Assembly: GCA_003222035.1 (NCBI GenBank)
Contig: QHUS01000046.1
Span: forward strand, 4,299 to 68,298
Direction: 5' to 3'
Length of the DNA: 64,000 bases
Source of the DNA: Gemmatimonadota bacterium
Lineage (GTDB): Bacteria > Gemmatimonadota > Gemmatimonadetes > Gemmatimonadales > GWC2-71-9
The notes beneath the pieces were generated by a model. That model did no database searches, was not told where the DNA came from, and saw only the letters and a program-made list of their open reading frames with translations. Below, in pieces: positions 1 to 64,000 of this stretch. A program made the position numbers and the translations under genes. Position 1 is the first letter of the stretch. Every line of letters starts with the position of its first letter.

Positions 1-200
1 CCGCCGAGCGGAATCCACGAGATCCAGTACTCCGTTTCGCCGCGCCGCCATGCGAGCAGCGGGCGGCCGAAGCCGAGCGAGAAACGCAACACCTGGATCC
101 CGACGGCCTTGGCCGCGATGAAGTGCCCCCCCTCATGGACGAAGATCAGCGGTCCTAGGGTGACGAGAAGCGCGAGCAGGCCGAGGAGTGCATTGCTCAT
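1..200 (-). CDS. rseP: RIP (site-2) zinc metalloprotease RseP, N-terminal fragment; the gene runs off the window start
   Basis: Not in the ORF track. Manual minus-strand translation from ATG 198-200 gives MSNALLGLLALLVTLGPLIFVHEGGHFIAAKAVGIQVLRFSLGFGRPLL..., with an HExxH motif (HEGGH). Its ATG overlaps the dxr stop (ATGA). Confidence 0.75.
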   Translation of the reverse strand, partial: MSNALLGLLALLVTLGPLIFVHEGGHFIAAKAVGIQVLRFSLGFGRPLLAWRRGETEYWISWIPLG

Positions 201-1318
201 GCTGCGTCCCGCGCCAGGCGCCGCGCCTCGGCATCCGCGGCGAGCACTGCCGCGAGCGACCCGGCGTCGCTGGCGTCGTGCCTCGCGAGCGCGCGCTCGA
301 TGGTCGCAGCAATTCGACCGAACGGGATTTTTCCGTCCAAGAAGAGCTGGACCGCCACCTCGTTGGCGGCGTTGAACACGGTCGGGGCCGTCCCTCCGGC
401 CGCCGCGGCGACGCGCCCGAGCCCGTACGCCGGATACCGTTCCTTGACGAGGGGCTCGAACGTGAGCGCGCCCGCGGCGACGGGATCGAAGCGGCGCGGG
501 CCCGTATCGGGAACCCGCTCGGGGTGCGTGAGCGCGTACAGGATGGGCAGCTCCATCGTAGGGAAGCCCACCTGCGCCAGGACGGAACCGTCCACGAACT
601 CGACGAACGCGTGCACCACGGATTGCGGGTGCACGACGACGTCCACCGCGTCATAGGGCACGTCGAATAGGAAATGTGCCTCGATGACCTCGAGGGCCTT
701 GTTGACGAGCGTCGCCGAGTCCACCGTGATCTTCTTCCCCATCTTCCATGTCGGGTGCCGCAGCGCCTCCTCGACCGTGGCAGCGGCGACCCGCTCGGCG
801 CTCCACGTGCGGAACGGCCCGCCCGAGGCGGTGAGGATGAGACGCGCGAGCTCCCCGGATCGCCGCCCCGTGATGCACTGCAGCACGGCACTGTGTTCCG
901 AGTCCACGGGCACGATCTCGCCGCCCCCCTCGCGCGCGGTGCGGGTGACGAGCTCACCGGCCATGACGAGCGTTTCCTTGTTCGCGAGAGCCACCCGCTT
1001 CCCTGCCGCCAGCGCCGCGAGCGTCGCCTCGAGCCCCGCGGCGCCCACGATCCCGTTCACCACGATCTGCACATCGGGCCGCGTCACTGCTTCTATCAGG
1101 CACTCAGGCCCTTTCCCATTTCCCGCTTCCCGTTTCCCCGAGTTCACCAGGCCCACGTAGCCCGGCTTCCACTCCGCAGCCTGGCGCTGCAATAGCTCCC
1201 CGTTCGAGTGAGCGGTCAGCGCGGCGACCCGAAACCGGTCTCGCTGACGGCCCAACACCTGGAGAGTCGCGCAGCCGATCGACCCCGTGGATCCGAGGAT
1301 TGCCACGCCGACGGTCAT
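197..1318 (-). CDS. dxr: 1-deoxy-D-xylulose 5-phosphate reductoisomerase
   Basis: ORF 197..1993 trimmed to the internal ATG at 1316-1318: MTVGVAILGSTGSIGCATLQVL...LANKETLV...SEHSA, typical of Dxr. The upstream part of the ORF is Arg-rich read-through across cdsA. ATGA overlap with the cdsA stop. Confidence 0.9.
   Translation of the reverse strand: MTVGVAILGSTGSIGCATLQVLGRQRDRFRVAALTAHSNGELLQRQAAEWKPGYVGLVNSGKREAGNGKGPECLIEAVTRPDVQIVVNGIVGAAGLEATLAALAAGKRVALANKETLVMAGELVTRTAREGGGEIVPVDSEHSAVLQCITGRRSGELARLILTASGGPFRTWSAERVAAATVEEALRHPTWKMGKKITVDSATLVNKALEVIEAHFLFDVPYDAVDVVVHPQSVVHAFVEFVDGSVLAQVGFPTMELPILYALTHPERVPDTGPRRFDPVAAGALTFEPLVKERYPAYGLGRVAAAAGGTAPTVFNAANEVAVQLFLDGKIPFGRIAATIERALARHDASDAGSLAAVLAADAEARRLARDAA
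1113..1140. repeat. 4x7-nt array TTCCCNN inside dxr (in frame)
   Basis: TTCC recurs at 1113, 1120, 1127 and 1134: TTCCCAT TTCCCGC TTCCCGT TTCCCCG. It encodes GKREAGNGKG in a region of Dxr that I recall as variable. Confidence 0.7.
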
Positions 1319-2166
1319 GCCAGGTCCAGGATCCGGAGCAACGCTGCGGTGACGGGCAGAACGAAGTACAGCGAGTCCAGGCGGTCCAACACGCCCCCGT
1401 GTCCGGGGATGAGCATCGAAGAGTCTTTGACGCCGACTTCGCGTTTGAAGAGCGACTCGGCCACGTCGCCGACCTGAGCAGCAAAGGCGGTGATCAGCCC
1501 GATCCCGGCGAGCTGCCACATCGGAAGACCGAGGGCCACGCGCTTCAGCACCAGGGGGCCGTACGCGATCGCCGCGAGGGCGCCGCCCCCCATGCCGGCC
1601 ACGGCGCCGGCCCACGTCTTCTTGGGCGACAGCACCGGGGCCAGCTTGGGACCGCCGATCAAAGCACCGCCGGCCATCGCGCACGTGTCGCACACCCACG
1701 TGATGACGAGCGGCAGCGCCGCCAGGGCGACCGACCCTCGCGGGTGCGCGTCGACGTGGGGGCCGTGCCGGATTGCGACGATGAACGAGAGCAGTGCCGA
1801 GGCGTAGAGGGGACCGAAGACGGTCACGGCGAGCGTGGTGAGGGGACGGTGCTCCGGACCACGGGCGGTAGCCACGACATGCGTGATGATCAGCCAGATG
1901 GCCGCGACGTACAGCACCGGCTCCCAGTCGGCGTAGCCCTTCACCCAGTAGATCGCGAGCGGACAGATCGCTGCCGCGACGAAGCCGATCCACTCGAGCG
2001 GCTCGATGCCCTGCTTGCGGGCCAGATCGTACACCTCGCGCGTGCCCAGCACCCCCAGGATGGCCAGGAAGCCCGCCAGCACCCAGCCGCCGAGCGAGAG
2101 GATCAGCAGCGTGCCGGCGATGGCGGGGACGGCGAACGCGATTCGCACGAGCAGGTTGCGGCTCAT
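1315..2166 (-). CDS. cdsA: phosphatidate cytidylyltransferase
   Basis: ORF 1315..2490 trimmed to ATG 2164-2166 (MSRNLLVRIAFAVPAIAG...). Multi-pass membrane protein with the C-terminal motif SLFKREVGVKDSSMLIPGHGGVLDRLDS. ATGA overlap with the uppS stop. Confidence 0.85.
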   Translation of the reverse strand: MSRNLLVRIAFAVPAIAGTLLILSLGGWVLAGFLAILGVLGTREVYDLARKQGIEPLEWIGFVAAAICPLAIYWVKGYADWEPVLYVAAIWLIITHVVATARGPEHRPLTTLAVTVFGPLYASALLSFIVAIRHGPHVDAHPRGSVALAALPLVITWVCDTCAMAGGALIGGPKLAPVLSPKKTWAGAVAGMGGGALAAIAYGPLVLKRVALGLPMWQLAGIGLITAFAAQVGDVAESLFKREVGVKDSSMLIPGHGGVLDRLDSLYFVLPVTAALLRILDLA

Positions 2167-2906
2167 GGTGCGGTGACTCTCCCGAATCGCCGCTCGCGGC
2201 CCTGATAGTCGAGGATTGCCTGGAACAGGTCGCGGCGCGTCACGTCGGGCCACAGGACCGGCGTGACGTAGAGCTCGGTATAGGCGAGCTGCCACAACAG
2301 GAAATTGGAGAGCCGCCACTCGCCCGACGTGCGGATCAGCAGGTCGGGGTCGCTCCATGGCGCGGTGTACAGCTTTTCGCGTACTGCACCCTCGTCGATG
2401 TCCTCGAGTCGCTTCACGCCCTTGAGGACGTCTTCGGCGAGGAGCCGCGCCGCACGTGCCAGCTCCCCGCGCGAGGAGTACGAGATGCACAGGTTGAGCG
2501 CGAGCCGGGTCTGGTCGCGGGTTTCGCGCTCGATGCGCTCGACCGCGGCGCGGGCCCCGGGCGAGAGCCGGGTCCGGTCGCCCAGGACGTGGACGGCGAC
2601 CCCCTGGCTCCGCAGCTCCATAATTTCCCGGGCGATGTACTCCTCGAGCAACTGCATGAGCGCCGAGATCTCGGATACCGGGCGCTGCCAGTTTTCCTCC
2701 GAGAAGGCGAACAGCGTGAGCACCTCCACGCCGGCCTCGATGGCCCCCTCGACGACTTCGCGCACGGCTTGCATACCGGTGCGGTGCCCCAGCGACCGCG
2801 GCAGCAGGCGCTCACGGGCCCATCGGCCGTTACCGTCCATAATCACGGCGATGTGACGCGGAACGGCCCCGTTGAGGCGGATCTGCGCCAGCAGGTCGTC
2901 CGCCAT
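2163..2906 (-). CDS. uppS: undecaprenyl diphosphate synthase (cis-isoprenyl transferase)
   Basis: PRHIAVIMDGNGRWA and RTSGEWRLSNFLLWQLAYTELY motifs. Confidence 0.9.
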   Translation of the reverse strand: MADDLLAQIRLNGAVPRHIAVIMDGNGRWARERLLPRSLGHRTGMQAVREVVEGAIEAGVEVLTLFAFSEENWQRPVSEISALMQLLEEYIAREIMELRSQGVAVHVLGDRTRLSPGARAAVERIERETRDQTRLALNLCISYSSRGELARAARLLAEDVLKGVKRLEDIDEGAVREKLYTAPWSDPDLLIRTSGEWRLSNFLLWQLAYTELYVTPVLWPDVTRRDLFQAILDYQGRERRFGRVTAP

Positions 2907-2907
2907 T

Positions 2908-3462
2908 TCAGATTTCCATGATCTCCGCTTCCTTGCCCTTCACCGCGTCGTCCACCTGCCGCAGGTGATCGTCGTGGAGCTTCTGCACGTCCTTCTCGGT
3001 GTGCTTCTTTTCGTCCTCGGAGACGTGCTCGGTCTTCTTGATCCGGCTGATCGCCTCGGTGCGCGCGTGCCGCACCGCGACGCGGCCTTCCTCCGCGAAC
3101 TTGTGCACGACCTTCACGAGCTCGCGGCGCCGCTCCTCCGTGAGCGGTGGCAGCGGAATGCGGATGATGTTGCCGTCGTTCGAGGGCGTGAGCCCCAGAT
3201 CCGATGCCAGGATCGCTTTTTCGACGGCCTTGAGCAGCCCCTTGTCCCAGGGCTGGATGGTCAGGAGCTTGGGCTCCGGGGCGGCCACGCTCGCCACCTG
3301 GGTGAGCGGCATCTCGCTGCCGTAGGCCTCCACACGCACCAGATCGAGCAGCGACGTGGTCGCCTTGCCGGTGCGGACGGTGGTGAACTCACGCTTCACC
3401 GCCTCGACAGCCTTGTCCATCGCGTGCTTCGCCTGCTTGACGTGTTCCGCCAGGGTGCTCAT
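2908..3462 (-). CDS. frr: ribosome recycling factor
   Basis: ORF 2908..3561 trimmed to ATG 3460-3462 ([34 protein letters not shown]...), about 184 aa. Overlaps the pyrH stop. Confidence 0.9.
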
Positions 3463-4199
3463 TGCACGATGGTGCCGACGCGCTCGCCCGCCAGGACCCT
3501 GGCCGTGGCGCCCGGCTGGTTGATGTTGAACACCACGATGGGCAGCTGGTTCTCCTTGCACAATCCGAAGGCGTTCGCGTCCATGACCGCGTACCCGTTC
3601 ACCAGGGCGTCGCGGAACGACAGCTCCGCCAGGAACGTCGCCTTCGGGTCCCGCTTGGGATCGGCGGTGTAGACGCCGTCCACGTTCGTCGCCTTGAGCA
3701 GCACCTTCGCCTCGATCTCCAGGGCGCGCAGCACCGCCGCCGTATCGGTCGAAAAATACGGGTTTCCGGTCCCGCCGGCGAAAATGACCATCCGCCCTTT
3801 CTCGAGGTGGCGCAAGGCGCGTCGCCGGATGTAGGGCTCCGCCAGCTCCTCCATGCGGATCGCGGACATCACCCGCGTGTCGACGCCCTTCTTTTCCAGG
3901 ATGTCCTGCAGGGCGAGCGCGTTGATCACGGTCGCGAGCATGCCCATGTAGTCGGCGGAGACACGATCCATGCCCTGCTCGCTTGCGGCCGTGCCGCGCA
4001 GGATGTTCCCGCCGCCCACCACGAGCCCGAGCTGCACCCCGATCGCGGCCACGCGCTTGAGCTCGTCGCCGAGCTGATCGATGAAGGAGAAATCGATGCC
4101 CCCACCCGCCCCGCGCGGCCCCGCGAACGCCTCACCCGAGATCTTGAGCAAGGCGCGCGGGTAGGCGAGCCGCGGACCGGGACGCGGGGCGGTCGCCAC
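3459..4199 (-). CDS. pyrH: UMP kinase
   Basis: [10 protein letters not shown]...[10 protein letters not shown]...[18 protein letters not shown] motifs. Confidence 0.9.
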
Positions 4200-4808
4200 T
4201 CAGCTCTCGCCGACCTTCAGTCGGGAGAACCGGCGCACGTCGATCTTCTCGCCGGTCTTGGCCGACAGCTCCTTGACCAGCTCTCCCACGGTGCGCTTGT
4301 CGTCCTTGACGAACTTCTGCTCGAGCAGGACGCGCTCCTCGTAGAACTTCTTGAGCATGCCATCCACGATCTTCGCCCGGATGTTCTCGGGCTTCTTCTG
4401 CTCGGCCACCTGCGCCTCGTACACCCGACGCTCTCGAGCAACCGTCTCCGGCGGCAGGTCCTCGACCCGGACGGCGAGCGGGTTCGTCGCGGCGATGTGC
4501 ATCGCCAGCTCCCGGGCGAGCGTCTTGAAGTCCTCGGTCCGCGCGACGAAGTCGGTCTCGCAGTTGAGCTCGACCAGCACCGCGACTTTGCCGTCGTGGT
4601 GCACGTAGTGGCCGATCAGCCCCTCCGCGGCCACGCGCTCCGCCCGTTTCTCGGCCTTGGCCGCCCCCTTCTTGCGCAGCACGTCGACGGCCTGCTCCAG
4701 ATCGCCGCCCGTCTCCTCGAGCGCCTTCTTGCAGTCCATCATGCCGGCGCCCGTGCGGGCGCGCAGCTCCGCCACGAGCTTTGCCGGAATCTCTTTCACA
4801 ATCGTCAC
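4200..4808 (-). CDS. tsf: translation elongation factor Ts (short form)
   Basis: [40 protein letters not shown]-terminus. GTG start preceded by GAGGAGGAGG. Confidence 0.9.
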
Positions 4809-4895
4809 TGCCTCCTCCTCATGAAGACGCCGCCCTCGCGCCGGTGAGCTCGAAGGCGGCGGTCGGTTTCCACCGGATCGCGCACGTCCGGTGTC

Positions 4896-5777
4896 CTAGC
4901 CCTCGCCTCCGCTGCTCGACTCCGCCGGCGTGGGCGTCTCTTCGGTCTTGAGCCGCGCGGCGATCGCCTCGGGTTTGGGCCGCCGCTTCCGCCGGGCCGG
5001 TTTCTTCTTCTTGTCGCCGCCGGCCTCCACCTCGACGCCGGTCTCCGTCGAGTAGGTCACCCCTTCGCCCTCTTCGGCCGCCTCACGCAGCGGCATCTGG
5101 CGCCGCGCTTCTCCGATCACGTCCGAGATCGCCGCCGCGATCAGCGAAACGGCGCGGATCGCGTCGTCGTTACCCGGAATGGGCACGGTGATCAGGTCCG
5201 GGTCCGCGTTCGTATCCACGATCGCGACCACGGGAATGCCCAGCTTGTTCGCTTCGGCAACCGCGATGCGCTCTTTTTTCGAATCCACCACGAACAGCGC
5301 TCCCGGAAGGCGCCCCATGTTCTTGATGCCGGAGAGGTATTTCTCGAGCTTCACCCGCTCGCGGTCGAACAACAGCTGCTCCTTCTTGGTGTAGTTCTCG
5401 AACTCGCCTTCCGCGGTCCCCTGCTCCAGTTCCTTCAGCCGCTTGATCTGCTTCTTGATCGTCTGGAAGTTCGTCAGCGTACCGCCGAGCCACCGCTCCG
5501 TCACGTAATACGCGCCCGAGCGCTGCGCTTCCGCCTGGAGGATGAGCTTGAGCTGCTTCTTGGTGCAGACGAACAGCACGCCTTCACCCTTCAAGACGAC
5601 GCTCCGCACCAGGTCCTGGGCCTCCAGGATCTGCCGCAGTGTCTTCTGTAGATCGATGATGTAGATCCCCGACCGCTCGGCAAAGATGAACCGGCGCATC
5701 TTGGGATTCCAGCGGCGCGTCTGGTGGCCAAAATGGACGCCCGCTTCCAGCAGATCCTGCAACTCAGGCTGCGCCAT
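4896..5777 (-). CDS. rpsB: 30S ribosomal protein S2 with a basic C-terminal extension
   Basis: LLEAGVHFGHQTRRWNPKM...VVDTNADPD motifs. Confidence 0.95.
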   Translation of the reverse strand: MAQPELQDLLEAGVHFGHQTRRWNPKMRRFIFAERSGIYIIDLQKTLRQILEAQDLVRSVVLKGEGVLFVCTKKQLKLILQAEAQRSGAYYVTERWLGGTLTNFQTIKKQIKRLKELEQGTAEGEFENYTKKEQLLFDRERVKLEKYLSGIKNMGRLPGALFVVDSKKERIAVAEANKLGIPVVAIVDTNADPDLITVPIPGNDDAIRAVSLIAAAISDVIGEARRQMPLREAAEEGEGVTYSTETGVEVEAGGDKKKKPARRKRRPKPEAIAARLKTEETPTPAESSSGGEG

Positions 5778-5877
5778 GCACTCCCTCGCGTGGGTTTTGA
5801 TCCGCCGCTGCTCTCACTTTCGGTGTCACCCCGCCAAGCGGGGACCCAACACCGAATCAAGCAGCGTGAGTGATTAC

Positions 5878-6285
5878 CTACCGTTTACTGAACTGGAACC
5901 GCTTGCGCGCGCCCGCGCGGCCCGGCTTCTTCCGCTCGACGACGCGCGGGTCCCGCGTCAACAGTCCCTGCTCTCGCAACTTTTTACGGTGCCGCTCGTC
6001 CGCCAGGCACAGCGCCCGCGCGATCGCGAGTCGCATCGCCCCCGCCTGCCCCGTCACCCCGCCGCCCCGGCACAGCGCCCGCACGTCGAAGGCACCGAGC
6101 GTGTCCGTCGCCGTGAACGGCTGCTGGATATGCGACACGAGCGACGGCCGGGGGAAGTAGTCCCCCAGCGTGCGCCCGTTGACGTTCCACTTCCCCGAGC
6201 CCGGCGTGAGATACACGCGCGCCACCCCGACCTTGCGGCGCCCGACGGCGTGCCAGCGCAGCTCCGGCGTGACCGCTGTGCTCAC
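5878..6285 (-). CDS. rpsI: 30S ribosomal protein S9
   Basis: ORF 5878..6408 trimmed to GTG 6283-6285 (GTGA overlap with the rplM stop). GRRKVGVARVYL...GGGVTGQAGAMRLAIARAL...RKKPGRAGARKRFQFSKR. Confidence 0.9.
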   Translation of the reverse strand: MSTAVTPELRWHAVGRRKVGVARVYLTPGSGKWNVNGRTLGDYFPRPSLVSHIQQPFTATDTLGAFDVRALCRGGGVTGQAGAMRLAIARALCLADERHRKKLREQGLLTRDPRVVERKKPGRAGARKRFQFSKR

Positions 6286-6722
6286 CTGGCCTCCGCCGCA
6301 AGGGGCTCTGGTCGCTGCGCGGCGTGCGGATGCTCGGGACCGGCGTACACCTTCAGCATCTGCTTCACTTTCTGGCGCGAGAGCGTCGTCTTCGGCAGCA
6401 TGCCCCATACCGCGCGCTCGATCACCCGCTCGGGACGCGTCTCCATCACCTTCTTCAACGGCGTGAACCGCTCGTGGCCCATGTAGCCGGTGTGCCGAAA
6501 GTAGCGCTTCTGCTCGAGCTTGCGTCCCGTGAACTTCACCTTGGCGGCGTTCACGACCACCACGCAGTCCCCCCCGTTCAGGTGCGGTGTGAACGTCGGC
6601 TTGTGCTTCCCACGCAGCACCTGCGCGACCCGGCTCGCGAGTCGCCCGAGCGGCTCGCCGGCCGCGTCGACGACGAACCAGCGATGGGTTACGTCTTCCT
6701 TGCGGAGACTGAAGGTCTTCAT
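6282..6722 (-). CDS. rplM: 50S ribosomal protein L13
   Basis: WFVVDAAGEPLGRLASRVAQVLRGKHKPTFTPH... typical of L13. Confidence 0.95.
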   Translation of the reverse strand: MKTFSLRKEDVTHRWFVVDAAGEPLGRLASRVAQVLRGKHKPTFTPHLNGGDCVVVVNAAKVKFTGRKLEQKRYFRHTGYMGHERFTPLKKVMETRPERVIERAVWGMLPKTTLSRQKVKQMLKVYAGPEHPHAAQRPEPLAAEAR

Positions 6723-6766
6723 TCCCGACCCTTCAAAATGGAAAGTCGCATCGGTCGCAGCCGCGA

Positions 6767-6795
6767 ACTATACCCGGGGCGTAAAGGCCTGTCAA
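6767..6795 (-). promoter_or_regulatory. sigma70-type promoter for rplM-rpsI: TTGACA-N17-TATAGT
   Basis: Minus-strand reading: TTGACA (6790-6795), a 17-nt spacer, then TATAGT (6767-6772). It sits about 45 nt upstream of the rplM ATG, in the 75-nt gap after the upstream stop. Confidence 0.55.
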
Positions 6796-6797
6796 CC

Positions 6798-7328
6798 CTA
6801 GGGTTCCGGGCTCGCGAGCGTCACTAGCGGTGCCCCCTTTTCGACCGCCTGCCCCACGGCCACGTGAACCTTCTGCACCACCGCCGCCCGTCCCGCCCGC
6901 AGTTCATTTTCCATTTTCATCGCTTCGACCACCACGAGACCCGCGCCTGCGTCGACCCTTTGTCCCTCTGCCACCTCGACCCGCAGCACGAGCCCGGGCA
7001 TCGGAGCGCGCACCGTCCCGCCCCCGGCCACCGCGCCGCCCGTTCGGCCCTGCGGCGGCTTCGCTCGATCGCGTTCGTCTTCCACGGTGACTTCGATGCG
7101 CTCGCCGGCCATTCCCAGCGCCCAGCGGCCCGGCCCCTCGAGCGGCTGAGCCGTCACCGTCCACGACGCTCCGCCGAGCAGGAGGTGGTACAGCGGTGTC
7201 GCCCCCCCTCCCCCTCCCCCTCCCACGGCGGCGAGGTCGGCATCGAGGGCGACGCCGTCTACCAGCACGCGGGTGCCGTCTACCTCGACCTCGTGGATCG
7301 TGTCGCCGATTCGTACGGAGTACTTCAC
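6798..7328 (-). CDS. biotin carboxyl carrier / biotinyl-domain protein (stand-alone C-terminal part of an acyl-CoA carboxylase alpha subunit)
   Basis: ORF 6798..8063 trimmed to GTG 7326-7328 (GTGA overlap with the upstream stop). C-terminal biotinylation motif VVVEAMKMENEL. The longer ORF is read-through across the methyltransferase gene. Confidence 0.75.
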   Translation of the reverse strand: MKYSVRIGDTIHEVEVDGTRVLVDGVALDADLAAVGGGGGGGATPLYHLLLGGASWTVTAQPLEGPGRWALGMAGERIEVTVEDERDRAKPPQGRTGGAVAGGGTVRAPMPGLVLRVEVAEGQRVDAGAGLVVVEAMKMENELRAGRAAVVQKVHVAVGQAVEKGAPLVTLASPEP

Positions 7329-8572
7329 GCGGCCTCCAGCGCTGCCACCGTCTCCACGTGAGCGGTCTGAGGGAACAAATCGAACGCCCGCACTGCGGTT
7401 ACGCGGTAGGTGGCGCTCAGCCGGTGCAAGTCGCGAGCCAGGGTCGCGGGATCGCACGAGATGTAGACCAACCGGCCGACCGGATCCCCGGTGAGCCGGA
7501 GTGTGACGTTCCAGTGCAAACCACCGCGTGGCGGATTGACCACGACGGCGCTCGGCTCGGGGAGCGTGGAGATGACGTCTTCGGCTCGGCCTGCGATGAA
7601 CCGCACGGGACGGGGCACGTTTCGTCCGCGGGCCCAATCGATCGCCTGCTCGTCCGCGTCGACACTCACCACCTGCGCCCCGCGCTCCGCCAACTCGACG
7701 GCCGTGTCGCCGATCCCCCCATACAGGTCCCAGACCACGGCGCCCCGCAAGTCCCCCAGCTGCTCGACCGCCCAGCGGCGCGCGATCACGCCCATCTCGG
7801 GGTTGATCGGCTCGAACGCCGTCGCGGGGAATCCCGTGGCGGGACCGGCCATCACGCGCGCGGCACCATCCACCGGCTGCCACCAGCAGATGACCGCGTC
7901 GCGATCGGGGAGGTTGAGCGCGTCGCGCAAAGTCGCGGCGTTCTGCCACGGCTCGCCGGCCGATTCGGCGATGACGTGGCGCCGGCCCTCGCGGTCGAGA
8001 CGGAGCGTAAGATGGGTGAGCTTTGCGGGCAGCAGCGCGAGCTGCGGCCGCAGCTCGCGCCACAACGCCGTCAACCGGAAGTCCGCGACGTGGCAGTCGA
8101 GCAATGCGAATACCGCTGCGGGTCGGTCATATGGATGGAATCCGACTGTCCGACTGTCGGACCGTCCGACCGCTTTGACGCTCATCGAGAGCTTCGCGCG
8201 GTAGCGCCACTCCTCCACCGCTTCGACGATCTCGGGATCGGCCAGGTCCAGCTTGGCGATCCGCCGTAGAGCGTCCCCCACGATCGCGCGCTTGGCTGCC
8301 AGCTGTGCCTCGTACGTCATGTGCTGCAGCTGGCAGCCCCCGCAGCGATCCCCTGTGTAATGGGGACAAGCCGCCGTGACGCGGTCGGCCCCGGGGGCGA
8401 CCACCTCGGCGAGCTGCCCGCGCGCGAAGGTCTTGTGCAGCCGCACGCCGTCACGGAGCCGCACTCGCTCTCCGGGCGCGGTGCGGGCGACGAACACGGC
8501 GCGTCCGTCCGCCAGCCGTCCGACCCCGTCGCCCCCCGCCGCGATCGCCGTAATCGCGACCACGTTGCTCAT
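7325..8572 (-). CDS. RNA (uracil-5-)-methyltransferase, RlmD/TrmA family, with an N-terminal TRAM domain
   Basis: TRAM-like N-terminus, a Cys cluster (CPHYTGDRCGGCQLQH), the SAM-binding motif VWDLYGGIGD, and a C-terminal ISCDPATLARD motif. Confidence 0.85.
   Translation of the reverse strand: MSNVVAITAIAAGGDGVGRLADGRAVFVARTAPGERVRLRDGVRLHKTFARGQLAEVVAPGADRVTAACPHYTGDRCGGCQLQHMTYEAQLAAKRAIVGDALRRIAKLDLADPEIVEAVEEWRYRAKLSMSVKAVGRSDSRTVGFHPYDRPAAVFALLDCHVADFRLTALWRELRPQLALLPAKLTHLTLRLDREGRRHVIAESAGEPWQNAATLRDALNLPDRDAVICWWQPVDGAARVMAGPATGFPATAFEPINPEMGVIARRWAVEQLGDLRGAVVWDLYGGIGDTAVELAERGAQVVSVDADEQAIDWARGRNVPRPVRFIAGRAEDVISTLPEPSAVVVNPPRGGLHWNVTLRLTGDPVGRLVYISCDPATLARDLHRLSATYRVTAVRAFDLFPQTAHVETVAALEAA
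8141..8172. repeat. 4x8-nt array (TCCGACTG-type) inside the RlmD-like gene (in frame)
   Basis: TCCGACTG TCCGACTG TCGGACCG TCCGACCG. It encodes GRSDSRTVG. Confidence 0.8.
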
Positions 8573-10086
8573 TGACCGATCGCTTCCCGCCGCGCGGTGG
8601 CAAGCCAGACGGACGGTCGGACAGTCGGACCCGCAGGCTGGGGTGGCGTGGGGGCCGACGCTGCGGCTTGCTCGGCCAGCAGGGCCGCCACCGCTGCGAG
8701 GGGTCGCAGCAGCTCGGGGGATGGCTCGCCGACGAGCAGGCGCGCCCCGGCGCGCTCGAGGTAGGTGATGTCGATGTCGCCGCGCTGGAATTCCGGATCG
8801 TCCATCACGCGCAGGTGGAAGGCCTGCGACGACGGGATGCCGACGATCGCGAGCTCCCGCAGGGCACGCCGCATCCGCTCGAGGGCCACGCCCCGCGTCT
8901 CACCCCAGACGATCAGCTTCGCGATCAGCGAGTCGTAGTACGTCGTGATCTCGTTGCCCTCCTCGACGCCCCCATCCCAGCGCACGCCCGGGCCGCCCGG
9001 GATGCGCAGGTATTGCACGACGCCCGTCGCAGGCATGAAATCGTTCGCCGGATCCTCCGCCGTGATGCGACATTCGATCGCATGCCCGCGTGGCTGTAAG
9101 GTGCCGGCGTGCACGCGCAGCGGCTGACCCATTGCGACGCGGAGTTGCTCGCGCACGATGTCCACACCGTAGACGAGTTCGGTCACCGGGTGCTCGACCT
9201 GGAGACGCGTGTTCATCTCCAGGAAGTAGAACTCGCCGCTGGGCGCCAGCAGGAACTCGATCGTACCGGCACCGAGGTATCCGACCGCGCCGGCAGCCGA
9301 GGCCGCCGACTCGCTCATGCGGCGGCGCAAGGGCGGTGTGACCGCCACTGACGGCGCCTCTTCGATGAGCTTCTGATGCCGGCGCTGGATGCTGCACTCC
9401 CGCTCGCCCAACGCGACCACGCGTCCGAACGAGTCCGCCAGGATCTGGATCTCGATGTGTCGTGGCCGCTCGAGGTACTTCTCGAGGTACACCTCTCCGG
9501 CGCCGAACGCCTTGAGGGCTTCGCCCGTGGCCGCTTCGAACGCGCTGTCCAGCTCCGCCTCCTCGCGCACGAGTCGCATGCCCTTCCCTCCCCCGCCGGC
9601 CACGGCCTTCAGCAACACCGGATAGCCCAGTCGCGCCGCCTCCGCGCGGGCCTGCACGTGATCCGCGACCGCGCGCGTGCTGCCCGGAACGACTGGCACG
9701 CCCGCCTGCTGCATGCGGCGCCGCGCTTCAATCTTATCGCCCATCGCTCGAATCGCGGCCGCTGACGGTCCGATGAACACGAGGCCCGCCTCGACCACCG
9801 CCTCCGCGAAGGGCGCGCGCTCGGACAGGAAGCCGTACCCGGGATGTACCGCGTCGCACTGGGTGTCGCGGGCTGCGGCGACGAGTTTCGCGATGTCGAG
9901 ATACGACTCGGCCGCGGGTGCCGGGCCGATGGGCACCGCCATATCGGCGGCGCGCACGTGCGGCGACAGTCGGTCGGCCTCGGAGTACACCGCCACGGCT
10001 GTGAGGCCCTCCTCGTGGCACGCGCGGATCACCCGGAGCGCGATCTCTCCGCGATTCGCTACAAGGACTCGTTTAATAGTGGGCAT
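8569..10086 (-). CDS. accC: biotin carboxylase subunit of an acetyl/propionyl-CoA carboxylase (no fused BCCP)
   Basis: [19 protein letters not shown]...HPGYGFLSE...GGGGKGMR...[14 protein letters not shown] motifs. ATGA overlap with the downstream gene. Confidence 0.88.
8607..8630. repeat. 3x8-nt array (NGTCGGAC-type) at the 3' end of accC (in frame)
   Basis: AGACGGAC GGTCGGAC AGTCGGAC. It encodes PTVRPSV. It is complementary in sense to the array at 8141-8172, 435 nt away. Confidence 0.75.
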
Positions 10087-10140
10087 CGGGTATCGTTCTC
10101 TAAACCCACGACGGATGACGAATAACGGATCACGCTCGAG

Positions 10141-11115
10141 TCAGCGACGGCACGCCGGCACGTCCGACGTCAGGTTGAAGGTTCGCAGCGGCTCGCACAA
10201 CGCGGGCGTGGTGCGCGCCGCTCGCGCGTAGGCGGCGAGCGCCGGCTGGGCCCAGGGGTCCTTGCCGTCGAGTGCGACACGCAGCGCGCCGAACACGAAG
10301 TCACGTGGCGGAACGGGCGTGCCCTTTGCCTGCTGTCCGGCCACCCACACGAGCGGGCGCGTCTCCCAACGGAGCCGGGGCCGGGTTTCGGGCGGGTGCT
10401 CGAACGCCATGCTCATGCACACCGGGCGCCGCTGGGCCAGCTCGCCGAGCAACGCGTCGGCGCTCCCGCTGCGATGTCCAAGCTTCAAGTCGGCCGCTAC
10501 GCGGCCGCGCAGCACCGCGTCGGACCGCCACACCGAGAAGGGTACGACCAGGAGATCGGGCCGGAGGCTGCGCGCGAACCGCATGTACCACGCCGCGTAG
10601 AAATCGGCGTCTCCCGCGGTGAACAACACACCGGACACCGGACATGCCCGGAGCAGATTCTCACCCAGCTCCTCCAGGACCGAGGGGATACGCAGGTCCA
10701 GCGGGAGCGGGCCCCATGTCTGTATCCCGCCGTCGTCATCGCCTCCCGTCCCGCCGCCCTCCCACGCGAGCCACGAACGGATGGTCCACGCGCCGACTCG
10801 CAGTACCCGAGCGCTGTCGCCCACGGCGGTCGTCCCCAGAGGCCCGGCCAGCGCCGCGGCGCGGGTGAGCGCCGTTTCGGCGGTATCGACCACGGCGCGA
10901 ACCCAGGTGCTGTCCTCGCTCGACCGGTGTGTGGCGCCGTGCGCATCGGCGCCCAGCTCCAGGTAGGCGCGGCCCATCAACAGCCAGAGCCGCGCATCCG
11001 TCGAATCGCGCTCCGCGCGGCTGCGCAGCTCCGCGATGGAGTCGTTGAGTGGAGGGGGCGTCGGCGCCTGCACCAGCGTCGCCAGCGCCACCGCGCTACA
11101 GAGGAATGTTACCAT
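10141..11115 (-). CDS. hypothetical secreted protein
   Basis: ORF with a signal-peptide-like N-terminus ([17 protein letters not shown]). I recognise no family. Overlaps the pccB stop by 20 nt. Confidence 0.5.
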
Positions 11116-12619
11116 GCTTCTTCGGCGGATTCCGGTCTCGCTTCGTGGCGAGGGTCGCGAGGGCCTCGATCAAACGGGGGCGCGTATCCCGCGGATCGAT
11201 GATGTCGTCCAGGTAGCCGCGTGCCGCCGCGAGATATGGATGCGCGAACTTCTCGCGGTATTCCGTTTCCCGCTCCTCCGTCGCGTCGTCCTTGTACAGG
11301 ATCTCCACCGCGCCTTTCGGCCCCATGACGGCGATCTCCGCCGTCGGCCAAGCCACGTTGTAGTCCCCCCGCACGTGCTTCGAGTTCATGACGTCGTAGG
11401 CGCCGCCGTACGCCTTGCGCGTGATCACCGTGAGCTTGGGCACGGTGGCTTCGCAATAGGCGAACAGCAGCTTGGCCCCGTGCTTGATGATGCCGCCGTG
11501 CTCCTGGGCCACGCCCGGAAGGAACCCGGGCACGTCCTCGAAGGTCACGAGGGGAATGTTGAAAGCGTCGCAGAACCGGATGAACCGGGCACCCTTCAGG
11601 GACGCGCTGATGTCGAGCACCCCGGCGAGCACCGCAGGCTGATTCGCGACCACACCCACGGGCCGTCCCCCGAGCCGCGCGAAGCCGACCAGCAGGTTCC
11701 CGGCGAAGTCCCGATGCACTTCGAGAAACGCGCCGTCGTCCACCACACGGCGGATCACGTCGTGCATGTCGTACGGTTTCGTGGGGCTGTCCGGCACGAC
11801 CTCCAGCAGCTCTTCGTCCCGGCGGTCCGACGGATCGGCGCAGGGGTGGACCGGTGGGTCGTCGAGGTTGTTCGAGGGCAGGAAGCCGATGAGCGCCCGA
11901 ATGCCGGCGAGACTTTCCTTTTCCTCGTCGTGCACAAAATGGGCGACGCCGGACGTGCCGCCGTGCACGTCGGCCCCGCCCAGGCCCTCGAAGTCCACGT
12001 CCTCGTGTGTCACGGTTTTCACCACGCTCGGCCCGGTGACGAACATGTAGGAGACCTTGCGGACCATGAACACGAAATCGGTGATCGCCGGACTGTACAC
12101 GGCGCCCCCCGCGCAGGGGCCCAGGATAGCGCTTATCTGCGGCACGACGCCGGACGCGAGAGTGTTGCGGAGGAAGATCTCGGCGTAGCCGCCGAGCGAC
12201 ACGACGCCTTCCTGAATGCGGGCCCCACCCGAGTCGTTGAGGCCGATGATCGGCGCCCCGTTCTTGAGCGCCAGGTCCATCACCTTGCAGATCTTCTCGG
12301 CGTGCGCCTCGGAGAGCGAGCCGCCGAACACCGTAAAGTCCTGCGCGAACACGTACACCAGCCGGCCGTCGATCTTGCCCCATCCCGTCACGACGCCGTC
12401 GCCAAGATACCGCTCGTCGGCGAGCCCGAAGTCGGTCGACCGGTGTGTGACGAACCGACCGAGCTCCACGAACGTCCCGGGGTCGAGCAGCGCATCGAGT
12501 CGCTGGCGCGCCGTCAGCTTGCCTTTGTCGTGCTGGGCCGCGATGCGCTCGGGGCCGCCGCCCAGCTCGGCCTCCGCGCGCTTCCGCTGTAATAGGTCGA
12601 GCTTCTCTTGCATGGTCAT
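11096..12619 (-). CDS. pccB: propionyl-CoA carboxylase beta chain / acyl-CoA carboxyltransferase
   Basis: [22 protein letters not shown]...[27 protein letters not shown]...[11 protein letters not shown] motifs. Confidence 0.9.
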
Positions 12620-12690
12620 GGCAAAAATCTAGGTAGCTGGGAACAGGACAGCTACAACCAGGCGCACACACGCACAGCGGTAAATAGCAA

Positions 12691-12717
12691 GAGGGGGCAG
12701 GAAAATCCTACCCCCTC
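12691..12717 (-). terminator. hairpin after rpsA (GAGGGGG-N13-CCCCCTC) followed by a T-rich stretch on the minus strand
   Basis: Seen directly, 24 nt downstream of the rpsA stop. The minus strand continues TTGCTATTTA. Confidence 0.45.
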
Positions 12718-12740
12718 GAGCCCGGTTCACCGCTGCGCGG

Positions 12741-14456
12741 CTACGCGTCTAGCGTTTGCGTCTCCTGACCGGCTGCTTGCTGTCCACCGTCTTCCTTAGG
12801 CCATCCCGTCGCCGCCAGCACGATCCGATGATGAATGGGATCCACCTCCAACACTTTCAGCTCGACCGCCTGCCCCTCCTTCACCGCGTCCCCCGGATTC
12901 TGGATATCCGGAATGCCGAGCTGCGACATGGGGACGAAGCCCTCGATGTCGTGCCCCAGATCGACGACCACGCCCTTGTCCATGAGCCGCAGTACCCGTC
13001 CGCGGAGCTCCGTCCCGACGGGATAGGTCTCGCCGATCCGGAGCCAGGGATCTTCCTGCGCCTGTTTCAGGCCGAGCGAGATCCGCTTGTTCTCCGCGTC
13101 GACGTTCAAGATCAACACCTCCACCTCGTCGCCCTTCTTGACGACTTCGGAGGGATGTTGAACGCGCTTGGTCCACGACATGTCGGAGATGTGGATCAGG
13201 CCGTCGATGCCCGGCTCAATCTCCACGAAGGCGCCGAAGGAGGTGAGATTGCGCACCTTTCCTTTGATCCGCATGCCGACCGGATACTTCTGCGGCAGCG
13301 CCATCCAGGGATCTTCCTCCGTCTGCTTCATGCCGAGCGAGACTTTCTCTTCCGTCTCGTCGACCTTGAGCACGACGGCTTCGATCGTCTCGCCGATCGA
13401 CACGAGCTTCGAGGGATGGCGGACGTTGCGCGTCCAGCTCATCTCGGAGATGTGCACCAGCCCCTCGATCCCCGGTTCGAGCTCGACGAAGGCGCCGTAG
13501 TTGGTGATCGAGACGACCTTGCCCTGTACGCGGGTCCCGACCGGATACTTCGCCGCTACGTTCTTCCATGGGTAGGGTTGCAGCTGCTTCAGCCCGAGGC
13601 TGATCCGTTCGCGCTCCCAATCGATGTCGAGGACCTTCACCTCGACTTCCTGCCCGATGTGGACCATCTCGGAGGGATGCGAGACGCGGCCATAGCTCAT
13701 GTCGGTGATGTGCAGCAAGCCGTCCACACCGCCCAGGTCGATGAAGGCGCCGAAATCGGTGATGTTCTTGACGATGCCCTTCCGCACCTGGCCGACCTGC
13801 AGCTCCTTCATGAGCACGTCGCGCTTCGTCTTGCGCTCGGCCTCGAGGAGCACGCGACGGCTGACGACGATGTTGCGGCGTCGCTTGTTGAGCTTGATGA
13901 TCTTGAACTCGAAGCTCTGGCCCAATAGCTCGTCGATGTTCGGCACGCGCCGCAGGGCGATCTGGCTGCCAGGCAGGAACGCGTCCACGCCCATGAGATC
14001 GACCACCACGCCGCCCTTGATCTTCTTCACAAGCGCCCCGGTCACCGGCTCGTCTTTCTCGTAGGCCTCGCGGATCCGCTCCCACACCCGCATGAAGTCG
14101 GCCTTTTTCTTCGAGAGAACGACGGCGCCCTCCTGGTCTTCCAAATGCTCGAGGAAAACCTCGACCTCGTCTCCTTCTTTGAGCGAATGGGCGTCCTTGA
14201 ACTCGTCGATCGCCACTGCGCCCTCCGACTTGAAGCCGACGTCGAGAATGACGGCGGTGTCGGTCACGCGCAGCACCTTCGACTTGACGATCTCCCCCTC
14301 TTCGATGTTGGAGAGGGTGCCTTCGTACAGCGCCGTCATCTTCTCGATCTCGTCCGGCGAATACTCCTCATGCAGATCGGGGCGGACGCGGAGATGAGAG
14401 TGGGGAGGGGGCGTTTCTGGCTTCGACTCGGGAAGGTCTTCCGTATCTACCAGCAT
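12741..14456 (-). CDS. rpsA: 30S ribosomal protein S1
   Basis: Six S1-domain repeats (repeated GxVxxxxxFGAFVxL.. and GLxHISxxS motifs). Confidence 0.95.
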   Translation of the reverse strand: MLVDTEDLPESKPETPPPHSHLRVRPDLHEEYSPDEIEKMTALYEGTLSNIEEGEIVKSKVLRVTDTAVILDVGFKSEGAVAIDEFKDAHSLKEGDEVEVFLEHLEDQEGAVVLSKKKADFMRVWERIREAYEKDEPVTGALVKKIKGGVVVDLMGVDAFLPGSQIALRRVPNIDELLGQSFEFKIIKLNKRRRNIVVSRRVLLEAERKTKRDVLMKELQVGQVRKGIVKNITDFGAFIDLGGVDGLLHITDMSYGRVSHPSEMVHIGQEVEVKVLDIDWERERISLGLKQLQPYPWKNVAAKYPVGTRVQGKVVSITNYGAFVELEPGIEGLVHISEMSWTRNVRHPSKLVSIGETIEAVVLKVDETEEKVSLGMKQTEEDPWMALPQKYPVGMRIKGKVRNLTSFGAFVEIEPGIDGLIHISDMSWTKRVQHPSEVVKKGDEVEVLILNVDAENKRISLGLKQAQEDPWLRIGETYPVGTELRGRVLRLMDKGVVVDLGHDIEGFVPMSQLGIPDIQNPGDAVKEGQAVELKVLEVDPIHHRIVLAATGWPKEDGGQQAAGQETQTLDA

Positions 14457-14523
14457 TCAGTACCGGTTCGGTTGTGGGTTTGGGGTTGCACTCTCCCGGG
14501 CCATGGCCCGAGGCCGGCGAAAC

Positions 14524-15231
14524 CTAGCCGGGCAGGCGCTCCCGCGCCAGCGCCACGACCTGTCCCACCTGCTCCTCGAGCCCGAGCCGGGTGGTGTCGA
14601 GAACCACCGCGTCTGCGGCAGCCTTGAGGGGAGCCACGCGCCGCGTGGAATCGGCTCGATCGCGCGCCGCCAGCACGTCCGCTTCACGCCCGACCTCGAT
14701 CGGGTCCGGCGTGCGACTTCCGCCCCGTTCGGCCAGGCGGCGCCGCGCCCGCTCCTCGGGGCTGGCGGTCAGAAACACCTTGAGGGGAGCATCGGGAAAG
14801 ACCACCGTCCCGATGTCCCGTCCGTCTACCACCACACCCCGGGGATGGCTCAGCACGGCCTCCCGTTGCTGCACATTCACCCAGTGTCGCACCTCGGGAA
14901 TGGCGGCCACCGCGGAAACGCGCTGCGTGACTCGCTCGGAGCGTATCGCCTGCGCCACATCGACTCCCGCCACCTCGGGGCGGTAGATGTCGTCCACCAG
15001 GACCAGCCGCACGGGGAGATCCTCCGCCAGGGCGACAATCTGCTGGGGGGGCCATGACGTACCGCTCCCCGCTCCCTGCTCCCTCAGATTATCCAACACG
15101 GCCAGGGTCACGGCCCGGTATAGCGCCCCAGAGTCGAGGTGGGCCCAGCCCAGCCGGCGGGCCACCAGGCCCGCCGTAGAACTCTTGCCGGAGGCGGCAG
15201 GGCCGTCGATCGCGATCACGCGGAGTGTCAC
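14524..15231 (-). CDS. cmk: cytidylate kinase
   Basis: ORF 14524..15408 trimmed to GTG 15229-15231 (GTGA overlap with the aroA stop). VIAIDGPAASGKSSTAGLVARRLGWAHLDSGALYRA. Confidence 0.85.
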   Translation of the reverse strand: MTLRVIAIDGPAASGKSSTAGLVARRLGWAHLDSGALYRAVTLAVLDNLREQGAGSGTSWPPQQIVALAEDLPVRLVLVDDIYRPEVAGVDVAQAIRSERVTQRVSAVAAIPEVRHWVNVQQREAVLSHPRGVVVDGRDIGTVVFPDAPLKVFLTASPEERARRRLAERGGSRTPDPIEVGREADVLAARDRADSTRRVAPLKAAADAVVLDTTRLGLEEQVGQVVALARERLPG

Positions 15232-16505
15232 GTTGCCCGCATGCGTCGCAGGTCGGCGAAGAACCGGGGATAGCTGATCGCAACGGATGCTCGCTCGGAG
15301 AGCCGCACGTCCGCTCCCGGAACGGTGCCAAGGACGGCAAACGCCATCGCCAGTCGGTGATCCCGCGCCGTCTCGACCCGGCCGCGCGGCGGCGTGCCCG
15401 TGCCGCAAACGAACAGGTCGTTGCCACGCGCCTCCGCCTCCCCGCCCACCGCGCGCAAGTTCGCGGCGATGAGCTCGAGCCGATTGCTCTCCTTCACCCG
15501 CAGCTCGCCCACTTCGCGGAACACCGTTTCCACTCCACGCGCCGCGCGGCTCGCCAGGACCCCGAGGATGGGGACTTCGTCGACCAGGGTCGGGATCTCG
15601 GCGGCACCCACTTCCGTGCCCCGGAGCCGAGCGGGTCGCACGACCAGGTCCGCGACCGGCTCACCGCCTTCGTTCCGCAGGTTCACTCGCTCGACGTGCG
15701 CCCCCATGCGTTCGAGCACCACGAGGAATCCCGTGCGGGTGGGGTTCACGCCGACGTTTTCGATGAGCAGCTCGCCGGCTTCGGCCAACACGGCCGCGGC
15801 GACGAGAAATGCCGCCGACGATGCGTCTCCGGGAACGGCAAGACGGAACGACGGCACGCTGCCACGACGCTCGGGGGGGCGGGGCTCGAACACGATCGCG
15901 CCGTCGCGCTCGTGCAGGCCCAGCCCCAGGTGCACCAGGAGCCGCTCGGTGTGGTCGCGGGAACGATACGGTTCGCGGATCGTGACGCTCACGTTGCCCG
16001 TGAGTCCCGCGAGCAGGAGCGCGCTCTTGATCTGGGCGCTGGCGACCGGGGTGGTGTAGGTCAGCGGGCGCAGGCGACCGCCGCGAATCCTGAGCGGAAG
16101 AGCGTCGCCGCCTTTCTCGGTGATCTCGGCACCCATCGTACGAAGCGGCTCGGTGACCCGCCGCATCGGGCGACGGCGCAGGGACGCGTCACCCGTCAAC
16201 GTCGCCGCGAATCGTTGCCCGGCGAGGATCCCGAGCATGAGACGCGCCGTCGTGCCGGAGTTGCCGCAATTCAAGCGGGAAGCGGGATGCGTGATGCGGG
16301 ATGCGTGCACGCTTACCGGGCCAGCCGCCCGGATGGGTGATATGTCCGCGCCGAGCTGACGCAGCACTCTTGCGGTCGACTTGACGTCCTCACCGGTGAG
16401 CAGACCGCTCAGTTCGCTCGTCCCACGGGCGAGAGCGGCGAGCATCAAGACGCGATGCGAGATGCTCTTGTCCCCCGGCGGTCGGACGACGCCCTGCACT
16501 TTCAC
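15228..16505 (-). CDS. aroA: 3-phosphoshikimate 1-carboxyvinyltransferase (EPSP synthase)
   Basis: PGDKSISHRVLMLAALA...GNSGTTARLM motifs. I prefer the GTG start at 16503-16505 (GTGA overlap with the tyrA stop). The alternative is the ATG at 16547. Confidence 0.85.
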   Translation of the reverse strand: MKVQGVVRPPGDKSISHRVLMLAALARGTSELSGLLTGEDVKSTARVLRQLGADISPIRAAGPVSVHASRITHPASRLNCGNSGTTARLMLGILAGQRFAATLTGDASLRRRPMRRVTEPLRTMGAEITEKGGDALPLRIRGGRLRPLTYTTPVASAQIKSALLLAGLTGNVSVTIREPYRSRDHTERLLVHLGLGLHERDGAIVFEPRPPERRGSVPSFRLAVPGDASSAAFLVAAAVLAEAGELLIENVGVNPTRTGFLVVLERMGAHVERVNLRNEGGEPVADLVVRPARLRGTEVGAAEIPTLVDEVPILGVLASRAARGVETVFREVGELRVKESNRLELIAANLRAVGGEAEARGNDLFVCGTGTPPRGRVETARDHRLAMAFAVLGTVPGADVRLSERASVAISYPRFFADLRRMRAT

Positions 16506-17344
16506 GCGTCCGCCCGGCGGCGCCACTCGGCCGCGCGCGCGAGCCACGCGGTGACGCCTGTGGCATTCCCCGTCTCGAGCGCGCGTTCGAGCTCGCCCAG
16601 CGGCTCCTCCAGGCCCCGCAGCGCCGGTAACACTTCGTCCCGGTTGAGCAGCAGGATCTCGGACCAGAGCCCGGGCTCGCTGGCGGCGAGGCGCGTGGTA
16701 TCGCGTGCCCCGGGTCCGAGCGTCGCGCCGATGGGCCCCGCCCGGGCGAAATAATTGGCCAGGAGCGAGGCTACCACCTGCGGCAGATGACTCGTGACCG
16801 CGAGCTGGTGATCATGACGGCCCGCATCGATCATGACGGGGTGAGCGGCACATGTTTCGGACCAGAAATGCGCCACTTCGCGCGCGGCTCCGTCGCCGTC
16901 CGCGGTGGGCGTGATGTACACGATGGCGTTCTGTAGCAGGTCCACGCGCGCGGCGGCGAACCCGTGCGCGTGGGTGCCGGCGAGCGGATGGCCGCCGGCG
17001 AATCGGGAGCCCAGGCCGAGCGCCTCGGCCCGGGCGACGATCGCTCGCTTGACGGAGCCCACGTCGGTGATCACGGCCCTAGCACCGATATGCGGTTTGA
17101 GCGTCTCGAGCAGCGTGAGGTTCGCCGCCGGGGGGGCGGCGAGGACCAGTAGCTCCACGGCGCGCGCGACGTCAGCCGCCAGCGGGGGCGCGTCGTCGAT
17201 CGCGCCCTGCTGCGCCGCGGCTGCGCGCTCGCCCCGCTCGGGCGACCACCCAAGCACGGTCGCGATGCCCGCCCGCTTGGCCTGCAGAGCCAGCGAGCCG
17301 CCGATCGCGCCGAGACCGATGATGCCGAGCCTGGAGGGGCGCAC
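16502..17344 (-). CDS. tyrA: prephenate/arogenate dehydrogenase
   Basis: Rossmann N-terminus IGIIGLGAIGGSLA and a GGHPLAG motif. Confidence 0.8.
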   Translation of the reverse strand: MRPSRLGIIGLGAIGGSLALQAKRAGIATVLGWSPERGERAAAAQQGAIDDAPPLAADVARAVELLVLAAPPAANLTLLETLKPHIGARAVITDVGSVKRAIVARAEALGLGSRFAGGHPLAGTHAHGFAAARVDLLQNAIVYITPTADGDGAAREVAHFWSETCAAHPVMIDAGRHDHQLAVTSHLPQVVASLLANYFARAGPIGATLGPGARDTTRLAASEPGLWSEILLLNRDEVLPALRGLEEPLGELERALETGNATGVTAWLARAAEWRRRADA

Positions 17345-17396
17345 GCGAGGAAGCTAGCCGCTCCCTGCGGAGCCTGTAAGCGCGCGCGAAACGCAC

Positions 17397-17424
17397 GAGG
17401 GCGGCCACTGACACGGCCGCCCTC
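17397..17424 (-). terminator. perfect 10-bp GC hairpin (GAGGGCGGCC-N8-GGCCGCCCTC) after the lipoprotein gene
   Basis: Seen directly, 20 nt downstream of the TAA at 17444. The minus strand continues GTGCGTTTCG. Confidence 0.55.
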
Positions 17425-17443
17425 GACGGTGTATCGGTGAGGC

Positions 17444-19048
17444 TTAGTCGCTGGTGCTCGGCGGATCGATGAACGTCACCGAGAGGTTGTCGAACGCCGC
17501 GGATCCGTCCCCGGTGCCCGCGAACCGGACGAACGAGATCTCCACGCCGCGCGCTGCCTGGAAGCAGATCGTCTGGGGTGCATCGGACGTGGACGTGGTC
17601 CTCCCGAGGGACACGATTCCCTCGCCCTCCGCAAACGCTTCAATGAAGCCCGTTGCTTCGGGTCCGACGGCATCCACGTCGATGCACACGGTCGACACAG
17701 GAGCACCGAAATCGGCCTCGATGACACCATCATTGTTCTCACTGAAGGCAGCCGACCCGCTGGAGCATACGCTCACCGCGTTTCCCGTGAACGTGTTACC
17801 GTTCGAGTTGGCGAACACCGATGACCCCTGAGCGCAACTCTCCCCTTCACCGGAAAGCCGCGTGAACGTCACTCCCTGGGGGTTGTACTGATTGTTGATG
17901 AGCGTTCCCGAGGGTACGCCGTCGAAATCGATGTCCGTCGGCAGCACCCAGCCGATGCGGCTGAAGGAGCCCGACAGCCCTCCGGCCCCGACGTGAGCCG
18001 CGTACGCGGAGGCGGGAGCGAGCCACGACCCGACATGATGCAGCAGCCCGCGCGCGAACGACGCGAACGGACTCCCGACCCGGGAGCTGGCGAAGCCCTC
18101 GCACGTGACGAACGGCGCCGCCGCGTTTGGCAACGGCGTGACGGTCCCTGCTCCCTCACCTTCCTCGACGCTGAACAGCTGCGCCGCCGCGTGCTCCGGG
18201 CTCGACTCAGGAACTTCCACGCAGATCCCCACGGTCACGTCCGTGTTGAACAGGCCGACATCGGGCGAGGTCCTGAAGCGATAACAGCCCTCCGCCTGCG
18301 GCAGATCGCGCGGCACGCAAGGGCCATCCAGGTCTGCAACGTTCACGCGTTCGATCGTCACCACGACGTTATCAGTCCCGAGTAGCTTCACCACGTCGGG
18401 GCGGATCCAGCCGTTGGGGAACAGGGCACCCGCGAAGCCGGTGTTAGTGATCACGGTGCCGCCCGCGTTCGACACGCTCGCCTCGGCGCAGTCGCGCTCG
18501 CAGTTCGTGCCGAACGCCCCGCGCTCGATCCGGAACTGGATCGGTAGCTTGCGGCCGTCGACCAGTCCGATGTACTCACCCGTATTCACGTTTTTCAGGC
18601 CGCTTCCATTGTTCACCGGGTCCACATCCGCCCAGCCGAGGAGCAGCCCGTTGCGCGAACCGAAAACTTGGATGCGGTAGAACTTGTTGGGGTCGATCAA
18701 TGGCTGGCCCGTGTTCCAGTTCACCATGTACTGCTTACCTGTGAGATCCGCGTCGGCTGCGAGAACGACGACCGGGGGGGCGCTCGAGCACCCCAGCGGC
18801 TTGTTGTTGTTGTTGACGTCTACGTCGAGCTGGCAGATAACTACGACCGGCTTGAGAGTAGGATTGAACGTCCCTGTGAAGCTCGGCTGCTTCACGAGCG
18901 GCGGGAGGAAGAAGAAGTGGAGATTCGGGCCGCCGTTCGCTCCATCCCGAAGCTCCGCCGACGGCGAATGCACGCCCGTGGGCGAGCGTCGGTCGACTTG
19001 ACAGGCGACAAACAGAACACAAGCGAGCACTAGGGCGATGCGCTTCAT
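17444..19048 (-). CDS. hypothetical lipoprotein
   Basis: ORF 17444..19159 trimmed to ATG 19046-19048, which has GGAGG upstream. MKRIALVLACVLFVAC lipobox. I recognise no family. Confidence 0.6.
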   Translation of the reverse strand: MKRIALVLACVLFVACQVDRRSPTGVHSPSAELRDGANGGPNLHFFFLPPLVKQPSFTGTFNPTLKPVVVICQLDVDVNNNNKPLGCSSAPPVVVLAADADLTGKQYMVNWNTGQPLIDPNKFYRIQVFGSRNGLLLGWADVDPVNNGSGLKNVNTGEYIGLVDGRKLPIQFRIERGAFGTNCERDCAEASVSNAGGTVITNTGFAGALFPNGWIRPDVVKLLGTDNVVVTIERVNVADLDGPCVPRDLPQAEGCYRFRTSPDVGLFNTDVTVGICVEVPESSPEHAAAQLFSVEEGEGAGTVTPLPNAAAPFVTCEGFASSRVGSPFASFARGLLHHVGSWLAPASAYAAHVGAGGLSGSFSRIGWVLPTDIDFDGVPSGTLINNQYNPQGVTFTRLSGEGESCAQGSSVFANSNGNTFTGNAVSVCSSGSAAFSENNDGVIEADFGAPVSTVCIDVDAVGPEATGFIEAFAEGEGIVSLGRTTSTSDAPQTICFQAARGVEISFVRFAGTGDGSAAFDNLSVTFIDPPSTSD

Positions 19049-19253
19049 GGCTCGGCTCCTCCAATGCTTCGGGGACGGCAACACGGCTTCCGGCAGCCCG
19101 GGTACCCGCTGCCTGATCCGGCGGGTCGGCAAATTCTGCGCCGCACGCCGATACGCCAACCTGCTGCGCCAAAATCACTTGTCAGTCGTGGATCGAGCGG
19201 TAATGAGGCGGCTGTGGCATACATGCTACAACCTGCATGTTGTCCGACCTAGT

Positions 19254-21761
<2,508 letters not shown>

Positions 21762-21815
21762 GGGCGTGGGAGTCTAGCTTACAACGCGACGCCGCCCGCC
21801 GCCAGCGTGCTACCG

Positions 21816-22730
21816 TTAGATCGCTTTCTTCATCCGAATGGAGCCGTTCACCGTTTCGAGGTGCACGGTGCGTCCGCCCTGACCCAGCGTCCCCTTGAGC
21901 TTCCGCCCAGCGAACTGTCCGCTCACGCTGAGCGGATAATCCGTCGTGATGGAGCCGTTCACGGTCGACCCGTCGACGTCCGCGTCGAGCTGCGCGGGCA
22001 GCTCGGCCGTGATGGAGCCGTTGATCGTCTGAATCTTCACGGCTCCCGTGTCTCCGAACGCCTCGATGCGGACGCGCACATCGCCGTTCATTGATGCGGC
22101 GTGCACCGGCCCCTTGGCGGTCACCGCGTCGAGATCGCCGCTGACCGTGTGGAGCACGAGCGGGCCCCGAGCGCCGGCAACGTGCAGGTCCCCGACCACG
22201 GTCGACGCACCCAGACCAACGCCACGGGGAAGCCGAACGGTAAAGTCGACCGCGACGTCGTTATGGTGACGTCCCCCGCGCATCTCGAAGTCAGGCCGCC
22301 CGGGCCCGCACCCCGGGTCGCTCGACCAGAGTGCGCACACGGCGACGCCGCCCGCATATGGCACGGCCACGAGCTTCACGCTCGCCGTATCCGACGAGCG
22401 GTACGACTTCACCGCTGAGATTTGCAACGAGTCCCCCACACCGGGCTCCACGGTCACGGAGCCGCGCGTGTTCCGGATCCAGACCCACTGCTTTGGTGCG
22501 AGCTTCGATCGGTACGCCCACGTCGCGCCCGCAGTGCGAGGACCTGATCCACCGTCGTCACGCGCGAATTCGCTCTTGAGGTCGCGGAGGGCCATCGGCA
22601 GGTTGGTCACGACGCTCTGGCGCACGTGGCGGGTGAAGGAAATCACGATCAGACCGATCACGAGCACGGTGCAAAACAGCACCGCCCCGCGAATGATTTC
22701 CTTGTGCCACGTGTTCCAGAACGCGCTCAT
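21816..22730 (-). CDS. membrane-anchored DUF4097-like (putative adhesin / beta-helix) protein
   Basis: ORF 21816..23210 trimmed to ATG 22728-22730, which has GGGAGGAGGG upstream. N-terminal transmembrane segment, and repeated ...NGSI/NGDV... beta-strand motifs ending in VHLETVNGSIRMKK. Confidence 0.6.
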   Translation of the reverse strand: MSAFWNTWHKEIIRGAVLFCTVLVIGLIVISFTRHVRQSVVTNLPMALRDLKSEFARDDGGSGPRTAGATWAYRSKLAPKQWVWIRNTRGSVTVEPGVGDSLQISAVKSYRSSDTASVKLVAVPYAGGVAVCALWSSDPGCGPGRPDFEMRGGRHHNDVAVDFTVRLPRGVGLGASTVVGDLHVAGARGPLVLHTVSGDLDAVTAKGPVHAASMNGDVRVRIEAFGDTGAVKIQTINGSITAELPAQLDADVDGSTVNGSITTDYPLSVSGQFAGRKLKGTLGQGGRTVHLETVNGSIRMKKAI

Positions 22731-22855
22731 GACCGCGCCCTCCTCCCGGTACGCTCCATACTGGCGCGTCTTACGGGAGTTGGCGAGTCGGAGTTTCGGA
22801 AAAACCTTGGGGGGAGGGGAGCAGGGAGGGGGCAGGAGCCCCCCCCTGTGTGTCG

Positions 22856-23146
22856 TCAAGAGACAGCGCGAAATCGGGTCGAATGATTCTCCACACAGCG
22901 GACGGTCGGGCGGGTCAGCACCCGATCCCCGATGGCAGCGGCGCGCGTGCTCCTCGACGATTCCACTGTGACCGGGTCGAGCACGCCGCCGTACCAGACT
23001 CCGTCGAGGGACGGGCCGGGTGGGTTCGTGGCCGCGGGCGCCGTGACGATGTTGCGGGCCGCACCGAGAGACGACACGGCCATCTGCGCCGCATAACCAT
23101 AGCCGGCGGTGAGGGCGATGCCGAGCAGCAGAGCATAGACGCGCAT
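22856..23146 (-). CDS. small hypothetical secreted protein
   Basis: 96-aa ORF with GGAGG 6 nt upstream of the ATG and a signal-peptide-like MRVYALLLGIALTAGYGYAAQMA. No family recognised. Confidence 0.4.
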   Translation of the reverse strand: MRVYALLLGIALTAGYGYAAQMAVSSLGAARNIVTAPAATNPPGPSLDGVWYGGVLDPVTVESSRSTRAAAIGDRVLTRPTVRCVENHSTRFRAVS

Positions 23147-23239
23147 TGGTTGCCTCCGGACAGCTGGTCTTACCGCACGATTTGCTTTGTAAGACGTCGA
23201 GAGGCCCCAAATGGTTGCAGTTGGGGTGTCAGAGCCCCG

Positions 23240-23692
23240 TCAGGCTTCGGACCACGCGACTTCGTAATCGCCGTGGCACCGGTTGCAGGCCATCCGGCGG
23301 GGATGCCCTCCAAGGGGTTGACGCTCGCGGCAACTCGGGCAGACCGCGTAGCGATCACCCCAATTCGCCGGGAGGTGGATGGCGTCCTCAGGCCTGGGCA
23401 CAACGGTCCATTTACGAGGCGGTCGCTCGACCACCTGCAAGAACGCGGAGGGGATCTGGTGTAGCCGGCCCGCGACCTCGAGGACGGTTTGGAGCGGCCC
23501 AGGCTGCGTTATGCGATACCAGGCTCCGCGGCGGAGCTTCACATTCAGGTCAGCCTGCAACCTCGCCCACATCCCACGCATGCCACATTGTTTCGCTCGC
23601 AGAAGCCGCGCCGTCAAGATGTCGCGCGCCCGCAGCACGCTGACATCCCCCTGACACCCGTCCTGCAACCTTCTGGAGGCGATTCGCGTCAT
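23240..23692 (-). CDS. hypothetical protein with a C-terminal CxxC...CxxC zinc ribbon
   Basis: ORF 23240..24067 trimmed to the internal ATG at 23690-23692 (MTRIASRRL...). Contains CPSCRER...CNRCHGDYEV. There is no clear RBS and the start is uncertain. Confidence 0.35.
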   Translation of the reverse strand: MTRIASRRLQDGCQGDVSVLRARDILTARLLRAKQCGMRGMWARLQADLNVKLRRGAWYRITQPGPLQTVLEVAGRLHQIPSAFLQVVERPPRKWTVVPRPEDAIHLPANWGDRYAVCPSCRERQPLGGHPRRMACNRCHGDYEVAWSEA

Positions 23693-23758
23693 AGGGGAGA
23701 CACCCGGGGGAGCGCCGTCCCGCCCGATCGTTGGCAGGCAACTTACCGGAGGTGGGTG

Positions 23759-24442
23759 GTGCTCATTCTCACGCTGCTCGAGTCCAGACGGAAGCTCAGC
23801 GGGAAGCGAACCTTCGGGATCGGAGCCGCGTCGCTCGCGACTCACACGGCCCTGATCGCTGGCGCGGTTTACGCGACACTCCACGCCGCCCCGAGCGACA
23901 CTCACGTATTGATGGACACCACGGTCGTGCTGCTCGCTCCCCAGGAACAGCAGAAGCCTGCAGCGTCGCAGCCGGTCCAGATGGTCGATGCGTTGAAGGG
24001 GTTTCAGACCGTCACGGTGCCGGCGCAAATCCCCACCGACCTGCCGCCGGTGGATCTCGAGCAGCACTTCAACCCGAAGGACTATTCGGGGGTCGGCGTT
24101 GAGGGTGGGCGCGCGAACGGTATTGCGCCCAGCGCTAGTGAAGCGTACGCCGAAGCGCTCGTCGACGAAAAGCCGACCCTGCTTTCGGCGCCGCCTCCCC
24201 TTTATCCGCCGCTCTTGAAGCTGGCCGGTATCCAGGGCCGGGTGATTCTCCGGGCCATCGTCGACACGACCGGCCGGGTGGAGCCTGCGTCGGTGCAGAT
24301 CGTGCAGAGCCCCAATCCGGCGTTTGATCTGCCGACCAAGCAGTGGGTGATCAAGGCGCTGTTCCGCCCGGCCCGGCTGCGGGGCCAGGTGGTGCGCGTG
24401 TTCATCAACCTGCCGGTGGACTACGCGCTGACGAAAGGCTAG
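23759..24442 (+). CDS. energy transducer TonB family protein
   Basis: ORF 23489..24442 trimmed to GTG 23759, which has GGAGG upstream. LILTLLESRRK... N-terminus with a transmembrane segment. TonB C-terminal domain (PPLYPPLLKLAGIQGRVILRAIVDTTGRVEPASVQIV). Confidence 0.75.
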   Translation: MLILTLLESRRKLSGKRTFGIGAASLATHTALIAGAVYATLHAAPSDTHVLMDTTVVLLAPQEQQKPAASQPVQMVDALKGFQTVTVPAQIPTDLPPVDLEQHFNPKDYSGVGVEGGRANGIAPSASEAYAEALVDEKPTLLSAPPPLYPPLLKLAGIQGRVILRAIVDTTGRVEPASVQIVQSPNPAFDLPTKQWVIKALFRPARLRGQVVRVFINLPVDYALTKG

Positions 24443-24915
24443 GCGGCTCCCCGATAGGCCTTTTGAAGGTCGTCGATCACGATCTTCTTCATCTTCAGCA
24501 TGGCCTGCATGACCCGGTTCGCTTTCGCGCGATCGGCATCACTCAGCAGCTCGGTCAAAACGGTGGGGACGACTTGCCAGGAGAGGCCGTACTTGTCTTT
24601 GAGCCATCCACACGGGCCTTCTTCACCCCCAGCTGAGAGTTTGGTCCAGCACTCGTCGACTTCTTGCTGCGACGTACAGTCCACGACGAACGACACGGCT
24701 TCTGTAAACTTGTAGTGCGGCCCACCGTTCAACGCGATGAAGGGCTGTCCATCGAGCTCGAAGACCACCGTCATTACGCCGCCCTTGGGCCCCGGCCCTG
24801 CCTCGCCATAGCGAGCGATCTTCCCGATCTTCGAATTCTTGAAGATCGACACGTAGAATTTCGCCGCCTGTTCGGCTTGTGTATCGAACCAGAGAAACGG
24901 AGTGATCTTGGGCAT
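24439..24915 (-). CDS. VOC-family / PhnB-like (3-demethylubiquinone-9 3-methyltransferase domain) protein
   Basis: ORF trimmed to ATG 24913-24915: MPKITPFLWFDTQAEQAAKFYVSIFKNSKI...CGWLKDKYGLSWQVVP, typical of this family. Confidence 0.8.
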   Translation of the reverse strand: MPKITPFLWFDTQAEQAAKFYVSIFKNSKIGKIARYGEAGPGPKGGVMTVVFELDGQPFIALNGGPHYKFTEAVSFVVDCTSQQEVDECWTKLSAGGEEGPCGWLKDKYGLSWQVVPTVLTELLSDADRAKANRVMQAMLKMKKIVIDDLQKAYRGAA

Positions 24916-24958
24916 GAGTTGTGTCCTTGCGTGAGGTTCGACGGCTGCAACCAACAGG

Positions 24959-25044
24959 TGCCGAGGGCAGGACTCGAACCTGCACGGGGATCGCTCCCCA
25001 AGGGATTTTAAGTCCCTTGCGTCTACCGATTTCGCCACCCCGGC
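24959..25044 (-). tRNA. tRNA-Leu (anticodon UAA), long variable arm, CCA not encoded
   Basis: Minus strand: GCCGGGGTGGCGAAATCGGTAGACGCAAGGGACTTAAAATCCCTTGGGGAGCGATCCCCGTGCAGGTTCGAGTCCTGCCCTCGGCA. It has a 7-bp acceptor stem, an anticodon loop CTTAAAA, a T-loop TTCGAGT and discriminator A, and is followed by CCT. Confidence 0.9.
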
Positions 25045-25086
25045 TGGATGAAAATAAACAGGCGTGACGCATTGTGACGCATGGGT

Positions 25087-25116
25087 TTGACAAGACTGGG
25101 GGGCCAATGCTACTGT
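25087..25116 (+). promoter_or_regulatory. candidate promoter TTGACA-N18-TACTGT upstream of the FadL-like cluster
   Basis: TTGACA at 25087-25092 and TACTGT at 25111-25116. It is preceded by a direct repeat GTGACGCAT (25064-25072 and 25074-25082). Confidence 0.3.
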
Positions 25117-25166
25117 GTGCCCCGACCCATTCCCCATCTGGCCAAAAGCCACCCGGAGACGAACGT

Positions 25167-26588
25167 ATGCAGCGGTCCGTGCAGTACGCGCTGATGCTTT
25201 GCGCGGCGTTTCCAGCTCTGGTCGGAGCCCAAGGGTTCGCGATTTACGAGCAAGGCGCCTGCGCGATGGGACGCGCCGGTACCGGCGTGGCGGCCCCGTG
25301 CGACGACGGCTCCGCGATGTACTTCAACCCGGCCGGCCTCGCCGGCATCAAAGGGGGACGCGCCACGATCGGCGTGACGTTGCTCGACGTGAAGGGGAGC
25401 TTCACCGACGACATCTACCAGCAGAAAACGGACCTCGACGACCCGCTCCTCGCCGTTCCGCAAGCGTACGTGGCGTTCGGGCTTACGCCGAAACTCGGCG
25501 TCGGAATCGGGCTCTTCGCCCCGTACGGCCTCGAAACCCAGTGGCCCCTGTCGTTCGACGGCCGATTCGCGGGTTACGACAACATTCTCCGATCGGTGTA
25601 CCTCCAGCCCACGGTGGCCTATCAGGTGACGCCGTGGCTGAGCCTCGGGGCCGGGGTCGACATCGCGTTCGGGTCGGTGGAGCTCAACCAGCGCCTCGAT
25701 CTCGCCGCGGCACCGGTCCCCCTTCCTGGGGTGCCGCCGGGCACGATCTTCGGACAGTTCGGCATCGCCCCGGGCACGGACTTCGCGAACGCACACCTCG
25801 AAGCGACACATACCAGCGTCGCGGCGCACTTCGGCACGTTGGTCAAGGTCAACGATCGGGTCTCGTTCGGCGCCCGATTCCTCACGCAGGCGAAGTTCGA
25901 TTACTCCGGGACGGCCGACTTCCAGCAGGTGCCGACCGGCCTGGTCGTGCCAGCGGACATCCCCGTCACCGCCACCGATACGATTCACGCAGGCACTCCG
26001 ATCGACGGACTGCTCGGGGCACCCGGTCTCGACCTGTTCAATCCGACGACCGGTGTGTTCCGCTCGCAACCGGTGACGACGACGGTCAAGAACCCGTCGC
26101 AGCTTGCCCTGGGCGTGGCCTTCAAGGTCGCGAGCGGGTGGACGCTGCTGGGCGACTACCAGCTGACCTGGTGGGATTCGTTTGACGTGCTCGAAATCAA
26201 GTTCCCTCAGGATCCGTCCGGGGCCCTCGGCCGGACGCTGTTCGAGAACTACCAGAACACCAGCGGCTTCCGTTTCGGCGCGGAGTGGCAAAAGGATGCG
26301 AAATGGACGTTCCGCGGCGGCTACCTGTATCACCAGGGTGCGGCACCGGATGAAACCGTGACTCCGCTCCTACCTGAAGGGGACCGGAACGAGATCACCG
26401 CAGGCGCCGCGCTAAAACTGTCGAAGGGTCTCTCCGCCGACGTCGCCTATCAATACATCCGGCAGAACGACCGCCGCGGCCGCACGCGGGAGCCTCTGTT
26501 CAACCAGCCGCCGACGACCGGTTTGAACAACGGCCTGTACACATTCCATGCGCACCTCTTCGGGGTGTCGCTCGGCTACAAGTTCTAG
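25167..26588 (+). CDS. outer-membrane hydrophobic-compound channel, FadL/TodX (OMPP1) family
   Basis: ORF trimmed to ATG 25167. Signal peptide MQRSVQYALMLCAAFPALVGAQG. N-terminal FAIYEQGA..GRAG...MYFNPAGLA motif. Ends in ...GYKF. Confidence 0.8.
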   Translation: MQRSVQYALMLCAAFPALVGAQGFAIYEQGACAMGRAGTGVAAPCDDGSAMYFNPAGLAGIKGGRATIGVTLLDVKGSFTDDIYQQKTDLDDPLLAVPQAYVAFGLTPKLGVGIGLFAPYGLETQWPLSFDGRFAGYDNILRSVYLQPTVAYQVTPWLSLGAGVDIAFGSVELNQRLDLAAAPVPLPGVPPGTIFGQFGIAPGTDFANAHLEATHTSVAAHFGTLVKVNDRVSFGARFLTQAKFDYSGTADFQQVPTGLVVPADIPVTATDTIHAGTPIDGLLGAPGLDLFNPTTGVFRSQPVTTTVKNPSQLALGVAFKVASGWTLLGDYQLTWWDSFDVLEIKFPQDPSGALGRTLFENYQNTSGFRFGAEWQKDAKWTFRGGYLYHQGAAPDETVTPLLPEGDRNEITAGAALKLSKGLSADVAYQYIRQNDRRGRTREPLFNQPPTTGLNNGLYTFHAHLFGVSLGYKF

Positions 26589-26601
26589 GGGAGCCCTGAC
26601 G

Positions 26602-27840
26602 ATGACGCACGGTCGCTTCTTCGTCGCCGGCGGTCTGAGCCTCGCGCTCCTCGCCGGCGCCTGCCACGAGGACGAACTCTTCAGCCCGCTCCCGCCGCAA
26701 TACGCGGGGGGAGCAATGTTCCAGCGCTACGTCGCGATGGGGAACAGCATCACCGCCGGTTTCCAGTCGGGGGGCTTCAACGACTCGACCCAGAAGCAGT
26801 CATATGCCCTGCTGCTCGCGACCGCGATGGGCTCGCAGTACTACTACCCGAGCTTCACGATGCCCGGGTGCCCGCCGCCTATCGACACCCTGTTCACGGC
26901 GTCCGGCGTTCCGCACACCCTCGGCGCGCCGCTCGCGCCGCCGTGCGCGCTCCGGAGTCCCACCATCCCGCCGTACCTGACCAACGTCGCCGTGCCCGGC
27001 GCGACGACATTTGACCCGGTCAGCACACTTCCGACCGTGTCGTCCAATGCGCTGACGTTATTCATTCTCGGGGGCCGGTCGCAGGTCGAGGCGGCAGCCG
27101 ACGCACACCCGACCTTCCTCAGTGTGTGGATCGGGAACAACGACGTGCTGGGGGCGGCCACCGACCAGACGAACGCCGGCGACCCCACCAAGGTGACGCC
27201 CGTCGCCTTGTTTACCGCGAACTATGACGCGATGCTCGCCGACTTGGACACCATCTCCACGCTCCAGGGCGCGATCCTCGTGGGTGTCGCCGACGTGGCC
27301 GCGATCCCGTACCTCTCGTACGGTCACATCTACTTCGGTGCCTTTCTCGGCGGCGCGTTTCCACCGACGATGACGGTGTCGTCGAACTGCGCGCCTCAGT
27401 CTTCGGGCGGAATCGGTGATACAGTACTCGTGCCGTTCCAATACGGCTTCGGGTTGATCGCGCAGGCGCGGGGCGGTGCGACGGTCACGCTGGACTGCAC
27501 CGACGACCACAACATCGAGCCTACCGAGCTCGCGAACCTCCATTCCACGGTGGCGGCGTACAACGCCGCGATCGCGGCTCGCGCGACCGCGCGGGACTGG
27601 GCGTTCCTCAACCCGAACGTCGCACTCGCCGCCTTGCGGGCGGACCCAGCACAGGTCGCACCGTTCCCCAACACGGCAGCGACGAGCTGTTGGGGCGCCA
27701 ACGCCGCGGGCAAACCGTTCGGGCTGGCGTTCTCGTGCGACGGGGTGCACCCGAGCGCTGCGACCCACCGGCTCATCGCCCAGATCCTGCGAGACTCGAT
27801 CAACGTGCATTACGGTTCCAAAATCCCGGCAGTGCCCTGA
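26602..27840 (+). CDS. SGNH/GDSL-family hydrolase lipoprotein
   Basis: ORF trimmed to ATG 26602. Lipobox LALLAGAC. Block I GNSITAG, GNND, and block V DGVHPS. Confidence 0.75.
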   Translation: MTHGRFFVAGGLSLALLAGACHEDELFSPLPPQYAGGAMFQRYVAMGNSITAGFQSGGFNDSTQKQSYALLLATAMGSQYYYPSFTMPGCPPPIDTLFTASGVPHTLGAPLAPPCALRSPTIPPYLTNVAVPGATTFDPVSTLPTVSSNALTLFILGGRSQVEAAADAHPTFLSVWIGNNDVLGAATDQTNAGDPTKVTPVALFTANYDAMLADLDTISTLQGAILVGVADVAAIPYLSYGHIYFGAFLGGAFPPTMTVSSNCAPQSSGGIGDTVLVPFQYGFGLIAQARGGATVTLDCTDDHNIEPTELANLHSTVAAYNAAIAARATARDWAFLNPNVALAALRADPAQVAPFPNTAATSCWGANAAGKPFGLAFSCDGVHPSAATHRLIAQILRDSINVHYGSKIPAVP

Positions 27841-27909
27841 TCGCGAACTCGCCAGACGTTGCGGGGTAGCGAACACGGCATCCGCCACCCGGCGGGTGCC
27901 GTTTTGCTA

Positions 27910-29463
27910 ATGCGAACGCTCCGCGTCGTCTTTCTGCTCGCGAGCCCCGCCCTGATGGGCGGGGCTCGCGTCGCCGCGCAGGCCGTCGATCGGGCAGACG
28001 TCCCCGGCCGCGGCATGCTGCGCATCAGCTTCGATCCGCAGGTGATGACTTGGAACGATGTGTTCCTGAGCTCGGGCCGCATGAAGCTCGGCGCTCCGCT
28101 CACCGGGGACACCGTGGGTGGCCGCTCCATCCCGCTGGTCGCACAGATGGAGCAAAACGTTCGACTCGTCACCGGGATGGCGGGATTCGTCGCGAGCCTC
28201 TGGCAGGGCGTGCTCACCGTACGGCAGGAGCGCCGGACCTATCCGATCACGGCGGAGGTCGGCGTCACGGACCGCCTCTCGGTAAGCCTGATGGTGCCGA
28301 TCGTGCGCGTGGCGACGCGCGCCGCCCTGCAGATCTCGAGCAAGGGCACCAACCTCGGGGTGAATCCCCTGGTGCTCAACGTGGCCGGCGCCCGGGGAAC
28401 AGACTCGCTCTTCTTCGCGCAGTTCGACACGGCTCTCGCCCGATTCGACCAGCAGATCACGGCGGGGAGCTACGGCTGCGGCGCGAATCCGTCGTGCGCT
28501 GCCAGGGACAGCTCGGTGTACTGGCACAACGTGCGCCAAGCGCTGCACGGATCCGTGTACGGTGTGGGACAGACCGGCTCGCCGTTCCTCCCGCTCGACA
28601 CCTCGGCCGCCGGCAGGGCGATCGATGACGCGGTCGGGCGGATCCAGCAGGGTCTCAACGTGACCTTCGGGATCGGGGGGTTCGATACGACGGTCGCCCT
28701 ACCCGCGGACACGCTGACGCTCGCGACGTTCGAGCAGGTGCTGGTCCAGCCGGATCCCACAGGATTCGGATACGCGAGCCTGCCGTTCCAGCGCAACTTC
28801 AACTACCGCCTAGGCGACGTGGAGCTGGCAGCGAAGTACCGCCTGCTGACCGGCGCCCATTACGCCACGGCCGTCCAGGCGATCGTCCGCCTCCCCACCG
28901 GTGCCGTAGACTCGGCGAGCGACTTCCTGCGTCAATGGGTCGGCGACCATCAGCTGGACCTCGAGGGACGGGTACAGCAGGAGCTGTCGGTGGGGCCGCT
29001 GTGGCTCAACGCCGCTCTGCGCGCGGGCACGCAGCGTCCGGGCACGCGGGTACGGCGCGTCGCACCGTTCGAGGCCTTCCTCGTGCCCGCGGCTGCCACG
29101 GTGGACATGCGCTGGGATCCGGGGGACTACGCCGGCGTCGACGTCGCGCCGATGATCCAGTTTGCGCCGACGTTCGCCGCGGGAGTCACGGTGGGCTACT
29201 TCACCCAGGCGAGTGATCATTACGCGTATCAATCGGCGCAGGACTCGGTCGCGCTGGCGGCACGGATGGGCGCTCCGACGGCGGCCAGCGCGCTCGACCA
29301 GGGGACGTCGCAGCGACGCGTGCGCCTGGGTTTCGCCGCCACCTACCACACGCCGACGGTCGAGGGCGGGTTCTCGATCGAGCAGACCGTCAGCGGCGCG
29401 GGACTCGTCCTCGGGGCAACGCTGTACCGGATCGTGCTTCGGGTGTCGCGGAAGCTCTTCTGA
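27910..29463 (+). CDS. putative outer-membrane beta-barrel protein (possibly of the MetA-pathway/phenol-degradation-like transporter family; weak recollection)
   Basis: ORF trimmed to ATG 27910. Signal peptide MRTLRVVFLLASPALMGGARVAAQA. Alternating beta-strand pattern. RLGDVELAAKYRL motif. C-terminal ...RKLF. Confidence 0.55.
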   Translation: MRTLRVVFLLASPALMGGARVAAQAVDRADVPGRGMLRISFDPQVMTWNDVFLSSGRMKLGAPLTGDTVGGRSIPLVAQMEQNVRLVTGMAGFVASLWQGVLTVRQERRTYPITAEVGVTDRLSVSLMVPIVRVATRAALQISSKGTNLGVNPLVLNVAGARGTDSLFFAQFDTALARFDQQITAGSYGCGANPSCAARDSSVYWHNVRQALHGSVYGVGQTGSPFLPLDTSAAGRAIDDAVGRIQQGLNVTFGIGGFDTTVALPADTLTLATFEQVLVQPDPTGFGYASLPFQRNFNYRLGDVELAAKYRLLTGAHYATAVQAIVRLPTGAVDSASDFLRQWVGDHQLDLEGRVQQELSVGPLWLNAALRAGTQRPGTRVRRVAPFEAFLVPAAATVDMRWDPGDYAGVDVAPMIQFAPTFAAGVTVGYFTQASDHYAYQSAQDSVALAARMGAPTAASALDQGTSQRRVRLGFAATYHTPTVEGGFSIEQTVSGAGLVLGATLYRIVLRVSRKLF

Positions 29464-31111
29464 GCAGCTCCGCCGCGTGGCTCAAGGCGGTCCGCATGTC
29501 GGGGTCGCCGAGCATACGCGCGAGCTCCCGGGTGCGGGCGTCGCCCGTGACGACCTGCACGTCGCTCGTCGCAATTCCACCGCGCGCCCCTTTGGCCACG
29601 ACCAGGTGGTGGTCGGCATAGACACCGATCTGCGGAAGATGGGTGATCACGAGCGCCTGCCGGCCGCCGCCGGTTCGCGCGACGGTCGCGAGCGCCGCGC
29701 CCACCTGCCCGCCCACCTCGCCGCCGATGCCCTGGTCGACCTCGTCGAACACGAGCGTAGGCACCGCGTCGTGCTGCGCCAGGACGACCTTCAGCGCCAG
29801 CATGAGCCGTGAGAGCTCGCCACCTGAGGCGACCTTCGAAAGCGGGCGGGCTTCCAGGCCGACGTTGAGCTGCACCTCGAACGTCACGTCCTCGGCACCA
29901 TGTGCGTGCTGCGTGGTGCGTGGTTGCAACCGCGCCGCGAAGCGGCCACCCTGCATGCCGAGCGCTGGGAGCAGCTCGTTTACGGCGTTCGCCAGGCGAG
30001 CGGCGCCCTTCGTCCGCGTGGCAGTGAGGGCGGCGCAGGCCCCCGCGAACTCCGCCGCGGCGGTCGCACGCTGCTCGGCGATGGTGCGCAGGTCCAGGTC
30101 CGCCGTGTCGAGCAGCTCGAGCTCGCGCGCGGCGCGATCGCGGGTCGCGAGGACGTCGGGCACCGAGGGACCGTATTTCTGAGTGAGCCGGAACAACACG
30201 TCCCGGCGCTGCTCTACCGTGGCGAGCCGCTGCGGGTCGCTCTCGATCCCGGCGGCGTACTCGCGCGCCGCCTGGGCCAGCTCCGCGAGATTGGCGAACG
30301 CGCCGTCCAGGAGCTCCTGCCACTTGGCCACCGCTGGCGAGGGATCGAGGCGCGTGAGGCCGGCGAACAGCTTGGCCGCGCGCGAGAGCCCGCCCGTGTC
30401 GATCGCCTGCTCGAGCTCGCGCGACAGGCGCCCCAGCTCATCGGCATGGGCAAGGCGCTTCGACTCGACGTCCAGCGCCTCCACCTCCCCCGCCCGGGGT
30501 GCGGCCTTCTCGATTTCGTCGACGACATGGCGCAGGTAGTCCGCTTTGCGGCGCACCTCCTCGCGGGCGGCCGTGAGCTCCTGCTCGCGCCGCTCGAGCT
30601 CATGCAAGCGGTCGTGGGCATTCCGCACCGCGGTGCGTTCGACGACCGCGTCCGCGTAGCTGTCGAGGATATCGCGCTGGGCATCTCCGCGGAGCAGGGA
30701 TTGCGTCTCGTGCTGACCGTGGAGGTCCACCAGCAGAGCGCCGAGCTGCGCCAGGACACTCACGGTCGTGGGACTGCCGTTGACCCAGGCGCGGGAGCGC
30801 CCCTCTGCCGTGATCTCGCGCTTGAGAATCAGCCGCCCGTCCTCCAGCTCCACCCCCAGGCTGGTGAAGGATGGTGGAGGACGGTGGAAGATGGTGGAGG
30901 TGAAGTCAAAGGCTCCCTCGATCACGGCTCGTTCCGCGCCGGGGCGGACGACGTCTGCCGAAGCGCGCTCGCCAAGCAGGAGGGCGAGGGCGTCCACCAA
31001 CATGGATTTGCCCGCCCCCGTCTCGCCGGTAAGGACGTTGAGACCACGAGCGAGGGGGAGCGTGACGTCGGCAATGACCGCGAGATCGCGGACGCGCAGC
31101 TCCGCCAGCAC
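29390..31111 (-). CDS. recN: DNA repair protein RecN
   Basis: LRVRDLAVIADVTLPLARGLNVLTGETGAGKSML...ASGGELSRLMLAL...LVFDEVDQGIGG motifs. GTG start. Confidence 0.9.
   Translation of the reverse strand: MLAELRVRDLAVIADVTLPLARGLNVLTGETGAGKSMLVDALALLLGERASADVVRPGAERAVIEGAFDFTSTIFHRPPPSFTSLGVELEDGRLILKREITAEGRSRAWVNGSPTTVSVLAQLGALLVDLHGQHETQSLLRGDAQRDILDSYADAVVERTAVRNAHDRLHELERREQELTAAREEVRRKADYLRHVVDEIEKAAPRAGEVEALDVESKRLAHADELGRLSRELEQAIDTGGLSRAAKLFAGLTRLDPSPAVAKWQELLDGAFANLAELAQAAREYAAGIESDPQRLATVEQRRDVLFRLTQKYGPSVPDVLATRDRAARELELLDTADLDLRTIAEQRATAAAEFAGACAALTATRTKGAARLANAVNELLPALGMQGGRFAARLQPRTTQHAHGAEDVTFEVQLNVGLEARPLSKVASGGELSRLMLALKVVLAQHDAVPTLVFDEVDQGIGGEVGGQVGAALATVARTGGGRQALVITHLPQIGVYADHHLVVAKGARGGIATSDVQVVTGDARTRELARMLGDPDMRTALSHAAELLRRASATPEARSGTALPRGRVPRR
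30863..30902. repeat. 4x10-nt array GGTGGAGGNN inside recN (in frame)
   Basis: GGTGAAGGAT GGTGGAGGAC GGTGGAAGAT GGTGGAGGTG. It encodes TSTIFHRPPPSFT. Confidence 0.85.
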
Positions 31112-31984
31112 TTACTTGCGCTCGCGGTCGGAGAGGTCGCCCCACTGCAGCTTCTTCCGCATCCGTGCGAAGAAGCCTTCGGGGCCCAGACGGACGAGCA
31201 GGACCGGGTGCGCGGCGCGCTTCACGACCAGGCGCTCGCCCGGGGTCATGGTCGTGCCCACCTGGCCGTCGAACGAAACCAGCACGTCCTCGCTCCAGGG
31301 GGGGATCTGCTCGATCGTCACGGCGGCGGTCGACGGCACGACCAGAGGGCGGACGGCGAGGGTGTGCGGACAGATCGCGGCGACGACGATGGCATCCACG
31401 CTCGGGACGACGATCGGCCCGCCGGCGGAGAGTGCGTAGGCGGTCGAGCCGGTGGGCGTGGCCACCACAATCCCGTCAGCCGAGTACTGGCCCACTTCGT
31501 CGCCGTCCACCGAAACGCGCAGCCGAATGACGCGGGCTACCCCCCCCTTATGCACGACCGTGTCGTTCAACACGATCGGCTCGGCGCGGCTCTTGCCCTG
31601 CTTGTCCTCGATGAACGGGGCGAGGGCGAGACGCGACTCGGTGCCGTACGCCCGGCGCACCAGGGTGTCGAGGGCCCAATCGAGCGTCTGTGACGTTGCG
31701 GTAGTGAGAAACCCGACCCGTCCGAGGTTGACGCCGAGGATCGGGGTGCGGGCGCCGTTGAGCGATCGGGCGCCGCGCAACAGCGTCCCGTCGCCACCGA
31801 GTGTGAGCAGACAATCGAGCTGCGACGCGCCATGCAGCGGAGGAGGCGCCGGGTCCGGCCACAGCGGCCCGATCGAGTCCTCGGTGTAGAGCGTGATCCC
31901 GAGCCGGGGCGTGACCTGTGCGAGATGCGCGAGGATGGTCTTGAGATCGCGGTAGCTCGGGTTGCCGACGACCCCGACGTTCAT
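31112..31984 (-). CDS. nadK: NAD kinase
   Basis: ORF 31112..33436 trimmed to ATG 31982-31984 (ATGA overlap with the dxs stop). LTLGGDGTLLRGAR...NLGRVGFL motifs. Confidence 0.9.
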   Translation of the reverse strand: MNVGVVGNPSYRDLKTILAHLAQVTPRLGITLYTEDSIGPLWPDPAPPPLHGASQLDCLLTLGGDGTLLRGARSLNGARTPILGVNLGRVGFLTTATSQTLDWALDTLVRRAYGTESRLALAPFIEDKQGKSRAEPIVLNDTVVHKGGVARVIRLRVSVDGDEVGQYSADGIVVATPTGSTAYALSAGGPIVVPSVDAIVVAAICPHTLAVRPLVVPSTAAVTIEQIPPWSEDVLVSFDGQVGTTMTPGERLVVKRAAHPVLLVRLGPEGFFARMRKKLQWGDLSDRERK

Positions 31985-33882
31985 GAGGGGGTGAGGGATC
32001 CCTCCGCGGCGAGCGCGCGCACCCGCGCCGCGAGCCCGGCGCCGGTGAGCCCCACTTCGGCGAGCTGCTGCGCCCGCGGTGCATGCTCGTAGGTGCGGTC
32101 GGGCACGCCGAGCGGCACGACGCGAACGCCCGGGGCGACGGTTTCCACCAGCCCGGCGAGCGAGGCGCCGAACCCGTTGGTCACGACGCCGTCTTCCACC
32201 GTGACCAACAGACGATGGTCGTGGAGCAACGCGTCGAGCAGCTCCCGGTCCACCGGCTTCAGGAAGCGGCAGTTCACGACCGTGACGTCGAGCCCCTCTT
32301 TGGCGAGTTCTTCCGCGGCGGCCAGGGCCGGCTGACACATCACACCGACGGCGAGCACGGCGCACTCCCGCCCTTTCCGGAGCACCTCCCAGGTGCCATA
32401 GCGGATGGGGGTGACCTCCGCCGCGTGCGGAGTTTCGCCCGGCGCCCGGTCGCGGGGATAGCGGAGAGCAAACGGGCCGCCCTGGCGCTCGAGGGCACAA
32501 CGCAGCAATCCGATCAGCTCTTTGCCGTCCCGTGGCGCGGTCACCGTCATGTTCGGGACGGCGAGCAGATAGGCGATGTCGTAGAGGCCCATGTGCGTCT
32601 GGCCGTCTTCGCCCACCATGCCGGCGCGGTCCAGGCAGAAGATCACCGGGAGATCCTGAATCGCGACGTCGTGGATAATGCTGTCGTAGGCGCGCTGCAG
32701 GAACGTCGAGTAGATCGCAACGACGGGTCGGATGCCCTGTGTCGCGAGTCCGGCGGCGAACGTGGTCGCATGCGCCTCCGCGATCCCGACGTCGAAGAAT
32801 CGATCGGGCCATTTCTTCTGGAAGATGCCCGTCCCCGTTCCCGACGGCATCGCCGCCGTGATCGCCACCACCTTCGGGTACTCGCCGGCGAGCTGGGTGA
32901 GCGCCTCGCCGAACACCGCGGTCCACTGCGGCGGCCCCGCCCCGACCGGGCGCAGCTCTCCGGTGACGGGGTCGTACGGCGCGCGCGCGTGGTACTTCTC
33001 CGAATCCGGCTCCGGGAGCGGGAAGCCCCTGCCCTTCTCGGTGATGACATGCACGACTCGTGGTCCCTTGAGCGTCTTCACGAGCTCGAAGGTCTGCACC
33101 ATCTGGGCGACGTTGTGCCCGTCGATCGGGCCGAAATAGCGAAAGCCGAGCTCCTCGAACAGCATCCCCGGGGACCAGAGGTTTTTGATGCTCTCCTCGA
33201 GGGTCTTGGCGAAGTCCACCAGCTTCTGTCCCCCGACGAGGTGGGAGGCCGTTTCGATCAATCCCTTCACCCGCTCGCGGATGCGCACGGTAATGGGGCT
33301 GGCGATGATCGAGCCGAGGTACCGGTTGATGGCGCCGACGTTGGGGGCAATCGACATGCCGTTGTCGTTCAGGACCATGATGATGTCGCGCCCCGAGTGC
33401 CCCGCGTTGTTCATCGCTTCGTAGGGTAGCCCGCACGTGAGGGCCCCGTCCCCGACGACGGCCACCACCTTGAACTGCTCGCCCACGAGATCACGCGCCG
33501 CGGCGATCCCGTACGCCGCCGAGAGACCGGTGCCGGCGTGACCCGCCCCGAACTGGTCGTGGGGACTCTCGCTGCGGCGCAGAAACCCCGACAGGCCGCC
33601 GGCCTGGCGCAGCGTAGGCAGACGATCGTTGCGGCCGGTGAGAATCTTCCAGGGATAGCCCTGGTGGCCCACGTCCCACACGATCTTGTCGCGTGGCGAG
33701 TCGAAGCAGTAGGCGAGCGCCACGGTCAGCTCGACCACGCCGAGGCCGGCACCGATGTGACCGCCCGTCTGGGATACGACGTCGATCAGCCGGCGTCGGA
33801 CTTCGTCGGCGAGGGGCTGGAGCTGGTCCTTCGAAAGTCGCTTGACGTCTGCGGGACCTGTGATCGTCTCAAGTAGGGGCAC
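31981..33882 (-). CDS. dxs: 1-deoxy-D-xylulose-5-phosphate synthase
   Basis: GGHIGAGLGVVELTVAL...DVGHQGYPWKILTGR...GDGALTCG motifs. Confidence 0.95.
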   Translation of the reverse strand: MPLLETITGPADVKRLSKDQLQPLADEVRRRLIDVVSQTGGHIGAGLGVVELTVALAYCFDSPRDKIVWDVGHQGYPWKILTGRNDRLPTLRQAGGLSGFLRRSESPHDQFGAGHAGTGLSAAYGIAAARDLVGEQFKVVAVVGDGALTCGLPYEAMNNAGHSGRDIIMVLNDNGMSIAPNVGAINRYLGSIIASPITVRIRERVKGLIETASHLVGGQKLVDFAKTLEESIKNLWSPGMLFEELGFRYFGPIDGHNVAQMVQTFELVKTLKGPRVVHVITEKGRGFPLPEPDSEKYHARAPYDPVTGELRPVGAGPPQWTAVFGEALTQLAGEYPKVVAITAAMPSGTGTGIFQKKWPDRFFDVGIAEAHATTFAAGLATQGIRPVVAIYSTFLQRAYDSIIHDVAIQDLPVIFCLDRAGMVGEDGQTHMGLYDIAYLLAVPNMTVTAPRDGKELIGLLRCALERQGGPFALRYPRDRAPGETPHAAEVTPIRYGTWEVLRKGRECAVLAVGVMCQPALAAAEELAKEGLDVTVVNCRFLKPVDRELLDALLHDHRLLVTVEDGVVTNGFGASLAGLVETVAPGVRVVPLGVPDRTYEHAPRAQQLAEVGLTGAGLAARVRALAAEGSLTPS

Positions 33883-33912
33883 GGTTCCCTCGTCGAGAGA
33901 TTGCGGATTGAT

Positions 33913-34881
33913 TCAATTGGGCCTCGTCACAATGTAGTGCGCCAGCTCCGCCAGCGTAGGAGAAACTAACGCCGCCTGCCGCAGGCGGTCCACCGCCCGC
34001 GCCGCCAAGCGCTCCGCCTCGGCGCGGGCCCCGCCCACGCCGAGTAGCGTGACGAAGGTGGTCTTGCCTCGCTCGGACGGCGCCGTCGCGTCGAGCACGT
34101 CGTCGTAGATCTGAAAGGCGAGCCCGACGTCGGCGCCATAGGCGCGCAGCGCTTCGCATGTCGCAGCGGGCGCCCCGGCCGCCAGCCCACCGATCACACA
34201 GGCGGCCGCGATCAGCGCGCCGGTCTTGCGCCGGTGCACGCCCTCGAGCTCCGCCGGTGGCACACGCCGTCCTTCCGCCCGGAGATCGAGGGCCTGCCCC
34301 CCGATCATGCCGCCCCCGCCCGCGGCCCGGAATAGTTCGAGAGCGATCGCCCGGCGGCACGACATGTCGAGTGCGAGTGCCGCCATCCCGGCATCGAGCA
34401 CCCGCGCGCCGAGCGCGACCATGTGATAGCCCGCTACCGTGGCCGTGCGGACGTCGAAGGCCCGATGGGTGGTCGGCCGGCCGCGGCGTAGATCGTCATT
34501 GTCCATGCAGGGCAGGTCGTCGTGGACCAGCGAGTAGGCGTGCACGACCTCGACGGCAGCCGCGACCTCGGCCAATCCAGGACGCTTTCCGCCATCCCCA
34601 CCGCTCGCGGCCACGGCTTCCGCCGACGCGAAGACGAGGGTCGCACGAAGGCGCTTGCCCGCCGACAGCAGACTGTAGCGGATCGCCTCGGGGAGCGGGT
34701 CGCGCCACCAGGTGCCGGCACGCGCGCCCCACTGCTCGAGCGCGGCATCCACGCGAGCCCGTGCGTCCCGGAGGTAGGCTTCGAGGGCGTGATTAGCCGT
34801 CGAAGTCCTCGACCTTGAGATTGCCCGCCCGATCGGCGAGCACCTGTTTGACCTGCGCCTCGGCGGCGGTGAGCCGGTCAC
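33913..34881 (-). CDS. ispA: polyprenyl (farnesyl/geranylgeranyl) diphosphate synthase
   Basis: LVHDDLPCMDNDDLRRG (first DDxxD) and FQIYDDVLD (second) motifs. The only canonical start is GTG 34879-34881, which gives an 89-nt overlap with xseB and an odd Arg-rich N-terminus. The start is therefore uncertain. Confidence 0.8.
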   Translation of the reverse strand: MTGSPPPRRRSNRCSPIGRAISRSRTSTANHALEAYLRDARARVDAALEQWGARAGTWWRDPLPEAIRYSLLSAGKRLRATLVFASAEAVAASGGDGGKRPGLAEVAAAVEVVHAYSLVHDDLPCMDNDDLRRGRPTTHRAFDVRTATVAGYHMVALGARVLDAGMAALALDMSCRRAIALELFRAAGGGGMIGGQALDLRAEGRRVPPAELEGVHRRKTGALIAAACVIGGLAAGAPAATCEALRAYGADVGLAFQIYDDVLDATAPSERGKTTFVTLLGVGGARAEAERLAARAVDRLRQAALVSPTLAELAHYIVTRPN

Positions 34882-35047
34882 GCGCCTCGCGGAGCCGCTC
34901 GATTCCCTCTTCGAACAACTTCAGCGCTTCGTCGAGGTCGAGCTCCTGGGCCTCGAGCCGTCGCACGATTTCTTCCAGGCGATCGAGCTGCTGCGTGAAC
35001 GTGAGCACCTCCCCGCCCTCTCCCTCCCCTCCCCTGGCGCGGGCCAT
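34793..35047 (-). CDS. xseB: exodeoxyribonuclease VII small subunit
   Basis: FTQQLDRLEEIVRRLEAQELDLDEALKLFEEGIERLR. The ATG overlaps the xseA TGA by 1 nt. Confidence 0.8.
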   Translation of the reverse strand: MARARGGEGEGGEVLTFTQQLDRLEEIVRRLEAQELDLDEALKLFEEGIERLREARDRLTAAEAQVKQVLADRAGNLKVEDFDG

Positions 35048-36204
35048 CAGGACTCTCCTGCACGCGCCGCGACGTCGCCGTCCGTCACCCGCAACCGAAA
35101 GCGCAGGCCCGGGGGAAACTGCGCGACGCGCTTGAGCACGCGTCCGTCACCATCGCGCGCGAGCGCGTACCCCCGTTCCAGGATCCTCAGGGGGGACAGG
35201 GCGTCGAGGCGGCCGGCGAGCGCCGCGAGCTCGTGGCGGTGGCGTTCCAGGCGGCGCTCGACGGTGGCGGTGAGGCGGTCGCGCACGCGGTCCAGGCGCT
35301 CGGCGGCGCGTCCAGTCCGCGCCGAGAGCGCGCGCGCCAACCGGACGCCGAGATGTCCGAGGTCGGCCAGGACGTCGGCCCGATCGGGCGTGGCCGCCTC
35401 GGCGGCGGCTGACGGCGTCGGTGCCCGCATGTCCGCGACCAGATCGCACAGGGTCACGTCGGTTTCGTGACCGACGGCGGAGATCACGGGCACGGGGAGG
35501 GCCGCCACGGCGCGCGCCACCCGTTCGTGATTGAACGTCCAGAGGTCTTCGCGCGAGCCACCGCCGCGCCCGATGATGGCAACGTCGAGTTGCTCGAGAC
35601 GACAGAGCAAGGCGAGCGCGCGGCAGATTTCGGCTTCCGCACCCTCTCCCTGCACGCGCGTCGGGATCACGAGCAGCTCCGCGATCGGCCAGCGACGCCG
35701 CGTGACGGCGATGATGTCCCGCAACGCGGCGCCGTCGGGGCTCGTGACGACAGCGATGCGACGCGGGTACGGCGGCAGCCGACGTTTGCGTGCCGGATCG
35801 AGCAGTCCGTCCTTGGCGAGGGCGGCCTTCGCCTTCTCAAAGGCCTGCTGCCACAGCCCGCCTGCCTCGGTCGAAAGCAGATCGACGACGGTGAGGCGCA
35901 ACTCACCCTTCGTCTCCCACACCGTGGGCCGGGCGAAAATGAACACCTGCATACCGTCCTGCGGCTCCATCGGAAGCCGCCGATTGTCCTTCTGGAACAT
36001 GACGCAGCGAAGTTGAGCGCTGCGGTCGCGCAACGCGAAATACCAGTGACCGCTCTGCCACGCCTTGAAGCCCGAGACCTCGCCGCGTACCCACAGGGGC
36101 TCGAGCCCGGCCTCCACAACAGCGCGGACGCGGTGCGCCACCTGGCTGACCGTCCAAGCGCCGTCAGGCGAGACCGAGGCGAACAGGTCTAGGCTTTGAC
36201 CCAC
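35047..36204 (-). CDS. xseA: exodeoxyribonuclease VII large subunit
   Basis: WVRGEVSGFKAWQSGHWYFALRD...VVTSPDGAALRDI...GRGGGSREDLW motifs. Confidence 0.85.
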   Translation of the reverse strand: MGQSLDLFASVSPDGAWTVSQVAHRVRAVVEAGLEPLWVRGEVSGFKAWQSGHWYFALRDRSAQLRCVMFQKDNRRLPMEPQDGMQVFIFARPTVWETKGELRLTVVDLLSTEAGGLWQQAFEKAKAALAKDGLLDPARKRRLPPYPRRIAVVTSPDGAALRDIIAVTRRRWPIAELLVIPTRVQGEGAEAEICRALALLCRLEQLDVAIIGRGGGSREDLWTFNHERVARAVAALPVPVISAVGHETDVTLCDLVADMRAPTPSAAAEAATPDRADVLADLGHLGVRLARALSARTGRAAERLDRVRDRLTATVERRLERHRHELAALAGRLDALSPLRILERGYALARDGDGRVLKRVAQFPPGLRFRLRVTDGDVAARAGES

Positions 36205-37076
36205 TGACGCGCCGCCTGGACGGTGTTGTAGAGCAACATGGTGATCGTCATAGGGCCGACGCCACCCGGCACCGGCGTGATGGCGCCGGCCACCTCTTTC
36301 GCCTCGGCGAACTTCACATCGCCGACCAGGCGGTAGCCCTTCTTGGTGGATGGGTCTTCGACGCGATTCACGCCCACGTCGACGACGACGGCGCCGGGCT
36401 TAATCATGTCACCAGTGATGAACTCGGGTTTCCCGATCGCGACGATCAGGATGTCGGCGAGCCGGGTCACGGACTTCATGTCGCGCGTGCGGGAATGGCT
36501 CACGGTGACCGTGGCATTGCCCCCTGGCCCGTCCTGGAGCAACAAAGCCGCCATGGGCCGGCCCACGATGTTGGAGCGACCCACGATCACGGCGTGGCTA
36601 CCCTTGGTCTCGATCTGACTCCGAACGAGCAGTTGTTGCACGCCGTACGGCGTCGCGGGGCGAAAGCCGGTCGCGTCGCCGATGGAAACCTTGCCCACGT
36701 TCTCCGGGTGGAACCCGTCGACATCCTTCGCCGGCGAGACGCGGTGCAGCACGTGCCCGGTGTCGATGTGCTTGGGCAGCGGGAGTTGCACGAGGATGCC
36801 GTGGATCTTGTGATCCGCGTTCAGCCGCTCGACCAGGCCGAGCAGCTCACCCTCGGTCGTGTCGCGGGACAGGCGGATCGTCTCGTGATACAATCCCGCC
36901 TCATCGCACGCCTTGCCCTTCATCCGGACATACGTCGCCGAGGCCGGGTTGTCGCCCACGAGGACGGCGGCGAGACCCGGGGTGACGCCCTCCGCGCCCA
37001 GCCGGCGGATTTCCGCCGCCAGGTCGGCGCGCATAGCGTCGGCCACGGCACCGCCATCGATGAGCCTAGCGGGCAA
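36189..37076 (-). CDS. folD: bifunctional methylenetetrahydrofolate dehydrogenase/cyclohydrolase
   Basis: PGLAAVLVGDNPASATYVRMK...GILVQLPLP...VVGRSNIVGRPMA motifs. TTG start. Confidence 0.9.
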   Translation of the reverse strand: MPARLIDGGAVADAMRADLAAEIRRLGAEGVTPGLAAVLVGDNPASATYVRMKGKACDEAGLYHETIRLSRDTTEGELLGLVERLNADHKIHGILVQLPLPKHIDTGHVLHRVSPAKDVDGFHPENVGKVSIGDATGFRPATPYGVQQLLVRSQIETKGSHAVIVGRSNIVGRPMAALLLQDGPGGNATVTVSHSRTRDMKSVTRLADILIVAIGKPEFITGDMIKPGAVVVDVGVNRVEDPSTKKGYRLVGDVKFAEAKEVAGAITPVPGGVGPMTITMLLYNTVQAARQWVKA

Positions 37077-38580
37077 AGTCCACCGCGCGGGTCTCGCGGA
37101 TCACCACGACCTTGATCTGGCCGGGGTACTGGAGCTCGCGCTCGACCTTGCGGGCGATCTGCTCGGAGAGCTCGCTCGCCTTGACGTCGTCGATGACGTT
37201 CGGAGTGACCACCACGCGCACTTCCCGTCCCGCCTGGATCGCGAACACCTTTTCGACCCCCGCGAACTCGGCAGCGATCTGCTCGAGCTGGGTGAGCCGC
37301 TTCACGTAGGTCTCGAACGCTTCACGCCGCGCGCCGGGCCGCGAACCCGACACGGCATCGGCCGCCTGCACGATGACGCTGATCGGCGACTCGTGGGCGA
37401 CGTCGTCGTGATGTGCGGCGATGCAGTTCACGACGATGGGATGCTCCCCGTACTTGGTCGCCACCTCGACGCCCAGCTGAACGTGAGTGCCGTCGTGCTC
37501 GTGCGTGAGCACCTTGCCGATGTCGTGCAGCAGCGCGCCCCGCTTCGCGAGCTGGACATCGAGTTTCAGCTCGGCGGCAATGATGCCGGCCAACCATGCG
37601 ACTTCCTTCGAATGCTCGAGAATATTCTGGCCATACGACGTCCGGTAGCGCATCCGGCCTACCAGTTTGACGAGCTCGGGGCTCATCCCCTTGATGCCGG
37701 TCTCGTAGATGGCCTGCTCGCCGGCCTCGAGCACCGAGGCCTCCACCTCGACTCGGGCCTTGTCGACGACCTCTTCGATCCGTCCGGGGTGGATGCGGCC
37801 GTCGGTGATCAACCGTTCGAGCGCCAGCCGGGCGATCTCGCGCCGGACGGGCTCGAAGCAGGAGACAACGACCGTGTCCGGGGTGTCGTCGATGATCACG
37901 TCCACGCCGGTCGCCGCCTCGAACGCCCGGATGTTCCGGCCCTCACGCCCGATGATGCGACCCTTCATCTCGTCGGAGGGGAGCGCCACGGCGGAGACGG
38001 TCGTTTCGGCGGTGGATTCAGGCGCGAGCCGCTGGATGGCGAGCGCGAGAATTTTCTTGGCCTCTTTGTCGGCGTTGCGGCGCGCCTGCTCCTTCAGGTC
38101 CCGGGCGAGGGCCGCCGCCTCGTTGCGGGCTTCATCTTCGAGCCGGCGCAGGAGCTCCTGCTTCGCCTCTTGCGCCGTCAGGCCCGCGATCTGCTCGAGT
38201 CGGGTCCGGGCTTCCAGCTCTTTCGTGCCGAGCGTCCGATCGCGCTCCTCCAGGGCCCGGCCCCGCAGCTCGAGGCCGCGAGCGCGTTCTTCCAGACCTC
38301 CCAGACGCTGCTCGGCCAGCTCTTCCCGCCGCTCGATGTCGCGGCGCCGGCGCGCCGATTCCTCTTCGAAGGTCTCGCGCGCCTGCATCAACTCTTCCTT
38401 GGCGGCGAGCACGACGCGTTGCCGCGCCTCCTCCATCAGCCGCTCCGTCTCCGCCGCCGCCGCCCGGGCCGCGGCCACGGCCGCGCGGCGCTCCACCCGA
38501 CGCCCTACCATGAAGGACAGCACGCCCGCCGCGGCACCGCCGCCGAGCAGGGCTGCACCGACCGCCAGCCAGTCCACCAT
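37066..38580 (-). CDS. rny: ribonuclease Y
   Basis: N-terminal transmembrane segment, a coiled coil, a KH domain (IIGREGRNIRAFE) and an HD domain (LLHDIGK...AAHH). Confidence 0.9.
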   Translation of the reverse strand: MVDWLAVGAALLGGGAAAGVLSFMVGRRVERRAAVAAARAAAAETERLMEEARQRVVLAAKEELMQARETFEEESARRRRDIERREELAEQRLGGLEERARGLELRGRALEERDRTLGTKELEARTRLEQIAGLTAQEAKQELLRRLEDEARNEAAALARDLKEQARRNADKEAKKILALAIQRLAPESTAETTVSAVALPSDEMKGRIIGREGRNIRAFEAATGVDVIIDDTPDTVVVSCFEPVRREIARLALERLITDGRIHPGRIEEVVDKARVEVEASVLEAGEQAIYETGIKGMSPELVKLVGRMRYRTSYGQNILEHSKEVAWLAGIIAAELKLDVQLAKRGALLHDIGKVLTHEHDGTHVQLGVEVATKYGEHPIVVNCIAAHHDDVAHESPISVIVQAADAVSGSRPGARREAFETYVKRLTQLEQIAAEFAGVEKVFAIQAGREVRVVVTPNVIDDVKASELSEQIARKVERELQYPGQIKVVVIRETRAVDFAR

Positions 38581-38641
38581 AGGATCTATCTCCAGCAGCG
38601 CCCCCCCCCCCGCACGCGAGGGCGCGTATAGTTCTGCGTCA

Positions 38642-38700
38642 GCCGTCGTCGGTCATTCTTCGCCCGTCGAGGTGCCTCAACTCACGACGGACGACGGATG
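38642..38700. repeat. bipartite hairpin built from CCGTCG(T) / (A)CGACGG units, straddling the zapA stop codon
   Basis: CCGTCGT (38643-38649) pairs with ACGACGG (38691-38697), and CCGTCG (38663-38668) pairs with CGACGG (38685-38690). The zapA TGA lies in the loop. ACGACGG is tandemly repeated. Confidence 0.65.
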
Positions 38701-39003
38701 ACTCATCACTGCCTTTCGCTTCCCGGGTGGAAGCAACCGTGTCAAATCATCCGCGAGCGCCGCGAGGCGCGCTGCGACCTCGCGCTCGCCCTTCTTCGCT
38801 TGGAACAGCTCGTTCGTGATGTCCAGCGCCGCCAGAATCGCGGCCTTGTGCGTTTCCACGATCGGCCCCAGCGCCAACACCTTCTTCAGCGCCTGGTCCA
38901 CGTACGCGGCCACTTCACGCGTATACTCGGGCGGCAAGTCCGACCGGACGGTGTATTCCTCCCCGCCGATCATCACCCGAACCGCATGCTTCTTGGTGCT
39001 CAT
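38677..39003 (-). CDS. zapA: cell division protein ZapA
   Basis: VRVMIGGEEYTVRSDLPPEYTREVAAYVDQALKKV...AAILAALDITNELF is typical of ZapA. ATGA overlap with the upstream stop. Confidence 0.8.
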   Translation of the reverse strand: MSTKKHAVRVMIGGEEYTVRSDLPPEYTREVAAYVDQALKKVLALGPIVETHKAAILAALDITNELFQAKKGEREVAARLAALADDLTRLLPPGKRKAVMSHPSSVVS

Positions 39004-39410
39004 GCCGATGTCCCCCCCCCGGCCACCCCGCCAAGGCCCGTGACGCCGTCCGCTGCGGCGGCGGTGCCGCCGCCCGTCCGCCCGCTCCCGCTCGTGCGGC
39101 CATTGCCGACGGTCTCGCGCGCCTGCTCTTCGAGGAACGTCAACCGCGAGAGCAGATCGTGCACGCGGACCCGCGCCGCCTCGACGCGCTGCCGCAGCGC
39201 TTTGTTGTCCTGCTCCAAATCCGTCACCCGGACCCGCGACTCCACGTCCGGCTTGGCGGATCCACTCCGGCCGCCCGCAGCCTCCTTCAGCTCTCCTTCG
39301 GCCTTGACGGCACGCGCACGCCAGATGGCCAGCTCATCCGCCACGTGGCGGAGAATCGTCTCGAGCTGGTCGAGGACCTGCGCATCAGCTCTCTCTCCGT
39401 CGTACGCCAA
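39000..39410 (-). CDS. hypothetical coiled-coil protein with a Gly-rich tail
   Basis: ORF 39000..39467. A likely TTG start at 39408-39410, 6 nt after GGAGG, overlapping the pheT 3' end by 26 nt (pheT TGA at 39385-39387). Heptad-like LDQLETILRHVADELAIWRARAVKAEGELKE. Confidence 0.45.
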   Translation of the reverse strand: MAYDGERADAQVLDQLETILRHVADELAIWRARAVKAEGELKEAAGGRSGSAKPDVESRVRVTDLEQDNKALRQRVEAARVRVHDLLSRLTFLEEQARETVGNGRTSGSGRTGGGTAAAADGVTGLGGVAGGGTSA

Positions 39411-41763
39411 GCTCACCCTCCAGGGCCTTGAGACCCTGCTCCAGCACGGTATCCACCTCGCGCTCACGCAGGGTGCGCGCCGGATCGCGGAACGTGCAGT
39501 GCCAGGCTACGCTGCGGTACCCCTCCGGGATCCCGGACCCGCGATACTCGTCGAACACCTCGAGCCGCTCGAGCAGGCTCCCCGCGGCCCGCCGCAGGAC
39601 GTCGGACACCTGGGCCGCGCTGACGCCTGGCGGGAGCAAAAGCGCGAGGTCGCGCTCAACGGGCGGTTGCGGCGGCAGCGGCCGGTAGGTGATGATCCCG
39701 CGCTCGGCCAGCGTCAACCGCACCTCGAAGCCGAACAGCGGCGCCGCCCACACGGGGGCGTCGGCCTCGAGGGGTCCCGCCCAGCCCAACACGGCCCCGT
39801 TCCCCCGTTCCACCGCCTCCCACCCTACCGCACCGCCTGCCAGCGGCTGCAGGTCGCAGGACGGCGCGGCGGCGGCCACCGCTAACTCAAAGTGGTACTT
39901 CAGGTCCCATATGTCCATATCAGGTACTTTAGCACCATCGGACCAGTGGGGCGGCCTGCGGGCCCCGGTCAGAACCCCCGCTACCGAAGTCCACTCGTCG
40001 ATCGCACTCGCCCTCCGCCGAAACACTGTTCCCACCTCGAAGAGTCGCACGTCGCGGTTGCGATTCGCCCAATTGTGCTCAACGCGCCCGATCAAGCCGG
40101 GAATGAGGCGCCGCCGCAGGTGGGCTTCCTCCACCGACATGGGGTTGAGGATCGCCACCGCGTCGGGCCCGTCCGCGGATCCGATGGGCAAGGTGCGAGC
40201 CTCGAGCAGGCCGGCGGAGGCGAGTGCGTCTCGGACCCGCGCGCGAGCCCGCTCTTCGGGGGCATCGGGCACGGTGCCGGGCCGGTAGGCGCGCAACTCG
40301 TCGGGGAACGCGTCGTACCCCTTGAGGCGGGCGACTTCCTCGATCAGGTCGACCTCGCGCGTTACGTCGGGGCGCCACCCCGGCACCTGGACGGCCAGGC
40401 GAGCGTCCTTCGGCGCCACGAAGAAGCCGACGCTGGTGAGCAGCCGCTCTACCTCGGAGCGCTCGATCGACACGCCGAGCAGCGTGTCCACGCGGTCGGG
40501 GCGAAGGAAGATCGTGCGCTCCTGCTGCGGCTCCGGCCACAAGTCCAGCGCGGGCGCTCGGATCTCGCCTCCTGCCACAGCCGCGATCAGCTCGACCGCC
40601 CGCCGCAACGCGTCGGGCATGCCGAGCATGTCGATGCCGCGCTCGAACCGGTAGCTCGACTCGCTCGACAGCCCGAGCGCCCGGCGGGTGCGTCTGATGC
40701 GGGTCGGTTGGAAGTAGGCGCACTCGAGCACCAGATCGGTGGTGTCGCTGCTCACCTCCGATTCCGCGCTCCCCATCACGCCCGCAACGATGGTGGGCCG
40801 CTCGGCATCGCAGATCGCGGTCATTTCGGTCGTGAGTGTGCGGGTCGCGCCGTCGAGCGTGACGATTTTCTCGCCGGGCCGCGCGCGCCGCACGACGACG
40901 GCCGGTCCGCGCAGCTTGGCGAGGTCGAACGCGTGCAGCGGCTGGTTCAGCTCGAAGAGGATGTAGTTGGTTGCGTCGACCACGTTGTTGATCGGCCGCT
41001 GTCCCACCGCGGTGAGCCGCTCGGCAAGCCAGGCGGGACTGCTCCCCACCCGGACGCCCCGGATCACCGCGATCATGTAGCGCGGGGCGCCCTCGGGATC
41101 TTCCAGGCGAACCTCCACGCCGTCCACGACGCCCCGGTCGGACTGTCGGACGCTCGGACGGTCGGTCAGTGCCTTCGCTCCCGGGATGACGGGAAGCTTT
41201 ACGGGGGCACCAAGCGACGCGCCGAGCTCTCGGGCGACGCCCTTGTGACACAGGAGATCCGGCCGGTTCGCGGCCACGTCGATCACGATCTGGTGGTCGG
41301 CGAGGCCGACGGCGTCAACGAACCGGGTCCCCGGCGGGGCGGCGGTATCGAGCTCGAGAATGCCCGACTGATCGGCGCCGAGCCCGAGCTCCTTGGCCGA
41401 GCAGAGCATGCCATTCGATTCCACGCCACGGATCTTTTTGCGCTCGAGCTTGAGCCCTCCCGGCAGCACGGCACCGACAGGAGCGTAGGGATAGGTCTTG
41501 CCGGCCTGTACGTTCGGCGCGCCGCACACGACTTCGACCGGCCCGTTCGCGCCTCCGGCGTCGACGAGACAGAGAGACAGGCGATCGGCGTCGGGATGCT
41601 TTTTCACCTCGAGCACGCGCGCGATGCGGACGTCGCCCAGCTCCTGGTGGAGCGGGATCACGGCATCTACCGCGGCGACGTGCAGTGTCAGCCGCTCGGC
41701 GGCGTCGCGCGCGTCGAGGGGCCGGTTGAGGAGCGCCTCGAGCCAGCGGCGCGAAACGATCAT
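39385..41763 (-). CDS. pheT: phenylalanine-tRNA ligase beta subunit
   Basis: N-terminal tRNA-binding domain (HPDADRLSLC), then B3/4, B5 and FDX-ACB regions. ATGA overlap with pheS. Confidence 0.95.
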   Translation of the reverse strand: MIVSRRWLEALLNRPLDARDAAERLTLHVAAVDAVIPLHQELGDVRIARVLEVKKHPDADRLSLCLVDAGGANGPVEVVCGAPNVQAGKTYPYAPVGAVLPGGLKLERKKIRGVESNGMLCSAKELGLGADQSGILELDTAAPPGTRFVDAVGLADHQIVIDVAANRPDLLCHKGVARELGASLGAPVKLPVIPGAKALTDRPSVRQSDRGVVDGVEVRLEDPEGAPRYMIAVIRGVRVGSSPAWLAERLTAVGQRPINNVVDATNYILFELNQPLHAFDLAKLRGPAVVVRRARPGEKIVTLDGATRTLTTEMTAICDAERPTIVAGVMGSAESEVSSDTTDLVLECAYFQPTRIRRTRRALGLSSESSYRFERGIDMLGMPDALRRAVELIAAVAGGEIRAPALDLWPEPQQERTIFLRPDRVDTLLGVSIERSEVERLLTSVGFFVAPKDARLAVQVPGWRPDVTREVDLIEEVARLKGYDAFPDELRAYRPGTVPDAPEERARARVRDALASAGLLEARTLPIGSADGPDAVAILNPMSVEEAHLRRRLIPGLIGRVEHNWANRNRDVRLFEVGTVFRRRASAIDEWTSVAGVLTGARRPPHWSDGAKVPDMDIWDLKYHFELAVAAAAPSCDLQPLAGGAVGWEAVERGNGAVLGWAGPLEADAPVWAAPLFGFEVRLTLAERGIITYRPLPPQPPVERDLALLLPPGVSAAQVSDVLRRAAGSLLERLEVFDEYRGSGIPEGYRSVAWHCTFRDPARTLREREVDTVLEQGLKALEGELGVRRRES
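41137..41168. repeat. 4x8-nt array GTCGGACN inside pheT (in frame)
   Basis: GTCGGACT GTCGGACG CTCGGACG GTCGGTCA. It encodes TDRPSVRQSDR. Confidence 0.8.
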
Positions 41764-42788
41764 CGCGCTCCTCCTGCGAACTGCGACAGGAAGCGCACGT
41801 CGTTCTCGAACAACAGCCGGATGTCAGGGATACCGTGGCGGCTCATCGCGATGCGCTCCGGGCCCATGCCCCACGCGAAGCCGGTAAACCGCTCGCTGTC
41901 CACGCCGCAGTTGTCGAGCACCGCCGGGTGCACCATGCCGGACCCGAGGATCTCCATCCACCCGGTCTGCTTGCACGTGGGGCAGCCGACGCCCCCGCAG
42001 ATCTGGCACTGCACGTCCATTTCGGCGGAGGGCTCGGTGAACGGAAAGAACGACGGCCGGAACCGGACACGCGTGTCGGCGGTGAAGAAGCGGCGGGCGA
42101 ACGTCGCGAGGGTCGCCTTGAAGTCGACGAAGGTGATCCCCTCGTCCACGGCGAGGCCTTCGATCTGTTGGAACACCGGCGAGTGGGACGCGTCGAACGG
42201 GTCGCGGCGATACACCTGTCCCGGGATCACGACGCGGATGGGGGGCGGATAGCGCTCGAGCGTCCGGATCTGCACCGGTGACGTGTGGGTGCGCAGCAGC
42301 AGATCCGGCCCCACGTAGAACGAATCCTGGGCATCGAGGGCGGGGTGATCCCGGGGGAAGTTCAGCGCGAAGAAATTGTAGCGCTCGTTCTCGACTTCCG
42401 GACCGACGGCGCGCGTGAACCCGAGCTCGCGGAAGATGTCGCAGATCTCATCGACGACCTGCGTGACGAGGTGAAGCCCGGCCCGCCAGGCGGCGCGCCC
42501 CGGCATGGTGAGATCCAGCCCCGTCACGACTCCCGCGGCGTGCTTGAGGGCGCGCTCGCGCGCGGCAAAGGCGGTCTCGAACTCGCGCTTGAGCGCGTTC
42601 GCGGACGCCCCGACCTCCTTCTTGGAGGCCGGGTCGAGCCGGGGTAAGGCCCCGAGTATCTGGGTGAGAGTGCCGGCCTTGCGGCCGAGGATCTCGGTCT
42701 TGAGATCCTGGAGCCGGCGTTCGTCCGCCTGCGGGATCTCCTTCAGACGCTCCCGCAGCTCGCCGAGGGCTGCCAGGAGGTCGCGCAT
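41760..42788 (-). CDS. pheS: phenylalanine-tRNA ligase alpha subunit
   Basis: HPALDAQDSFY...LLRTHTSPVQIR...FRPSFFPFTEPSAE...GWGMG motifs. Confidence 0.95.
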   Translation of the reverse strand: MRDLLAALGELRERLKEIPQADERRLQDLKTEILGRKAGTLTQILGALPRLDPASKKEVGASANALKREFETAFAARERALKHAAGVVTGLDLTMPGRAAWRAGLHLVTQVVDEICDIFRELGFTRAVGPEVENERYNFFALNFPRDHPALDAQDSFYVGPDLLLRTHTSPVQIRTLERYPPPIRVVIPGQVYRRDPFDASHSPVFQQIEGLAVDEGITFVDFKATLATFARRFFTADTRVRFRPSFFPFTEPSAEMDVQCQICGGVGCPTCKQTGWMEILGSGMVHPAVLDNCGVDSERFTGFAWGMGPERIAMSRHGIPDIRLLFENDVRFLSQFAGGAR

Positions 42789-42790
42789 GG

Positions 42791-43144
42791 TCAGAGCGCC
42801 TGCTTGGCGACCTCCGTGATCTGCTCAAACGCGACGGGATCGCGCACCGCGAGATCCGCGAGGACCTTCCGGTTGATCTCGACGCCCGCCCGCCGCAGGC
42901 CATTCATCAGGCGACTGTACGAGAGCTCGTGCAGCCGGGCCGCGGCGTTGATGCGCGTGATCCAGAGGCGCCGGAAGTCGGCCTTCTTGCGGCGGCGGTC
43001 GCGGTACGCGTATTTCTGAGCGCGCTCGACCGATTCCTTCGCCGCTTTCCATAACTTGGACCGCCCGCCGAAGTAGCCTTTGGCGAGCTTCATGATCTTG
43101 TTCTTGCGTTTCAGGCGCGCGACGTTGCTCTTGACCCGCGGCAT
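42791..43144 (-). CDS. rplT: 50S ribosomal protein L20
   Basis: [31 protein letters not shown]... typical of L20. Confidence 0.95.
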
Positions 43145-43154
43145 GGATCGCTCC

Positions 43155-43349
43155 TTACACCATCAGCAGCCGCTTGAGGCGGCGTTCATCGGCCTTGGAC
43201 ACCAGCGTGGGCTTGCGCAGGTGCCGCTTCCGCTTCGGGTGCTTCTTGGTCAGGATGTGGCTCTTGTAGGCGTGGTACCGGCGCAGCCGGCCGGTGCCCG
43301 TGAGTCGCACGCGCTTGCGGAGGGCGCGCTTGCTCTTCTGCTTCGGCAT
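43155..43349 (-). CDS. rpmI: 50S ribosomal protein L35
   Basis: [44 protein letters not shown]. Confidence 0.95.
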
Positions 43350-43362
43350 CTGAATCCTCGTA

Positions 43363-43426
43363 GGTGTCAGGTGCCGGGTGTCAGCTGTCAGGGCCCACCG
43401 GCACCCGACACCTGACCCCTGACACC
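43363..43426. repeat. hairpin with 4x7-nt arms (GGTGTCA / TGACACC) filling the infC-rpmI junction
   Basis: GGTGTCA GGTGCCG GGTGTCA GCTGTCA, an 8-nt loop, then CGGCACC CGACACC TGACCCC TGACACC. About 21/28 complementary. It ends 1 nt from the infC TGA and starts 13 nt from the rpmI ATG. Confidence 0.85.
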
Positions 43427-43427
43427 T

Positions 43428-43958
43428 TCATTTCGGCGCCAGCACCATCGACATATTGCGGCCCTCGAGTTTCGGGTCCTGCTCGATCTTGGCCACATCC
43501 TTGAGCTCCTCGGCGACCCGGTCGAGCACCGCGCGCCCCAGGTCGATGTGGGCCATCTGCCGACCCCGGTACATCATGGTCACCTTGACCTTGTTGCCAT
43601 CCTGCAGGAACTCGCGCGCGTGCCGGGTCTTGAACGCGAAGTCGTGGTCGTCGATCCCGGGCCGGTACTTCACTTCCTTCAAATGGATGACGTGCTGTTT
43701 CTTCTTCGCCGCCCGCGCCGCCTTCGCCTCCTCGAACTTGAACTTCCCGTAGTCCATGATCTTCGCGACCGGGGGTCGCGCGAGCGGCGCCACCTCGACC
43801 AGATCGAGGCCCCGCTCCTGTGCCGCGGCCAGCGCTTCTTCGACGGTCAAGACGCCGAGTTGCGCTCCGTCGGGGGCGATCACACGGATCGGACTGATCC
43901 GGATCTGCCGGTTGACTCGGACGCGCGGTGCTTTGTTGTTCGGGCTTTCGATCGCCAG
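43428..43958 (-). CDS. infC: translation initiation factor IF-3, non-AUG/GUG/UUG start
   Basis: The track ORF starts at GTG 43883. That start would remove the conserved N-terminal motif, which continues upstream in frame (...ESPNNKAPRVRVNRQIRISPIRVIAPDG). An in-frame TAG lies 7 codons further upstream of CTG 43956-43958. The only start candidates after the AGAGGAGAG RBS are CTG 43956-43958 and ATC 43950-43952. Confidence 0.85.
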   Translation of the reverse strand: MAIESPNNKAPRVRVNRQIRISPIRVIAPDGAQLGVLTVEEALAAAQERGLDLVEVAPLARPPVAKIMDYGKFKFEEAKAARAAKKKQHVIHLKEVKYRPGIDDHDFAFKTRHAREFLQDGNKVKVTMMYRGRQMAHIDLGRAVLDRVAEELKDVAKIEQDPKLEGRNMSMVLAPK

Positions 43959-43975
43959 GTGCCGTGCTCTCCTCT

Positions 43976-44003
43976 AAAGAAAGAAAAAGCGGACTCCGCT
44001 CTC
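43976..44003 (-). terminator. intrinsic-terminator-like hairpin with a U-tract in the infC leader (candidate attenuator)
   Basis: Minus strand: GAGAGCGGAGTCCGCTTTTTCTTTCTTT, immediately 5' of the infC RBS. This is the most T-rich run I saw in the window. Confidence 0.5.
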
Positions 44004-44022
44004 ACCGGGAATCCGCGTGGCG

Positions 44023-44083
44023 TCGTCCGTCAACCCGTGTTCCGTCGTCCGTGAGTTGCGGATGGCGGATTACGGAAGACGGA
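44023..44083. repeat. imperfect hairpin of heptamer arrays (TCCGNNN / NNNCGGA) in the infC leader
   Basis: The right arm has CGGA at an exact 7-nt period (44059, 44066, 44073, 44080): TTGCGGA TGGCGGA TTACGGA AGACGGA. The left arm is ..GTCCGTCAACCCGTGTTCCGTCGTCCGT. The loop is about 6 nt. Confidence 0.7.
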
Positions 44084-44175
44084 CCATGCTCTCAGAACCC
44101 TAGAGCACTCCCGACAGCGGGAGGCAGCAGGTGAGGCGCACGCGGCGCCCGCTTGCCGTGTTGTCGGGGCTAATC

Positions 44176-45078
44176 TTAGCCCGCCTTGAGCGGGTCCACA
44201 AGCCCGAACGCCTTGCCGTCGCGCCCCAGACGACCGGCGACGATATCGGGATCGTGCTCGAACAGCAGCAACCATCCTTCCGCTTCGGCCCGCGCGTACA
44301 GGCGGCGCTTCGACTCGAGCGTCACGAGCGGCTCCAGGTCGTAGCCCATGATCCAGGGGAGCGGGAGATGGGCACTGGTAGGCACAAGGTCCGCCAGGAA
44401 GCACGCCCGTTCGCCCGCGCTCTCGACCAGCACTGACTGATGATACGGCACGTGCCCCGGCGTCGGCATGCACCGGATCCCGGGCACGACCTCCGCGTCA
44501 CCATCGATGGGCGTGAACGGCACCGGCTCGAAATTATGTGGCAGATAGCTCGCCGCCGTGCGCTCGTTGGTGTGGCGCGCGAATTCGAGCTCGCGTTTTT
44601 GGACCACGTACGTCGCCTTCGGGAAGCTCAACTTCGTCGGACGGTCGGACGGTGGGACGGTCGGACCGTCCGGCGCTTGGTCGGCCGGCTCGCGATAGGT
44701 ATTGCCGCCGGCGTGATCGAAATGGAGATGGGTATTGATCACCCAGCGAACGTCATCGGGCCGGTATCGGAGCTCCGCGAGCGCGTCTTCGATCTGGGTC
44801 GGCCCGTGCTTCCCCTGATTCACGACGCCGTAGATGTCCCTAAACTTGTCGTCCTCTTTGTTCCCCAGGCCCGTGTCGACCAGGACGAGCCCGTCGCCGT
44901 GCTCGATCAGGAGGCAGCGCAGCGCGAGGGGGATGCGATTGCGATCGTCGGCGGGGATGCGGCGTTGCCACAGCGGCTTCGGTACCACGCCGAACATCGC
45001 GCCGCCGTCGAGGTGCTGCCTGCCGCCCTCCAGGGCATGACACTTCAGTCGACCGACCGTGAGAGACGTGTGGGGCAT
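44176..45078 (-). CDS. MBL-fold metallo-hydrolase
   Basis: LVDTGLG...THLHFDHAGGN (HxHxDH) motifs. The ATG at 45076-45078 shares one base with the upstream TGA. Confidence 0.8.
   Translation of the reverse strand: MPHTSLTVGRLKCHALEGGRQHLDGGAMFGVVPKPLWQRRIPADDRNRIPLALRCLLIEHGDGLVLVDTGLGNKEDDKFRDIYGVVNQGKHGPTQIEDALAELRYRPDDVRWVINTHLHFDHAGGNTYREPADQAPDGPTVPPSDRPTKLSFPKATYVVQKRELEFARHTNERTAASYLPHNFEPVPFTPIDGDAEVVPGIRCMPTPGHVPYHQSVLVESAGERACFLADLVPTSAHLPLPWIMGYDLEPLVTLESKRRLYARAEAEGWLLLFEHDPDIVAGRLGRDGKAFGLVDPLKAG
44636..44675. repeat. 5x8-nt array GTCGGACN inside the MBL-fold hydrolase gene (in frame)
   Basis: GTCGGACG GTCGGACG GTGGGACG GTCGGACC GTCCGGCG. It encodes PDGPTVPPSDRPT. Confidence 0.8.
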
Positions 45079-45713
45079 CAAGACGGAATTGAAATCGGCA
45101 ATCTGTGACGCGGCCTGTCGTGCAGCTCTCGGAGCTCCTCCAGCGTCTCCACCCCCCGCTCCCGTGCCCGCCAGAGCAACGACCGCAGGATGTACGCGGT
45201 CGCGAGCGCATCGCCGAACGCGCGATGGCGCGCCGCGTTATCGACGCCGAAGAACGACGCCAGGTCGTCGAGGCTGCGATGGCGGAGCTCCGGTACGAGG
45301 CGGCGCGTGAGACGAACGGTGCACACCGGTTTGCCGCCGGGTCCCGGAACCCCGACCGCGGCGCATTCGGCCGCGAGAAAGCCCCAGTCGAACCGGGCGT
45401 TGTGCGCCACGAACACAGCGCCTTCGAGCGTCCGTCCGAGATCGAAAACCACGTCGGCAAAGCGCTGCCGGCCGGCGACCAGGGCGTCGGTGATCCCCGT
45501 GAGCCGCGTGACCCACGGGGTGATCGAAATGCCGGGATCGAGCAGCGCGTGGAACGCGAGATGGACCGTGCCACCCTCGAGGATCGCGACTGCCACCTCG
45601 AGGATGCGGCCGCCGCCGGCGGGGGGCGCTTTGGTCCCCGTCGTTTCGACGTCGACGACGGCGAACCGGCAGTGCTCGAGAGGGAGCGGGGGGATCGCCG
45701 CGTTAGAGGTCAT
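45078..45713 (-). CDS. DnaQ-like 3'-5' exonuclease (DNA polymerase III epsilon family)
   Basis: FAVVDVETTG (Exo I), FVAHNARFDWGFL (Exo II) and HRAFGDALATA (Exo III) motifs. Confidence 0.8.
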   Translation of the reverse strand: MTSNAAIPPLPLEHCRFAVVDVETTGTKAPPAGGGRILEVAVAILEGGTVHLAFHALLDPGISITPWVTRLTGITDALVAGRQRFADVVFDLGRTLEGAVFVAHNARFDWGFLAAECAAVGVPGPGGKPVCTVRLTRRLVPELRHRSLDDLASFFGVDNAARHRAFGDALATAYILRSLLWRARERGVETLEELRELHDRPRHRLPISIPS

Positions 45714-46941
45714 CGCGCCGGAGCGGCAACGTCATGCACCGGGGGCCGCCGCCCCCCCGCACCAGCTCGCTTCCCTCCATGGTGATCACGGCGCGTGCAC
45801 CCCCACCGTCGTCGAAGGTCTCCTCGCCCGCCTGGAGGTCTACCGCCGCCACGGTCTTGAACCCGGCGTGCTCGAGCTCGCGGAGCGTGGCTTCGTTGCG
45901 CGCGTAGGTCAACGCGACACCGGGCCGGACGGTGAAGAAGTTGCACGCCGACGACCACTGCTCCCGCTCTTGCAGCGCGCGGTCCGAGCCCCCGCAGAAG
46001 ATCGGCTCGAGAGGATGATCCACCGCCTGCATCGCCGCGAAGAAATTGGGCATCTCCTTCACACCCTTCGATTTCTTGCGGCGGTGCAGCACGGCGAGGC
46101 GCTCCGGTCCCACGAAGTGCGGCGGATAGATGCAGCACAGGTCGCGGTCCAGTTGCGTGAAGATCATGTCCAGGTGAATGGCGGTGCGCTCGTTCGGCAG
46201 CACGACGACGATCACGTCCTTCACGCCGCAATGCTCGAATACCAGGTCGCACAGATGATCGAGGGCCGCTGGGCTGGAGCGCTCACTGAAGCCGAGCAGC
46301 AGGAGATCGGGGCGTACCGGGTGCACATCCCCCCCCTCCAGCGTGTAGTTGTTCCGCTTCTCCTCCGACCCGTCGTACAGGATGCCGGCGTTCTCCAGAC
46401 AGGGATGGTAGCGGAACAGCGCCTTGATGAGCAGCTCCTCGGTCCAGCGCACCCCGTACCGCATCGAGCCAATGATCGAGTGCTCGCCGATCACGATCCC
46501 CACGTCGCGCGTGAAGAACAGATTAGGGAGGGGGGGGAGCGCGTACCCCGTCTCGTTGAGCGCGCGGGCGATCGGCCCGGCGTCTTCCAGGGCGCCCTCG
46601 ACCATGACGCCGACGAGCGCTTCCGGGGAGAGCGCCGCGAGCTGCTTCGCCAGCGCGTCGGACGACACCACCTCGAGCGCGCGCGTTACGAGGAACTCGC
46701 GCACGTCCGGGCGCGCGACCAGCTCCGTCAGGAGGGTCCGGACCTCGTAGACCTGCGCGAACCGCTCGAGCACCGCCACGAAGCGGTGATGCTCGCGCTG
46801 CGCGAGCTCCAGGTCTATGATGTCGTCGTAGAGATAGTCTTCGCGGCTACCGGGCGTGACCGCCACCAGCTCGCGGCCGGGCGTGTGGACCAGGACGGCC
46901 CGCAGCGAGCCGATCTCCGACGTGACGTGGACGCGCGCCAT
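45703..46941 (-). CDS. arcA: arginine deiminase family protein
   Basis: MARVHVTSEIGSLRAVLVHTPGRE N-terminus and the C-terminal GGGGPRCMTLPL catalytic-Cys motif. Confidence 0.8.
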   Translation of the reverse strand: MARVHVTSEIGSLRAVLVHTPGRELVAVTPGSREDYLYDDIIDLELAQREHHRFVAVLERFAQVYEVRTLLTELVARPDVREFLVTRALEVVSSDALAKQLAALSPEALVGVMVEGALEDAGPIARALNETGYALPPLPNLFFTRDVGIVIGEHSIIGSMRYGVRWTEELLIKALFRYHPCLENAGILYDGSEEKRNNYTLEGGDVHPVRPDLLLLGFSERSSPAALDHLCDLVFEHCGVKDVIVVVLPNERTAIHLDMIFTQLDRDLCCIYPPHFVGPERLAVLHRRKKSKGVKEMPNFFAAMQAVDHPLEPIFCGGSDRALQEREQWSSACNFFTVRPGVALTYARNEATLRELEHAGFKTVAAVDLQAGEETFDDGGGARAVITMEGSELVRGGGGPRCMTLPLRRDDL

Positions 46942-46943
46942 GG

Positions 46944-47095
46944 GGCGGAATCTAACGCGGAACGCGGAAGGCGGAGCCGAAGTCGGAACGCGGAAGGCGG
47001 AACGCGGAACAGCAAGGAAAGGTCGCTCGGCTTGCCGCCCTCGGAGCGAAGTTCGCTTGACTGTTCCGCATTCCGCGTTCCGAGTTCCGAGTTCT
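46944..47095. repeat. heptamer-armed inverted-repeat element, copy A (GCGGAAN units / loop / NTTCCGC units)
   Basis: CGGAA recurs at 46958, 46965, (46972, 46978), 46984, 46991, 46998 and 47005. TTCCG recurs at 47064, 47071, 47078 and 47085. The inner 26 nt of the arms are 23/26 complementary, with a 52-nt loop. The element fills the rex-stop to arcA-ATG gap. Confidence 0.9.
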
Positions 47096-47714
47096 AGCGG
47101 TTCGCCAGCGCGAAGCTCAGCGTCTCGAGCTCCAACGCCATGTTCACCGACTTGACGACCACGTCGGCGGGGACCGCGAGCTGGACGGGCGCGAAGTTGA
47201 GAATCGCCTTCACCCCGGCGTGCACCAGGCGGTCGACCACCTCCTGGGCGGACTCCGCCGGGGTCACCACGATCGCGATGTCGCTCGGCTCCTTGCCGAG
47301 GTCGCCGTCGAGGTGCCGGATGTCACGCACCACGAGCCCATTCCAGCGCGAGCCGATTTTCTTGGGGTCCTTGTCGTAGATGGCCGCGACGTGGAAGCCG
47401 CGTTGCCGAAACCCCGGGTACTGGACCAGCGCGCTGCCGATCCGCCCCGCGCCGACGAGGACGACGCGGTAGGTGCGGCGCAGCCCCAGGATATCGCGGA
47501 TCCGGGCCGTGAGCTCCGAGACGGAGTAGCCGAGGCCGCGTTTGCCGAACGAGCCGAAGAACGAGAGGTCTTTGCGAACCTGAGCGGACGTGGTGCCGCC
47601 GCGCCGGGCCAACTCGGCCGAGGAGATGGTCGTCTGGCCCTGCGCAGCGAAGTGTTCGAGGAACCGGAGATAAAGGGAGAGCCGTCGCACCGTGCTCTCG
47701 GAGATCTTCCGCAT
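47094..47714 (-). CDS. rex: redox-sensing transcriptional repressor Rex
   Basis: RRLSLYLRFLEHF...SSAELARRGGTTSAQVRKDLSFFGSFGKRGLGY winged helix, plus the Rossmann motif VVLVGAGRIGSAL. Confidence 0.9.
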   Translation of the reverse strand: MRKISESTVRRLSLYLRFLEHFAAQGQTTISSAELARRGGTTSAQVRKDLSFFGSFGKRGLGYSVSELTARIRDILGLRRTYRVVLVGAGRIGSALVQYPGFRQRGFHVAAIYDKDPKKIGSRWNGLVVRDIRHLDGDLGKEPSDIAIVVTPAESAQEVVDRLVHAGVKAILNFAPVQLAVPADVVVKSVNMALELETLSFALANR

Positions 47715-47731
47715 TGTGAATTATTTCACAA
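47714..47731. promoter_or_regulatory. Rex operator (ROP), a perfect palindrome TTGTGAA-TTAT-TTCACAA
   Basis: Exact match to the TTGTGAAnnnnTTCACAA Rex consensus. It spans from the rex ATG (47712-47714) to beyond the ksgA TGA (47726-47728). Confidence 0.8.
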
Positions 47732-48550
47732 TCGTGCGCTCCAACGCAAGAGTCGGGCGAAGATTTCCGGCGCCAACGTCTCGGGACGCGCCGCGGGATC
47801 GAGCCCGAGCGCCCCGAGTCCTTCCTCGACCTGTGCGGCCGGGCGCCCTGTCGCACCCAGCAGCACGTTGCGCAGCTGTTTGCGGCGGCGCGCGAAGCAG
47901 GCGGTGACGAACCGGCGAAACGCCGCGAGCTCGGCGACCGCGACGAGCGGATGGGCGAGCGGCGTGAGACGGAGCAGCGCGCTCGCGACGTTGGGGCGTG
48001 GCGTGAACGCGCCGGCGCGAACCGGGAACAGTTTCTCCACGCGACACACGGCTTGCACACCGACCGAGGGTGCGCCGTACGTCTTCGAGCCCGGCCGCGC
48101 CGCGATGCGATCGGCCACTTCGGCCTGGACGAGAAACACGATGCACGCCGGGAGCGGCGGCGTGAGGGCTTTGTCGATCAGCGGGGAGGTGATGGCGTAG
48201 GGGATGTTGCCGATCACCTTCAATTGCGGATTGGCGATTGCGGATTGCGGATTGGCAAGGCAAGCTACGGCCAGCGCATGCCAGTCCTGCTTGAGGGCGT
48301 CCCCCGCCACGACGTCCACATTGCCCAATCCCCCATCCGCAATCCGCAATCCGCAATCATGAGCCAGCCGGCGGTCCCGTTCGATGGCGATTACGTAACG
48401 TACGCGAGGGGCGAGGACGGCCGTCAGGCTCCCCTCCCCCGCCCCGATCTCGACCACGACGTCCCCGGGCGTCGGATCGAGGGCGTCGACGATGCGCTGC
48501 AGGATGTTCCGGTCGGTGAGGAAGTGCTGGCCGAGGGGGGGACGGGTCAC
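47726..48550 (-). CDS. rsmA: 16S rRNA (adenine1518/1519-N6)-dimethyltransferase
   Basis: LGQHFL, VVEIGAGEGSLT and IGNIPYAITSP motifs. GTGA overlap with the upstream stop. Contains two in-frame heptamer arrays (see the repeat feature). Confidence 0.9.
   Translation of the reverse strand: MTRPPLGQHFLTDRNILQRIVDALDPTPGDVVVEIGAGEGSLTAVLAPRVRYVIAIERDRRLAHDCGLRIADGGLGNVDVVAGDALKQDWHALAVACLANPQSAIANPQLKVIGNIPYAITSPLIDKALTPPLPACIVFLVQAEVADRIAARPGSKTYGAPSVGVQAVCRVEKLFPVRAGAFTPRPNVASALLRLTPLAHPLVAVAELAAFRRFVTACFARRRKQLRNVLLGATGRPAAQVEEGLGALGLDPAARPETLAPEIFARLLRWSARL
48224..48356. repeat. pair of inverted 5x7-nt arrays (TTGCGGA / TCCGCAA) inside the ksgA coding sequence
   Basis: 48224-48258 is TTGCGGA TTGGCGA TTGCGGA TTGCGGA TTGGCAA. 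48322-48356 is TGCCCAA TCCCCCA TCCGCAA TCCGCAA TCCGCAA. They are 29/35 complementary with a 63-nt spacer. Both are in frame (peptides LANPQSAIANPQ and DCGLRIADGGL). Confidence 0.9.
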
Positions 48551-50082
48551 ACCTTGAGAATGACGACGGTGCGGTCGTCCGCGGGCGGCGCGCCACCAGT
48601 AAAGCCGGCCAGGTCGGCGTGCACCGCTTCGAGGATCTCCCGCGCCGGCCGGTCTTTCATCCGAGCCACGTGGCCCAGGACGCGGTCTTCGCCGAACCGC
48701 TCCTCGTGGACGCCGAGCGCCTCGGCGACGCCGTCGGTGAAGAGACAGATGATCGCCTCCCGCTGCGCCCAGGTGAGGACGGCATCTTGCCCCGGCGCGG
48801 TGGCGAGCCCGAGCGGCGGGCGCGTGGCCTCGAGGCGGACGGCCCGCCCGGTGCGGGTCGAAACGAGGAACGCATGGGGATGGCCCGCGTTGGCGAATAC
48901 GATGCGCCCGACCTTCGGGTCCACCACGGCATAGAACACGGTGAGAAACATCTCGGTGCTGGCGAGCTCATCGGCGAGCGATTCTTCGAGCCGGCGCAAT
49001 ACCTCCGTGGGCGCGTCCGCGGATTCGGCGTGGATACCGGACGCGGCCATCACGAGCGCCATGATCAAGGCGGCGCCGAAGCCGTGACTCGTCACGTCGC
49101 CGATCATCACGCCGACGCGGTCGGCGCTGAGGTTGAGCAGGTTATAGAAGTCTCCCCCCACCGACTCGGCCTGGCGGCAGCGCGCGGCCACGTCGACGCG
49201 CGCCGCCACCACGAGAGGCGAGGGGAGCAGCTTGAGCTGGAGATCGCGCGCCAGCTCGAGCTCGCGTAGCACGCGTTGCTGCCCGAGGTCGCGCGCCACG
49301 AGCCGCGCGTTCTCGATCGCCGCGCCGATCTGATTGGCGATGGCCGCCACGAGCTTCCGGTCGCCGGCGGTGAACGCATCCTGCCCCAGCCGGTCGGTCA
49401 GGTTGATCACACCGATCGGCTTGCCGCGCGCGCCCGGCGCGGCATAGAGCACCGGAACGGAGAGGAACGCCTGGCCACGGTAGTTCCGGCCTTCCGAACA
49501 ACCGGGGCTCGCCGCCTGGGAGTCGGTCGGGTCGTAGCTGATGATGCGCATCTCGCGGAACACTCGCGCGGCGACCGAGCAGGGGTCGTCCACCTCGACC
49601 GGCTCGACGTCCTGCAGGTCCACGCCCAGGGCGGCCACGATACGCAGGATCCGGTGCTCGGCATCGTGCACCAGGAGCGTGGCGCGCCGGGCGCCCACCA
49701 CCGTCGACACCTCGCGCAGGATTCGCCCGGCCGCCTCGTCCAGGCGAATCGTGTGGCCGAGGATCTCGCTGATGGTATAGATCAGGTCGATCTCCTCGTA
49801 GCGCTCGGACAGCTCGGCAGCGACCTGCGCGGCATCGCGCTCGGCGGAGAGCACGGACCCGACGATCTGGGCGAGCTCCTGAACCACTCCCGGACCTGCC
49901 CCCGGGGTCGGCGGCTTGCTGATTGTCCCGTTCGCGATCTCCAGCGACCACCCGTCCACCTCGGGGATCGGCACCAGCCGTGCCGCCGGGTCGGGGGCGT
50001 CGGTTGCCCCGGCCTCGCGGAGGCGCAGCCGCGCCCCGGCGAGCCGCTCGAGCAGCGGGAGCAGCCGCTCGATGCGGGTCAT
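48547..50082 (-). CDS. GAF-domain PP2C (SpoIIE/RsbU-type) serine phosphatase
   Basis: ORF trimmed to ATG 50080-50082 (ATGA overlap). C-terminal half has GGDFY...GDVTSHG...FTDGV...DDRTVVILKV. The middle region is GAF-like. Confidence 0.85.
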   Translation of the reverse strand: MTRIERLLPLLERLAGARLRLREAGATDAPDPAARLVPIPEVDGWSLEIANGTISKPPTPGAGPGVVQELAQIVGSVLSAERDAAQVAAELSERYEEIDLIYTISEILGHTIRLDEAAGRILREVSTVVGARRATLLVHDAEHRILRIVAALGVDLQDVEPVEVDDPCSVAARVFREMRIISYDPTDSQAASPGCSEGRNYRGQAFLSVPVLYAAPGARGKPIGVINLTDRLGQDAFTAGDRKLVAAIANQIGAAIENARLVARDLGQQRVLRELELARDLQLKLLPSPLVVAARVDVAARCRQAESVGGDFYNLLNLSADRVGVMIGDVTSHGFGAALIMALVMAASGIHAESADAPTEVLRRLEESLADELASTEMFLTVFYAVVDPKVGRIVFANAGHPHAFLVSTRTGRAVRLEATRPPLGLATAPGQDAVLTWAQREAIICLFTDGVAEALGVHEERFGEDRVLGHVARMKDRPAREILEAVHADLAGFTGGAPPADDRTVVILKV

Positions 50083-50528
50083 CCCGCCCGAAGCGTCAGG
50101 CACACCGAGTTGCCCTTTTCGTTGAACGCGACCTGGTCCACGAGATGCCGCAGCACAAACAGCCCACGACCGTCCTCGCACTCGAGGCGGTCCGGGCGCG
50201 TCGGGTCGGGGACGTCCGCGGGATTGAAACCGTTCCCCTCGTCGGTCACGTGCAGTCGAACGGCGTCGCGTCCGACTTCGACGCGGATCTGGACAAGGCG
50301 GTCGGGGTCGTGGCGGTTACCGTACGCGATCGCGTTGGCGAGGGCCTCCGCGAGCGCCGTGCGGAAGTTGAATTGGATGCGCCGGGCCGACAGGGGACCG
50401 CCCGGCAGCTCGACTGCGATCAGCTCCACCGCCGGGCCGACATATTCGAGTGCGCTCGGCACCGCGAGCGACAACTCCGTCTCCCCTCCCGCCGGCCGGC
50501 GGACCTGGAGGCGCAGCGCGGTGGTCAC
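50079..50528 (-). CDS. anti-sigma regulatory factor (RsbW/SpoIIAB-like serine kinase)
   Basis: ORF 50079..51125 trimmed to GTG 50526-50528, 2 nt after the STAS stop. HATPase_c motifs NAIAYGN, DEGNGF and DGRGLF. Confidence 0.75.
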   Translation of the reverse strand: MTTALRLQVRRPAGGETELSLAVPSALEYVGPAVELIAVELPGGPLSARRIQFNFRTALAEALANAIAYGNRHDPDRLVQIRVEVGRDAVRLHVTDEGNGFNPADVPDPTRPDRLECEDGRGLFVLRHLVDQVAFNEKGNSVCLTLRAG

Positions 50529-50530
50529 GG

Positions 50531-50866
50531 CTAGAAAGCGGTGAGCGCCTCCTCGGGCGTTCGCGTGATCGCGAAGAGCGTGTCCAGCTTGGTCAGCTCG
50601 AACAGCGTTTGCAGGTCTTCGTTCAAGCCACAGAGCCGCAAGTCGCCGCCCTGCTCGCGGATCTTCTTCGAAAGGGACACCAGCACGCCGAGACCGGACG
50701 AGTCGATATACCCGGTCTTCGTGAAGTCGATCACGAACTTCTTGCCGCCGCCGTCGACGGCGTCGAGCACTTTCTGCTTGAGCTCCTGACGGTTGCCCAC
50801 GATCAGCTGCCCGTCCACGCCGACCACCACCACGCCGTGTTTGTCCTTCTTGACACTGAAGCTCAT
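50531..50866 (-). CDS. STAS-domain anti-sigma-factor antagonist (RsbV/SpoIIAA-like)
   Basis: 111 aa. GYIDSSGLGVL carries the phosphorylatable Ser. ATGA overlap with the pta stop. Confidence 0.85.
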   Translation of the reverse strand: MSFSVKKDKHGVVVVGVDGQLIVGNRQELKQKVLDAVDGGGKKFVIDFTKTGYIDSSGLGVLVSLSKKIREQGGDLRLCGLNEDLQTLFELTKLDTLFAITRTPEEALTAF

Positions 50867-51780
50867 GACCGCTCCCCCGCTTGAAGGACGGCAACCGCCG
50901 CCGTGTCCACAATATCATCGGGCGTCGCGCCCCGCGACAAGTCGGCAATCGGTCGCGCCAGTCCCTGGAGGATCGGACCGATCGCCTCCCACCCACCAAG
51001 GCGTTGCACCAGTTTGTATCCGATGTTGCCACTGTCAAGATCGGGAAACACGAGCACGTTGGCGCGTCCCGCGACGCGCGACGCCGGCGCCTTCCGCGTT
51101 GCCACCGCCGGCGCGAGGGCTGCATCGGTCTGCAGCTCGCCGTCGAACGCGAAATCGGGCCGCCGCGCGGCCAGCCGCTCCAGGCCCAGTCGCACGCGCT
51201 CCACCCGGGGACCGCTCGCGCTCCCCTTCGTGCTGTAGGAAAGGAGCGCGACGACCGGCTCGTCCCTCACGATCAGCCGCCGATCGCGCGCCGCCGCGAT
51301 GGCCGCATCGGCGAGCTGGTCGGGGCTTGGCTCCGGCACGACCGCGCAGTCGGTGAACGTGAGCACCGCGCCGTCCCGTACCATGTAGAACGCGCCGCTC
51401 ACGGTCGTCACCCCGGGCGCGGTGCCCACGGTCCACAGCGCCGCGCGGATGGTGTCGCCGCTCGGGAACGTGGCTCCACCCACCATGACGTCGGCGCGCC
51501 CGAGCGCAACCAGCGCCGCTCCGAACGTGAGGGGATGCGACAGGGCTTCCGAGGCCGCCGCCTCGGTCGCGAATCGGGCCGGGTGGCGCGTACGGACCAG
51601 GCGAATCATTTCGGGGAGCAGGGAACGAGGGGCGGTACCTTCCAACAGCTGCACCTTCCCGAGCCCCAGGCTCTCGATCCGGTTCGCGGCTTCGCACACG
51701 CGCGCGTCGGTGCCTTCGGGGAGCACGATCCGGCGGCCGGCGCGGCGGGCCCGTTCGTACACCGCGTCGCGGAACGTCAC
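50863..51780 (-). CDS. pta: phosphate acetyl/butyryl-transferase (short form)
   Basis: RIVLPEGTDARV...N-terminus and ...NVLVFPDLDSGNIGYKLVQRLGG... motif. GTGA overlap with coaD. Confidence 0.8.
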   Translation of the reverse strand: MTFRDAVYERARRAGRRIVLPEGTDARVCEAANRIESLGLGKVQLLEGTAPRSLLPEMIRLVRTRHPARFATEAAASEALSHPLTFGAALVALGRADVMVGGATFPSGDTIRAALWTVGTAPGVTTVSGAFYMVRDGAVLTFTDCAVVPEPSPDQLADAAIAAARDRRLIVRDEPVVALLSYSTKGSASGPRVERVRLGLERLAARRPDFAFDGELQTDAALAPAVATRKAPASRVAGRANVLVFPDLDSGNIGYKLVQRLGGWEAIGPILQGLARPIADLSRGATPDDIVDTAAVAVLQAGERS

Positions 51781-52256
51781 TTGCCGAATTTCGTTTGAAG
51801 CGCCTTCCGGACCGCGGGATGCACGAGCCGCGACACGTCGCCGCCGAAGCGCGCGACTTCACGCACCAGGCTCGAGCTCAGGTAGGTGAGGTCGAACGCC
51901 GGCACGAGAAACACCGTCTCGACGCCAGGAGCGAGGTTCCGGTTCATGAGCGCCATTTGAAACTCGTACTCGAAGTCGCTCACCGCCCGCAGGCCCCGGA
52001 CGATGAGCGTCGCGCCCGCCGCGCGGGCGAAGTCGGCGAGCAGGCCGTCGAACGAGCGGATCTCGATACCCGGGTCCTCCACCGCCTGCCGGATGAGGGC
52101 CACCCGCTCGTCGAGCGTGAACAGGGGCTGTTTGCCGACGTTCACGGCCACCGCCACGATCACGCGGTCGCTGAAGGCGCGCGCCCGGCGGATGAGATCC
52201 TCGTGGCCGCGCGTGATCGGATCGAAAGAGCCGGGATAGATCGCGACGCGGGTCAC
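51777..52256 (-). CDS. coaD: phosphopantetheine adenylyltransferase
   Basis: IYPGSFDPITRGHEDL...RGLRAVSDFEYE motifs. Confidence 0.9.
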   Translation of the reverse strand: MTRVAIYPGSFDPITRGHEDLIRRARAFSDRVIVAVAVNVGKQPLFTLDERVALIRQAVEDPGIEIRSFDGLLADFARAAGATLIVRGLRAVSDFEYEFQMALMNRNLAPGVETVFLVPAFDLTYLSSSLVREVARFGGDVSRLVHPAVRKALQTKFGK

Positions 52257-52777
52257 GGCGCGTAGATGAAGGTCACGGCGGTATCCCCGTAGCGCCGTGT
52301 GTCGTCACCCGGAATCGGCTGGTCGGCCGGGTGCTCGATCGAGACGATGCGCGCAAACGGGTTCACCCGGAACATCGCGACGAGGCGCGCGGCATGCCCG
52401 CTCGCGTACGGCGGGTCGGCGAAGGCGACGTCGTACTGGCCGGGGTGCAGCTGTTCCGCGAACCGGACGGCGTCCACGCGATGCACGGCGGTGCGGTCCT
52501 CGACCTTGAGCGTGGTGATGTTGGCCTTGAGGGTGGCCAGCGCGGATCGGTGGGTCTCCACGAAGTCGGCGGACAGGGCCCCGCGGGACAGCGCCTCGAG
52601 CCCGAGCGCTCCCGAGCCCGCGAACAGGTCCAGGACGCGGGCGCCGCGCACCGGGCGTTGCAGGATCGAAAACCACGCTTCGCGCACGCGGTCGCCGGTG
52701 GGGCGAACCGCATCCCCGGCGGGCGTCTTCAGGCGGCGACCCTTGAACTCGCCGGCGATTATCCGAACGAAACCCAA
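52253..52777 (-). CDS. rsmD: 16S rRNA (guanine966-N2)-methyltransferase
   Basis: ORF 52253..53452 trimmed to TTG 52775-52777 (..FVRIIAGEFKGRRL...DLFAGSGALGLEALSRGA...DPPY). The upstream part of the ORF reads through the repeat element and recJ. Confidence 0.8.
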   Translation of the reverse strand: MGFVRIIAGEFKGRRLKTPAGDAVRPTGDRVREAWFSILQRPVRGARVLDLFAGSGALGLEALSRGALSADFVETHRSALATLKANITTLKVEDRTAVHRVDAVRFAEQLHPGQYDVAFADPPYASGHAARLVAMFRVNPFARIVSIEHPADQPIPGDDTRRYGDTAVTFIYAP

Positions 52778-52795
52778 CCCCGCCCCCTTCCCAGC

Positions 52796-52895
52796 GCGGA
52801 AGTCGGAACGCGGAACGCGGAACAGAAATGGGAGGTCGCTCGGCGCGCGACGCCGGTTTCGATGTTCCGCGTTTCGCCTTCCGCGTTCCGCGTTC
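52796..52895. repeat. heptamer-armed inverted-repeat element, copy B (same family as 46944..47095)
   Basis: GCGGAAG TCGGAAC GCGGAAC GCGGAAC, a 40-nt loop, then GTTCCGC GTTTCGC CTTCCGC GTTCCGC GTTC. The arms are 24/28 complementary. The loop shares AGGTCGCTCGGC with copy A. The element ends inside the recJ TGA. Confidence 0.9.
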
Positions 52896-54600
52896 ACACA
52901 CTCGGCGCCATCGCCGCCACCCGTGCCTGCAGCGTCTCGCGTCCCTGCCATTCGTCGCGCTCTAGACGGAACGCCACATCCAGCCGATCGGCGAGCCAGT
53001 GGTCGGGCACGGCATCGGCCACCTGGAACGCGATCGCGGGGAGCGCGCCCGACTCGTCGTCGAGGGTGAAGCGCAGGTGATTGGTTCCCACGCGGCGGGC
53101 GCCCACCGCGCGCGCGTGCCGCACGCCGAACACCGGCGCCGGGTTCCCCGGACCGCACGGCTCCAGGTAGCGGATCAGCTTCTCCAGCTCCTCGCTGACG
53201 AGCCCCAGGGGCAGCTCCAAGTCCACCCGTTGAGCGGGGACCAGGTCGTCGGGGTCCAGAAGGTCGCGTGCCACCGCGAGAAACGCAACACGGAAGGCGT
53301 CGTAATGCTCTCGCCGGATGGTGAGGCCCGCCGCCATCGTATGCCCACCGTATTTCTCCAGGTGATGCCCAACGCGCTGCAGGGCGGCGTGCAGGTCGAA
53401 CCCCGCCACGCTCCGGCCGGAGCCACGTCCCACATCGCTCCCCTCGTCCCACCCGATCAAGAAGGTCGGCCGCCCGTACCGCTCGACGAGCCGGGATGCC
53501 ACGATCCCGATGACGCCCGGGTGCCAGGCGTCGGCGGCGAGGACCAACGCATGGTCCTCGGGTCGCAGGACTCGTTCGGCCAGCTCGACGGCCTCGTCGA
53601 GGATGCGCTGATCGAGCTCCTGACGGCGCGCATTCAGGGTCTCGAGCTCGCGTGCGATGGCGGCCGCCACGTCGGGATCGTCCGAAAGCAGCAGCCGCAG
53701 CCCGTCCATCGCGTCGCCGATCCGTCCCGCCGCGTTGAGGCGAGGCGCCAAGATGAAGCCGACGTGTCCCGCCTTGATCGGTTTGCCCCCGAGTCCCGCG
53801 GTGTCCACCAGCGCCCGCACGCCCGTCCAGTGCGAGGCCGCCAGCAGCTTGAGGCCGTGCCGTACCAGGATGCGGTTTTCACCGGTGAGGGGCACCACGT
53901 CGGCGACCGTGGCCAGCGCCACCAGGTCGAGGAAATGGAGCGGGAGGTGGGGTGACACGCCGAGCGCCGGCACCAGCGCTTGCGCCAGCTTGAAGGCAAC
54001 GCCGGTGCCGCAGAGATCCTTGTCCACGGACGGGCAGTCGGCGCGCCGCGGGTCGAGCACGGCCGACGCCGGGGGCAGCGCGTCGCCGGGAAGATGGTGG
54101 TCGGTGACGATGACCTCGATGCCGGCCGCGCGAGCGGCGCGGACCGCGTCGATCGCGGTGATACCGCAGTCGCAGGTGATGATCAGGCCGGCGCCCACCC
54201 GCTGGGCCTCCTTCAGTCCCGCGGGCCCGAAGTCGTACCCGTCCCGCAGGCGGTGCGGAACGAACGCGTGGGCGCGCCCGCCCACACTCGAGAGCACCCG
54301 GGTGAGCAGCGCGGACGCGCACTGGCCATCGACGTCGTAATCGCCGTGCACCAGGATCGGCACGCTCCCCCGGACGGCCGCGGCGATCAGGTCGACGGCC
54401 CGCGGCATGTCGGCCCACGCGCCGGGGTCGGACAGGCGCTCCAGGTCGGGCCGGAGGAACGCCTTGGCGTGCTCGGGCGCGCCCAGGCCGCGCTGGACGA
54501 GGATGGCGGCGAGCGGTTCGGGGATGTGGAGGTCTGAGGCCAGGGCCGCGGTGAGCCCGGGATCGGCAGGCGGGGCGACCGACCAGCGGGCGCTAATCAT
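52894..54600 (-). CDS. recJ: single-stranded-DNA-specific exonuclease RecJ
   Basis: ORF trimmed to ATG 54598-54600 (ATGA overlap). VHGDYDVDGQ, ITCDCG, VTDHH and YGGHTMAAG motifs. Confidence 0.9.
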   Translation of the reverse strand: MISARWSVAPPADPGLTAALASDLHIPEPLAAILVQRGLGAPEHAKAFLRPDLERLSDPGAWADMPRAVDLIAAAVRGSVPILVHGDYDVDGQCASALLTRVLSSVGGRAHAFVPHRLRDGYDFGPAGLKEAQRVGAGLIITCDCGITAIDAVRAARAAGIEVIVTDHHLPGDALPPASAVLDPRRADCPSVDKDLCGTGVAFKLAQALVPALGVSPHLPLHFLDLVALATVADVVPLTGENRILVRHGLKLLAASHWTGVRALVDTAGLGGKPIKAGHVGFILAPRLNAAGRIGDAMDGLRLLLSDDPDVAAAIARELETLNARRQELDQRILDEAVELAERVLRPEDHALVLAADAWHPGVIGIVASRLVERYGRPTFLIGWDEGSDVGRGSGRSVAGFDLHAALQRVGHHLEKYGGHTMAAGLTIRREHYDAFRVAFLAVARDLLDPDDLVPAQRVDLELPLGLVSEELEKLIRYLEPCGPGNPAPVFGVRHARAVGARRVGTNHLRFTLDDESGALPAIAFQVADAVPDHWLADRLDVAFRLERDEWQGRETLQARVAAMAPSV

Positions 54601-55301
54601 TCGCCGGCGTACAGCAAGACGCCGCAGGCCTCGCAGCCTTCGATCGAGGCGCCCCGCTGAATCAGGGCCCGCCGCTGGGTGGGGACGGCCGTGAAGCAGT
54701 GACCGCAGGCGTCGCCATGCAGGGGGTACAGGGCCAGCGGCGCTTTGCCACGGCGGATGCGCTCGTAGCGTGCCAACAGCGAGGCGCCCACGTTCGCCGT
54801 CGCGCGCTCGCGCTCCGCGAACGCCTGCTCTCGCTGGGCCACAATCGTCTCCCGCTTCCCGGCCAATGCCTCGCGCTGCGGCGCCTGCCGCGCCCGCACC
54901 TCGGCGAGGCCCTTCTCGGCCTCGGCGGCCTTCCGCTCCGCTTCCGCCACGGCATCGCCCGAGCGCATGAACTCCGCCTCCTCTTTGGCGAGCACCGAGC
55001 GCGCCAGGTCCAGCTCGGCCATGAGCGTCGACGCCTCCTTGGCACCGCGCACCCACTCGAGACGCTGGCGGCGCTGCTCCTGCATCGTGCGATAGTTAGC
55101 GATCTTGCCCTCCAGCGCGTCCCGACGGTCGATGGCCGCCTGGATCGCCGCCTGCGCCGTGGCGAGCGCGCTCTCCGCCGTCGCCTGTGCCGCGTCCAGC
55201 GTCGCGAGCTCGGGGGCGAGCGCCGCGAGCGCTTCGTCCGTCGCGGTCACCGCCTGATCTTTCTCCTGCAGGATCAACAACGCCTCAAGGTCCGGGTGCA
55301 C
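54597..55301 (-). CDS. coiled-coil zinc-ribbon protein (COG1579/DUF164-like)
   Basis: ORF trimmed to GTG 55299-55301, directly after GGAGGAGAG. Long coiled coil, then CGHCFTAV...CEACGVLLY. Confidence 0.7.
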   Translation of the reverse strand: MHPDLEALLILQEKDQAVTATDEALAALAPELATLDAAQATAESALATAQAAIQAAIDRRDALEGKIANYRTMQEQRRQRLEWVRGAKEASTLMAELDLARSVLAKEEAEFMRSGDAVAEAERKAAEAEKGLAEVRARQAPQREALAGKRETIVAQREQAFAERERATANVGASLLARYERIRRGKAPLALYPLHGDACGHCFTAVPTQRRALIQRGASIEGCEACGVLLYAGE

Positions 55302-57027
55302 CTCTCCTCCTCTTCGCGATCTTGTAGCGCGGGTAACGCTTGCGGAGCTCGTCGAACACGCGGCGCTTCTCCGCAATCAGGGATACCTGTCGCTCGGGGC
55401 TTTCGAACGGCAGCTGGTCGTCGAGCTGCTCCAGGTGCCGCTCGAGCCGCCGGGCTTCCATCCAGCTCACGGCCAGCTCGTACATTTCGTTCGGATCACG
55501 CCCGCCGAGCCCCTCCGCCTTGAGCAGCTCGTAGGCCCGCGCGGAGGTGTCGTCGAGCGCCAGGACCGCGTCGTCGGCGACGCTCTCGAACACGGCGCGG
55601 TACGGCGCGAACTCGACTTCCTCGGGGTCGACGGCGTCGGTCACGCGACTCTTCCAGGGTTCGCCCTCGAGCATCAGGAGCAGGAGGGCTTTCTCGGCGC
55701 TGGCGGGCAGGACGGGGGAGGACGGGGGAGGAGGGTGGAGGACGGTGGAGGGGCCACGCGCCCCGACTTCGCGCTCGAGAACGTCCTTCCGCACCCCGGC
55801 CGCCTCCGCTGCCCGGGAGATGTAGAGCTCCCGGGTAATGGGATCTTTCGCCGCCCGAATCGTCGGCAGGAGGCGATCGAGGGCTCGGCGCCGACCCGGT
55901 AGGGTACCGAAGAATCCTTTGCGGTCGAGGATCTGGATCTTCCGCTCCAGCACGTCGACCGCGTCCTCGAGGATCTGCTCGAGCGCCGCAGCTCCCCCCT
56001 TCTGCACGAGCGTGTCGGGGTCCTCGCCGCCGGGGAGCGTGGCCACGCTGACGCGCAACCCTTCGCGCAGCAGCTCGTCGCCCGCCCGGAAGGTGGCGCG
56101 CAGGCCGGCCTCGTCGGAGTCGTACAAGAGGATCACCTGCGGCGCGTGGCGTTTCACCAGCTGGGCCTGGTCCGGCGTGAGCCCGGTCCCGAGCGGCGCC
56201 CCCACCTCCTCGATACCGGCGAGCGACAGACGAAGCACGTCGAAATACCCCTCGACCAGGATGGCGCGCTCCGCCTTGCGCATCGCGTGCTTCGCGACGT
56301 GCAGGTTGTAGAGCAGTTGCCCTTTGTGGAAGATCGGGGTGTCCGGGGAGTTGAGATACTTGGGCTCTCCTTCGCCGAGAATGCGACCGCCGAACCCGAC
56401 CACGCGGCCCCGCAGGTCGTGAATTGGGAAGAGCAAACGACCGCGGGACCGGGGCGCGAGCGTGCCGTCCTCGCGTTTAGCCAACAGACCCGCCTCGAGG
56501 AGCACTTCGTCACGCACGCCCAAGACTTTCATCGCCTCGAGGAACGCCTTCCCCTTCGGGGCGTACCCGAGGCCCAGCGGCAGCACGGTGTCGAGATCGA
56601 GGCGGCGGGTCTTCAGGTAATCGCGAGCGATTTGGGCTTCGGGACTGTCGCGCAACTGGTGGGCGAACCAATCCGCCGCCGCGGCGACGGCGCTATAGAG
56701 CGGCTCGCGCGGATCGGGACCGGTGGGGCCGCGCTCGGGGATCGCGATTCCCACGCGACGCGCCACCTCGCGGACCGCGCTGGGATAGTCCATGCCGAGC
56801 TTCTTCATCAAGAACGTGAAGACGTCACCGCCGGCGTGACACACGAAGCAGTAGAACATCCCCTTCCGGGGGATGACCGCGAAGTTGCGATGCGCCCCGC
56901 CGTGAAACGGACACGCCGCCCGGTAATCGGATCCGGTGCGTTTCAACTCGACGTGCTCGCCGATGATCCCGACCAGGTCGGCCGCTTCGCGGACCTGCTC
57001 GATCACGTCGTCGGGAATCAGGCTCAC
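55285..57027 (-). CDS. dnaG: DNA primase
   Basis: Zinc finger CPFHGGAHRNFAV...CFVCHAGGD and TOPRIM (VEGYFD...DSDEAG). GTGA overlap with mutS2. Confidence 0.9.
   Translation of the reverse strand: MSLIPDDVIEQVREAADLVGIIGEHVELKRTGSDYRAACPFHGGAHRNFAVIPRKGMFYCFVCHAGGDVFTFLMKKLGMDYPSAVREVARRVGIAIPERGPTGPDPREPLYSAVAAAADWFAHQLRDSPEAQIARDYLKTRRLDLDTVLPLGLGYAPKGKAFLEAMKVLGVRDEVLLEAGLLAKREDGTLAPRSRGRLLFPIHDLRGRVVGFGGRILGEGEPKYLNSPDTPIFHKGQLLYNLHVAKHAMRKAERAILVEGYFDVLRLSLAGIEEVGAPLGTGLTPDQAQLVKRHAPQVILLYDSDEAGLRATFRAGDELLREGLRVSVATLPGGEDPDTLVQKGGAAALEQILEDAVDVLERKIQILDRKGFFGTLPGRRRALDRLLPTIRAAKDPITRELYISRAAEAAGVRKDVLEREVGARGPSTVLHPPPPSSPVLPASAEKALLLLMLEGEPWKSRVTDAVDPEEVEFAPYRAVFESVADDAVLALDDTSARAYELLKAEGLGGRDPNEMYELAVSWMEARRLERHLEQLDDQLPFESPERQVSLIAEKRRVFDELRKRYPRYKIAKRRRGAPGP
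55711..55750. repeat. 4x10-nt array GA(C/G)GG(G/T)GGAG inside dnaG (in frame)
   Basis: GACGGGGGAG GACGGGGGAG GAGGGTGGAG GACGGTGGAG. It encodes STVLHPPPPSSPVL in the linker before the C-terminal domain. Confidence 0.85.
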
Positions 57028-59300
57028 GCGCGGAACTCCACGATGGTGACGCCATGGCCGCCCTGATTCGGCGGCGCAAAGCCGAAGCGCGTGACCCGTG
57101 AGTCGGCGGCGAGCCGCTCGTGCACGAACTGACGCAGGGCCCCGGTGCCCTTACCGTGAATTACGCGGAGATACGGCAAATCGGCCGACACGGCATCGTC
57201 GAGGGCCTTGACGAGCAGCGGCTCGGCTTCGGCAACGCGGAGGCCGATGAGGGAGATCTCCGCAGCCGCGTCGACGGACGGTGTGCGAGCGGTGGAGGGC
57301 GGTCGAGGATGGTGGAGGGCGGTGGAGGGAGAGGCCTTACGTGCGCCCTTCAGCTCGTCCAGCGACATCCACCCTTCCCTGGCCGGATCCCCGGCCGTTT
57401 CCCCGGCCGTTTGTTCGATTGCTTTTTCTACGAGCCGCCGCGCTTCTTTCGCCGTCGCCTCGTCTACCGCGGCGCGCGCCCGGCCGAGCGCTTCTTCGAC
57501 CTTGCGGCGGGCTTCCAGGAGGTAGGCCCGCGCCTGCTCGCGCGCCTGGCGTTCGAGCCCCGACGCGCGCGCCTTCACCTCCTGTTCGCGTGCGGCTACC
57601 TCGGTGGCCCGAGTCTCGACCCGCTCGGCGTCGGCACGGAGCGCAGAGTCGCGGGCGGCGAGCTCTTGCTCACGGGCCTCGAGCTCCCGGGCGCGCGCCT
57701 CGACGGAGGCCAGGAGCGCGTCGAGCGTGCGCTCGGCGCGGGGCACGGCGCGCTCCGCGATCTCCAGGACCGGAGCGGCGACCCCGAGGCGGCGCGCGAT
57801 AGCCAGCCCGTAGGAGCGACCCGGTACGCCCTTGAGCAGGCGATAGGTGGGGGTCAACGTCTCGGCGTCGAACTGAAGCGACGCGTTCACGATCCCCACG
57901 GTGTCGGCGGCGAGCTGCTTCAAGGCACCCAGGTGAGTTGTCGCCAGCGTCACCGCGCGACGACGGGTGAGCGTCTGCAATACCGCCGTCGCCAGCGCGC
58001 CACCCTCGGCCGGGTCGGTGCCGCTGCCGATCTCGTCGAGCAGAATCAGCGATCCGGCACCCGCCCGCTCGAGAATGTCTCGCAGGACAGCCACGTGAGC
58101 GGAAAACGTCGACAGGCTCGCCGCGATCGACTGCCGATCGCCGATGTCCGCGAACACGTCGGTGAATACCGGAAGCACGGATTGCGGACCGATGGGCGGG
58201 ATGATGCCGCTCTGCGCCATGAGGACGAGCAGGCCCACGGCTTTGATCAGCACCGTCTTGCCACCAGTGTTTGGCCCGGAGACCAGCACGGTGAATTCGT
58301 CAGGTGCCAGGACGAGATCGAAGGGAACGGCATCGGGGACGAGCAGCGGGTGCCTGCCGCCGCGGATCTCCAGCGCACCCGGGCCGATCGACGGCGCGAA
58401 GCCGTTCACCTCCACCGCGTACCGCGCCCGAGCGCACAGGTCGTCAAACGCGATGCACATCTCCCACGCGGCGGCAATCGCCTCGCTCTCGGGGCGCAAC
58501 AGCTCGGTGAGGTCCCGCAGCACCTGCAGGACTTCGCGCTGCTGCGCAACCTCCGCCGCGCGCAGGGCGTTGCCGAGCTCGATCACTTCCGGCGGCTCGA
58601 CGAACACCGTGGCCCGCGTCGCCGACTCGTCGTGCACGATCCCGCCGATCCGGGCCCGCGCCGTGCTGCGCACGGGGATCACGTAGCGGCCTTCGCGCAC
58701 CGTGACGGCGGCATCGGGCGCACGCTCGGCGGGATCGAGGGCGGCGAGCATGGCTTCGAGCTTCTGGACCAGCCGAGCGCGTGCGTCACGAACGGAGCGG
58801 CGGGCGTGCGCAAGCCCGCGCGACGCACCATCCAGCACCTGACCGTCGCCGTCGAGCGAAGCGGCAAGCCGCTGCTCCAGTGCCTTCGGGGGAAGCTTCA
58901 CGCGGAGCGCCGCGGTCCGCGGCGCGTCGGTCTCGAGGCGCGCGAGCTCGGCAGCCACGACGCGCGCGGCCACCAGCGTGCGGCCTACGCCTGCCAGCGC
59001 CGCTCCCTCGAGTGCGCTCCCCGGCACGCCCAGCAGCTCGACCACAGCCGCGATGTCGGGGACGGGCTCGGCGCGGATGCCGTCGTCGGTGAGCAGCAGG
59101 GCGGCGAGCTCCGCCACCTGCGCGAGGGCGTCGCGGACGGTGCCGGGATCGGTGGAGGGGACGCGGTGGGTCACGCGCGCGGCGCCAAGCGGTCCCACGG
59201 CATGCGCCGCCACTCGCTCCAGCGCGGCCGGGAACTCGAGCGTCTCCAGGACTCCAGGGGTCCGTGGGCTGGCGCCCGGCGTCGGTGCCCCACCGGTCAT
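57024..59300 (-). CDS. mutS2: endonuclease MutS2 (with an Smr domain)
   Basis: Walker A SGPNTGGKT, DEIGSGTDP, and the C-terminal Smr motif LRVIHGKGTGALR. Confidence 0.9.
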   Translation of the reverse strand: MTGGAPTPGASPRTPGVLETLEFPAALERVAAHAVGPLGAARVTHRVPSTDPGTVRDALAQVAELAALLLTDDGIRAEPVPDIAAVVELLGVPGSALEGAALAGVGRTLVAARVVAAELARLETDAPRTAALRVKLPPKALEQRLAASLDGDGQVLDGASRGLAHARRSVRDARARLVQKLEAMLAALDPAERAPDAAVTVREGRYVIPVRSTARARIGGIVHDESATRATVFVEPPEVIELGNALRAAEVAQQREVLQVLRDLTELLRPESEAIAAAWEMCIAFDDLCARARYAVEVNGFAPSIGPGALEIRGGRHPLLVPDAVPFDLVLAPDEFTVLVSGPNTGGKTVLIKAVGLLVLMAQSGIIPPIGPQSVLPVFTDVFADIGDRQSIAASLSTFSAHVAVLRDILERAGAGSLILLDEIGSGTDPAEGGALATAVLQTLTRRRAVTLATTHLGALKQLAADTVGIVNASLQFDAETLTPTYRLLKGVPGRSYGLAIARRLGVAAPVLEIAERAVPRAERTLDALLASVEARARELEAREQELAARDSALRADAERVETRATEVAAREQEVKARASGLERQAREQARAYLLEARRKVEEALGRARAAVDEATAKEARRLVEKAIEQTAGETAGDPAREGWMSLDELKGARKASPSTALHHPRPPSTARTPSVDAAAEISLIGLRVAEAEPLLVKALDDAVSADLPYLRVIHGKGTGALRQFVHERLAADSRVTRFGFAPPNQGGHGVTIVEFRA
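57291..57330. repeat. 4x10-nt array GGTGGAGGNN inside mutS2 (in frame)
   Basis: GGTGGAGGGC GGTCGAGGAT GGTGGAGGGC GGTGGAGGGA. It encodes PSTALHHPRPPST in the linker before the Smr domain. A perfect 12-nt tandem duplication (TCCCCGGCCGTT x2) lies at 57388-57411. Confidence 0.85.
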
Positions 59301-59740
59301 ACGGTCGTCGCCAGCTCCTCGCGAGCGATCTGGTTCACAACCTTTCCGTCGGCGCGACCCTTGAATTGCGGCATCACCTGCCCCATGACCTTGCCCACGT
59401 CCTTGGCTCCCCCGGCGATGGCGGCGCGCACGGCGCGACGGATCTCTTCCGGGTCGATCGCCGCGGGGAGAAACTCTTCCAGTGCCTTCACCTCGGCCAG
59501 TTCCACGGCGGCCCGATCGGCACGGCCCCCGGCGTTGAACTGTTCGGCCGCCTCCCGGCGCCGCCTCATCCCCCGGCGCAGGACCTCGGCCGCCTCCTCG
59601 TCGGAGGGGGAGTGCTGGAGCTCGAATTCGCGGTTCTTGAGGTCTGCGAGGATGGTGGAGAGGAGTAGCGTGCGCGCCTGATCGCGGTCTTTGCGAGCTT
59701 GGTTCATCGCGGCGCGGAGCCGCTCGGTCAAGCTCGCCAT
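59297..59740 (-). CDS. GatB/YqeY domain protein
   Basis: ORF trimmed to ATG 59738-59740: MASLTERLRAAMNQARKDRDQARTLLLSTILADLKN...GKVMGQVMPQFKGRADGKVVNQI. Confidence 0.8.
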   Translation of the reverse strand: MASLTERLRAAMNQARKDRDQARTLLLSTILADLKNREFELQHSPSDEEAAEVLRRGMRRRREAAEQFNAGGRADRAAVELAEVKALEEFLPAAIDPEEIRRAVRAAIAGGAKDVGKVMGQVMPQFKGRADGKVVNQIAREELATTV

Positions 59741-59873
59741 GTCAAACCGCGCGCATGCGCTGGCTCTTGCCGCGCGCTGCACGCCTGTTGTGCTTTTTGG
59801 GCATACCCTCTCAGGTAACTATGATGGACAGAAAAACTTAGTCGCACGGATTCCGACAGGCAACCGGCGCGCG

Positions 59874-60215
59874 TCATCCGGGCGGCCACGTCATCGGCCG
59901 GCCGCCGAGCACGTGCAGGTGCAAGTGGAACACGGTTTGGCCGCCGTCGGGATTCGTGTTCACGACGACCCGAAACCCCTTTTGGGCGAGTCCCAGTTCC
60001 CGCGCCAAGTCGCGCGCGAAGCCAAGCAGCTTGCCGAGGAGGGCGGCGTCCTTCGCGTCGTTGAGGGTCGCGACGTGGTGGGTTGGGATCACCAGCACGT
60101 GCGTCGGCGCCTGCGGGTTCGCGTCCTGGAACGCCAGCATGCCGTCGCCACGCTTGACGACCGTCGCCGCGATGTCGCCCGCGGCGATTTTGCAAAAGAC
60201 GCACCCTCCCGGCAT
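59874..60215 (-). CDS. HIT-family (histidine triad) protein
   Basis: CVFCKI N-terminus and the HLHLHVLGG triad. Confidence 0.85.
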   Translation of the reverse strand: MPGGCVFCKIAAGDIAATVVKRGDGMLAFQDANPQAPTHVLVIPTHHVATLNDAKDAALLGKLLGFARDLARELGLAQKGFRVVVNTNPDGGQTVFHLHLHVLGGRPMTWPPG

Positions 60216-60263
60216 GGTCCCCTCCCGTGGCGCCCCGCGCTGATGGACGGGGCTCGGGGTCAG

Positions 60264-61415
60264 CTAGCGTCCGAATGCTTGGCGCAGCTGCTCCCAGAAT
60301 TTCTTGCCCGCGTGTCCTTCCGAAGGCGGTGCGCTCTCGATCTTGGCGAGTTGCTCGAGCACGGCGCGTTGCTCCGGTGTCAGCTTGAGCGGGGTCCACA
60401 CGTGGACGCGAACGTGCAGGTCGCCGCGCCCCGCCTCACCCACCCGCGGCAGGCCCTTCCCGCGCAGCCGGTAGACGGTGCCGGTTTGCGTACCCGGTTG
60501 GATCTCGAGCGCGGAGTCACCGTACGGGGTCGGGACCTCGACCTCGGCGCCGAGGGCCGCCTGCGTGAACGAGATCGGCAGGTCGTACACCAGGTCGTCG
60601 CCCTGACGCTCGAAGCGGGGATCTTCGGCGATGTCGAGCACGGCGATCAGGTCGCCCGCCGGACCGTTGCGCGCGCCCGGGGCCCCATGCCCGCGCATCG
60701 TGAGGTAATGATGGTCGGCGACGCCGGCGGGGACGTTGATCTCCAGCTCCTTTTCGACGCGGACGCGGCCATCGCCTTGACACTTCGGGCACGGCTCGGG
60801 GATCACGGTACCTTCGCCGTCGCACCTCGGGCACGGCGAGACCGACACGAACTGTCCGAACATCGAGCGCGCCGCCCGGCGCACTTCGCCCGTGCCAGCG
60901 CACGTGGCGCATCGGGTGGCGGCACTCCCCGGGGCCGCCCCGTTGCCGCCGCACGCCGCGCAACGTTCCAGGGTCCGGACTTTGAGTTTCTTGGTCGTGC
61001 CAGTGGCGACTTCGGCGAGACTGAGCTTCAGCGTGACCTTCAGGTCCTGCCCGCGGCGACGCTCGCCGCGCGCCCGCTCGCCGCCGCCGAAGAACGCGTC
61101 GAACCCGCCGAGTCCGCCCAAGTCCCGCATGAAGATGTTGAGCGCTTCCGACAGGTCGAAGTGGGCGAACCCGCCGCTCGCACCACGACGCAGTCCCGCC
61201 GCGCCGTAGCGATCGTACGTGGCGCGCTGCTCGGGATCGCGCAACACTTCGTACGCTTCGGTGATCTCTTTGAACTTCTCCTCCGCGGCCACCTTGTCGC
61301 CGGCGGCGACGCGATCGGGATGGCACTGCATCGCGAGCCGACGGTAGGCCTTCTTGATCTCGGCCTCGTCCGCATCGCGTTGCACCCCGAGGATGGAGTA
61401 GTAGTCGCGCGTCAC
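60264..61415 (-). CDS. dnaJ: molecular chaperone DnaJ
   Basis: J domain (DYYSILGV...HPDR), G/F region, and four CxxCxGxG zinc motifs. Confidence 0.95.
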   Translation of the reverse strand: MTRDYYSILGVQRDADEAEIKKAYRRLAMQCHPDRVAAGDKVAAEEKFKEITEAYEVLRDPEQRATYDRYGAAGLRRGASGGFAHFDLSEALNIFMRDLGGLGGFDAFFGGGERARGERRRGQDLKVTLKLSLAEVATGTTKKLKVRTLERCAACGGNGAAPGSAATRCATCAGTGEVRRAARSMFGQFVSVSPCPRCDGEGTVIPEPCPKCQGDGRVRVEKELEINVPAGVADHHYLTMRGHGAPGARNGPAGDLIAVLDIAEDPRFERQGDDLVYDLPISFTQAALGAEVEVPTPYGDSALEIQPGTQTGTVYRLRGKGLPRVGEAGRGDLHVRVHVWTPLKLTPEQRAVLEQLAKIESAPPSEGHAGKKFWEQLRQAFGR

Positions 61416-62497
61416 TCGAGCAGCTCACCCACGAGACGACTGGTGTGGTCGACGAGCGCGACGATCTTGTCGTACGGCATTCTAGTGGGACCCATGACCC
61501 CGATCACACCCGCGAGCGGCCCGAGACGGTACGACGCGGTCACCAGCGTGAAAGGCGCGAGCGTCGCAGCTTCGTGCTCGCTGCCGATCGTGATGGTGAG
61601 CCCCTGGCCAAGGCGCCTCGCCAACGCCTCGCGCAGTATCTCGCGGCGCTCCGTGACCTCCATGAGCCCCTGCAGCCGCTCCTTGGTAGCGAATTCCGGC
61701 TGCCCGGCGAGGAGCTGCGCGCTGCCCAGCAGGACCCCGCCGGGGGCGACGCCCGTCGCGGGAACGTCGAACAGGTCGTCCGCTTCCTGAATGAAGATGT
61801 TCAGGAGCTCGCTCGAATCCGGGTCGGGGGCGGCATCGCGAAGCCGCTCGGAGAGCGTGGCCCGGATCTCCCGCAGGCGCAGGCCAGCCAGCCGCTCGTT
61901 CAGGACGAGGGCGACCTGCCCCAGGACCTCGGGCGCCATTACGGCGGGGACCTCGACGAAAATCGTGCGCACGGCGCCGCTCTTGAGGGTCAGCACCAGC
62001 AGCAGCCGATCGGAGCCCGCCTGCAACAGGTCGAGGCCCTCGAGCACCGCTTCGTCGAGCGTGGGGACCACTGCGACGCCCAGCTCCTTCGTGAGCACAC
62101 CGAGCACTTGCGCGGCCCGCTGGAGGATCTGATCCACCGCGCTCCGGTCGGAGAGCTCTTCACGGATCTGATGCGAGTCGGATGCCGACACCTGCGCCAG
62201 GCGCATGAGCGAGTTCACATATACGCGGTAGGCGAGATCCGTGGGGATGCGACCTGCGGAGGTGTGAGGGTGATACAGGTACCCTTTCTCCTCGAGAGCG
62301 CTCATCGTGTTGCGGATTGTGGCGGGGGACAGTGCCAGGCCGAACCGTCTGGCAATAGTTCGGCTGCCCGCCGGTTCGGCGGTTTCGACGTAGGTCTCGA
62401 TCACCGCTTCGAGGACCTGACGCTCGCGCTCGTTTAGGGAGGCCACTATCACGCTCAAGCTCTTACCTGCAAACAATTTAGCTCGCTCTCCCGGCAC
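61412..62497 (-). CDS. hrcA: heat-inducible transcription repressor HrcA
   Basis: LNERERQVLEAVIETYVETAEPAGSRTIAR winged helix. The start could be GTG 62495-62497 or a downstream TTG/GTG. Overlaps the hemW stop. Confidence 0.85.
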   Translation of the reverse strand: MPGERAKLFAGKSLSVIVASLNERERQVLEAVIETYVETAEPAGSRTIARRFGLALSPATIRNTMSALEEKGYLYHPHTSAGRIPTDLAYRVYVNSLMRLAQVSASDSHQIREELSDRSAVDQILQRAAQVLGVLTKELGVAVVPTLDEAVLEGLDLLQAGSDRLLLVLTLKSGAVRTIFVEVPAVMAPEVLGQVALVLNERLAGLRLREIRATLSERLRDAAPDPDSSELLNIFIQEADDLFDVPATGVAPGGVLLGSAQLLAGQPEFATKERLQGLMEVTERREILREALARRLGQGLTITIGSEHEAATLAPFTLVTASYRLGPLAGVIGVMGPTRMPYDKIVALVDHTSRLVGELLE

Positions 62498-63641
62498 CGG
62501 TCAAGTCGCGGACCAGGGCGTCGAGGCGGAGCCAGCCTTCGGGCCTGCATACCAAGCGCTCATCCCTAATCTCCACCCAGCCCCGTTCCACCCACTGGTC
62601 GATAAAGGTCGGTAGAGGACGGTAGAGGTCCGTAAGGGGCAACCCCGCATCAGTGCGCAACGAGAGATAGAGGCGTTCCAGTTCCCGCTGCTCGTCGGTG
62701 AGCACTTCCTCGGCCGCGACGGCCGATCGGCCCGCAACGATGGTGCGTCGATACGCCTCCCACTCCCGCACGTTCCAGCGACGTGCGCGGCCGTCGAACG
62801 AATGCGCAGCGGGGCCGAGGCCCAGATAGGGCCGCCCGGACCAGTAGGCGGAGTTGTGTCGCGAGCGGCGGCCGTCGCGCGCGGCGTTCGAGACCTCATA
62901 GAACTGATAGCCGCTGGCCGTGAGCCGCTCGTGCGCCAGAAGATACTCGTCGGCGTATCGCTCGTCGTCGGGCATGGAGGCCGCCCCGCGCGAGATCCAA
63001 CGGGCGAGGGGGGTGCGTTCCTCGACCGCGAGGCCATACAGCGAGAGGTGATCGGGGTGCAGCGCGCACGCGAGATCGAGATCCCGCGCCCACTCCCGCC
63101 CCAGCTCGGCGGGCAACGCGAAGATCAAGTCCAGCGACACATTGCTGATTCCCGCGACGCGGAGCGACCGCACGGCCGTGCTGATCCGCGCCGCATCGTG
63201 CGAGCGATGCATCCATTTCAACACTCCATCGTCGAAGGACTGCGCTCCCAGTGACACGCGATTGATGCCGGCGCGCCGCCAAAGTTCCGCGGACTCGGGC
63301 GTTACGTCTTCGGGATTGGCTTCGAGCGTAACTTCAACGGCGTCACGCGGGGACGGAGGACTAGAAGACGTCGCGCGAAAGGCGTCGCGCAGAGACGTGA
63401 GCAAGGCCGAGATCGCGTCGGGCGGGAGGAGCGAAGGCGTGCCTCCGCCGAAGTAGATTGTCTCCAACCCTTGGCCGAAAACCCCGGGCTTGCGTCCGGG
63501 GTCAGCGGCCGCGACCAGCCGCAACTCCTCCAGCACGGCCTGCACATACTCGCGGGCCGGGATCCGCTTGCGGACCGCGATGGAGAAGTCGCAGTAGGAG
63601 CAGCGCCGGTGGCAGAAGGGGATGTGGAGATAAATATGCAT
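62478..63641 (-). CDS. hemW: radical SAM heme chaperone HemW (HemN-like, oxygen-independent coproporphyrinogen oxidase family)
   Basis: YLHIPFCHRRCSYCDF (CxxxCxxC) and YFGGGTPS motifs. Confidence 0.85.
   Translation of the reverse strand: MHIYLHIPFCHRRCSYCDFSIAVRKRIPAREYVQAVLEELRLVAAADPGRKPGVFGQGLETIYFGGGTPSLLPPDAISALLTSLRDAFRATSSSPPSPRDAVEVTLEANPEDVTPESAELWRRAGINRVSLGAQSFDDGVLKWMHRSHDAARISTAVRSLRVAGISNVSLDLIFALPAELGREWARDLDLACALHPDHLSLYGLAVEERTPLARWISRGAASMPDDERYADEYLLAHERLTASGYQFYEVSNAARDGRRSRHNSAYWSGRPYLGLGPAAHSFDGRARRWNVREWEAYRRTIVAGRSAVAAEEVLTDEQRELERLYLSLRTDAGLPLTDLYRPLPTFIDQWVERGWVEIRDERLVCRPEGWLRLDALVRDLTGAGRAS
62601..62640. repeat. 4x10-nt array GGTAGAGGNN-like inside hemW (in frame)
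   Basis: GATAAAGGTC GGTAGAGGAC GGTAGAGGTC CGTAAGGGGC. It encodes LTDLYRPLPTFI. Confidence 0.7.
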
Positions 63642-63661
63642 CGGGTGAAGCTAATGAACGA

Positions 63662-63696
63662 TTTCCGCAATCCCCAATTCGCACTCCGCACTTCAG
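63662..63696. repeat. single 5x7-nt array (NNTCCGC-like) abutting the dprA stop codon
   Basis: TTTCCGC AATCCCC AATTCGC ACTCCGC ACTTCAG. The last unit contains the dprA TGA (63693-63695). I found no inverted partner. Confidence 0.7.
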
Positions 63697-64000
63697 GCGA
63701 GCCCAAACACCATCCCCGGCCGCTGCTGCACCACTCCCCGCATTTCCAGTTCTGTCAGCGCCGCCAGCACGGCACTCGCGTCCTGCGCGGCGGCGGCTAC
63801 GAGCACGTCGACGTGCTTCGGCTCCGCCAGTAGCGTGTCCCACAGGCGTCGCTGCAGCTCGCTCAGGTCGGGAGGCCGAGCGCGCGGCGGAGTCCCCAGA
63901 CGACCCGCAGGCTCGGCGTCAACGGTACGCGGTAACCCCAGCTCCTCGAGAATGTCACCCGGCCCGAGCACCGGTTTCGCGCCCTGCTGGATGAGCTTGT
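63693..64000 (-). CDS. dprA: DNA-processing protein DprA, C-terminal fragment; the gene runs off the window end
   Basis: The frame stays open to the window edge: ..KLIQQGAKPVLGPGDILEEL... plus a C-terminal winged-helix-like segment LAALTELEMRGVVQQ. Confidence 0.7.
   Translation of the reverse strand, partial: KLIQQGAKPVLGPGDILEELGLPRTVDAEPAGRLGTPPRARPPDLSELQRRLWDTLLAEPKHVDVLVAAAAQDASAVLAALTELEMRGVVQQRPGMVFGLA

Follow-up and report, generated by a model that had tools for sequence, protein, structure and literature searches.

The hairpin that separates recJ from rsmD in the stretch of DNA analysed here (the window, 64,000 nucleotides in full) is, judged from its sequence, a real member of an undescribed palindromic repeat family of uncultured soil Gemmatimonadales. 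This hairpin, copy B, is best explained as one copy of a dispersed palindromic repeat of about 100 nt that is specific to this soil clade, resembles REP/REPIN sequences or MITEs, and carries heptamer stems like those of STRR sequences; the probability of this reading is put at roughly 0.55. The kind of element is already known, namely an extragenic palindromic repeat with heptamer-repeat hairpin stems. The family is regarded as new because no known family fits it, and literature searches returned no description of it. Its unusual traits are a fixed loop with an asymmetric motif, a placement that abuts stop codons, the replacement of whole modules between strains, and a conserved in-frame hairpin within ksgA.

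Copy B spans 52795-52895 and consists of two inverted arrays of about four GCGGAAN units around a loop of about 40 nt, in the plus-strand order CGCGGAAGTCGGAACGCGGAACGCGGAACAG, loop, TGTTCCGCGTTTCGCCTTCCGCGTTCCGCGTTC. A second copy in the window, copy A, lies between rex and the arginine deiminase (ADI) gene. The features of both are as follows.

52253-52777, minus strand: rsmD coding sequence (TIGR00095), with an inferred TTG start at 52777
52795-52824, minus strand: 3' arm of copy B, in transcript sense TGTTCCGCGTTCCGCGTTCCGACTTCCGCG
52825-52862, minus strand: loop of copy B, about 38-40 nt, with the family motif CCGAGCGACC followed by a 10-nt spacer and then the 3' arm
52833-52844: 12-mer of copy B, which contains the motif CCGAGCGACC as plus-strand GGTCGCTCGG
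52863-52895, minus strand: 5' arm of copy B, in transcript sense GAACGCGGAACGCGGAAGGCGAAACGCGGAACA, its first bases overlapping the recJ stop
52894-54600, minus strand: recJ coding sequence, its 5' end inferred from 568-aa calls in strain contigs (L052-L056)
46944-47095, minus strand: copy A, same family, between the rex stop (TAG, 47094-47096) and the arginine deiminase start (ATG, 46939-46941)
46979-47012 and 47061-47094: arms of copy A
47020-47031: 12-mer of copy A
46944-46976: extra units of copy A

A repeat finder places the arms of copy B at 52795-52824 and 52863-52892, 30 nt each and 87% complementary with 38 nt between them, and detects a period-7 array in both. A register-based count gives 23 Watson-Crick pairs out of 27 and a distance of 40 nt from GGAAC to GTTCC. 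Both agree with the architecture described in the first-pass annotation, as does the overlap of the distal arm with the recJ stop: the RecJ open reading frame, which carries the DHH, DHHA1, and RecJ_OB domains (Pfam), ends at TCA 52894-52896 (TGA on the minus strand). The same annotation had set the hairpin exactly between the recJ stop and the rsmD start. This is accurate on the recJ side and approximate on the rsmD side, since the inferred rsmD start lies 18 nt past the hairpin, beyond a G-rich, ribosome-binding-like stretch at 52778-52794. The assignment of RsmD itself scores 138.5 bits against TIGR00095. Its reading frame is open through the hairpin, and an N-terminal extension of RsmD was considered and rejected; the read-through is treated as chance because RsmD in relatives starts at M/V-RII. 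A small open reading frame starting at the ATGGAAGG in the loop was likewise discarded, as it is not conserved and its ATG is missing in copy A.

The sense (minus) strand RNA of copy B has a predicted folding energy of -58.6 kcal/mol (z = -4.1, with none of 200 shuffles as good), and that of copy A reaches -83.3 kcal/mol (z = -7.2). In the predicted fold of copy B, GUCGC pairs with GCGAC at the apex, a pairing found in only about half of the family copies. A conserved secondary structure of the loop was rejected, as RNAalifold retains only a 13-bp proximal stem. A scan for terminators and promoters found none at either copy; there is no T-tract, and the bases after the stem are G-rich. An Rfam scan of the window at gathering threshold assigned no family to either hairpin, and a scan of 52700-53000 at a permissive E-value gave only generic miRNA-precursor-like matches far below threshold. 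The sole gathering-level Rfam match in the window is a tRNA gene at 24959-25044 on the minus strand.

Copies A and B are of the same design, as the first-pass annotation had stated, with an arm string and an exact 12-mer in common. The 12-mer AGGTCGCTCGGC occurs in the window only at 47020-47031 and 52833-52844, so the possibility that it is common background does not hold across these 64 kb. The annotation was right that both loops contain it and wrong about where, as it starts 10 nt into the loop rather than at the beginning. The three-unit pattern GGAANGCGGAANGCGGAA, with up to three mismatches allowed, has 15 matches in the window against 1.4 expected, 13 of them within the two copies. A covariance model built from family copies, a check that the annotation had proposed, picks out only copy B (99.9 bits) and copy A (86 bits) in the window, and at least eight further diverged copies in the loci fetched from other genomes and metagenomes (L numbers).

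The string GAGCGACC, 10 nt, GTTCCGCGTTCC was common to all three copies then known and was therefore used as the scan pattern, in the form GAGCGACC-N9-11-GTTCCGCNTTCC, which represents the loop motif and the proximal arm and was matched exactly. Among 185,579 species genomes it has 44 matches. About 25 of these fall in about 11 Gemmatimonadetes/Gemmatimonadales metagenome-assembled genomes (MAGs), with six in AG41, four in AG20, three each in AG3 and SMAG_U8777, and the rest in others. All of the Gemmatimonadetes copies have the full two-arm architecture and the same master arm sequence, which supports the earlier proposal of a true repeat family rather than convergent hairpins. The remaining matches, about 19, come from other phyla, are armless, and correspond to the expected background; viral contigs gave no match to the pattern. 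Loop length is 40±1 nt for 24 of the 26 copies. When reverse-complemented, the consensus of the 3' arm is identical to that of the 5' arm, AACGCGGAAGTCGGAACGCGGAACGCGGAAC, and a master element with four units per arm can therefore be written as (T)GAACGCGGAAGTCGGAACGCGGAACGCGGAACA, about 21 variable nt, (G/C)CGAGCGACC, 10 nt, GTTCCGCGTTCCGCGTTCCGACTTCCGCGTTC, where the conservation of the motif and of the proximal 3' arm is partly imposed by the search pattern. The variable unit number claimed from the two window copies holds more widely: between loci and between species, arms range from 2 to about 8 units, most often 4. The loop motif is also found with GCGGATT arms (L003 14011-14114) and with GCGGAAT arms (L040).

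In 25 of 26 copies the element lies between co-directional genes, and the distance from the upstream stop to the first unit has a median of about 3 nt, often with TGA directly followed by ACGCGG, irrespective of loop direction. Judged by their C-terminal sequences, and not by family search, the genes upstream resemble housekeeping genes of diverse and unrelated kinds (DprA, PurC, FtsK, MurE, FabD, and ADI). An apparent bias in how the loop is oriented to transcription, 18 to 7 when every copy is counted, was set aside, since it falls to about 10 to 6 once orthologues are counted once as independent loci. Stem mismatches comprise 48 of transversion type against 6 G:U and 7 A:C and fall mainly at the two variable positions of the unit. 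With transversions dominant and G:U no commoner than A:C, the intergenic stems carry no RNA-specific signature, and selection at the RNA level through a G:U excess is unsupported.

Comparison with relatives shows that the element is not essential, since it is absent or decayed at orthologous sites. Rex homologues bear labels such as 'Gemmatimonadales bacterium', and several MAG and metagenome contigs are syntenic with this neighbourhood. The recJ-rsmD spacer is 16 nt in L003 and 24 nt in L006, is replaced by a 4-nt overlap of the genes in L005, and holds a degenerate hairpin within 65 nt in L001. The rex-ADI spacer of L005 contains a clearly homologous element with motif and spacing as in copy A, those of L001 and L006 are without a hairpin, and the loop is inverted at this orthologous site in L008 and L003. 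The window also contains an empty site: at the rlmD stop (about 7320-7335, minus strand) the stop codon overlaps the GTG of the next gene (GTGA), and a family element occupies the same junction in four other species (L009, L014, L026, and L047), where a segment of stop, ribosome-binding site, and start is apparently duplicated on both flanks. Direct repeats flanking the elements are ambiguous, with TGTGAA/TGGGAA (possibly TGNGAA) at copy B and the longer duplication of stop and ribosome-binding site at the rlmD site. Among the rlmD-site orthologues, identity is 87% in the 5' arm, 92% in the 3' arm, 63% in the variable loop, and 58% in the 10-nt spacer. Loop and spacer drift at about the level of third codon positions (57%, a figure taken from the downstream gene only, because a misplaced stop in L047 made the other coding value unreliable). 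Only the 5' arm value is free of ascertainment bias, because the motif and the proximal 3' arm belong to the search pattern. Set against a drifting loop and spacer, 87% identity of the 5' arm points to constraint or continual homogenisation and away from a dead selfish element.

Variation is also found among very close strains. Ten contigs encode a Rex protein that exactly matches that of the window, and their flanks are 99.4-99.9% identical to it, save for one segment of about 96% in each of L053 and L055. At the recJ-rsmD site, L051 carries the window's copy B allele, and L052, L053, L054, L055, L056, and L060 carry a different module of 104 nt, to which there are three further metagenome matches, at least one of which is the L055 record itself. 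This alternative module combines arms of four GCGGATT units each with a 20-nt loop, ACATGGAAGGTCGTGCGCC, in which a variant of the motif points the opposite way. The exchanged tract extends into the final codons of recJ and the start of rsmD and is sharply bounded. At copy A, unit composition shifts among strains and one unit shows a G/C change while the unit count stays constant. The suggestion that unit number differs between strains therefore does not stand for copy A, although variation between strains is real, as composition at copy A and as replacement of the whole allele at copy B. L061 (Ga0137408_1320264), which has GCGGAAT arms at the recJ-rsmD site, was rejected as a third strain allele, since it comes from another species, with about 80% identity. 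The contig probably arose by fold-back mis-assembly at the palindrome, because it aligns in both orientations around a midpoint near the recJ-rsmD hairpin. In the same set of contigs (L051-L060), with flanks 99.4-99.9% identical, a poly-C tract at the start of ksgA (48535-48541, codons 4-6) varies in length between C7 and about C27, mostly by multiples of three (poly-proline), with two contigs aberrant; this could be real hypervariability or homopolymer assembly error.

Period-7 arrays are a hallmark of these genomes. Defined by at least three units and at least 85% identity, they number 15 in the window (23 per 100 kb) and 132 in the Gemmatimonad loci, against none in 146 kb of unrelated loci. 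Arrays of periods 6, 9, and 12 are rare, so that enrichment is confined to period 7. About half of the period-7 arrays form inverted pairs and about half are solo, and many units have the form GCGGANN or GGGGANN. Solo period-7/8 arrays in the window include those at 1112-1132, 16273-16307, 41135-41165, 44634-44672, and 63664-63690, with units such as TTTCCCG, GCGGGAT, GGTCGGAC, and TCCGCAA. A short-loop hairpin of GTCGTCC and ACGGATG heptamers is found upstream of infC (44010-44085), with a similar one in AG41 (L017 4278-4336). Period-10 arrays (GGTGGAGGAC-like), all on the plus strand, lie at 30857-30900, 55702-55753, 57300-57331, and 62596-62630, and the dnaG array seems to specify, on the minus strand, a linker rich in proline. 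Inverted arrays also enclose longer sequences.

47726-48550, minus strand: ksgA coding sequence, with an in-frame hairpin of two arrays, 48229-48256 and 48328-48360 (region 48223-48360)
L011 4058-4487, L021 1130-1569, and L040 1645-2082: TIGR02436 cassette, with units GCGGAAC, GCGGATT, and GCGGAAT, respectively
8139-8172 and 8606-8631: inverted 8-mer arrays TCCGACTG and CAGTCGGA, 435 nt apart

The ksgA arrays code for native parts of the KsgA protein around its conserved NV..GDAL motif, in the region of the SAM motif, and are found at the same codons in nine species (orthologues in L001, L003, L005, L006, L008, L017, L020, and L042). Their units vary by species (GCGGAAC, GCGGATT, and GYGCGGA), and both arms switch in concert. 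A codon-anchored alignment of eight species gives 35 pairs, of which 86% are paired and 15 show compensatory double changes; none of 500 shuffles matches the observed covariation score, and slid controls are 29-46% paired. On the sense strand there are 20 G:U cells against 7 A:C, although 7 of those 20 derive from one terminal column. Because same-type arms enclose native ksgA coding sequence with such strong covariation, simple insertion cannot explain this hairpin. The TIGR02436 cassette, the only other arm-sharing element, consists of a four-helix-bundle gene inside inverted heptamer arms that stand about 370 nt from each other; three species have it at one orthologous site. Its 3' arm is translated as the C-terminus of the protein, and it encodes no transposase. 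The idea that the family loop is a remnant of the ends of this cassette was dropped, the similarity being too weak to call. An RlmD/RumA-like methyltransferase gene (ATG 8572, minus strand) has one of the 8-mer arrays in its 5' leader and the other in its coding sequence, at a variable loop.

Several known systems share part of this design. MITEs are short, non-autonomous-looking inverted-repeat elements present in many copies, and Rickettsia palindromic elements are in-frame palindromic insertions. The family resembles MITEs in its short inverted-repeat arms, its many copies, and its non-autonomous appearance, and differs in lacking a clear target-site duplication. The ksgA hairpin recalls the Rickettsia elements in being read in frame as protein, but its arms flank native conserved coding sequence and not an inserted block. 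In the intervening sequences of 23S rRNA, a long stem encloses either little or a TIGR02436 four-helix-bundle open reading frame. Heptamer arms likewise flank a TIGR02436 gene in L011, L021, and L040, although the elements described here lie in mRNA spacers and not in rRNA. A Rho-independent terminator shares the GC-rich stem-loop after a stop codon; the family differs in having no U-tract, a 40-nt loop, and positions inside operons whose genes overlap in relatives. As judged by context, integron attC sites do not fit, for the flanks are syntenic housekeeping genes in all relatives and no integrase is present.

The closest comparison for dispersal is with REP/REPIN sequences, which are RAYT-associated, and related tagged palindromes (PMC3733652). 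Like these, the family is multi-copy (two copies in 64 kb and up to six in the sampled contigs of one MAG), extragenic, palindromic, clade-specific, and located after stop codons within operons, and its hairpin of about 100 nt, which is similar to a REPIN doublet, is present or absent at orthologous sites. It differs in that its ends read (G)AACGCGG...CCGCGTT(C) with no GTAG or CGTC at the foot of the stem, its stems are tandem heptamer arrays rather than a unique palindrome, and an asymmetric loop motif is conserved. The stems find their counterpart in the STRR sequences of cyanobacteria, where hairpins of 7-bp repeats between hupS and hupL have been suggested to affect transcript stability or translational coupling (PMC2670836), and an STRR within rnpB is attributed to Vioque (1997), as cited in PMC2858038. 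Slippage has been proposed as the cause of heptanucleotide repeats in many bacteria (PMC4679880). The likeness to STRR lies in the 7-base units (period 7 on both arms here), in inverted arrays that form intercistronic hairpins, in a unit that differs between relatives while the structure stays, and in the ability to sit inside a functional gene. In contrast to STRR, the hosts are Gemmatimonadales MAGs (68% GC) and not heterocystous or filamentous cyanobacteria, and the family is discrete, with a fixed 40-nt loop, a conserved motif, a position beside stop codons, and allele replacement at the strain level.

In the mechanism favoured here, the element would be copied or recombined at the DNA level into many intercistronic spacers and would persist where it does little harm, right after one stop and before the next ribosome-binding site in an operon. 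Co-transcribed with recJ and rsmD, it would fold into a long hairpin (predicted, -59 kcal/mol) that brings the stop codon and the next start together, so that termination-reinitiation coupling of the kind seen in relatives with overlapping genes could survive. The element may survive just after operon stop codons because the folded hairpin keeps stop and start adjacent. Its arms would change through slippage of units and through conversion from arm to arm or copy to copy (concerted evolution), the loop could invert, and whole elements could be exchanged between strains through short recombination tracts. The element may be neutral or mildly functional, with possible effects on mRNA processing, stability, or coupling.

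The main rival is that the hairpin is a selected cis-acting RNA, either an RNase III-type processing site, a stabiliser of the upstream 3' end, or a tuner of recJ/rsmD coupling, with the loop motif as a contact for protein or RNA. This is possible, although a good deal less probable than the repeat-element reading, with which it is compatible rather than exclusive. The very stable predicted hairpins of copies A and B, the constant placement between stop and ribosome-binding site, and the conservation of the 5' arm above the neutral rate at orthologous sites are all consistent with it, as is the retention of the ksgA hairpin in nine species, with compensatory changes at 15 of 35 pairs in the eight aligned, a score reached by 0 of 500 shuffles, and G:U in excess of A:C on the sense strand (20 to 7). 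That excess is weakened, however, by the terminal column that supplies 7 of the 20 cells, and the intergenic stems show no such excess (6 against 7). The position of a TIGR02436 gene, from a protein family of 23S rRNA intervening sequences, between heptamer arms recalls intervening sequences excised by RNase III. A selected RNA sits poorly with a motif that occurs in both orientations (about 10 to 6 independent loci) and flips at one orthologous site, and with an element that is absent or decayed in relatives and replaced by a very different allele in strains with nearly identical flanks (99.4-99.9%), both alleles being present in one species. The inverted loops and the whole-module exchange between sharp boundaries would instead suit a role at the DNA level, in which the arrays bind a protein, such as a nucleoid-associated protein or a recombinase, and mark out segments that can be inverted or exchanged, the motif being the site of recognition or cleavage; stem mismatches free of RNA-type bias and the larger cargo between inverted arrays elsewhere (about 370 nt with the TIGR02436 gene and 435 nt of rlmD) fit as well. 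Such a role is nonetheless unlikely. A 7-bp period sets successive sites on different faces of B-DNA, a loop of 20-40 nt is too short for conventional recombinase-mediated inversion, ksgA and rlmD would be destroyed if their segments were inverted, the fetched loci show no recombinase in the vicinity, and hairpin-templated correction explains the covariation of the arms equally well.

That the hairpins arose independently, each grown in place by slippage, with the shared 12-mer a coincidence or background, is very improbable. The abundance of period-7 arrays with many different units, about half of them solo, would suit such convergence, and in many bacteria the long simple-sequence repeats are reported to be most often heptanucleotide ones (PMC4679880). 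However, the complete lack of heptamer arrays in the unrelated loci indicates that the background is not generic, the 12-mer is confined in 64 kb to copies A and B, and the motif, the fixed 10-nt spacer, the loop of 40±1 nt, and one master arm recur together in about 25 copies from about 11 genomes. A more speculative and also unlikely extension is that a genome-wide process writes and rewrites heptamer stems at fixed positions, even inside essential coding sequences such as ksgA and rlmD, and that the hairpins are regulatory or processing sites, perhaps for RNase III. In place of passive slippage, such rewriting could rely on a template acting in trans or on a nuclease or recombinase specific for hairpins. 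It is hinted at because GCGGATT, a new unit type, appears in one clade at several unrelated, pre-existing hairpins (ksgA, the TIGR02436 cassette, a copy with the loop motif, and the second recJ-rsmD allele); a sister clade has GCGGAAC at the ksgA and cassette sites.

The dispersed palindromic repeat remains the preferred reading of copy B, and with it a previously undescribed repeat family is defined in a poorly known, uncultured soil phylum. The family offers a natural system for the evolution of palindromes with tandem-repeat stems, including concerted change of the arms, inversion of the loop, and replacement of whole elements. In practical terms, the elements can serve as markers for strain typing and are a likely cause of assembly breaks, and gene callers read through them. 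The in-frame ksgA hairpin indicates that nucleic-acid pairing can dictate about 24 codons of a conserved enzyme across species. If the hairpins act as processing or coupling devices, they would add a lineage-specific layer of operon regulation.

Follow-up and report, generated by a model that had tools for sequence, protein, structure and literature searches.

Repeat arrays and their host genes

The window, that is, the whole 64-kb stretch of DNA analyzed here, comes from a Gemmatimonadales soil MAG. Four of its genes, each identified by an NCBIfam equivalog match, contain tandem arrays of 10-nt units, and one of the four also carries a 12-nt repeat. The genes and repeats are as follows.

29390–31111, minus strand: recN open reading frame, 573 aa (NCBIfam TIGR00634, 477 bits, cutoff 408)
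30858–30900, minus strand: recN decamer array, about 4.3 units, aa 71–85 (TRF)
55285–57027, minus strand: dnaG open reading frame, DNA primase, 580 aa (NCBIfam TIGR01391, 380 bits, cutoff 284; Pfam)
55705–55751, minus strand: dnaG decamer array, period 10, 4.7 copies, 89% matches (TRF, codon view, Pfam, orthologue alignment)
57024–59300, minus strand: mutS2 open reading frame, endonuclease MutS2, 758 aa (NCBIfam TIGR01069, 654 bits, cutoff 400; Pfam MutS_V, Smr)
57289–57329, minus strand: mutS2 decamer array, period 10, 4.1 copies, 80% matches (TRF, Pfam, orthologues)
57375–57412, minus strand: mutS2 12-nt in-frame repeat, 3.2 copies, last two exact (TRF)
62478–63641, minus strand: hemW open reading frame, radical SAM haem chaperone, 387 aa (NCBIfam TIGR00539, 257 bits, cutoff 205)
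62606–62628, minus strand: hemW short decamer array, 2.3 units, aa 338–346 (TRF)

Four tandem 10-nt units each in dnaG and mutS2 had been described in the initial annotation, and both TRF and a listing of the units bear out about four in each. On the plus strand, the dnaG units read GGGGGAGGAC GGGGGAGGAG GGTGGAGGAC GGTGGAGGGG and those of mutS2 read GGTGGAGGGC GGTCGAGGAT GGTGGAGGGC GGTGGAGGGA; the corresponding unit types on the coding strand are CCTCCACCGT and CCTCCACCGC. In dnaG, two of the four units are thus GGGGGAGG rather than GGTGGAGG. The dnaG array is translated as GPSTVLHPPPPSSPVL (aa 426–441) and the mutS2 array as SPSTALHHPRPPSTAR (aa 658–671), and the two share the codon reading xCC TCC ACC xxC CTC CAC Cxx CCT Cxx CCx xCC TCC xCC, from which the peptides PSTVLHPPPPSSPVL and PSTALHHPRPPSTAR result. 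The four-unit recN array and the short hemW array had been overlooked. The former encodes TSTIFHRPPPSFTS in the register of the dnaG and mutS2 arrays, and the hemW unit, CCTCTACC (also given as CCTCTACCGN), yields DLYRPLPT.

As initially proposed, the dnaG and mutS2 arrays occupy inter-domain linkers, both of them between Pfam domains. In DnaG, the array follows DnaB_bind (aa 375–414), within the linker that joins the primase core to the C-terminal domain, and in MutS2 it directly precedes Smr (aa 683–757). The recN array segment is predicted to be a coil between two strands in a low-confidence AF2 model, and the HemW equivalog match stops at aa 338, where the short array begins. The 12-nt duplication reported in mutS2 (TCCCCGGCCGTT twice, 57388–57411) is exact, and TRF lengthens it to the span listed above. 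It encodes TAGE/TAGD/PARE, varies among orthologues, and is an ordinary triplet-compatible duplication outside the decamer family.

Repeats of this kind exceed chance in the window. Matches to GGTGGAGGNNGGTGGAGG at ≤3 mismatches number 16, compared with 1.37 expected from shuffles, and none of 100 shuffles reached 16. Arrays of period 10 number three (0.17 in 30 dinucleotide shuffles), those of period 7 number 13 (0.73 in shuffles), and those of period 8 number six (0.93). Other in-frame 7- and 8-nt arrays of the window lie in PheT, AccC, a RlmD-like methyltransferase, an MBL-fold protein, and an EPSP-synthase-family protein. The mRNA folding of the dnaG, mutS2 and recN decamer arrays is similar to that of shuffles (z = −0.65, −0.11 and +0.94, respectively).

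Distribution in the clade and change between strains

The arrays are real, but nothing unusual sets them apart from the G-rich/C-rich family of short tandem repeats to which they belong and which extends through the whole lineage. The clade is rich in arrays of 7-, 8- and 10-nt units, typically four per array. For example, 1.19 Mb of sequence, comprising the window and 79 orthologous loci, contained 370 arrays of period 7, 68 of period 8, and 60 of period 10, as opposed to 19 of period 3. The modal copy number is four for periods 7, 8 and 10, both in and out of genes. Decamers share a CCGYCC/CCACC-type unit in addition to their copy number of about four, and within a genome, arrays of separate genes resemble one another more closely than chance would give (identity 0.750 vs. 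0.690 ± 0.020 with permuted genome labels, p about 0.002).

Coding and non-coding calls were made with a purpose-built codon-usage model trained on the dnaG and mutS2 genes of this clade. Among 119 metagenome decamer arrays listed, at least 41 had no coding flank, 38 had one, and 29 lay confidently within one ORF; at the orthologous loci, 55 of 60 decamer arrays were inside genes. Arrays of at least five units were absent from the 29 genic cases and made up nine of the 41 without a coding flank (Fisher p = 0.008, metagenome matches listed).

Many of the shorter repeats are paired. Heptamers often build hairpins consisting of a G-arm, a loop and a C-arm, and 94 inverted heptamer or octamer pairs were found, 77 of them with a clear skew. 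All 77 place the G-arm before the C-arm, and none is reversed. Some metagenome decamers are likewise paired as convergent inverted arms (contigs L106, L122, L128 and L183), whereas the dnaG, mutS2 and recN arrays are single arms without an inverted partner.

Array sites persist among relatives, and their contents change. At least three tandem units were found in 47 of 65 DnaG linkers of relatives (28 heptamer, 14 decamer and five octamer) and in none of 325 length-matched dnaG control segments. Unit and period at this linker differ between genomes, and the heptamer cassettes that occur there are hairpins. Six mutS2 orthologues (L002, L004, L005, L007, L011 and L039) carry the same array as the window at the corresponding mutS2 site. 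The recN site is kept in RecN proteins of 78–100% identity, and another RecN group has SDRPTVR--QSAQ at this position. Arrays in hemW occur in 20 orthologous loci; the site is occupied in nearly all relatives, which hold a full four-unit array where the window has its short one. In recN and cysK, the array substitutes for a native segment of about equal length, with no net insertion. At one hydrolase site, the array orientations are opposite in contigs L191 and L196.

Arrays are homogeneous internally. Units within an array are 0.76–0.85 identical, and in comparisons of orthologous arrays the identity is 0.70–0.77 for units of the same index and 0.68–0.75 for units of different indices. Some arrays of L057, L070 and L026 are 100% homogeneous, with genome-specific units. 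Length polymorphism among close strains, which the initial annotation had suggested looking for, was absent: the number of units did not vary within sets of proteins sharing at least 90% identity (11 DnaG, 13 MutS2 and 14 RecN). What does change is the whole cassette. In four of 15 DnaG members at least 90% identical, a heptamer hairpin cassette replaces the decamer array between near-identical flanks, and the swap boundaries have no terminal inverted repeats and no target-site duplication. In MAG L067, the dnaG array has three units, and the reading frame is broken exactly at the array.

Origin of the arrays

The window arrays are best regarded, with a probability of about 0.7, as single-arm 10-nt members of a strand-asymmetric repeat family that is spread across the lineage, defined at the DNA level, and tolerated in proteins. 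Units of 7, 8 or 10 nt, typically in fours, pervade the Gemmatimonadales clade. The phenomenon would be one of DNA, apparently mostly extragenic, with no selected peptide. Within genes, arrays would survive only at tolerant sites, namely linkers between domains, loops at the protein surface and C-terminal tails, and would have to bring no stop codon and add bases in multiples of three. Each 10-nt unit moves the reading frame on by a single base and only a three-unit change (30 nt) preserves it, so that genic arrays are plausibly locked at three to four units. By the same arithmetic, every array is translated in all three frames, with the same Ser/Thr–Leu/His/Arg–Pro cycle. Turnover of units by slippage or conversion would keep each array homogeneous, and close strains exchange whole linker cassettes.

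The repeats are probably generated by slipped-strand or structure-promoted replication error together with recombination, and they probably lack a function at the protein level. A gain of three units in one step would be atypical for slippage, and because the recN and cysK arrays replace native segments, simple expansion falls short as an explanation. Strong occupancy of sites over deep divergence, despite changing units, is not obviously predicted of a purely neutral repeat, and some function of the repeat's presence is therefore conceivable.

One version of such a function, in which the arrays are nucleic-acid elements at domain boundaries that tune replication, transcription or translation, for instance by pausing, is unlikely. 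Candidate forms would be a template-strand tract prone to fold into a G-quadruplex or i-motif, a C-rich stretch of mRNA that stays unstructured, or a hairpin if the array is paired. A preference for four units would fit the four G-tracts of a quadruplex, as argued for GGGNATC (PMC4692102), and GGGCGG-type units would fit (G3N7)3G3; the window arrays themselves, however, would make poor canonical quadruplexes, given their GGG runs (none in recN, three in mutS2, and four in dnaG with a 14-nt loop), and the commonest heptamers, GCGGAAC and GCGGATT, have no G3 tract. The lasting occupancy of sites by differing units, the uniform arm order of the skewed inverted pairs, and the folding of intergenic inverted pairs (z of −4 to −7.5) are consistent with a structural role, but close strains trade a single-arm decamer for a hairpin heptamer cassette at one site, which indicates that no specific structure is conserved. 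Moreover, Rehm et al. saw no regulatory role for their repeats (PMC4692102).

It is quite improbable that the arrays are small MITE- or REP-like mobile elements that enter permissive sites as pre-formed cassettes, with a transposase only as a candidate. Such elements could account for the sharp swap of linker cassettes between near-identical flanks, but the swap boundaries bear neither of the expected signatures noted above, and no consensus extends past the short unit. Related units do turn up both between genes and within numerous housekeeping genes that are unrelated to one another, with a unit flavour common to arrays across the sites of one genome, yet the unit, and even the period, varies between genomes at one site. 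Occupation of the hydrolase site in both orientations and the precedent of Rickettsia palindromic elements (RPEs) inserted in frame (PMC10969869) argue for mobility; arguing against it are the microsatellite-like range of non-coding arrays, from 3 to 18 units among the metagenome matches listed, and the mere 23 matches found in 2.9 million viral contigs.

Shared origin with selection for one reading phase, giving a tolerated Pro/Ser/Thr linker, was the explanation offered in the initial annotation. The agreement behind it is genuine, as the codon view places the dnaG and mutS2 arrays in one register with similar peptides, and the three four-unit window arrays and the orthologous hemW, dnaG, mutS2 and recN arrays are all in register abca. 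However, since a period of 10 equals 1 modulo 3, successive units of each array fall in all three frames. Each frame yields one 10-residue cycle, S-T-x-L-H-R-P-P-P-x, and being in the same phase thus sets only where the cycle starts; the chance that three arrays agree is 1/9. A census drew on 120 metagenome stretches, found with a unit search that demanded a CCGYCC core, which the window's own arrays match only partly. Among the matches listed, four-unit, C-rich-sense arrays confidently in genes showed no register preference (cabc six, bcab five, abca five; chi-square p = 0.94), and one count per gene family gave about 10:8:5 (p = 0.44, with only about 23 independent families). The RsmD-tail array of relatives is in register cabc, unlike the window arrays. 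The C-rich sense does exceed the G-rich sense in genes, by 18 to 11 among the metagenome matches listed and by 53 to 1 at the orthologous loci, the latter from only about five sites, but G-rich-sense arrays exist, one site is occupied in opposite orientations, and most arrays among the metagenome matches listed appear to be extragenic. Arrays in all phases and on both strands, which that annotation had named as the outcome contrary to its reading, were essentially what was found. A single nucleotide-repeat family stands, whereas selection for one tolerated frame is largely refuted and very unlikely to be at work; the shared reading phase is a coincidence.

Convergent selection of the encoded peptide, either as a polyproline stall site or as a proline-rich short linear motif resembling SH3 ligands (R-P-x-P-P), is disfavoured and scarcely credible. 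A central R-P-[LP]-P-P does recur in DnaG, MutS2, RecN, HemW and others, and the arrays lie in exposed linkers, but selection on the peptide cannot yield 10-nt identity over synonymous positions and three frames or homogenization within arrays. The repeats are also frequent outside coding sequence and in the opposite orientation, and close strains encode unrelated peptides at the DnaG site.

Relation to known repeats

An excess of long-unit SSRs was reportedly observed by Mrazek et al. in 2007. The window arrays are of this type, as TRF and shuffles place their tandem units within 5–11 nt and above chance. Within that excess, the closest counterparts of the lineage-wide family described here are GGGNATC and GGGGAYT, G-rich heptamers that are repeated in Xanthomonas and Nostoc and have no known function (Rehm et al. 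2015, PMC4692102); heptanucleotide repeats of Calothrix are cited in the same paper. The Xanthomonas and Nostoc repeats resemble the present arrays in having head-to-tail units of more than six bases, a strong G/C strand asymmetry, and a preference for four units (4.1–4.7 copies in the three window arrays). Further likenesses are that arms often converge as inverted pairs with the potential for stem-loops (here 7- and 8-mers and some decamers), that the repeats are dispersed genome-wide, with intragenic copies an apparent minority among the metagenome matches listed, and that unit or length varies at one locus between close relatives. The Gemmatimonadales repeats differ in belonging to another phylum. 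In contrast to the single heptamer of Rehm et al., units of 7, 8 and 10 nt coexist here around a GCGG/CCGCC-like core, and many lack a G3 tract. In addition, a large share lies in frame in housekeeping and essential genes, where even complete hairpin pairs are translated into linker sequence, near-identical strains differ by the replacement of entire cassettes, and the dnaG, mutS2 and recN arrays are 10-nt single arms.

RPEs and other MITEs inserted into coding sequences without loss of frame (review: PMC10969869) offer a second comparison. As with RPEs, repetitive DNA of a non-coding type lies here within the reading frames of numerous unrelated housekeeping genes, and its translation adds a peptide where the fold can accommodate one. 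RPEs, however, are about 100–150 bp long with a conserved family consensus and encoded peptide, whereas the present arrays are 30–100 nt of tandem 7–10-nt units, homogenized per array and without a fixed consensus. Some have no palindromic partner, and the three decamer arrays are not predicted to form hairpins.

The short tandemly repeated repetitive (STRR) sequences of cyanobacteria are tandem heptanucleotide arrays, dispersed in the genome, specific to lineages, and described mainly as intergenic. Compared with this general description, the Gemmatimonadales arrays are similar in their tandem heptanucleotides, dispersal and lineage specificity, and differ in their in-frame copies in essential genes and their 10-nt units, neither of which is known to belong to it.

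Phase-variable contingency loci also place a non-triplet repeat in a reading frame, such that one unit gained or lost shifts the frame, and the dnaG of L067 is broken in this way. Here, in contrast, the hosts are essential housekeeping genes (those for DnaG, MutS2, RecN and HemW, as well as PheT, AccC and the like) rather than surface, host-interaction or restriction-modification genes, copy number did not vary in 38 near-identical proteins, and the arrays consist of long units in mid-gene linkers. Finally, triplet-repeat Pro/Thr linkers share a Pro/Ser/Thr-rich, presumably flexible inter-domain segment with the decamer arrays. The period of 10 nt, however, is not a multiple of three, so that three units correspond to one peptide period of 10 residues, with the repeat itself defined in the DNA; only the neighbouring TAGE repeat of mutS2 (57375–57412, 12 nt) fits the triplet pattern.

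Decamer arrays in the window and the frames in which they are read

The window has a G+C content of 68%, and most of its genes lie on the minus strand. The initial annotation described tandem arrays of four 10-nt units in dnaG and mutS2, and both are recovered by TRF. Two more arrays, in recN and hemW, had been overlooked.

29390-31111, minus strand: recN (NCBIfam equivalog RecN)
30858-30900, minus strand: recN decamer array, four units, peptide TSTIFHRPPPSFTS, register as in dnaG and mutS2
55285-57027, minus strand: dnaG (NCBIfam equivalog DnaG)
55705-55751, minus strand: dnaG decamer array (TRF period 10, 4.7 copies)
57024-59300, minus strand: mutS2 (NCBIfam equivalog MutS2)
57289-57329, minus strand: mutS2 decamer array (TRF period 10, 4.1 copies)
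62478-63641, minus strand: hemW (NCBIfam equivalog HemW)
62606-62628, minus strand: hemW decamer array, 2.3 units of CCTCTACC (TRF)

With up to three mismatches allowed, the window has 16 occurrences of the two-unit motif versus 1.37 in shuffles. Pfam places the dnaG array at aa 426-441, after DnaB_bind (375-414), and the mutS2 array at aa 658-671, before Smr (683-757), so that both do lie in inter-domain linkers as first described. The 12-nt tandem duplication reported in mutS2 is exact at 57388-57411. In RecN, the loop at aa 71-85 is weakly supported in the predicted structure (mean pLDDT 64, shallow alignment). No G-rich inverted partner was found for the dnaG, mutS2 and recN arrays, folding of these three as mRNA gave no structure, and an Rfam search of the whole window returned no match at the arrays. 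The sole Rfam match in the window is a tRNA gene at 24959-25044 on the minus strand.

Three other explanations are rejected. Arrays of identical length recur in independent NCBI, ENA and JGI assemblies, which excludes an assembly artefact; CRISPR-like or iteron arrays are excluded by the absence of spacers and the coding context. Anti-Shine-Dalgarno mimicry is rejected as well: the CCUCC of the mRNA matches the 16S rRNA 3′ end in sense, so the two cannot base-pair.

The dnaG and mutS2 arrays are both read as xCC-TCC-ACC-xxC-CTC-CAC-Cxx-CCT-Cxx-CCx-xCC-TCC-xCC, giving the peptides originally quoted and a shared register. This agreement had been taken to suggest a shared origin with selection for a tolerated Pro/Ser/Thr linker frame. 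However, since 10 = 1 mod 3, successive units cycle through frames a, b and c and back to a, so any array of at least three units is translated in all three. The three frames of a decamer array yield one common 10-residue cycle, offset by one unit, so that “same phase” fixes only where the cycle starts; the chance of three arrays sharing a register is 1/9. As all three frames are read in each array, tolerance cannot select any particular one.

Registers, meaning the order of frames in which four successive units are read, were compared in a metagenome collection, where a scan with CCGYCCNNYRCCGYCCNNYRCCGYCC found at least 120 stretches. Coding calls came from a codon log-likelihood model built on 148 segments of dnaG and mutS2 from this clade. 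Among the matches listed, 119 arrays lay on high-GC contigs and away from contig ends; 29 of these were confidently inside one ORF (C-rich sense strand in 18, G-rich in 11), 11 were between two coding flanks, 38 had one coding flank, and 41 had none. Four-unit C-rich-sense arrays among the matches listed were read in registers cabc (6), bcab (5) and abca (5; p = 0.94), and one count per gene family, orthologous sites included, gave about 10:8:5 (p = 0.44). The arrays listed are thus not restricted to one reading phase: every register and either strand are in use, which is the outcome named beforehand as refuting frame selection. The observation is confirmed and extended, while its interpretation is partly supported, in that a common repeat family stands and selection for one frame does not.

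Length also differed with context among the matches listed. Arrays without a coding flank reached 18 units and genic arrays a maximum of four cores, with at least five units in 0/29 genic arrays versus 9/41 without a coding flank (p = 0.008). In a membrane-protein family (...ATWAV[KR]DG...LLAISFFYLLRMP; metagenome contigs L106, L122, L128 and L183), a full inverted decamer pair is translated in frame, its G-arm as GGNGRQ-like and its C-arm as PPVAARYRPLPP-like peptides, and unit variants of both arms co-vary across contigs. An alpha/beta-hydrolase-like site (GWYLPP...LLWFYGNGE) carries arrays in opposite orientations on two contigs (L191, position 4038, versus L196, position 10982), with peptides LAAPRRPFAA and AAEGGEGRRGAV. 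Further metagenome sites include a CysK loop and a loop adjoining the DEAH box of a helicase.

Orthologous sites and the wider repeat family

In a scan of species-representative genomes, dnaG was found at 80 loci (55-100% identity). With the exception of L074, titled Actinobacteria, these come from Gemmatimonadota MAGs, and mutS2 lies upstream of dnaG in most. Alignment of DnaG and MutS2 orthologues, as initially proposed, showed hypervariable linkers in both proteins. The DNA of the DnaG linker (VLERE to LPxxAEK) consists almost wholly of short tandem repeats that differ by genome. These include heptamer hairpins, such as (GGGATGC)4-loop-(CATCCCG)4, (GGAAGCG)3...(CGCTTCC)4 and (GGGAGCG)...(CGCTCCC), octamers such as (GGCGGTCA)4, and, as a third type, single decamer arrays. 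At least three tandem units (≥85% match) were found in 47 of 65 DnaG linkers (28 heptamer, 14 decamer, 5 octamer) and in 0 of 325 dnaG control segments matched for length.

Five orthologous decamer sites are apparent: the HemW C-terminal region (20 loci, counting L080, a locus placed by position window only), the MutS2 pre-Smr linker, the DnaG linker, RecN aa 71-85, and the RsmD C-terminal tail. The RecN segment equals in length that of array-free relatives, which show SDRPTVR--QSAQ, so the array is a replacement rather than a net insertion. In the CysK loop, the array likewise replaces the native loop with length preserved. In five relatives (L046, L059, L067, L069 and L073), the array forms the RsmD C-terminal tail and reaches the coaD start codon, thereby filling the expected place of the coaD ribosome-binding site. 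Three-frame translation assigns these arrays to the RsmD tail in another register, against a canonical-register position preceding coaD. The rsmD/coaD junction of the window has no array.

Decamers are one part of a larger family. Across the 1.19 Mb of the window and the loci, TRF found 370 arrays of period 7, 68 of period 8, 60 of period 10 and 19 of period 3, with a copy-number mode of four both within genes and outside.

Tandem arrays in the window, observed number and mean of 30 dinucleotide shuffles
Period 7: observed 13, shuffle mean 0.73
Period 8: observed 6, shuffle mean 0.93
Period 10: observed 3, shuffle mean 0.17

Inverted pairs account for 172 of the 370 heptamer arrays (median gap 40 nt). 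Wherever strand skew was clear in the 1.19 Mb (window and loci L002-L080), the G-arm preceded the C-arm (77 of 77 pairs, 0 reverse), and this polarity is the same on either strand. Three intergenic heptamer pairs of the window, flanked by co-directional minus-strand genes, follow this order:

46954-47010 and 47063-47094: (AACGCGG)n...(GTTCCGN)n, G-arm then C-arm
48223-48254 and 48326-48358: (ATTGCGG)n...(CAATCCG)n, G-arm then C-arm
52795-52823 and 52864-52895: (CGCGGAA)n...(GTTCCGC)n, G-arm then C-arm

These pairs are predicted to form long hairpins (-58 to -82 kcal/mol, z -4.1 to -7.5), and the motif GGTCGCTCGGC is common to the loops of two of them. Five further non-triplet arrays of the window are in frame, four of period 8 and one of period 7 (8141-8170, 8606-8630, 41135-41165, 44636-44670 and 16275-16305). 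Their hosts are an RlmD-like U5-methyltransferase (aa 135-144, G-rich sense), the AccC biotin carboxylase tail (aa 486-494), PheT between its B1 and B3_4 domains (aa 200-210), an MBL-fold protein (aa 138-149) and an EPSP-synthase-family protein (aa 74-84). A scan of IMG/VR gave only 23 matches.

Turnover of units and exchange of cassettes

Units inside one array share 0.76-0.85 identity, compared with 0.70-0.77 for units of the same index across orthologous arrays and 0.68-0.75 for different indices. In several arrays the units are 100% identical to one another and specific to the genome. This homogeneity is concerted evolution at the DNA level. Selection on the peptide cannot yield it, given that each unit falls in another frame than the next. 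Between genes of one genome, arrays also resemble each other more than expected (identity 0.750 versus 0.690 ± 0.020, p ~0.002, in 12 genomes that are not phylogenetically independent).

Length polymorphism among strains, for which a test had been proposed, was not seen at the protein level: clusters of at least 90% protein identity (11 DnaG, 13 MutS2, 14 RecN) contain no array length variants, only point changes. Instead, whole cassettes, i.e., the entire repeat filling of a linker, are swapped. A heptamer hairpin replaces the decamer array in 4 of 15 DnaG members of the 90% clusters. In DNA alignments of two such strains (L201, 4130-4450; L203, 1180-1500) with the window (55600-55900), the swap is sharp, the flanks are near-identical, and no target-site duplication is visible; the L201 cassette is (ACGGGAG)4-loop-(CTCCCGN)4. 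In the relative L067 (MAG SMAG_U4502, 11200-11420), a three-unit array stands in place of four, and the dnaG frame shifts exactly there, the effect expected from loss of one unit. This allele may be a real slippage variant splitting dnaG or an assembly collapse.

The window's dnaG is a 100% match to QHUK01000047.1 (L001) of a Gemmatimonadetes soil MAG. That MAG (QHUK01, AG3) has two dnaG contigs, L001 and L002 (100% and 89% identical to the window), with different linker cassettes, which suggests that the bin mixes two strains.

Origin, precedents and significance

The decamer arrays are members of a strand-asymmetric short-tandem-repeat family that arises and turns over at the DNA level, presumably through structure-promoted slippage, conversion and cassette recombination. 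Persistence in genes is probably limited to linkers, loops and tails, where no new stop codon appears and a multiple of three bases is added. For a 10-nt unit, the frame survives three-unit steps alone. This arithmetic plausibly locks genic arrays at 3-4 units and adds to an intrinsic preference for four that is also present outside genes. The Pro/Ser/Thr-rich peptide would then be a by-product of the C-rich strand being sense.

Passive tolerance leaves very high occupancy at particular sites, length-preserving replacement and strict G-then-C pair polarity unaccounted for, which makes a functional or actively maintained role conceivable, though improbable. On this improbable reading, the clade has an active polar process that writes or exchanges four-unit G-arm/C-arm cassettes at fixed sites, among them the linkers between domains that essential genes such as dnaG encode. 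The repeats would then be kept up rather than being debris, and may act, for example, as structure-forming signals in replication, in transcription or in co-translational pausing; protein linkers that are polymorphic among strains would be a side effect. The 77:0 polarity fits such a process. So do DnaG and HemW sites that are occupied almost universally although their unit sequence has turned over completely, the constant-length replacement of native RecN and CysK loops, and a unit flavour that is genome-specific across sites.

Among repeats already described, the GGGNATC/GGGGAYT heptamers of Xanthomonas and Nostoc come closest. They prefer four units, often form convergent inverted pairs, are 89-93% intergenic (a figure for two xanthomonads), fold into quadruplexes in vitro and have no known function (PMC4692102). 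The nearest precedent for translated repeats in housekeeping genes is the Rickettsia palindromic elements, repetitive DNA translated in frame inside such genes (PMC10969869). The Gemmatimonadales arrays differ from these kinds in phylum, in the coexistence of several unit lengths, in the absence of G3 tracts from many units, in the heavy in-frame occupancy of essential-gene linkers, and in the replacement of cassettes between strains. No account of such repeats in Gemmatimonadota was found within the literature searched, which is no proof of novelty.

The arrays explain the hypervariable Pro/Ser/Thr- or Gly/Arg-rich linkers of DnaG, MutS2, HemW and other conserved proteins in soil Gemmatimonadales as translated microsatellite-like DNA. 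Peptides such as ‘YRPLPP’ and ‘LHRPPP’ that recur in unrelated proteins should not be taken for a shared domain or motif. The arrays are a clear example from nature of tandem repeats with a non-triplet period, even whole hairpin repeats, held in frame within essential genes, and their standout features are an arithmetic copy-number lock, concerted evolution and strain-to-strain cassette exchange. The poorly understood four-unit G-rich repeats of Xanthomonas and cyanobacteria are thereby extended to another phylum and to coding sequence, with many orthologous sites available for testing repeat origin and possible function.

A separate observation concerns the neighborhood of the mutS2 array. 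Between the coiled coil and Smr, more distant orthologues (L028, L030, L032, L036 and others) share a conserved beta-rich segment, VGDRVRTGQGKVGVVAEIRSDGRVVVEIG. It is missing from the window's subclade, where EGWMSLDELKRARKA stands instead, ahead of the array (window 57330-57420 compared). This difference is a domain loss or replacement beside the repeat.
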